From NCBI GenBank assembly GCA_040905465.1, contig JBBDRK010000004.1, forward strand, positions 48,020 through 63,425: a DNA stretch of 15,406 nucleotides, given 5' to 3'. This document shows, piece by piece, positions 1 to 15,406 of the stretch (positions within the stretch are counted from its first letter, which is position 1; each line of letters begins with the position of its first letter). The stretch is from Trueperaceae bacterium (GTDB taxonomy: Bacteria > Deinococcota > Deinococci > Deinococcales > Trueperaceae). The notes under the pieces are model-generated. The model ran no database searches. It worked only from the letters and a program-made list of their open reading frames with translations, and had not been told where the DNA came from. The translations under genes were made by a program, and so were the position numbers.

Positions 1-135
1 TGGAGCCAACGGTCGATGACAGCCGGGGTGCGTCTTGATCGAAAGGCGCTGGTACCTGTGCCACAGCCGCGGACAGCCCGTGGAGCCAACGGTCGATGAC
101 AGCCGGGGTGCGTCTTGATCGAAAGGCGCTGGTAC
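1..135. repeat. Exact 55-bp direct repeat (1-55 = 81-135), 80-bp period
   Basis: TGGAGCCAAC...GAAAGGCGCTGGTAC occurs at 1-55 and 81-135 and diverges at the next base (C vs G). It sits at the window edge and may be an assembly artefact. Confidence 0.95.
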
Positions 136-1611
136 GTGCTGGGAGCGACTTCGTTGGGCGCGTTCGCTGCCACGGTGATGGGCACCAGCGTGAACGTCGC
201 GCTGCCCTCGCTGGTAGATACCTTCGACACCTCCTTCCCGGTCGTCCAGTGGGTGGTCCTGGCCTACCTGCTTTCCACCAGCGTCCTCCTGCCGATAATC
301 GGGCGGCTGGCGGACATGCTCGGCAAGAAGGCGATCTTCGTCTCCGGTTTCGGCATATATGTGCTCGGCTCGCTGCTGTGTGGCCTGGCGCCGTCGGTAG
401 AGGCGCTGATCGGCCTGCGCGCCGTGCAGGGGATCGGCTCGGCCATACTTACCGCCATCGGCCTGGCAATCGTGGCCGATGTCTTTCCCGCCGGCGAGCG
501 GGGCCGCGCCATCGGCGTCGCCGGCGCGGTCCTCTCCAGCGGGGTGGTCATCGGTCCGACGCTGGGCGGTTTCCTGGTCGACGCCCTCGGCTGGGAGTGG
601 GTGTTCCTGGCTGGAGTTCCGGTTGGCCTGGTGGGAGCGGCACTGGCCCTGCGCTTCGTGCCGGCTTACGGACCCGGCGAGCACCAGCGTTTCGACATCG
701 CCGGCGCCAGCCTGCTGTTCGTGACGCTCCTCGCGCTGTCGCTGGCGCTGACCGTCGGACAGGCGCTAGGGTTCGCCGATCCCCGGGTACTGGCGATGTT
801 CGGCCTGAGCCTGCTGGGCCTGGCCGGCTTCGTGGTTGTCGAGCGCCGGGTGGCGCAGCCGCTTCTGGCCCTCGACCTGTTCACCGACCCGACGCTGACG
901 GTGGGCCTGGTGAGCGGGTTCGTGACGTTCGTGTCGATCGCCGGCACTATCTTTCTCATGCCCTTCTTCCTGGAGAACGTGCTCGGCTACCCGCCGGCGC
1001 AGGTTGGACTGTTGATGTCGGTGACGCCGATACTCCTGGTCGTCGTCGCGCCGTTGGCCGGTTGGCTGGCCGACCGCTACGGCGAGCGGCCGATAACGGT
1101 CATAGGCCTGTCGTTCATCCTGACGGGCTACCTGATGATCGGCACGTTGAACGAGCAGAGCAGCGCCGTGGGCTTCATCGTGCGCTTCCTTCCGCTCGGC
1201 CTGGGCATGGGAGCCTTTCAGACGCCCAACAACAGCGCGATAATGGGCTCGGCGCCCCGTCACCGCTCCGGCGTGGCCGGCGGGCTGCTGGCGCTCACGC
1301 GCGCGCTCGGCCAGACCGCTGGAATCGCCGTGCTCGGTAGCCTGTGGGCAGGCAGGGTGATGGCCAGGACGCTGGCCGCGGAAAGTGGTGGCGGGACCGG
1401 TGGAGTTTCGGCGCGAGTAGCGGGCGATCTCGGTGGGGACGCCACCGCGGCCCCACCCGCACTGCAGGTCGCCGGCTTGCACGACATGCTGCTGGTGGTC
1501 CAGATCGCCGTCGGCTTAGCACTGCTCCTGTGCGTCTGGGACCTGCTGCGCCGCAGAAGCGAGGGAGTCGATCAGCACGTGCGGGCGGACGACGATCCGA
1601 AGGCTGTATGA
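115..1611 (+). CDS. DHA2 (EmrB/QacA-type, ~14 TMS) MFS drug/metabolite efflux transporter
   Basis: 498 aa, highly hydrophobic. It has SVNVALPSL (motif D1-like), GRLADMLGKK (motif A), LRAVQGIG (motif B), GPTLGGFL (motif C), WEWVFL and FQTPNNSAIMG. TTG start, with an in-frame TGA just upstream at 97-99. Confidence 0.93.
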   Translation: MIERRWYVLGATSLGAFAATVMGTSVNVALPSLVDTFDTSFPVVQWVVLAYLLSTSVLLPIIGRLADMLGKKAIFVSGFGIYVLGSLLCGLAPSVEALIGLRAVQGIGSAILTAIGLAIVADVFPAGERGRAIGVAGAVLSSGVVIGPTLGGFLVDALGWEWVFLAGVPVGLVGAALALRFVPAYGPGEHQRFDIAGASLLFVTLLALSLALTVGQALGFADPRVLAMFGLSLLGLAGFVVVERRVAQPLLALDLFTDPTLTVGLVSGFVTFVSIAGTIFLMPFFLENVLGYPPAQVGLLMSVTPILLVVVAPLAGWLADRYGERPITVIGLSFILTGYLMIGTLNEQSSAVGFIVRFLPLGLGMGAFQTPNNSAIMGSAPRHRSGVAGGLLALTRALGQTAGIAVLGSLWAGRVMARTLAAESGGGTGGVSARVAGDLGGDATAAPPALQVAGLHDMLLVVQIAVGLALLLCVWDLLRRRSEGVDQHVRADDDPKAV

Positions 1612-1666
1612 AGGCTGAGTGAAGGGTTGAGAGCCGGCGCAGAGGTGGCTGCGCCTGTCGGGTGCC

Positions 1667-1695
1667 TTGTCTGCCGGAACCCTATCGGCTAAGCT
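1667..1695 (+). promoter_or_regulatory. Putative sigma70-type promoter of the ABC binding-protein gene
   Basis: TTGTCT (1667-1672), 17-bp spacer, TAAGCT (1690-1695). RBS GGAGG at 1758-1762. Confidence 0.55.
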
Positions 1696-1710
1696 TGCTG
1701 TCAAGTACTT

Positions 1711-1756
1711 CACTTCGGCACTGCACTTCGGCACTGCACTTTGCGGCACTGCACTC
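1711..1756 (+). repeat. Short tandem repeat CACTTCGGCACTG (2 exact copies, one 15-bp variant, one partial)
   Basis: 1711-1723 and 1724-1736 are identical, 1737-1751 reads CACTTTGCGGCACTG, then CACTC runs up to the RBS. Confidence 0.9.
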
Positions 1757-1766
1757 TGGAGGCTTA

Positions 1767-2516
1767 ATGAAACGACTGCTGGTGGTCCTGACAATCCTGG
1801 CCGGCGTGGCTATCGCCCAGGCACCCGACCTCGATGGCCGTGTCATCGTTGTGGGTTCCGACACGACCTATCCCCCCTTCGAAACGGTGAACGACCAGGG
1901 TGAAATCGTCGGATTCGACGTCGATGTGGTCAATGCCGTGTGCGAGCAGGTCAATTGCGTAGCCGAGTTCCAGACCACAGCCTGGGACGGCATCTTCCCG
2001 GCGCTCGCCGCCGGCGAGTTCGACATGGTCGCTTCCGGCGTCACGATTACCGAAGAGCGCGACCGCGTCGTCGACTTCACCATCCCCTACTTCGAGGTCG
2101 ATCAGGCCATTGCGGTCCGGGTAGAGGATGAGGACCTGGCGCTCGAGGACTTCACCGAGGGCGGCGACCTGACACTGGGGGCGCAGACAGGCACCACCAA
2201 CGCGGCCACCGCCGAAGACCTGGTGGGACGCGATCGCGTTCGCCTGTACGACGACTTCAACGCCGCCATACAGGGCCTGCTCAACGGTGACGTCGACGGC
2301 GTCGCCATCGACGACGTGACAGCCGACGCCTTCGTGCAGCAGTATGCCGGCGAGCTGGCCGTGACGATTCGCGAGGTGGAGTCCGGCGACAAGCTCGGCT
2401 TCGCCGTTCAGGAGGGTGACGAACTGGTCGATGCCCTGAACGCCGGCATCGAAGCGATCGCGGCCGACGGCACGCTCGACGACCTGATCGCCAAGTGGTT
2501 CACCGCCGGCAACTGA
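1767..2516 (+). CDS. Polar amino-acid ABC transporter substrate-binding protein (PBPb / SBP_bac_3 family)
   Basis: Start moved to ATG 1767 (GGAGG RBS; MKRLLVVLTILAGVAIA-Q signal peptide). Motifs: GSDTTYPPFE, GFDVD, WDGIFPALAAGEFDM, TITEER, VDFTIPY, GAQTGTT, GLLNGDVDG. Confidence 0.95.
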   Translation: MKRLLVVLTILAGVAIAQAPDLDGRVIVVGSDTTYPPFETVNDQGEIVGFDVDVVNAVCEQVNCVAEFQTTAWDGIFPALAAGEFDMVASGVTITEERDRVVDFTIPYFEVDQAIAVRVEDEDLALEDFTEGGDLTLGAQTGTTNAATAEDLVGRDRVRLYDDFNAAIQGLLNGDVDGVAIDDVTADAFVQQYAGELAVTIREVESGDKLGFAVQEGDELVDALNAGIEAIAADGTLDDLIAKWFTAGN

Positions 2517-2537
2517 GCCGAGCCAGGAACTGTTCAC

Positions 2538-2572
2538 GTGAAGAGGCCCGGGGCATCCCCGGGCCTCTTCAC
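2538..2572 (+). terminator. Perfect 16-bp hairpin after the binding-protein gene (terminator or mRNA stabiliser)
   Basis: GTGAAGAGGCCCGGGG-cat-CCCCGGGCCTCTTCAC, starting 22 nt after the stop codon. There is no long U tail. Confidence 0.75.
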
Positions 2573-2712
2573 ATTGCAGTCGCCGGAGTCGAAGGCCGGG
2601 GCAGCAGAGATCTCCCGTTCGCAAGTCACCCCGCGCAACGGGCAGAACCGACCGGTTCCGGCGGGTCCGGACCGATTGCGCTAGACTCGCCTCCAGTGAG
2701 GAACCGATAACG

Positions 2713-3909
2713 TTGCGAAAGACCCCCCTCCCCGGCTCGGATCGGTGGCGCCTGCTGCGCCGGGTGCGGCCCAGCTATTTGCTGCTTCTCCTCGCCATCC
2801 CGTTCATCATCTACCTGTTCGCCACTGTGGAGAACTACCGCGCCGCGATGGTGTTCATCGCCCCTGGCTTGTGGACCACCATCCGCGTGACGGTGGTCGC
2901 CTATCTGGTCGCGGCCATCCTGGGTCTGGCTCTGGCCGGCCTGTTGCTGATGAAGTCGGGGCGCTCCACGTTTCCCGTCTTTCTGGCGATTTCGCTGCTG
3001 CTGGCTGCCGCCAGCGCGTTCTTCTTCACTCGGGACCGAGTGGAGTACGTTCTGGTCGGCGAGCAGCAGGGACTGGTGGCCATCCTCCAAGGCACACCGT
3101 CGAACCTGAGCCGGACGATCCAGCGCGGCCGCTTCGACGAGGACGCCGAGCCCCGCAACATCCGCGCCGTAGTCAGCGCCGAAGCCGGCCTGCAGCGCCT
3201 GGAGTCCGGCGTGGTCGAGGCAGCCTTCCTGCCCGTGTCGGAGGCCCCCGCCGACCTCCCTGTGCTGTGGCAAACCAGCTTCCTGCCACCGGACAGCAAA
3301 CGACCAGGACTGTTCACGGCGGTACTGGCGGTGCTGACCCTGCTGTTGACGTTTGCCGCATGGCAGAGCGGCAAGCACCCGCTGGCGATCTTTGCCGAGC
3401 TCTACGTCGACGCCCTGCGTGGCATTCCGATGCTGGTCATCATCCTCTACATCGGCTTCCCGGTCCAGGGGGCAGTTCGTGACATCAGCGGCGGAATGCT
3501 CGAACCGTCACGCCTGACCCGCGGAATCATCGCCATCGCCCTCGGTTACGCCGCTTACATGGCGGAGGTGTTTCGTGCCGGGATCCAGGCGATTCCCCGC
3601 GGCCAGATCGAGGCGGCCCGCTCGCTCGGTCTCGGCGGCTGGCAGACCGCTCGCTTTGTAGTGCTTCCGCAGGCGCTGCGCATCGTCATACCGCCACTAG
3701 GCAACGAATTCATCGCCATGCTCAAGGACACCTCGCTGCTGTCGCTGCTCTCCTTGCGCGAGATCACCCAGCGAACCCGCGAGTTCGCCGCGGACACCTT
3801 CGAGTATTTCCCCGCCTTCAACACGGTAGCCGTGCTCTACATCGGTCTAACTCTGGCAGCCTCCAGCCTGCTCAAGTCGGTCGAGCGCCGCAGCGAGACA
3901 CCGCGTTGA
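2713..3909 (+). CDS. Amino-acid ABC permease (HisM/GlnP type) with an inserted TM / binding-protein-like lobe / TM module
   Basis: Core motifs: GLWTTIRVT, YVDALRGIPMLV, AYMAEVFRAGIQAIPRGQIEAARSLG (EAA loop), PQALRIVIPPLGNEFIAMLKDTSL. At 398 aa it is much longer than a typical core permease. TTG start with GAGGA upstream. Confidence 0.92.
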   Translation: MRKTPLPGSDRWRLLRRVRPSYLLLLLAIPFIIYLFATVENYRAAMVFIAPGLWTTIRVTVVAYLVAAILGLALAGLLLMKSGRSTFPVFLAISLLLAAASAFFFTRDRVEYVLVGEQQGLVAILQGTPSNLSRTIQRGRFDEDAEPRNIRAVVSAEAGLQRLESGVVEAAFLPVSEAPADLPVLWQTSFLPPDSKRPGLFTAVLAVLTLLLTFAAWQSGKHPLAIFAELYVDALRGIPMLVIILYIGFPVQGAVRDISGGMLEPSRLTRGIIAIALGYAAYMAEVFRAGIQAIPRGQIEAARSLGLGGWQTARFVVLPQALRIVIPPLGNEFIAMLKDTSLLSLLSLREITQRTREFAADTFEYFPAFNTVAVLYIGLTLAASSLLKSVERRSETPR

Positions 3910-3987
3910 ATAGCACGGCGGCGAGCCGCGCTTGTCGGGAATCCGAAGTGCTTCCGCCCTGAGTCGATCCGTCATCTCATCTAGACT

Positions 3988-4398
3988 ATGGACGTGACGG
4001 GCTTCGACGACGCAGAGTATCGTCGGTGGCTGTCTCAGGCCAACCACACGAGGGACTCCGCAGGGCGTGATGCAGCCTCGGGCGACTATTCCTGGTCGTG
4101 TTTCAAATCACAGCAGGCCGGTGAGTACGCGCTACAAGCGCTCCTGCGTGGATTGGGCCAACCGGCACATGGCCACGCGCTGCGGCGCTTGCTGTCAGAA
4201 CTGATGACCCTATCGATAGAGGTGCCGGAGGCGGTCATGGAAGCCGGACAGGCGCTCGACCGACATATAGTGCCCACCACGCGATACGCCGATGCCTTTC
4301 CCGAGGGAAGCCCTCACGAGTATTACAATCTTGGCGCAGCCGAGGAGGCGCTAGGTGCAGCCGATAAAGTCATCGACTGGGTTCAAAGCGCTGCTTGA
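3988..4398 (+). CDS. HEPN domain protein (COG2250-like, MNT-associated type)
   Basis: Motifs: RRWLSQA, GDYSWSCFKSQQAGEYALQALL, GHAL..LL, LDRH..PT.RY.DAFPEGSP..YY...AEEAL. The real start may be GTG 3994, 6 nt after TAGACT. Confidence 0.88.
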   Translation: MDVTGFDDAEYRRWLSQANHTRDSAGRDAASGDYSWSCFKSQQAGEYALQALLRGLGQPAHGHALRRLLSELMTLSIEVPEAVMEAGQALDRHIVPTTRYADAFPEGSPHEYYNLGAAEEALGAADKVIDWVQSAA

Positions 4399-4539
4399 GC
4401 GGCGGCGGAAGGAACGCGACGGCCTCATCACCGCCTCGTCGAAGGCCGTGAGGAACCGAAGGGACTGCTGCCGCGCGAATTCGCCCGGCTCGCGGCGGAC
4501 GGAAAATTATGGCATCTGGAGGAGGCACTGGAACTTTAA
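4382..4539 (+). pseudogene. Internally deleted minimal nucleotidyltransferase (MNT) remnant
   Basis: One frame overlapping the HEPN stop gives ALLERRRKERDGLITA, like an MNT N-terminal helix. A different frame from 4438 gives VEGREEPKGLLPREFARLAADGKLWHLEEALEL* (TAA 4537-4539), like an MNT C-terminus. The GS-x-ARG / DxD catalytic core is absent. Confidence 0.6.
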
Positions 4540-4614
4540 GCGGCAAACTCGGTTGTTCACGGCCGAAGGAGGAAACCTTGCCGATTCGACCCGGGGCGCG
4601 CGATACTGTCTCGC

Positions 4615-5703
4615 ATGCCCGTAGCCCAGGTCGACCTCGCCGCTCTCCGACACAACCTGGAGCTGCTGCGGCGCCGACTCGAGCCGGGCTGCCGGCTGTT
4701 GGCGGCCGTCAAGGCCGGCGGCTACGGGCATGGCGCGGCGCCGGTGGCACGGGCGCTGGAAGCGGCCGGGGTGGAGTGGTTCGGCGCCGCCACTCCCGAA
4801 GAGGCGCTCGAGCTCAGGGAGGCCGGGGTACGAGGACGAATCCTGCTCCTGGGACCGGGGTTCGCACGGCTGGCCGAGCTGGTGGAGGCCGGGGTCGACC
4901 TGACCGTGTGCGATCGGGCGTCGGTCGACTCGATCAGGCACTGCGGTACGCCGGGCAAGGCACGGGTGCACCTCAAGGCGGACACCGGCATGGGCCGAAT
5001 CGGCTTGCCGGCAGCCGCAGCCCTCGAGTTGGCGAAGGAGCTGGCGAACGACCGCCGCCTGCGCTTCGAAGGCGTCTGGACTCACTTCGCCGCGGCGGAC
5101 GAAGCTGACCGCCGCTTCACGGAGATGCAGATCCAAGCCTTTGGAGAGTTGCTGGGGGAGCTCGAGCGGCTCTCGATACGCCCGCCCCTGGCGCACACCT
5201 GCAACTCAGGCGGACTGCTGGCCTTCCCGGAGGCGCATTTCGATCTGGTGCGCCCCGGAATAGCGCTCTACGGCTATCCGCCCAGTGACGAAGTCGCCGC
5301 GATCGAACCCAACTTTCGCCCGGTCATGACCGTCACGGCTCCGGTAACGTTCGTGAAGCGGGTGGCGGCGGGAACTGCGATCTCTTACGGAGCGACCTGG
5401 CGGGCACCGCGCGAAACCACCGTCGCGACGGTGAGATTCGGCTACGCCGACGGCTACCCGCGGCTGCTGGCGAATCGCGGTTGGGCGAGAGTTCATGGCC
5501 GGCGTTGCGACGTGGCCGGCCGGATCTGCATGGATCAGTTGATGCTGGACGTGGGGGATCTCGACGTCTCCCCGGGAGACCGGGTCACTCTCTTCGGGGC
5601 CGCGGGTCCTTCGGCGGGCGAGCTGGGCGCACTGGCGGGCACGGTATCGTACGAGATCCTCACCTCGGTGTCACAGCGGGTGGCACGCGTGTATCTAGAC
5701 TGA
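4615..5703 (+). CDS. alr: Alanine racemase
   Basis: AAVKAGGYGHG (PLP lysine), HLKADTGMGRIG, THFAAAD, VRPGIALYG, ISYGATW (catalytic Tyr), GYADGYPR, GRICMDQ, GTVSYEIL. Confidence 0.97.
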   Translation: MPVAQVDLAALRHNLELLRRRLEPGCRLLAAVKAGGYGHGAAPVARALEAAGVEWFGAATPEEALELREAGVRGRILLLGPGFARLAELVEAGVDLTVCDRASVDSIRHCGTPGKARVHLKADTGMGRIGLPAAAALELAKELANDRRLRFEGVWTHFAAADEADRRFTEMQIQAFGELLGELERLSIRPPLAHTCNSGGLLAFPEAHFDLVRPGIALYGYPPSDEVAAIEPNFRPVMTVTAPVTFVKRVAAGTAISYGATWRAPRETTVATVRFGYADGYPRLLANRGWARVHGRRCDVAGRICMDQLMLDVGDLDVSPGDRVTLFGAAGPSAGELGALAGTVSYEILTSVSQRVARVYLD

Positions 5704-5722
5704 GCGGCATGCGACTCGAAGC

Positions 5723-7159
5723 TCAGCCCTCATCGGCTTGAGGCTCCTGACCGACGGTTTCGCCGACTACCTTCAACTTCGCCAACACTCGTTGCACCCG
5801 GCGTTCATCGGCCTCATCGACAGTGAAGTGCACCGAGGCGAAGTCGAGCGTCTCCCCTACCCTCGGGATGTAGCCGAACTCGGAGATCAGGAAGCCTGCC
5901 AGAGTGTCGTACTCGCCTTCGTCCTCGAAGACGATCTTCAGCTCGGCGGCTACCTCCTCGAGGTGGGCCGAACCGAGGATGCGGTAGTGCCCCGCTCCGA
6001 GGTCGACGATGTCCTCGTCCTCCTCGATGTCTGTCTCGTCGTAGATCTCGCCGGTGATCTCCTCGATGATGTCTTCCAGGGTTACGACACCGGCGGTTCC
6101 TCCGAACTCGTCCACCACTACGGCGATGTGGTTCTTGCGGATGCGCATGTCGCGCAGCAGCGAGAGGATCGAAAGGGTCTCCGGTACGTAATGAGGGGAG
6201 GTCATGAGGTCGCTCACCATCGTCGACTCGAGCGCCTCGGGTTGGCCCAGGTAGGGCAGCAGGTCACGGGCGTATACGATCCCCCTGATGTTGTCGACCG
6301 TGTCGGAGTAGACCGGCAGGCGGCTCACCCGGTGTTCCGTGGTCAGCTCCAGAAGTTCTCGCAGGGTGGCGCCCTCGGCAACGGCGATCACGTCGACTCG
6401 CGGGGTCATCACTTCGCGGACAACGGTCTCCTCGAGATCGATGATGCCGCGGATCATCGCCTGCTCCTGCGCCTCGATGACGCCCGATTCCTCGGCGCTG
6501 CGCAGCATCAGCCGTAGCTCGTTCTCGGTGATGAGCGCCGCCGAGGCGGGCTCGAGCCGCAACAGGCGGAGAATCCCGTTCACCACGAAGGTAAAGAACA
6601 GGCCTACCGGATAGAGAACTATCGACAGTACGTATACCGGCAGGATCACTGCCCGCGAGAACGACACCGCATTGTGAACGGCGATCGACTTGGGCGTGAT
6701 CTCGCCGAAGATCAGCACCAACAGCGTCATCACCCCGGTCGCGTAGCCCACGGCGAGCGATTCGGAGAAGCCGAGCGAGCGCGACATGCCGATGCTTATC
6801 TGGGTAACGAGGGCGGTGGCGGCGATGTTTACCAGGTTGTTGCCGATGAGCAATGTTGTGATGAAACGGGTGGGCTCGCGCTCGAGCAACGCGAAGACTC
6901 CCGAGGGGTCGCGCCCGTCCTCACGAAGCTGCCGGATCTTCCACTCGCCGAGCGCCGTCAGCGCGGTTTCGGAGCCGGACAACAGGCCCGACAGGAGCAG
7001 CAACAGTACCACCAGGGCGATCTGACCGAAGCCGATGCTGGCCGTCTCGGCGCCCTGCGCCAGCACGATCCCCATCAACGGCATCAGCAGCAGCGCCGGA
7101 ACCACGCCCATGCGCAGCCTGCCAGGGCGTTGCTGTCGGGCGTATCGACTGTCATCCAT
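5723..7159 (-). CDS. CNNM/DUF21-CBS-CorC (HlyC/CorC family) Mg2+/Co2+ transport-associated membrane protein
   Basis: SGLLSGSETALTAL, TLLIGNNLVNI, LIFGEITPKS, VREVMTPRVD, SRLPVY, VVDEFGGTAGVVTLEDIIEEITGEIYDE, YDTLAGF. Start reassigned to ATG 7159 (MDDSRY) because the longer ORF overlaps the divergent kinase gene. TGCTACAAT lies upstream. Confidence 0.93.
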   Translation of the reverse strand: MDDSRYARQQRPGRLRMGVVPALLLMPLMGIVLAQGAETASIGFGQIALVVLLLLLSGLLSGSETALTALGEWKIRQLREDGRDPSGVFALLEREPTRFITTLLIGNNLVNIAATALVTQISIGMSRSLGFSESLAVGYATGVMTLLVLIFGEITPKSIAVHNAVSFSRAVILPVYVLSIVLYPVGLFFTFVVNGILRLLRLEPASAALITENELRLMLRSAEESGVIEAQEQAMIRGIIDLEETVVREVMTPRVDVIAVAEGATLRELLELTTEHRVSRLPVYSDTVDNIRGIVYARDLLPYLGQPEALESTMVSDLMTSPHYVPETLSILSLLRDMRIRKNHIAVVVDEFGGTAGVVTLEDIIEEITGEIYDETDIEEDEDIVDLGAGHYRILGSAHLEEVAAELKIVFEDEGEYDTLAGFLISEFGYIPRVGETLDFASVHFTVDEADERRVQRVLAKLKVVGETVGQEPQADEG

Positions 7160-7170
7160 CGGTTGGCCGG

Positions 7171-7260
7171 ATTGTAGCACAGGCCCGCTCGGCAGCCGGA
7201 CCCCGGGTCGGCGCCAGCTTGCCGCCGACCCGGGTTTATACTCTTGCGAGGTTGTGGAGG
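7171..7260. promoter_or_regulatory. Divergent promoter region (CBS gene / kinase operon) with a central 12-bp inverted repeat
   Basis: Minus-strand extended -10 TGCTACAAT (7179-7171), plus-strand -10 TATACT (7237-7242) and RBS GGAGG (7256-7260). Inverted repeat CCCGGGTCGGCG-9nt-CGCCGACCCGGG at 7202-7234. Confidence 0.6.
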
Positions 7261-7264
7261 TTGC

Positions 7265-7867
7265 ATGTCGTACATAGTCGTCGAGGGAGTTATCGGCGTG
7301 GGCAAGACGAGCCTCAGCCGGCTCCTGGCCGAGGAGTTGAGCGCCCGGCTGGTGCTGGAGGTGGTGGAGGAGAATCCGTTCCTCGCGCAGTTCTACGAGT
7401 CCCCTGACAGGTACGCGTTCCAGGTGCAGACGTTCTTCCTGCTGTCGCGCTTCAGGCAGCTGCAGGAGCTCGGCCAGCAGCCGCTGTTCGAGCGGCACAC
7501 TGTCGCCGACTACCTCTTCGACAAGGACTTCATCTTCGCGTCACTGAACCTCGTCGGCGCTGAATGGGAGCTGTATCGCGAGCTCTACGATCACCTCCGT
7601 CCGCGGCTGACCACCCCCGACCTGGTCGTATACCTGCGGGCCGATCCCGACCTGTTGCTGCAGCGCATCGCCCAGCGTGGCCGCCCCTTCGAGCGCACTA
7701 TCGAGGCCGATTACCTCCGGCGCCTCGGCACCGCTTACGACGAATACTTCGCTCAGTACCAAGGTCCGCTCAAGCGTATCGAGGCGGCCGCGGTGGACTT
7801 CGTGGGCAGTCCCGGAGACCGCCGCGCCATCGTCGACCAGATCCTGGAACGCGCGAAGGCGGCCTGA
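7265..7867 (+). CDS. dgk: Deoxynucleoside kinase, Dgk-like
   Basis: ATG 7265 after GGAGG. P-loop EGVIGVGKTS, ENPFL..FY, FQVQTFFLLSRFRQ, ADYLFDKDFIFA (DY type, as in Bacillus Dgk), PDLVVYL, RGRPFE. Substrate specificity is inferred. Confidence 0.85.
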   Translation: MSYIVVEGVIGVGKTSLSRLLAEELSARLVLEVVEENPFLAQFYESPDRYAFQVQTFFLLSRFRQLQELGQQPLFERHTVADYLFDKDFIFASLNLVGAEWELYRELYDHLRPRLTTPDLVVYLRADPDLLLQRIAQRGRPFERTIEADYLRRLGTAYDEYFAQYQGPLKRIEAAAVDFVGSPGDRRAIVDQILERAKAA

Positions 7868-7868
7868 G

Positions 7869-8522
7869 GTGTACGTGGCCGTGGCCGGCAACATCGGAGC
7901 CGGCAAGTCGACGCTTACCCGCCTGCTTGCCGACACCTTCGGTCTGGCGCCGGTTTTCGAGGCGGTGGAGGAGAACCCGTATCTGGAGGATTTCTATCGC
8001 GACATGCGGCAGTTCGCCTTCCACTCCCAGATGTTCTTCCTGGGCAAGCGGCTCGAACAGCACCTGGAGCAGGTCAACCCGGCGCAGCGGGTGATCCAGG
8101 ACCGCACCATCTTCGAAGACGCCGCGATCTTCGCCCGCAACCTGCACGAGGAACGGATCATGTCGGAGCGCGACTATCTGAGCTACCTGCAGATGTACAG
8201 GGCGATCAGCCGGACCCTGCGGCCGCCGGACCTGCTCATCTATCTCGAGGCGAGCCTGCCGACACTTCGCCGTCATATCGACCAACGTGGGAGATCGTAC
8301 GAGGCCGACATCGAAGATGCCTACCTGCAGCGGCTCGACAGTCTGTACCGGGCCTGGATCGGCGACTACGACCTGTCCGAGCTCCTGGTGATACCGGCAG
8401 ACGAGCTGGACTTCGTGCACAGCGACGAGGACCGTGAGACGGTGTTGGAGATGGCGGAACGTCGCGGTCTTACCCGTCCCATGGTGGCTGTACCGAAGGC
8501 GGACTCGCTGGTGCAAGGATGA
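7869..8522 (+). CDS. dck: Deoxynucleoside kinase, Dck-like (dAdo/dCyd kinase type)
   Basis: GTG 7869, 1 nt after the upstream stop. AGNIGAGKST, ENPYLEDFY, QDRTIFEDAAIFA, PDLLIYL, RGRSYE. Substrate specificity is inferred. Confidence 0.85.
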   Translation: MYVAVAGNIGAGKSTLTRLLADTFGLAPVFEAVEENPYLEDFYRDMRQFAFHSQMFFLGKRLEQHLEQVNPAQRVIQDRTIFEDAAIFARNLHEERIMSERDYLSYLQMYRAISRTLRPPDLLIYLEASLPTLRRHIDQRGRSYEADIEDAYLQRLDSLYRAWIGDYDLSELLVIPADELDFVHSDEDRETVLEMAERRGLTRPMVAVPKADSLVQG

Positions 8523-8580
8523 CCTCGGGCGTAGCGGTAAAGGCGCCGAAGCGCGGGCCGGGCGGGTCTCGGGAGAGCCG

Positions 8581-10044
8581 GTGAAACTGAGCGAGCTGGC
8601 AAAAGAGTCGCTGGGCATCGTGGAGGCGTTGCCGCCGGTCGACGTGACCGGCGTGTCGCAAGACCATCGGAAGGTCGCTCCCGGACACGTGTTCGTGGCG
8701 CGCGTGGGCTCGAAGTTCGACGGCCACCGCTATGCCCGGTTGGCGATCGAGCGGGGCGCGGTGGCGGTCGTGGGGATTCATGACGGGGTGCCGACCCTCC
8801 CCTGGAACTCTACGCCCTATCTGCGGGTGGCTGATGACCGCGAGGCCGTCGCCCGTCTGGCGGCAACCTTCCACCGCTACCCGTCGTGCGCCATGACCAC
8901 CATCGGCGTGACCGGCACCGACGGCAAGACTACCGTGTCGTTCCTGCTCCACCATCTGCTTTCCGCCTCGCTGCCATGCGGCCTCATCAGCACCGCCGCC
9001 GTGCGCTCGGCAGACGCTCCGCTCCCCCTGGAAGGGCATTTCACCACACCCGAGGCAACCGAGGTACAGGCCTATCTGGCCGCCTTTCGCGACGACGGTT
9101 GCAGCCACGCCGTGGTCGAGTCGAGCTCCCACGCGCTGTCGTTGCGCAGGCTCGACCAGGTCGATTACGACGTGGCGGTATGGACCAACCTCAGCGCCGA
9201 GCATCTCGACCATCACGGGTCTTTGGAGGCGTATCGCGACGCCAAGCTCGAGCTTGTGCGCAGGTCAGGCACGTCGGTTCTCAATCTCGACGACCAGCAC
9301 TTTCCCGCTTTCGCGGACGCCTCGCAAGAGGTGGTGAGCTACGGCCTCGCCGACGATGCGACCTGGCGGGCCGGCGCCGTCAGCGAGTCCGCCACCGGAT
9401 TGGAGTTCGACGTGCACGTAGCCGGCGACGTGCTCAGGGCGGCGCTGCCGATGCTCGGCGCATTCAACGTCCACAACGCCCTGGCCGCCCTGGCAGCAGC
9501 GCACGTTTGCGGCGTCTCGCCGGCCGCAGCGGTGGAGCGGCTGGCGCGCTTCCCCGGCGTACCCGGCAGGATGCAGGTCGTTCATGCAGGGGCCTTTGCC
9601 GTGGTGGTGGACTTCGCCCATACCGGACCCGCTCTGGAAAAGGCGCTGGCGGCGTTGCGGCCGGCCGCCGAAGGCCGGATTCTGCTCGTCGTCGGCGCCG
9701 CAGGCGAGCGCGATCCCGGCAAACGGGGCCCGCTGGGTCGAGCGGCGGCGAATGGCGCAGACCTGATCTTTTTCACCGAGGAGGACCACCGCAGCGAGTC
9801 GCTGGATGCCATTCTCGACGAGTTGACACTCGCGGCCAGGGAAGCCGGGGCGGAGGGCGAGCGAATTCACCGGGTACCGAACCGGCGTGAGGCGATCGCC
9901 GCCGCGGTGGCGGCGGCGCGCGAGGGAGACCTGGTGTTGCTGGCCGGCAAAGGGCACGAGTCGAGCCTCGAACGCGCTTACGAGACGATTCCCTGGGACG
10001 AGGCGGCGGAAGCGAGACGGCAGCTCGAACAGAAGCAAGGCTAA
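8581..10044 (+). CDS. murE: UDP-MurNAc-L-Ala-D-Glu:diamino acid ligase (MurE)
   Basis: GTG 8581 after GGGAGAG. G..FDGH, GVTGTDGKTT, TTPEA, ESSSHAL, TNLSAEHLDHHG, PGRMQ, VDFAHT, GERDPGKR, LAGKGHE. Confidence 0.95.
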   Translation: MKLSELAKESLGIVEALPPVDVTGVSQDHRKVAPGHVFVARVGSKFDGHRYARLAIERGAVAVVGIHDGVPTLPWNSTPYLRVADDREAVARLAATFHRYPSCAMTTIGVTGTDGKTTVSFLLHHLLSASLPCGLISTAAVRSADAPLPLEGHFTTPEATEVQAYLAAFRDDGCSHAVVESSSHALSLRRLDQVDYDVAVWTNLSAEHLDHHGSLEAYRDAKLELVRRSGTSVLNLDDQHFPAFADASQEVVSYGLADDATWRAGAVSESATGLEFDVHVAGDVLRAALPMLGAFNVHNALAALAAAHVCGVSPAAAVERLARFPGVPGRMQVVHAGAFAVVVDFAHTGPALEKALAALRPAAEGRILLVVGAAGERDPGKRGPLGRAAANGADLIFFTEEDHRSESLDAILDELTLAAREAGAEGERIHRVPNRREAIAAAVAAAREGDLVLLAGKGHESSLERAYETIPWDEAAEARRQLEQKQG

Positions 10045-10054
10045 AATGCGACTC

Positions 10055-11338
10055 ATGCGCCCCGTAGACGTCATACTTGCAAAACGCAACGGTGAGAGGC
10101 ACGCGCGCGAGGTACTCCGGGAGTTCATCGGCGACTACGTGGCCGGGGAGTTGCCCGACTACCAGGTTGCGGCCTGGTTGATGGCCGTTTGCTTCCAGGG
10201 GATGGACGAACGCGAAACGGCCGACCTCACCGAGGTGATGGCCGCCTCGGGCGACACCCTCGACCTCTCCGAACTCTCTCATACCGTGGACAAGCACTCT
10301 ACCGGTGGTGTGGGAGACAAGACGAGCCTGGTGCTCGCGCCGCTGCTGGCAGAGGCTGGCGGCACGGTCGCCAAGATGAGCGGCCGGGGACTCGGCCATA
10401 CCGGCGGAACGGTTGACAAGCTGGAGAGCATCCCCGGCTTTCGTAGCGAGCTGTCTCACGAAGAGTTCCTGAAGCAGGCAGCCGCCATCGGCGTGGTGGT
10501 CAGCGGACAGTCGAAGCAGATGGCTCCCGCAGACGGCCTGATGTACGCCCTGCGCGACGCTACCGGAACCGTCGAGTCGCTGCCACTGATCGCAGCGTCG
10601 ATCATGAGCAAGAAGCTCGCCGGTGGCGCCGAATCGATAGTGCTGGACGTCAAGGTCGGCAGCGGTGCTTTCCTGCGCACCCGAGACCAGGCGCGCGCGC
10701 TGTCGAAGCAGATGGTATCGATCGGCCGTCACTCGGGACGTCGGGTCCGCGCCCTCCTTACCGGCATGGAGCAACCGTTGGGGAACGCCGTCGGGAACGC
10801 CCTCGAGGTCCAGGAGGCTGCTCGCTGCCTTCGCGGCGAGGGACCCGCCGATCTCACCGAGCTGTGCCTGGCGCTGGCGGAACAGGTCCTGGACGCTTCC
10901 GGACTGGACGGCCGCCGGGAACATCTGATCGAGCTCCTGTCGAGCGGGCGCGCATATGGGCGTTTCGAAAGCTGGGTGGAAGCGCAGGGAGGCGATCCGG
11001 CCGCGGTCGACCGGCTCGAGCTGGCTCCGGGCCGGGAAACGATCACGAGCCCCCGCAGCGGCGCGCTCAGCTCACTCGACGCCCTTGCGCTCGGCCGCGC
11101 CGTTAGTCTGCTCGGCGGCGGTCGGAGCCGCAAGGGTGAGGCGATCGACTACGGGGTAGGCGCCGTGATTCACGGCAAGATCGGTGACGAGCTGATGCAA
11201 GGCGATCCGCTGGTGACATTGCTCCATCGCGACGGACGGGGACTAGGCGAGGCAAGGGCGCTCGTGGCGGCGTCGATCTCGGTTTCCGATCGCGCGGCGG
11301 TACCACCGCTCGTTCTGGAGATCAACCCAGTCGACTGA
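10055..11338 (+). CDS. pdp: Pyrimidine-nucleoside / thymidine phosphorylase
   Basis: MRPVDVILAKRNG N-terminus, PDYQVAAWLMA, DKHSTGGVGDK, KMSGRGLGHTGGTVDKLESIPG, LIAASIMSKKLA, LDVKVGSGAF. ATG 10055 lies 7 nt after TAAAAT; ATG 10046 is an alternative start. Confidence 0.96.
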   Translation: MRPVDVILAKRNGERHAREVLREFIGDYVAGELPDYQVAAWLMAVCFQGMDERETADLTEVMAASGDTLDLSELSHTVDKHSTGGVGDKTSLVLAPLLAEAGGTVAKMSGRGLGHTGGTVDKLESIPGFRSELSHEEFLKQAAAIGVVVSGQSKQMAPADGLMYALRDATGTVESLPLIAASIMSKKLAGGAESIVLDVKVGSGAFLRTRDQARALSKQMVSIGRHSGRRVRALLTGMEQPLGNAVGNALEVQEAARCLRGEGPADLTELCLALAEQVLDASGLDGRREHLIELLSSGRAYGRFESWVEAQGGDPAAVDRLELAPGRETITSPRSGALSSLDALALGRAVSLLGGGRSRKGEAIDYGVGAVIHGKIGDELMQGDPLVTLLHRDGRGLGEARALVAASISVSDRAAVPPLVLEINPVD

Positions 11339-11392
11339 GCCAGCAAGCCGGCTGACGCCTGTTCCGGCGCGGTCACTTCGGTTGGGCTCGAG

Positions 11393-12199
11393 TCAGTTGT
11401 GCTTGGCGCAGGAGAAGCGGCCGTGAGCGCTCATCAGTTCCGGCTCCGGCATGAACGCTCCGTTTCTCGGAGCGACGATCCGGCGCCGTGCTACCCGCGG
11501 TTCGGACCACGGTTCACCCAGGGCGAAACCTTGGAAGAAGGACACGCCGCGCGAAGCGAGTCGCGCCAGCACATCGATGTCCTCGACCCCTTCGGCGACC
11601 AGCAGGAGGCCGCTGTCGGTGGCCTCGTCCAGGAACTCCTGCGCCTCGCTGGGCGTGTGCTCGGCGGCCAGGGCCGGCAGGACGCTGCGGTCGAGCTTCA
11701 GACCGTGAACCGCGCCTCGCAGGGAGGATATCCGCTGTTGCGAACCGGGCGTGATGTCATCGAGGAAGATCCTGACTCCGCTGGCGGCCAGACCTTCGAG
11801 TACTCGCGGCAACTCCGGTTGATCGATAATCGGGTCTTCCGTTAGCTCCACCATCAGGCGGCGCCGTACTCTCAGCGGAGCCTGGCCGATGACGGCGGTC
11901 GCTACAGGCAACTCGACCTGTCGCGGGCTGAGATTCACGGACAGCGCCGGCAGGTAGGGATCGGCGTCCAGGCGCGCCAGGGCGAACTGCAGGGAAAGGC
12001 GCGTGAACGACTCGATCCGCTCGGGGTGCAGCAGGCCGGCCATTATCACGGACGGTCCCTGGATGGTTCCGTCCTGCAACGACCGGCGCGCGAGCGTCTC
12101 GTACGCCAGCAACCGTTTGCCGTCAGCGGCGAGTATCGGTTGGAACTGGAACGTCAGGCCGAATAATGGATTCTGAGAGTTCTTGACGTTGATCGACAC
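11393..12199 (-). CDS. Stand-alone EAL domain protein (c-di-GMP phosphodiesterase-like)
   Basis: FQPI, YETLAR (EAL variant), SVNLSP, VELTE, FLDD, LKLDRS, VAEGVE, FQGFALGEP. No GGDEF or sensor domain. The start codon is uncertain (GTG, no clear RBS). Confidence 0.9.
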   Translation of the reverse strand: MSINVKNSQNPLFGLTFQFQPILAADGKRLLAYETLARRSLQDGTIQGPSVIMAGLLHPERIESFTRLSLQFALARLDADPYLPALSVNLSPRQVELPVATAVIGQAPLRVRRRLMVELTEDPIIDQPELPRVLEGLAASGVRIFLDDITPGSQQRISSLRGAVHGLKLDRSVLPALAAEHTPSEAQEFLDEATDSGLLLVAEGVEDIDVLARLASRGVSFFQGFALGEPWSEPRVARRRIVAPRNGAFMPEPELMSAHGRFSCAKHN

Positions 12200-12220
12200 A
12201 GTCGGGAGGGGATGGGTCGA

Positions 12221-12397
12221 TCAGCCGGGGTCGACATCGTCGGGGTTGCTTCCACCTGCGAAGCTGACCTGAACGTTGTCGAGGCTGGCGAAACCGATCG
12301 CCGCGAGCGGGGTGGCGGCAAGGACCAGCGCGAGCGCCAGCTTGGCGGCAATGCTACGAATTACGGTGGGGGCGGCGAATTCTGTGGGGGTCATCAT
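12221..12397 (-). CDS. Small putatively secreted peptide precursor, 58 aa (not in the ORF track)
   Basis: GGAGG RBS 6 nt before the ATG. Translates as MMTPTEFAAPTVIRSIAAKLALALVLAATPLAAIGFASLDNVQVSFAGGSNPDDVDPG*: basic residues, a hydrophobic core, small-residue cleavage sites and a short acidic tail. Codons are mostly G/C-ending. The stop is 21 nt upstream of the EAL gene on the same strand. Confidence 0.75.
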   Translation of the reverse strand: MMTPTEFAAPTVIRSIAAKLALALVLAATPLAAIGFASLDNVQVSFAGGSNPDDVDPG

Positions 12398-12428
12398 GGT
12401 ATTCCTCCGGGGGCTTGCTTCGGACGGA

Positions 12429-12513
12429 AGGTTACGCCCTGGCTGGTTGAATTCTCGTTGAGTTTTTGAGCCGGCCTACTTCCACGGGAATTCGACTGCT
12501 CCTCGGCCACACT
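12429..12513. promoter_or_regulatory. Back-to-back activator-type promoters with paired 16-bp boxes
   Basis: Minus strand: TCAACGAGAATTCAAC (12461-12446), 11 nt, TAACCT (12434-12429). Plus strand: TCCACGGGAATTCGAC (12481-12496), 11 nt, CACACT (12508-12513). The boxes are 13/16 identical. Confidence 0.6.
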
Positions 12514-12560
12514 CTGTTGCAGGCAGCGCAACCATTCAACGCCTAGCCGAGGAGACGAAC

Positions 12561-12737
12561 ATGGACAGATATCAGGCACGCAGGTTATTCGAGGCCAGCC
12601 GGCGCTTCCCATGCAGAGCGGGTGGAATATTGGTACGGGATGTCGAGCTCGCGGCGATGATTGCGACGGTCAAAGCGGAGCGCCGTGCCCCGGCCCAGCA
12701 GCGCCCATACCAGTGCATGGAGAGTCGTGCGGGCTGA
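12561..12737 (+). CDS. Small hypothetical protein, 58 aa (not in the ORF track)
   Basis: GAGGAG RBS (12549-12554) 6 nt before the ATG. MDRYQARRLFEASRRFPCRAGGILVRDVELAAMIATVKAERRAPAQQRPYQCMESRAG*. It lies downstream of the boxed plus-strand promoter. Confidence 0.5.
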   Translation: MDRYQARRLFEASRRFPCRAGGILVRDVELAAMIATVKAERRAPAQQRPYQCMESRAG

Positions 12738-12919
12738 AGGACGGACCTGGACGGTCCCTGCCGGCTGACGGGAAAGCAATCGCATGGCCGGCTCACGCGT
12801 TTTCGGCATGCCGCCGGCGCCGCACGGAGCGGGCCAAACGCTTGCGAACCGCCGCGGAATCGTTATCGGCGACCGGCAAGACCGTGAGGTCAGGCTCCGC
12901 TTGACATATCCTGGAGTCC

Positions 12920-15373
12920 GTGTGGCTCGAAGATCGCTTCCGCCTGTGCCCGGTTTCGGGCAAGGCTCTGGTACTGCACGGCGGTGAGGAGTACGGTGCG
13001 CCCTTCCTCGTCGACCGCTTGCGCCGGGAGCGTGCGGTGGCCTGGCTGGCATTCACGCCGGCAGAGGCGAGCGACCGGGTGGCGGCAGGCAACAAGCTTG
13101 CGGACGCAGTCAACGAGGCGGTAGAAGGAAATCTCCTCCAGCATGCGCTGCCGTACCTCGTTCACCTGCGCTCGCTGAGCCTGCGCCGCACCCAGCTTCC
13201 GCCGTTTACCCTGGTCGTGTCGGGCGCCGACCTCGCACCCGAGTTCGCCCAGGCGGCGGCGCAGGCGTGCCGCAGTGGATTCGGCCTGTGGCTCCTGGCA
13301 AGCGACGGGCCCTCGGGCTTCGATGGGCCGGCGGGCATCGATGCCCTGCACCTGCGGCCCTCCGACCTGCGCCTGACGCTCGCTGAAGCGAGACGACTCG
13401 CACCGAGCGGAATCGGCGACGGCGTGGTGGCTCGGATTCACGACCTCACCGAGGGCGCCTACACCCGCTTTCTCGGCGAGATGCACAAAGAGTCGGGTCT
13501 GCCCGAGATAATGGTTCCGCACGCTGAAGGCTGGGTCTACCCGGAGCATGAGGCGCGCCGGGAACATCCCGAGGACGTTGTGGAGGCGCTGCTGCGGCTC
13601 GGCCGGCAGGTCGACGCGCTGGAAGTCGCCGCCGAGTCCCTTCCCGGGCGCGTCGAGGAGTTGCTGCACGAGGCCGGTCCGGAGTTCCAGAACCAGGGTC
13701 TCCTTCCGCGCCTGCACCTGTTGCTTTCCACGTTGCCACCACCTTACGACGAGCGCGAGCGCACGCTGGAATGGCGGCTCGTGGCAGCGCATCAGGCTGG
13801 CGCGGCGCAACAGGTTGCCAAGCAGGTACGCCGGTATTTGAGCGTTCACGAAGCGCCCGAGTTGCGTGCCCGCTACGCGGCTTTCGCGCCATACTCCGAG
13901 GGCCTGAACCAAGCGCGGCGGGCAGCAACCGCCCTCCCTTCCCCCCTGACGCTTTGGCAGTACGGGCGAATGCTTCCCGATCCCAGCCAGGGCATCGAGC
14001 TTCTGACCCGCAGCGTTTCGCAGGCGGAACTGGAGGGCGACCCGTACGCCTGCGTGCGAGCGGCAGGCACGCTGGCGGCGAGATTCCTGCATCTAGGAGA
14101 CTTCCATTCCGGTAGATCGTGGGCCGACTGGGGACTCCAACTGTACGACGAGAACGCCCTCAGAGACGGGATAAGGCGCCTGCACCTTTTCAAGGAGCTT
14201 GCTTTCGCACGCACGATGCTGGGCGAGCTGAGCGGGCTGCGCGAGCAACTTCAGGATGGCCTCGCCACGGTCGAGAACGTGCTACCCGACATGGCGTCCA
14301 GCTACCGCGACGCCCTTGCCGACCTCGAGCGGCTCGAAGCCGACCCGCTAGTGGCGGCCGAGTACACTAAAGCGAACCTGGACACCTCCCCGCGTAGACA
14401 GAAAGGTCTCCGCGCTCACCAGCACGTGAGAAGCCTCCTGGAGCTCGGCAAGGTTGCAGAGGCCGCCGATGTGGCGCGTGCCGCCGCCGCTCTGAGCGCC
14501 GGGGCATCCGTGATGCAGGATCTCAGGGCGCGCCTGGCGGTCGGCATGGTGCAAGCCTTCGAAGATCCTGACAGTGCCGCCGGCACACTGACAGAGATCA
14601 TGGAAAACCCGGAGTTGATCTTCGACCAGCGGGCGCGAGCAGCCCTCCACTACCTGCTGGCGCGGCCGTCCGGAGCCGGCGATATCCCCGAGAACCTGCG
14701 AAGCAAGCTGGAGAACCTGAGCGACACCGCCCTGCGCGTCCTGAGTGGTCCGCCGGAAGCGTTCCACAAAATCTGGATGGACCTCACCGGCGGGCGCAAT
14801 GCCGCGCTCGAGTTGCGCGTGCTCGGCAAGACCAGTGCACGGCTGGAAGGAGTGGAGTTGCGCCTCACCCGCCGGCAGTGGGAGATACTAGTAGCGCTGG
14901 CATTGCATCCGGAAGGGCTGGGGTATGACGCTTTGCATGCATTCTTGCTGCAGGACGATAACCGCCTCAGCCCGGGTACGCTACGCTCCCATGTCAGCCA
15001 CCTGCGCTCCATCGTCCCTATCAGCGACAACCCGTACCGCATCGAGGTGCCCTACACGCTCGACATCGCCGCGGTCCAGGCTCACCTGCGAGAGGGCAAG
15101 GTGCGCCAGGCCATCGCGCTCGTGAACGGCAGCGTGCTGCCGAGCAGCAGCCTTCCCGGGATACGCGACACGGGCGAGCAGCTCGACCAGGCTCTCCGCG
15201 AGAGCGTACTGACCAGCGGCGACCCGGAGGCGCTCTACTGCGCCGCCAGCCTCTGGAACGACGACCTGGAGGTCTGGGAAGCCACTCTCGCGGCCCTGCA
15301 CCCGCGCGATCCGCGGGTGCCGCTGCTGCGTGCCCGCGTGCAGTCGCTGCGTCACGAATACGGCGCGGCCTGA
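12920..15373 (+). CDS. Large transcriptional regulator: degenerate MalT-like STAND N-terminus, helical (TPR-like) sensor region, C-terminal OmpR/SARP-type winged helix with BTAD-like tail
   Basis: MalT-like landmarks: LVLHGGEEYGAPFL (Walker A position), VAWLAF, LVVSGADL (Walker B position), DLRLTLAEA, LTEG. The middle is Ala/Leu-rich and helical. C-terminus: LELRVLG...LTRRQWEILVALALHPEGL...TLRSHVSHLR...PYRI...D...GSVLPSS..PGI. Confidence 0.82.
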   Translation: MWLEDRFRLCPVSGKALVLHGGEEYGAPFLVDRLRRERAVAWLAFTPAEASDRVAAGNKLADAVNEAVEGNLLQHALPYLVHLRSLSLRRTQLPPFTLVVSGADLAPEFAQAAAQACRSGFGLWLLASDGPSGFDGPAGIDALHLRPSDLRLTLAEARRLAPSGIGDGVVARIHDLTEGAYTRFLGEMHKESGLPEIMVPHAEGWVYPEHEARREHPEDVVEALLRLGRQVDALEVAAESLPGRVEELLHEAGPEFQNQGLLPRLHLLLSTLPPPYDERERTLEWRLVAAHQAGAAQQVAKQVRRYLSVHEAPELRARYAAFAPYSEGLNQARRAATALPSPLTLWQYGRMLPDPSQGIELLTRSVSQAELEGDPYACVRAAGTLAARFLHLGDFHSGRSWADWGLQLYDENALRDGIRRLHLFKELAFARTMLGELSGLREQLQDGLATVENVLPDMASSYRDALADLERLEADPLVAAEYTKANLDTSPRRQKGLRAHQHVRSLLELGKVAEAADVARAAAALSAGASVMQDLRARLAVGMVQAFEDPDSAAGTLTEIMENPELIFDQRARAALHYLLARPSGAGDIPENLRSKLENLSDTALRVLSGPPEAFHKIWMDLTGGRNAALELRVLGKTSARLEGVELRLTRRQWEILVALALHPEGLGYDALHAFLLQDDNRLSPGTLRSHVSHLRSIVPISDNPYRIEVPYTLDIAAVQAHLREGKVRQAIALVNGSVLPSSSLPGIRDTGEQLDQALRESVLTSGDPEALYCAASLWNDDLEVWEATLAALHPRDPRVPLLRARVQSLRHEYGAA

Positions 15374-15406
15374 GCAGAGTTTGCCCGATTCGCCGGTCTT
15401 CCGGAC

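Follow-up and report, generated by a model that had tools for sequence, protein, structure and literature searches.

Members of the Trueperaceae carry a conserved four-gene unit that consists of a predicted secreted-peptide gene, an EAL gene, a small gene denoted X, and the gene of a large regulator with a predicted TPR pocket. We analyzed this module in a 15,406-nucleotide stretch of a Trueperaceae genome (GCA_040905465.1, JBBDRK010000004.1:48020-63425; hereafter, the window), where it extends from position 11393 to position 15373. The module resembles a system for signalling between cells, of a type so far undescribed outside Firmicutes, and we lean towards the view that it regulates itself through its own peptide, by the mechanism proposed below. 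The computed evidence comprises the reality of the peptide gene, the synteny of the four genes, the repeated peptide core, the geometry of the operators, the protein folds, a predicted pocket and one co-varying contact. The initial annotation attributed the window to a probable Deinococcota genome, and the named homologues agree.

The first gene of the module encodes a 58-amino acid (aa) propeptide (12221..12397, minus strand) with a signal-peptide-like N-terminus, a variable pro-region and a conserved C-terminal core. The initial annotation reported it as a signal-peptide-like open reading frame (ORF; 12397-12221) directly upstream of the EAL gene; the coordinates are confirmed, and the gene is genuine. 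When 16 propeptide copies were combined into a profile, 54 of the 128 Trueperaceae genomes gave full-length matches (56 in total; E < 1e-5), and the 198 genomes searched from four sister families gave none. The Shine-Dalgarno sequence GGAGG (12404..12408, minus strand) lies 6 nt before the ATG and precedes the propeptide start in 18 of the 19 distinct loci checked. The N-terminus of the product is basic and is followed by a hydrophobic stretch, and the N-termini are signal-peptide-like in all propeptide copies compared. The only RNA match to the locus in metatranscriptomes was a 154-nt contig within the EAL gene, with none over the peptide gene.

The conserved part of the propeptide consists of the C-terminal 11-13 residues, with the end D-[P/V/A]-G. 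A47, D56 and G58 are invariant among the 16 propeptide copies, and D(-3) and G(-1) of the core are present in 40 of 40 copies. With its invariant D and G, the tail is fairly conserved across genera and less 'private' than typical RRNPP pheromones, which speaks against the signalling reading. The codons for the predicted mature core, GGSNPDDVDPG (12224..12256, minus strand), come directly after the invariant Ala47. Seven of the 49 propeptides listed contain tandem cores (4, 3, 2, 2, 2, 4 and at least 3 copies, respectively). Such repetition is a mark of a processed peptide, and the spacers between the cores imply proteolytic release; the repeated unit in the relatives matches GGSNPDDVDPG, the predicted mature peptide, which the initial annotation proposed to test in synthetic form. 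Tandem pheromone copies are also described for RRNPPA propeptides (PMC11343458; PMC9765709).

The synteny of the module is nearly fixed. The EAL gene comes next, on the same strand as the propeptide gene, in 56 of the 58 peptide-bearing loci, and a divergent regulator of about 810 aa is present in 53 of the 58; the loci that lack either gene are contig ends, plus one weak match. Thus, small signal-peptide ORFs with variable tails consistently adjoin the regulator homologues, as had been anticipated. A variant of the module, found in two genomes, retains a peptide-like ORF, X and the regulator and lacks the EAL gene. Comparison of the loci detected no modifying enzyme, exporter or immunity gene in the conserved module, and no dedicated importer within it. 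Genome-wide, Pfam searches yielded 13 GGDEF and 31 SBP_bac_5 solute-binding matches.

The EAL gene (11393..12199, minus strand), second in the peptide operon, starts 21 nt past the propeptide stop. In agreement with the initial description of an EAL-only gene, EAL is the only domain of its 268-aa product (residues 15-230; Pfam E 1.6e-27), which has no membrane or extracytoplasmic part, and the closest solved relative is 2r6o/3n3t. The catalytic set of EAL domains consists of Glu, Arg, Asn, Glu-x-x-Glu, Asp-Asp, Lys, Glu-x-x-Glu and Gln. In the 55 orthologues, E34, R38, N89, E118, E121, D147, D148, K168, E203, E206 and Q223 reach a conservation of at least 90%, and the catalytic signature is retained in the 268-aa protein by both Pfam and orthologue comparison. 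The EAL motif itself reads ETL in the window copy, with EAL as the family consensus. By its sequence, the protein is likely an active c-di-GMP phosphodiesterase, and, among the five EAL matches in the genome, the module gene is the only stand-alone one.

Gene X (12561..12737, plus strand), which precedes the regulator gene in the same orientation, encodes a 58-aa cytoplasmic protein with 40 conserved N-terminal residues and was found by profile search in 58 of 60 loci. In the public collection, X is represented by 62 clusters, none of which has a Pfam domain or any name other than 'hypothetical'; searches of Pfam, PDB and Atlas gave no match for X. The gene was overlooked in the initial annotation, which described a three-gene cassette.

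The regulator (12920..15373, plus strand; 817 aa) was initially described as divergently oriented, with helical repeats and a C-terminal winged helix, on a MalT/SARP-like scaffold. The structure model (pLDDT 91.4, pTM 0.88) bears this out: an N-terminal alpha/beta domain is followed by repeats at residues 217-622, a winged helix at residues 630-714 and further helices. The best Foldseek match of the whole protein is the STAND-TPR protein 6mfv_A (E 3.4e-8, 658 aligned columns). The STAND-like alpha/beta domain (residues 1-150; 12920..13369, plus strand), delineated from secondary structure and Foldseek, contains a degenerate Walker A motif, GGEEYGAP, without Lys. A functional Walker A is GxxxxGK[ST]; in the regulator family, the consensus is GGExYGAP, with Ala-Pro replacing Lys-Ser/Thr. 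The helical repeat array (13568..14785, plus strand) is TPR-like, with Foldseek matches to LGN/Pins TPR and designed TPR. The C-terminal domain (residues 625-817; 14792..15370, plus strand; model pLDDT 93.3), an OmpR-type winged helix with BTAD-like helices, is modeled with the SARP fold of AfsR and EmbR: all six matches with E <= 0.001 are AfsR SARP chains or EmbR (E 1.4e-6 to 3.9e-5, query TM 0.55-0.69), including AfsR 8hvr_I (E 1.4e-6, TM 0.69), 8k60, and EmbR 2ff4 and 2fez. In Pfam searches of the regulator, Trans_reg_C was matched only below the threshold (E 0.003; 18.1 vs 26.2 bits), and BTAD was undetected.

Between the divergent genes, the initial annotation noted paired promoter boxes. 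A sigma-70 consensus scan of the intergenic region in the window found no promoter, whereas comparison of 49 intergenic regions revealed a conserved divergent promoter-like architecture. On the peptide sense strand, 43 of these 49 regions contain a TGAAGCG-like pair with 11-nt spacing, and in 42 of these 43, TAnnnT follows 10 nt after the heptamer core; a mirror heptamer pair faces X and the regulator in 38 of the 49. According to PMC10936776, the repeats of a SARP box are direct, with a spacing of 11 or 22 bp, and the 3' one lies 8 bp from the -10 element; the putative operators follow this pattern. In the window, GTTGAAT and GTTGAGT, 11 nt apart from start to start (12446..12463), form the putative SARP box for peptide-EAL transcription, and the leftward -10-like sequence is TAACCT (12429..12434, minus strand), placed relative to the repeats as is TAnnnT in 42 of 43 relatives. 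These heptamers are the version of the operator in the window's own genus, with a geometry that matches the TGAAGCG pairs seen in other genera. Where the heptamer differs between genera, the recognition helix of the regulator differs as well, so that the two change together. A weak inverted heptamer, TTCAACG (12535..12541, plus strand), lies 19 nt before the ATG of gene X; it lacks both a phased partner and a TAnnnT 10 nt away, and the comparison gave no clear candidate for a rightward SARP-box promoter in this genus.

The predicted pairing of the tail with the regulator, for which co-folding had been proposed, is supported by two lines of evidence. Co-folding of the regulator with peptide residues 29-58 gave an ipSAE of 0.65 (median of 0.68, 0.65 and 0.55) against 0.01 for the best control, with partner pLDDT of 37-42, unpaired alignments and at least 23% of the contacts shared between runs. 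The 0.65 mark was attained by 116 of 157 solved complexes and by 2 of 215 mismatched pairs. The predicted interface involves peptide residues 49-50 and 52-58 and, in the regulator, a predicted pocket at residues 287-387 (13778..14080, plus strand) with R318, W346, Q347, R350 and R380. All 49 module regulators compared have these five residues, which are not kept in the paralogues without peptide and X. In the model, the pocket seems to be built around the free C-terminal carboxylate of the peptide. Regulator residue 322 is predicted to contact peptide residue 57 (position -2), and in a scan of phylogenetically independent pairs, it tops 563 columns against this position (5.84 concordant and 0 opposite of 7; runner-up column, 3.72; sign test p ~0.03); by corrected mutual information, it ranks 2 of 739. 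For peptide positions -5 and -6 and for Pro at -2, no interface column came near the top, so the clear co-variation signal is limited to one peptide position. Together, the co-fold with its controls and this one strong co-varying contact support the predicted binding of the peptide tail by the regulator.

In the mechanism that we favour, the propeptide would be exported via its signal peptide and cut after the invariant Ala (or Gly), giving an acidic core of 11-13 residues that ends with D-[P/V/A]-G (here, GGSNPDDVDPG), with 2-4 cores per precursor in some relatives. The released core would be re-imported into the cell and would bind, via its free C-terminus and Asp(-3), to the invariant Arg/Trp/Gln pocket in the TPR array of the receptor, presumably a cytoplasmic STAND-like regulator that lost the ATP-binding lysine. 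Ligand binding would free the C-terminal SARP domain to act on the 11-nt-phased heptamer pairs beside the -10 boxes of the two divergent promoters, activating peptide-EAL transcription and, in most genera, also the operon of X and the regulator. The outcome would be positive feedback, and at high peptide concentration, the EAL phosphodiesterase would lower c-di-GMP. The parts that we infer are export and re-import, the site of cleavage, activation over repression, the function of X and the activity of the enzyme. As a counterpoint, a 12-residue acidic peptide would have to pass the complex Deinococcota envelope twice.

Other explanations differ widely in plausibility. That the 58-aa frame stays open merely by chance, as can happen in GC-rich DNA, is practically inconceivable: the window holds 108 ORFs of at least 50 aa, mostly spurious, but this one has matches in 54 genomes, a conserved Shine-Dalgarno sequence, an invariant tail and fixed synteny, and this conservation refutes the reading. 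Unlikely, although deserving real weight, is the possibility that the small gene serves to make an end product for secretion (for example, a peptide with antimicrobial, metal-binding or matrix functions) under a SARP-type activator, with the TPR array sensing something else. Multi-core precursors occur among ribosomally made natural products, too, and a regulator paralogue in the same genome (33% identical) adjoins Transglut_core3 and PqqD genes, which are typical of lasso-peptide clusters. SARPs classically activate biosynthetic clusters, being described as cluster-situated activators (PMC10936776, PMC10972967), and the position of the paralogue beside lasso-peptide-type genes fits a regulated product. 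Nevertheless, the module includes none of the modification, export or immunity genes sought, the co-fold seats exactly the conserved tail in the pocket of invariant residues, residue 322 co-varies with tail position -2, and the peptide-less paralogues have lost the pocket residues.

The evidence of binding is silent on where binding occurs, and the module lacks a dedicated importer. The precursor or its tail might therefore be bound inside the cell before export, in which case the module would gauge its own peptide synthesis or secretion capacity, not cell density; the free C-terminal carboxylate that the pocket seemingly fits is shared by the precursor, which leaves room for this reading. We consider it improbable given that the signal-peptide-like N-termini are kept in all copies and that the spaced tandem cores imply proteolytic release. 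We give still less credence to a small protein anchored in the membrane by an uncleaved hydrophobic segment that would modulate the EAL enzyme or X and would be no ligand of the regulator. In one source, a homologue carries the name 'uncharacterized membrane protein', and the gene is apparently co-transcribed with the EAL gene across the 21-nt gap, but the EAL protein, with its single domain, has neither a membrane nor an extracytoplasmic part, repeated cores with spacers are unsuited to an anchor, and the two-genome variant keeps the peptide-like ORF, X and the regulator in the absence of the EAL gene.

Taken as a peptide-signalling module, the unit shares features with several known systems. 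Like the stand-alone EAL phosphodiesterases (TBD1265 2r6o/3n3t, YahA/PdeL), it encodes an EAL domain that stands alone and keeps the catalytic signature; unlike them, its EAL gene lies in one operon under a peptide gene and reads ETL in the window. With MalT and STAND-TPR proteins (PDB 6mfv, the best whole-protein fold match), the regulator shares a nucleotide-binding oligomerisation domain (NOD), a helical-repeat sensor and a C-terminal DNA-binding effector. The repeat sensor of MalT binds a small ligand, a logic common to our proposal, but the effector of the module is a SARP rather than a LuxR-type domain, the P-loop is degenerate, and the proposed ligand is a gene-encoded peptide. AfsR is not known to bind a peptide. 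AfsR and other 'large' SARPs of actinomycetes likewise combine a SARP (winged helix and BTAD), a NOD and a TPR (PMC10936776); the C-terminal domain of the module regulator matches the AfsR SARP in a transcription complex (8hvr_I, TM 0.69), and the putative sites are 11-nt-phased direct repeats beside a -10 box. In contrast, the order SARP-NOD-TPR is reversed to NOD-TPR-SARP, with the SARP at the C-terminus (625-817 of 817); the regulator has no Walker A lysine, whereas AfsR is described as an ATP-activated ATPase (PMC10936776); two repeat pairs make up a palindromic operator for divergent promoters; and the host belongs to Deinococcota, not to the actinomycetes.

In its proposed working, the module resembles RRNPP systems, yet it is no member of the RRNPP family. 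As in RRNPP/RRNPPA systems (Rap-Phr, PlcR-PapR, NprR-NprX, AimR-AimP), a small signal-peptide propeptide gene is adjacent, with the signal apparently in its C-terminal part, and the receptor is cytoplasmic, with a TPR-type array predicted to enclose the peptide; the proposed autoregulation and tandem peptide copies in some propeptides are further likenesses (PMC11343458; PMC9765709). However, no homology of the receptor to Rap, NprR, PlcR, PrgX or AimR was found by sequence or in the top-ranking fold matches: a regulator profile of 35 sequences matched only the PhoB-family winged helix among all PDB sequences (E 0.0016), and no RRNPP structures are among the 42 Foldseek PDB matches listed for the regulator (ranks to 50). 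The DNA-binding part of the module receptor is a C-terminal SARP in place of an N-terminal HTH, and the receptor begins with a STAND-like domain; the peptide core is 11-13 residues long and acidic, with an invariant D-x-G end; homologues are named Trueperaceae or Deinococcales, placing the module in Deinococcota rather than Firmicutes; and the output gene is an EAL phosphodiesterase, accompanied by the fourth gene, X.

The three open reading frames from which the initial annotation assembled a quorum-sensing-like cassette are present as described, namely, an EAL gene (11393-12199, minus strand, 268 aa), a 58-aa frame taken for a secreted propeptide gene (12221-12397, minus strand), and a regulator gene (12920-15373, plus strand, 817 aa), with the contig ending 33 nt past the regulator. 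The module, however, consists of four genes, not three: an overlooked gene, denoted X here (12561-12737, plus strand), encodes a 58-aa protein, lies between the operator and the regulator on the strand of the latter, and has its own Shine-Dalgarno sequence. EAL is the sole domain of the EAL protein (Pfam, E 1.6e-27, residues 15-230 of 268). The leftward neighbors in the window are housekeeping genes identified with Pfam and NCBIfam, encoding thymidine/pyrimidine-nucleoside phosphorylase, MurE, and a CNNM/CorC transporter. A 282-aa ORF between the transporter gene and murE (7770-8618, minus strand) matches nothing in either collection, and an Rfam scan of the whole window gave no matches. The 182-nt gap between X and the GTG start codon of the regulator (12738-12919) contains short direct repeats spaced by 31 nt, TGCGGGCTGAAGG and TGCCGGCTGACGG; its minus strand also has a single terminator-like hairpin (12799-12781).

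Among the first 20 regulator loci, 7 contained a divergent small ORF together with an EAL gene, and in all seven small ORFs, the N-terminus is basic, one stretch is hydrophobic, and the tail ends in D-[P/V]-G. A profile made from 16 peptide copies (alignment A3) yielded 56 full-length matches (E < 1e-5) in 54 of the 128 Trueperaceae genomes, showing that the 58-aa ORF is a real gene and excluding a chance open frame. In a phylum-wide sample, the peptide profile matched 43 of 102 Trueperaceae genomes as well as the window's own genome, and none of 198 genomes of four other families. In 18 of 19 distinct loci, the sequence GGAGG is located 5-10 nt upstream of the start that was chosen; the automatically picked peptide starts of loci L119 and L127 are probably wrong or contain N. 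The 58-aa peptide has no match in Pfam or NCBIfam, and none of its 44 clusters in the public protein collection is assigned to a Pfam family, the names given being 'hypothetical protein' and, once, 'uncharacterized membrane protein'.

Synteny was analyzed in 60 loci, of which 52 surround peptide matches (weak ones in 4 cases) and 8 come from an earlier set; 58 of the 60 contain a peptide match by its own profile at E < 0.01. The EAL gene comes next on the same strand in 56 of these 58 loci and the divergent regulator is present in 53, so that the adjacency of a small ORF to regulator homologs, surmised from a single locus, holds among the loci that carry the peptide. Of the two peptide loci without an EAL gene, one is cut off 23 nt away by the end of its contig and the other is the weak match L128; of the five without a regulator, four have contig ends within 520 nt and the fifth is, again, L128. 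This last locus (genome G023; E 1.7e-4, tail DTGGG), which has no EAL, regulator, or X gene nearby, is probably a false match. Locus L129 (G043) retains the EAL, X, and regulator genes with a peptide under the own-profile threshold. The peptide of locus L040 (G016) scored E 0.027 with a 14-sequence profile but E 1.3e-13 in the 128-genome family search. Named homologs of the regulator come from Trueperaceae.

By its own profile, X was found in 58 of the 60 loci, the exceptions being L128 and a locus at a contig end. Searches of Pfam and NCBIfam gave no match for X, and the ESM Atlas gave none that was usable; the best hit of its profile against PDB sequences reached only E 1.7, and its 62 clusters in the public collection are unnamed or 'hypothetical', none with a Pfam family. 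In one locus (L045, G015:C13), X and the regulator are separated by an inserted Peptidase_S58 (DmpA-type) gene (5528-6583, minus strand; Pfam E 2.8e-108). The encoded peptidase may serve in processing or degradation, or the insertion may be unrelated. L040 shows a similar apparent gap between X and the regulator. Two genomes, G049 (contigs C14 and C178) and G063 (C249 and C101), each carry two full modules with differing tails, for example, ...HQAGDYDPG and ...GQKGEIDVG in G049; these could be natural cross-talk test pairs or products of mixed bins.

The precursors are 46-107 aa long. Counting back from the C-terminal Gly, Asp(-3) and Gly(-1) are present in all 40 non-redundant peptide copies, the net charge of the last 12 residues is -2 or -3 in 32 of these 40, and an Ala preceding the core is invariant in alignment A3. 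The tail occurs more than once in 7 of the 49 listed precursors: four times without a spacer, as a 12-residue unit, in L114; four times in L125, three times in L117, at least three times in L127 (a locus containing N), and twice each in L120, L121, and L122, with spacers of 8-11 residues in all six of the latter loci. These repeat boundaries set the limits of the core, which starts just behind the invariant Ala, or behind the Gly of the copy before it, and ends with the terminal Gly. Applied to the window, these limits yield GGSNPDDVDPG, as the initial annotation also proposed. Tandem pheromone copies are described for RRNPPA propeptides in PMC11343458 and PMC9765709.

The 7-mer CGCTTCA is found in 35 of 42 non-redundant intergenic regions, compared with a maximum of 18 for any 7-mer in 30 shuffles. 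On the sense strand of the peptide gene, two TGAAGCG-like heptamers (each with no more than one mismatch) lie 11 nt apart in 43 of 49 intergenic regions, and are followed, in 42 of these 43, by TAnnnT at a distance of exactly 10 nt. Toward X and the regulator, 38 of the 49 regions have a mirror-image pair, with TAnnnT at 10 nt (34 regions) or 9 nt (4 regions). According to PMC10936776, the direct repeats of a SARP box are spaced by 11 or 22 bp, and 8 bp separate the 3' repeat from the -10 element. By this comparison of sequences, the putative operators of the module show SARP-box geometry doubled into a palindrome serving two divergent promoters. The paired promoter boxes that the initial annotation placed between the genes are thus borne out as a divergent, SARP-box-like pattern but not as sigma-70 promoters: a consensus scan of 11300-13000 found no intergenic sites and a single match, inside the EAL gene.

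In the window, the heptamers GTTGAAT and GTTGAGT (12446-12463) occupy the same place and phase as the pairs of other genera, with TAACCT on the peptide strand 10-11 nt beyond. A third in-phase heptamer (12465-12471) was dropped, being 8 nt, not 11, from the second. No convincing rightward box was found in the window's genus, only a single inverted TTCAACG (12535-12541). The recognition helix of the regulator reads RSHVSHLR in this genus versus R-[G/A]-M-M-T-R-L-R in the majority, and loci L042 and L088 combine other heptamers (GTTGCAG, TTTCAG[C/T]) with a third version of the helix. Operator heptamer and recognition helix change together, in three classes only.

The sole Pfam match of the 817-aa regulator is a sub-threshold one to Trans_reg_C (residues 646-701, E 0.003); most of its homologs carry the precomputed Pfam label PF27103. 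The AlphaFold model (pLDDT 91.4, pTM 0.88) consists of an alpha/beta domain (1-150) followed by helices, a helical-repeat array (217-622), a winged helix (630-714), and four helices extending to residue 813. The top whole-chain PDB match is 6mfv_A, a STAND protein with a TPR domain (E 3.4e-8, 658 columns), followed by TPR peptide binders such as LGN/Pins. A functional P-loop motif includes a Lys; the corresponding position reads GGExYGAP throughout the regulator family, without the Lys, which makes ATP binding unlikely. Folded alone, the C-terminal 195 residues (pLDDT 93.3) match the SARP domain of AfsR in the transcription activation complex (8hvr_I, E 1.4e-6, TM 0.69; 8k60) and EmbR (2ff4, 2fez), the remaining matches being plain OmpR/PhoB winged helices with E > 0.01. 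The proposed MalT/SARP-like scaffold with a C-terminal DNA-binding domain is therefore supported by fold matches along the whole chain and at the C-terminus.

Distant paralogs of the regulator (identity of 33% or less) have no relatives of the peptide or X nearby. One of these is a second copy in the window's genome (locus L043, G000:C18:20000-33000; 5498-7939, plus strand, about 33% identity, one in-frame TAG), where relatives of the peptide and of X are absent; it adjoins Transglut_core3, PqqD, and GerE/LuxR-type genes (3441-3773, 3833-4111, and 4218-4538, minus strand), a set typical of lasso-peptide clusters. Two complete genomes contain a rearranged module without an EAL gene, in which the X homolog (E 7e-9 and 7e-12) is divergent from a small signal-peptide ORF of another kind and convergent with the regulator (39-40% identity). 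The small ORF, X homolog, and regulator are located at 6131-6268 (minus), 6383-6583 (plus), and 6926-9337 (minus) in L038 (G024:C1), and at 6415-6558 (minus), 6537-6884 (plus), and 7048-9459 (minus) in L039 (G005:C1). In one of these small ORFs, the sequence GDGDIDPG is present with another 11 residues beyond it.

When the whole regulator (alignment A2) was co-folded with peptide residues 29-58 (alignment A3), the score was 0.65 (median of 0.68, 0.65, and 0.55) versus 0.01 for the best control, with a partner pLDDT of 37-42 and runs agreeing in at least 23% of contacts; the mark for this score is reached by 116 of 157 solved complexes and by 2 of 215 mismatched pairs. On the peptide side, the predicted interface comprises residues 49-50 and 52-58, exactly the conserved tail, and on the regulator side, residues 287-288, 291, 318-319, 321-322, 325, 329, 343, 346-347, 350-353, 380, 384, and 387. 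Five of these, R318, W346, Q347, R350, and R380, are invariant in 49 of 49 module regulators; they are kept in the regulators of the two variant modules, with Trp replaced by Tyr or Phe, and mostly replaced in paralogs without the peptide and X. In the model, conserved Arg and Gln would face the invariant Asp(-3) and the free C-terminus, a coherent picture that supports binding of the tail in this predicted pocket.

Residue 322, predicted to touch peptide residue 57 (position -2), is Thr in regulators whose peptide has Ala or Pro at -2; with Val at -2, residue 322 is mostly Ala or Ser. Because raw mutual information was dominated by fast columns, corrected mutual information and independent pairs, taken on a tree built without column 322, were adopted. 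Residue 322 ranks second of 739 columns for position -2 by the former; of 7 independent pairs differing at -2, 5.8 show a concordant change at residue 322, 0 an opposite one, and 1.2 none (sign test, p ~0.03), and in an unbiased scan this residue is the best of 563 variable columns (5.84/0 versus 3.72 for the runner-up). The scans placed no interface columns near the top when run for Pro at -2, for Gly at -6, or for an acidic residue at -5; for position -4 (aromatic), columns 290 and 322 ranked third and fourth of 563, too weak to claim. The expected co-variation of the tail with the helical region was accordingly seen at position -2 but not elsewhere in the tail, and the sequences point to one good co-varying pair rather than a network.

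The 55 aligned EAL orthologs keep the catalytic residues of EAL phosphodiesterases (E34, R38, N89, E118, E121, D147, D148, K168, E203, E206, and Q223), and the best solved relative is an active-type EAL domain (2r6o/3n3t). The window's genome contains 13 GGDEF and 5 EAL matches; as four of the latter share long frames with GGDEF domains, the module encodes the only stand-alone EAL protein of this genome. With 31 SBP_bac_5 solute-binding matches in the same genome, peptide uptake is plausible; no importer gene is linked to the module. In one metatranscriptome run, a 154-nt contig aligned within the EAL gene (11494-11647, 1 mismatch), and none covered the peptide gene; such contigs give neither strand nor level and could reflect DNA carry-over.

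Beyond the features that were computed (a unit of four genes, a repeated core, the SARP fold, the SARP-box geometry, the joint change of site and helix, the predicted pocket, and the 322/-2 co-variation), we tentatively propose, as a serious possibility slightly short of an even chance, that import-type peptide quorum sensing arose independently in Trueperaceae. A propeptide exported via Sec, in some cases with several cores, would give rise, by cleavage after the invariant Ala, to an acidic 12-mer. This peptide would be re-imported and bound by a STAND-TPR receptor that is a pseudo-ATPase and carries a SARP domain at its C-terminus. Binding would relieve autoinhibition of the regulator, the same logic by which MalT responds to its ligand, and the regulator would then activate both divergent palindromic SARP-box promoters, creating positive feedback. 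The c-di-GMP level would fall, coupling cell density directly to c-di-GMP breakdown. The choice of activation over repression is taken solely from the SARP-box position.

The main rival to this proposal is that the peptide is a secreted product under the control of the regulator, the TPR array of which senses something else. SARPs are usually pathway activators, and the 33%-identical paralog adjoins lasso-peptide-type Transglut_core3, PqqD, and GerE genes, both of which fit a secreted product; yet modifying, export, and immunity genes are all absent from the module, and the co-fold, the invariant pocket, and the 322/-2 co-variation argue for the peptide as the ligand. Sensing of the unexported precursor inside the cell, or a small protein that stays anchored in the membrane, appears less likely.

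If the quorum-sensing proposal is correct, peptide-sensing logic has a separate origin in a further phylum, where it was built on a STAND/SARP scaffold. The module would then be the first system of such logic outside Firmicutes, would provide the first gene-encoded peptide ligand for SARP and MalT-type (STAND) regulators, and would link a peptide signal directly to c-di-GMP turnover. Its predictions are sharp: a defined 11-13-mer, five pocket residues, the 322/-2 specificity pair, and a defined operator. Natural experiments on the evolution of signal and operator specificity would be available in the multi-core precursors and in the heptamer/helix variants. Public annotation of the peptide, X, and regulator is almost exclusively 'hypothetical' or unnamed, and no published description of such a module (Trueperaceae, Deinococcus, or Deinococcota; RRNPP or SARP) was found in the searched literature, which leaves out most subscription journals.

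PMC10075063, PMC9765709, and PMC11343458 treat peptide quorum sensing via cytoplasmic TPR receptors as belonging to Firmicutes and to their phages and plasmids. The module would work in a like manner to RRNPP systems, but PDB searches with its regulator gave no sequence or leading fold relation to RRNPP receptors, its DNA-binding domain differs in kind and position, and its phylum is Deinococcota. 'Large SARPs' such as AfsR combine SARP, NOD, and TPR blocks (PMC10936776). The module regulator has all three, arranged instead as NOD-TPR-SARP, and qualifies as a SARP by fold and site geometry, although its SARP domain is neither N-terminal nor actinomycete. It is STAND-like, except for the missing P-loop Lys, and the order of its blocks is that of MalT.

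Follow-up and report, generated by a model that had tools for sequence, protein, structure and literature searches.

What is the function of a 58-codon open reading frame that lies directly upstream of an EAL phosphodiesterase gene in a Trueperaceae genome? The window, by which we mean the whole stretch of 15,406 nucleotides analysed, comes from a bacterium of the phylum Deinococcota and carries this ORF on its minus strand at 12221-12397 (ATG at 12395-12397, stop codon at 12221-12223), with the 58-aa product MMTPTEFAAPTVIRSIAAKLALALVLAATPLAAIGFASLDNVQVSFAGGSNPDDVDPG. The original prediction regarded it as a hidden propeptide with a two-step processing architecture. We propose, with a probability of roughly one half, that the product of the ORF is the precursor of an exported signalling peptide and part of a self-contained four-gene circuit. 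The best reading of this circuit is that it would be RRNPP-like in the way it works, with a peptide that is exported by Sec, processed, and re-imported, without being a member of the RRNPP family.

Comparative sequence analysis indicates that the small ORF is a real, conserved gene under purifying selection. Thirty-one Trueperaceae loci were examined, four of which have no upstream DNA and were left out, and an ORF of the same design lies directly upstream of the orthologous EAL gene in all of the remaining 27. A synteny-guided search for small ORFs, which had been suggested along with the original prediction, thus recovered the ORF at the syntenic spot in relatives, and in genomes of the same genus it is retained there with an invariant DDVDPG end. 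The strong GGAGG ribosome-binding site seen at first in the single sequence recurs within 20 nt of the start codon at 26 of the 27 loci. The dN/dS ratio was 0-0.91, that is, below 1, in all 31 pairs of peptide ORFs with at least 60% identity, and the small ORFs of loci L035 and L043 differ by five synonymous and no non-synonymous changes. The GC content by codon position in the frame of the small ORF (0.66/0.53/0.76) is close to that of the EAL gene (0.70/0.46/0.80), and this frame is nearer to the pattern of the neighbouring genes than the overlapping frames are. A peptide profile searched against 1.84 billion representatives returned seven matches at E<=1e-10, the query among them, all of which terminate in DD[VI]D[PAV]G. 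A chance ORF in GC-rich DNA without function would fit the presence of several overlapping ORFs of similar length on both strands and the lack of an RNA contig over it in one run, although contigs cannot show absence; given its occurrence at every locus across genera, the recurrent GGAGG, the dN/dS values, and the invariant C-terminus, we regard this explanation as practically negligible.

The description of the ORF as hidden holds for the first ORF track only, because the small protein is already present in predicted-protein collections (P0001). A DNA contig from a second sample (X2) spans 12110-12309 with no differences, and the metatranscriptome run X8 contains a near-identical contig that lies only within the EAL gene (11494-11647). 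Neither Pfam nor NCBIfam gave a match for the peptide or for the neighbouring 58-aa protein, and the best score in the ESM Atlas search was 0.82, to clusters without names. Rfam returned no match at E<=1 for 18 loci, so that the conserved upstream repeats fit no known RNA family.

All members of the peptide family share one design, in which a basic N-terminus and a hydrophobic core are followed by ...A-[D/G]-[S/G]-...-D-x-G-stop. The segments named in the original prediction (IRSIAAK, LALALVLAATPLAAI, GFA↓S, SLDNVQVSFA, and GGSNPDDVDPG) are all found exactly as stated, and its signal-peptide layout of n-, h-, and c-regions is compatible with a rule-based scan in all 30 members, each of which combines a positive N-flank with a negative C-flank and contains one or more sites obeying the -3/-1 rule, among them one that leaves 18-25 residues. 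The window peptide has an N-flank charge of +1, a stretch of 20 uncharged residues with a mean hydropathy of 2.59, and three sites that obey the rule. The second small-residue site that had been pointed out, SFA↓GG, also held up as a conserved feature: 29 of 30 members have Ala at residue 47, with [D/G][S/G/T][S/G] directly after it, the cleavage itself being putative. Twenty-nine of the 30 aligned members are 46-59 aa long, and the other is a 94-aa call with an upstream start. In the tandem forms L028 and L033 (69 aa), the module after the signal part, ...AGSSGQPGD[VI]DVG, is present twice in succession, which resembles multi-copy pheromone propeptides; these lengths fall within the 10-100 aa of RRNPP propeptides. 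A comparable arrangement appears in tandemly duplicated RRNPPA propeptides, as far as the account in PMC11343458 extends. The likeness of the tail to NprX (SKPDIVG) that was noted at first did not stand, since SNPD occurs in just two of 30 members and the receptor candidate is of another kind (STAND-like/TPR/SARP); we consider it a coincidence, and neither Pfam nor NCBIfam detected a Rap or NprR receptor in the module. A calcium-binding DxDxDG loop was ruled out as well, because a single Asp is invariant.

The same features could be read as those of a small single-pass membrane protein, an uncleaved N-in/C-out anchor with its tail outside, acting as an MgrB-like modulator of an envelope sensor or in cation binding. 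The uncharged hydrophobic stretch, which is 18-38 residues long across the family, can span a membrane, and the first proposed cleavage site falls in a column with no positional conservation (Ala in only 13 of 30 members). Against this, Gly/Pro breaks followed by small-x-small sites occur in 30/30 members, the conserved residues are in the tail, the cytoplasmic part would measure just 6-19 residues, and the conserved module contains no membrane sensor gene. An anchor would also leave unexplained the tail repeat of L028 and L033 and the prediction that the free C-terminus fits a regulator in the cytoplasm (see below). We therefore consider this explanation unlikely.

The conserved module comprises the peptide gene and the EAL phosphodiesterase gene on one strand, and the genes for a protein of about 60 aa and a regulator of about 817 aa on the other (Table 1). 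The gene of about 60 aa was recovered by pattern at 21 of the 27 loci and by eye at five more; it and the regulator gene are divergent from the peptide gene in all genera examined, and five wide contexts showed no further conserved neighbours. An Opp-type binding-protein gene follows the regulator gene in all seven genomes of one genus; in other genera, none of 13 genomes has it beside the regulator gene. SBP_bac_5 matches number 31 in the genome from which the window comes.

Table 1. Positions of the module genes, peptide segments, and candidate promoter elements within the window
Feature	Positions	Strand	Remarks
Candidate pre-pro-peptide ORF	12221..12397	-	58 aa + stop; 27/27 loci; dN/dS <1
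Shine-Dalgarno GGAGG	12404..12408	-	6 nt ahead of ATG
Signal-peptide-like part, residues 1-37	12287..12397	-	n-region to K19, core LALALVLAATPLAAI, candidate site GFA↓S
Variable pro-segment SLDNVQVSFA, residues 38-47	12257..12286	-	ends in near-invariant Ala47
Conserved acidic tail GGSNPDDVDPG, residues 48-58, candidate mature ligand	12224..12256	-	D56 and G58 invariant
EAL-only protein, 268 aa	11393..12199	-	21 nt 3' of peptide stop; GTG start, no Shine-Dalgarno
Candidate SARP box of peptide-EAL promoter, heptamers CTCAACG (12456-12462) and TTCAACC (12445-12451)	12445..12462	-	starts 11 nt apart
-10-like hexamer TAACCT	12429..12434	-	exactly 10 nt after 3' heptamer
Candidate box of divergent operon, TTCCACG (12480-12486), TTCGACT (12491-12497), and CACACT (12508-12513)	12480..12513	+	degenerate, opposite orientation
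Conserved 58-aa cytoplasmic protein, first in divergent operon	12561..12737	+	21/27 loci by pattern, 5 more by eye
817-aa regulator, candidate peptide receptor	12920..15373	+	STAND-like N-domain, TPR-like sensor, C-terminal SARP

The EAL protein matches Pfam EAL with 96.9 bits (cut-off 31.3), and its catalytic and metal-binding residues (ExLxR, N, ExxE, DD, K, E, and Q) are 100% conserved in 30 orthologues. Its loop 6 reads DD[VI]Txx[DS].. where DFGTGYSS is expected, and because this loop is atypical, the enzyme activity is uncertain. No Shine-Dalgarno sequence precedes the EAL start in the window or at the other loci, and the gap between the peptide and EAL genes is just 21-22 nt in the genus of the window. 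These two observations, together with a conservation that peaks at the final three codons ahead of the stop, would be expected if the small ORF were a regulatory leader for EAL, either as a stalling or secretion-monitoring nascent chain (D-x-G-stop) or through termination-reinitiation coupling; in a further variant, the regulator would bind the unexported precursor inside the cell. In monitors of the SecM, MifM, and VemP type, too, an export signal at the N-terminus is paired with an arrest motif at the C-terminus. Known secretion monitors control Sec or YidC components and not EAL proteins, which counts against a leader here, and most genera have a gap of 77-128 nt with strong GC hairpins, which is unsuited to simple coupling. 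The duplication of the tail, the conservation of the regulator pocket, and the variable residue at position -3 are likewise unexpected for an arrest motif, and we judge a leader function to be very unlikely. MgrB-type regulators and the SecM, MifM, and VemP leaders do resemble the small ORF in size, N-terminal hydrophobic segment, functional C-terminal end, and upstream position; unlike them, it belongs to a module without a membrane sensor or a Sec/YidC gene, and its tail, of which some members have two copies, is predicted to fit a receptor in the cytoplasm.

In structural models, the regulator comprises a STAND-like domain whose P-loop is degenerate, TPR repeats, and a SARP domain at the C-terminus. 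For the AF2 model of the whole chain (pLDDT 91.7), the PDB entry with the best fold match is 6mfv (E 1.5e-8, TM-scores 0.41/0.51, the latter being TMt), which is a STAND protein that has a TPR sensor. The C-terminal 193 residues (625-817), modelled with a pLDDT of 92.4, best match the SARP structures of AfsR, 8hvr_I (E 6.7e-7) and 8k60_I (1.9e-6), with TMq of 0.68-0.72, and also match EmbR, so that the predicted structure shows the SARP fold of an OmpR-type winged helix followed by a helical BTAD domain, located at residues ~628-817 and not at the N-terminus as in canonical SARPs. By sequence, Trans_reg_C reached a sub-threshold 18 bits (cut-off 26.2), Pfam BTAD had no match, and NCBIfam returned nothing for the regulator. 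Pfam TPR matches were sub-threshold and confined to orthologues (TPR_12, 23 bits against 30.1), with none for the window protein at E<=0.01, and a regulator profile gave weak matches only among PDB sequences, to a designed TPR protein and ToxR. The P-loop reads GGEEYGAPF (consensus of 36 homologues, GGEAYGxPF) and thus has neither the Lys nor the Ser/Thr of the Walker A motif GxxxxGK[ST] of STAND NTPases. The regulators carry the precomputed Pfam family PF27103, and homologues are 794-859 aa long, except for two, of 712 and 459 aa. They are spread through the phylum, with matches at E<=1e-30 in 174 of 301 genomes, a tally that takes in the unpublished genome G034 as one match. At 17 loci of paralogues or out-of-module regulators, neither a D-x-G ORF nor an EAL gene was found alongside.

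SARPs classically activate secondary-metabolite clusters, at least in the part of the literature summarized in PMC10972967, which would favour a precursor that gives rise to a modified peptide natural product or a bacteriocin, with the SARP-type regulator as the pathway activator. A small precursor with a conserved C-terminal core, multi-core variants, and a hairpin behind the precursor gene in most genera would agree with this. Among the five wide contexts, however, there is no conserved modifying enzyme, protease, immunity gene, or dedicated exporter, the core is anionic with no Cys and few of the Ser/Thr patterns of known classes, and the leader resembles a Sec signal and not a RiPP leader. 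We consider such a product highly improbable, and a lasso peptide or other RiPP in particular was rejected because maturation genes are not conserved.

By sequence geometry, both divergent promoters show the arrangement of a SARP box, that is, direct heptamers with an 11-nt period near a -10 element, which makes them candidate binding sites. On the peptide side, heptamer pairs with 11-nt spacing are present at 25 of 27 loci (L026 and L037 have none), and TAnnnT follows exactly 10 nt on in 24 of these 25. The opposite strand carries a pair with TAnnnT at offset 10 at 18 of 27 loci, all in genera other than that of the window, where CACACT or CAAACT takes the place of TAnnnT on the divergent side. 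SARP boxes are described in PMC11301090, within the scope of that account, as direct repeats that overlap the -35 region and lie 8 nt from the -10 element. That the inverted heptamers form an RNA hairpin or act as an attenuator was also considered and rejected, because -10-like boxes are downstream of them in both directions and the heptamers are therefore probably not transcribed.

The last ten residues of the peptide are predicted to sit in an arginine-lined TPR pocket of the regulator. The complex prediction scored 0.61 (0.60, 0.65, and 0.61 in the runs), and the best of three controls scored 0.00; of 157 solved complexes, 116 attain this mark of 0.61, as do two of 215 mismatched pairs, counts that hold only roughly here because our own alignments were used. 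The runs share at least 50% of their contacts, with a partner pLDDT of at least 39, and the pLDDT of the peptide itself is low (40-42). At the predicted interface, peptide residues 49-58 contact regulator residues 287-387 and 567, and a general, learned geometry of TPR-peptide complexes may contribute to the score. In the alignments, module regulators keep the pocket arginines without exception, and most of these arginines are missing from paralogues: the contact residues R318, L343, W346, Q347, and R350 are identical in all 23 module regulators, R380 in all 22 that reach this position, and 14 of the 16 paralogues and homologues without the module have another residue in place of R318. L101 and L102, the non-module regulators nearest to the module type, keep R318, Q347, R350, and R380 and have no peptide gene beside them. 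The variable contacts (291, 296, 321, 322, and others) shift clade by clade together with peptide positions -3 and -1; because the changes follow clades, this covariation is inseparable from shared ancestry. The predicted fit of the acidic tail to the neighbouring regulator hints at peptide-based cell-to-cell signalling. In the Hop protein, a TPR carboxylate clamp recognises the acidic EEVD-COOH end of Hsp70/Hsp90. The predicted basic TPR groove gripping an acidic free C-terminus is similar to this clamp by analogy only, as the proteins and their biology are unrelated.

How far does the proposed signalling system agree with known ones? The signature of RRNPP systems, in the portion of PMC10075063 that treats it, has five criteria: size, Sec secretion, a receptor of about 250-500 aa, TPRs, and adjacent genes. 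Shared with RRNPP(A) systems (Rap-Phr, NprR-NprX, PlcR-PapR, and AimR-AimP) are a small propeptide with a Sec-type signal near a gene for a cytoplasmic TPR receptor (signal and receptor both putative here), a C-terminal stretch as the active part (here also predicted), tandem repeats in some propeptides, a link to Opp permeases (here Opp genes adjacent in one genus), and a layout that is likely autoregulatory. Unlike in RRNPP systems, the receptor has about 817 aa instead of 250-500 and combines a STAND-like N-domain with a C-terminal SARP domain in place of an N-terminal HTH or a phosphatase domain, no RRNPP family is matched by sequence, the phylum is Deinococcota and not Bacillota, and the output gene is an EAL phosphodiesterase. 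The peptide and receptor genes are also not adjacent, because the gene of about 60 aa (12561-12737) intervenes and the genes are divergent. The regulator shares its three kinds of domain with large SARPs such as AfsR (SARP, NB-ARC/STAND ATPase, and TPR), and with AfsR-type SARPs the direct repeats of 11-nt period just upstream of -10 that replace the -35 element; it differs from AfsR in its inverted domain order with the SARP at the C-terminus, the missing Walker A lysine, a ribosomal peptide as candidate partner, the heptamer sequence (TGAAGCG or TTCAACG), and the phylum. Like PH0952 (PDB 6mfv) and the MalT clade, it has an N-terminal NOD-like alpha/beta domain, a helical arm, and a TPR sensor, whereas the TM-score to PH0952 is just 0.41/0.51, the P-loop is degenerate, and the effector is a C-terminal SARP.

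In the signalling circuit that we prefer, Sec would export the precursor by means of its N-terminal signal sequence, and signal peptidase I would cut near GFA↓S to release a peptide of about 21 residues, which is probably trimmed again after Ala47 to an acidic 10-11-mer ending in D-x-G-COOH. This peptide would build up outside the cell and be brought back by an Opp/Dpp-type permease, whereupon its C-terminus would dock onto the invariant-arginine pocket in the TPR sensor of the divergent STAND-like/TPR/SARP regulator. The C-terminal SARP domain would then act on the paired heptamers that stand in for the -35 element at both divergent promoters, and the regulator would drive its own operon and the peptide-EAL operon in a positive feedback, with the EAL phosphodiesterase as the output and a lowered c-di-GMP level as the result. 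Export, both cleavages, re-import, the direction of regulation, and EAL activity are the steps that we infer. Cells of Deinococcota are diderm, and an exported peptide must also pass the outer layers, which counts against this circuit.

Signalling through secreted peptides with cytoplasmic TPR receptors is treated as a trait of Bacillota and their mobile elements in the portions of PMC10075063 and PMC9765709 concerned with them, and our literature search found no such peptide signalling system for Deinococcota. We tentatively suggest, at somewhat less than even odds, that Deinococcota possess peptide quorum sensing that arose independently of RRNPP on a STAND-like/TPR/SARP scaffold, with a processed D-x-G-COOH peptide, an arginine clamp, SARP feedback, and an EAL protein that lowers c-di-GMP. 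If true, this would be the first description beyond Bacillota of such a peptide signalling system with a cytoplasmic receptor, and the same signalling logic would have evolved on an unrelated receptor scaffold. It would also provide the first natural ligand class for the sensor domain of a large SARP-like regulator, and a ligand open to direct tests for the sensor domains of large SARP/STAND regulators, about which little is understood. ORFs of less than 60 aa beside orphan regulators merit systematic comparative screening. For the Trueperaceae themselves, a widespread and poorly studied environmental family, the circuit would link peptide signalling to c-di-GMP turnover.

The small open reading frame (ORF) preceding the EAL gene is almost certainly a real gene. 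It has an ATG start and 58 codons, its product is MMTPTEFAAPTVIRSIAAKLALALVLAATPLAAIGFASLDNVQVSFAGGSNPDDVDPG, and the segments named in the original prediction, which proposed a propeptide processed in two steps, were all found in it exactly as written. The codon-position GC of its frame (0.66/0.53/0.76) is nearer to the pattern of the flanking genes than that of three overlapping ORFs. A word-based search returned one more protein (81% identity), a scan covering a single genome from each species returned one locus, and a profile search of 1.84 billion representatives gave seven proteins at E<=1e-10, counting the query, with lengths of 52-94 aa and C-termini that all read DD[VI]D[PAV]G. Both remaining genomes of the window genus keep the syntenic ORF at 47-49% identity with the invariant end DDVDPG. 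EAL orthologues at E<=1e-20 occur in 58 of 121 family genomes and 14 of 36 genera, and we examined 31 of their loci, including four without usable upstream DNA (L030, L048, L050 and L039, the last showing only the final three codons of the small ORF). The small ORF expected at the syntenic position in relatives was present in all 27 loci with upstream DNA, where its last codons read D-[AVPG]-G-stop, 21-164 nt separate it from the EAL gene downstream, and it starts with ATG (23 loci) or GTG (4 loci), and has GGAGG at most 20 nt from the start codon in 26. Nei-Gojobori dN/dS was 0-0.91 in all 31 pairs with at least 60% identity, and a comparison of the small ORF between L035 and L043 shows five synonymous changes with zero replacements. 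The peptide gene is conserved and under purifying selection, and we give almost no credence to a chance ORF. An antisense ORF of 85 aa, with GGGAGGGG immediately 5' of its ATG, overlaps the peptide gene; its codon-position GC (0.69/0.55/0.62) is non-coding-like, and it was taken for a chance ORF.

Positions of the features discussed, in window coordinates unless a locus or genome is named
Feature	Position	Strand	Remark
Peptide ORF	12221-12397	minus	58 aa
Shine-Dalgarno GGAGG	12404-12408	minus	6 nt before peptide ATG
Heptamer pair, candidate peptide promoter	12456-12462 and 12445-12451	minus	
TAnnnT hexamer	12429-12434	minus	TAACCT
Antisense ORF	12212-12469	plus	85 aa
Peptide-EAL spacer	12200-12220		
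EAL gene	11393-12199	minus	268 aa
Metatranscriptome contig, run X8	11494-11647		within EAL gene
~60-aa gene	12561-12737	plus	58 aa; first gene of regulator operon in almost all module loci
Regulator gene	12920-15373	plus	817 aa
Region beyond the module	115-11338		
Regulator paralogue (L092)	G000:C18:25497-27944		window's own genome
Tandem peptide precursor, L028	L028:1147-1353	plus	
Tandem peptide precursor, L033	L033:2312-2518	minus	
Opp/Dpp-type transporter, L052	3123-7007	minus	locus L052
Opp/Dpp-type transporter, L055	12228-15146	plus	locus L055

The anatomy of the peptide family was read from 30 aligned members. An N-flank with a net charge of +1 to +5 precedes an uncharged hydrophobic stretch interrupted by Gly or Pro, a layout that would also be expected of an uncleaved membrane anchor; a rule-based scan found at least one site in every member that is compatible with the -3/-1 rule, with 18-25 residues left after it. 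We consider export of the product quite probable and regard the anchor as a doubtful alternative. A variable segment closes with a near-invariant Ala (A47, in 29 of 30) and is followed by [D/G]-[S/G/T]-[S/G] and a second variable stretch. The end of the peptide is made up of a residue that is hydrophobic or aromatic (V, Y, L, I or W), Asp in every member, one of A/P/V/G and, at the C-terminus, Gly in every member. The proposed likeness to NprX did not hold up, because SNPD, its basis, is present in only 2 of the 30 members. Two genomes of one genus (L028 and L033) have tandem duplicates of the post-signal module (...TTIAGSSGQPGDVDVG ADPLAPTIWLAGSSGQPGDIDVG) in a precursor of 69 aa, an arrangement that looks like the multi-copy pheromone propeptides described in the excerpted part of PMC11343458.

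The peptide gene belongs to a four-gene module whose synteny is conserved. The adjoining gene encodes an EAL-only protein (Pfam EAL, 96.9 bits) and begins 21 nt past the peptide stop with a GTG; the gene lacks a Shine-Dalgarno sequence here and in the other loci. Between the two genes lie 21-22 nt in the window genus and 77-128 nt in most other genera, where strong GC hairpins of -34 to -60 kcal/mol (L025-L051) may decouple how much of each product is made. We hold it improbable that the small ORF is a leader or arrest ORF serving the EAL gene. All catalytic and metal-binding residues are kept in 30 of 30 EAL orthologues, and the loop-6 motif DFGTGYSS is replaced by DD[VI]Txx[DS]... The ~60-aa gene, placed divergently together with the regulator gene in other genera too, was found by pattern in 21 of 27 loci and by eye in five more; its protein starts with MDRYQARRLFEASRRF...ILVRDVELAAMIATVK in the window and reads MTREEALxRLEGTWSFxxxGDxVxIRxLxLLSAVxAIRRE in other genera. 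No Pfam or NCBIfam family matched it, and it might be a co-factor or anti-activator of the regulator. Five 19-kb contexts held no further shared genes around the module. The rest of the window has ordinary housekeeping-like content (MFS transporter, amino-acid ABC binding protein and permease, alanine racemase, CNNM/CorC-type transporter, deoxynucleoside kinase, Mur ligase, pyrimidine-nucleoside phosphorylase). The sole RNA run compared, metatranscriptome X8 (ice sample), gave a contig in the EAL gene alone, with a single difference over 154 nt; therefore, the window organism or a very close relative was present in that RNA library.

The AF2 model of the regulator (36-sequence alignment; pLDDT 91.7, pTM 0.89) matched 6mfv best among PDB entries (E 1.5e-8, TMt 0.51), a STAND NTPase that carries a TPR sensor, and TPR proteins came next. 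The Walker A position reads GGEEYGAPF, which indicates that the NTPase is probably inactive. Residues 625-817, modelled on their own (pLDDT 92.4), matched best the AfsR SARP domains 8hvr_I and 8k60_I/J (E 6.7e-7 to 5.7e-6, TMq 0.68-0.72) and EmbR, with far lower scores for plain OmpR-type domains. These fold matches suggest that the regulator combines the three types of domain found in large SARPs, in inverted order. We do not regard the regulator as a typical SARP because its SARP domain is C-terminal, its P-loop is degenerate and Pfam reports no BTAD; PF27103 is the Pfam family recorded on these regulators. In the genome tally of regulator homologues, the unpublished genome G034 was entered as a count only.

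The promoter geometry is likewise conserved. Loci outside the window genus have, in 22 of 24 cases, a pair of TGAAGCG heptamers spaced exactly 11 nt upstream of the peptide ORF, and TTCAACG-like heptamers take the same arrangement in 3/3 genomes of the window genus. Of the 25 loci with the pair, 24 have a TAnnnT hexamer that starts exactly 10 nt past the 3' heptamer. A second, oppositely oriented pair faces the divergent operon, again 10 nt from TAnnnT, in 18 of 27 loci; on that side the pair is degenerate in the window genus, and CA[CA]ACT comes after it. In L028, three direct heptamers, not two, precede the peptide gene. SARP boxes are described in the excerpted text of PMC11301090 as direct repeats overlapping -35, 8 nt upstream of -10, and the geometry seen here fits a SARP. 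An RNA hairpin was a worse reading of the repeats than a transcription-factor site, because they lie upstream of both -10 elements; an Rfam search of the repeat region gave no match. We judge a natural-product precursor under a pathway-specific SARP a rather remote prospect.

A single controlled complex prediction, pairing the regulator and its alignment with peptide residues 29-58 and their 30-member alignment, scored 0.61 (runs 0.60, 0.65 and 0.61) against 0.00 for the best of three controls. Among solved complexes, 116 of 157 reach this mark, as do 2 of 215 mismatched pairs; both counts are only rough for custom alignments. At least 50% of contacts were common to the runs, and partner pLDDT was only ~40. 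The predicted confident interface comprises peptide residues 49-58 (GSNPDDVDPG) and regulator residues 287-288, 291, 296, 318-319, 321-322, 325, 329, 343, 346-347, 350-353, 380, 384, 387 and 567. R318, L343, W346, Q347 and R350 are invariant in all 23 module regulators paired with their peptides, as is R380 in all 22 that extend that far, and positions 287-296, 321-329 and 384-387 differ between clades together with the variable residues of the peptide. R318 is replaced in 14 of 16 paralogues or homologues without the module; the remaining two, the nearest relatives of the module type, keep the arginines and have no adjoining peptide gene. A D-x-G ORF or EAL gene beside the regulator was found in 0/17 paralogue or out-of-module loci. 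This agrees with a predicted pocket dedicated to a D-x-G carboxy-terminus, and shared ancestry could yield the same pattern. The two homologues that keep the arginines are regulators L101 and L102 (loci L065 and L066), from two family genera; they retain R318, Q347, R350 and R380 and have none of the peptide, ~60-aa and EAL genes beside them. The gene for their ligand may be located elsewhere, or the pocket may be older than the peptide. The paralogue in the window's own genome (L092, E 7.9e-154) has one in-frame TAG, no R318 and no adjoining peptide or EAL gene, and may be a pseudogene or a sensor of another ligand.

Directly 3' of the regulator, an Opp/Dpp-type binding-protein gene is present in 7/7 genomes of one genus (L052, L055, L109, L111, L113, L119 and L121) and in 0/13 of other genera; SBP_bac_5 is followed by OppB/OppC-like permeases wherever the context was read. 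The window stops 33 nt past the regulator at the contig end. Its genome has 31 SBP_bac_5 matches; therefore, uptake capacity exists.

The module may work like an RRNPP system. According to the excerpted part of PMC10075063, the RRNPP signature has five criteria: small propeptide, Sec export, 250-500-aa receptor, TPR recognition and direct adjacency. The peptide is a small propeptide and TPR recognition is suggested by fold and prediction, but the regulator has 817 aa and does not directly adjoin the propeptide gene. We do not count the module as an RRNPP member because of its SARP output domain and different phylum. Within the literature excerpts covered by a non-exhaustive survey, we found no peptide signalling system for Deinococcota. 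With the two regulator domain folds and the peptide interface modelled, we infer the biochemical steps and give the whole circuit a probability of roughly 0.5. The precursor would be exported through Sec, cut by signal peptidase and cut again after Ala47; the peptide would accumulate outside the cell and be taken up by an Opp-type system, and its acidic C-terminus would bind in the TPR pocket of the regulator. The SARP domain would then activate both divergent promoters, and the EAL protein would lower c-di-GMP.
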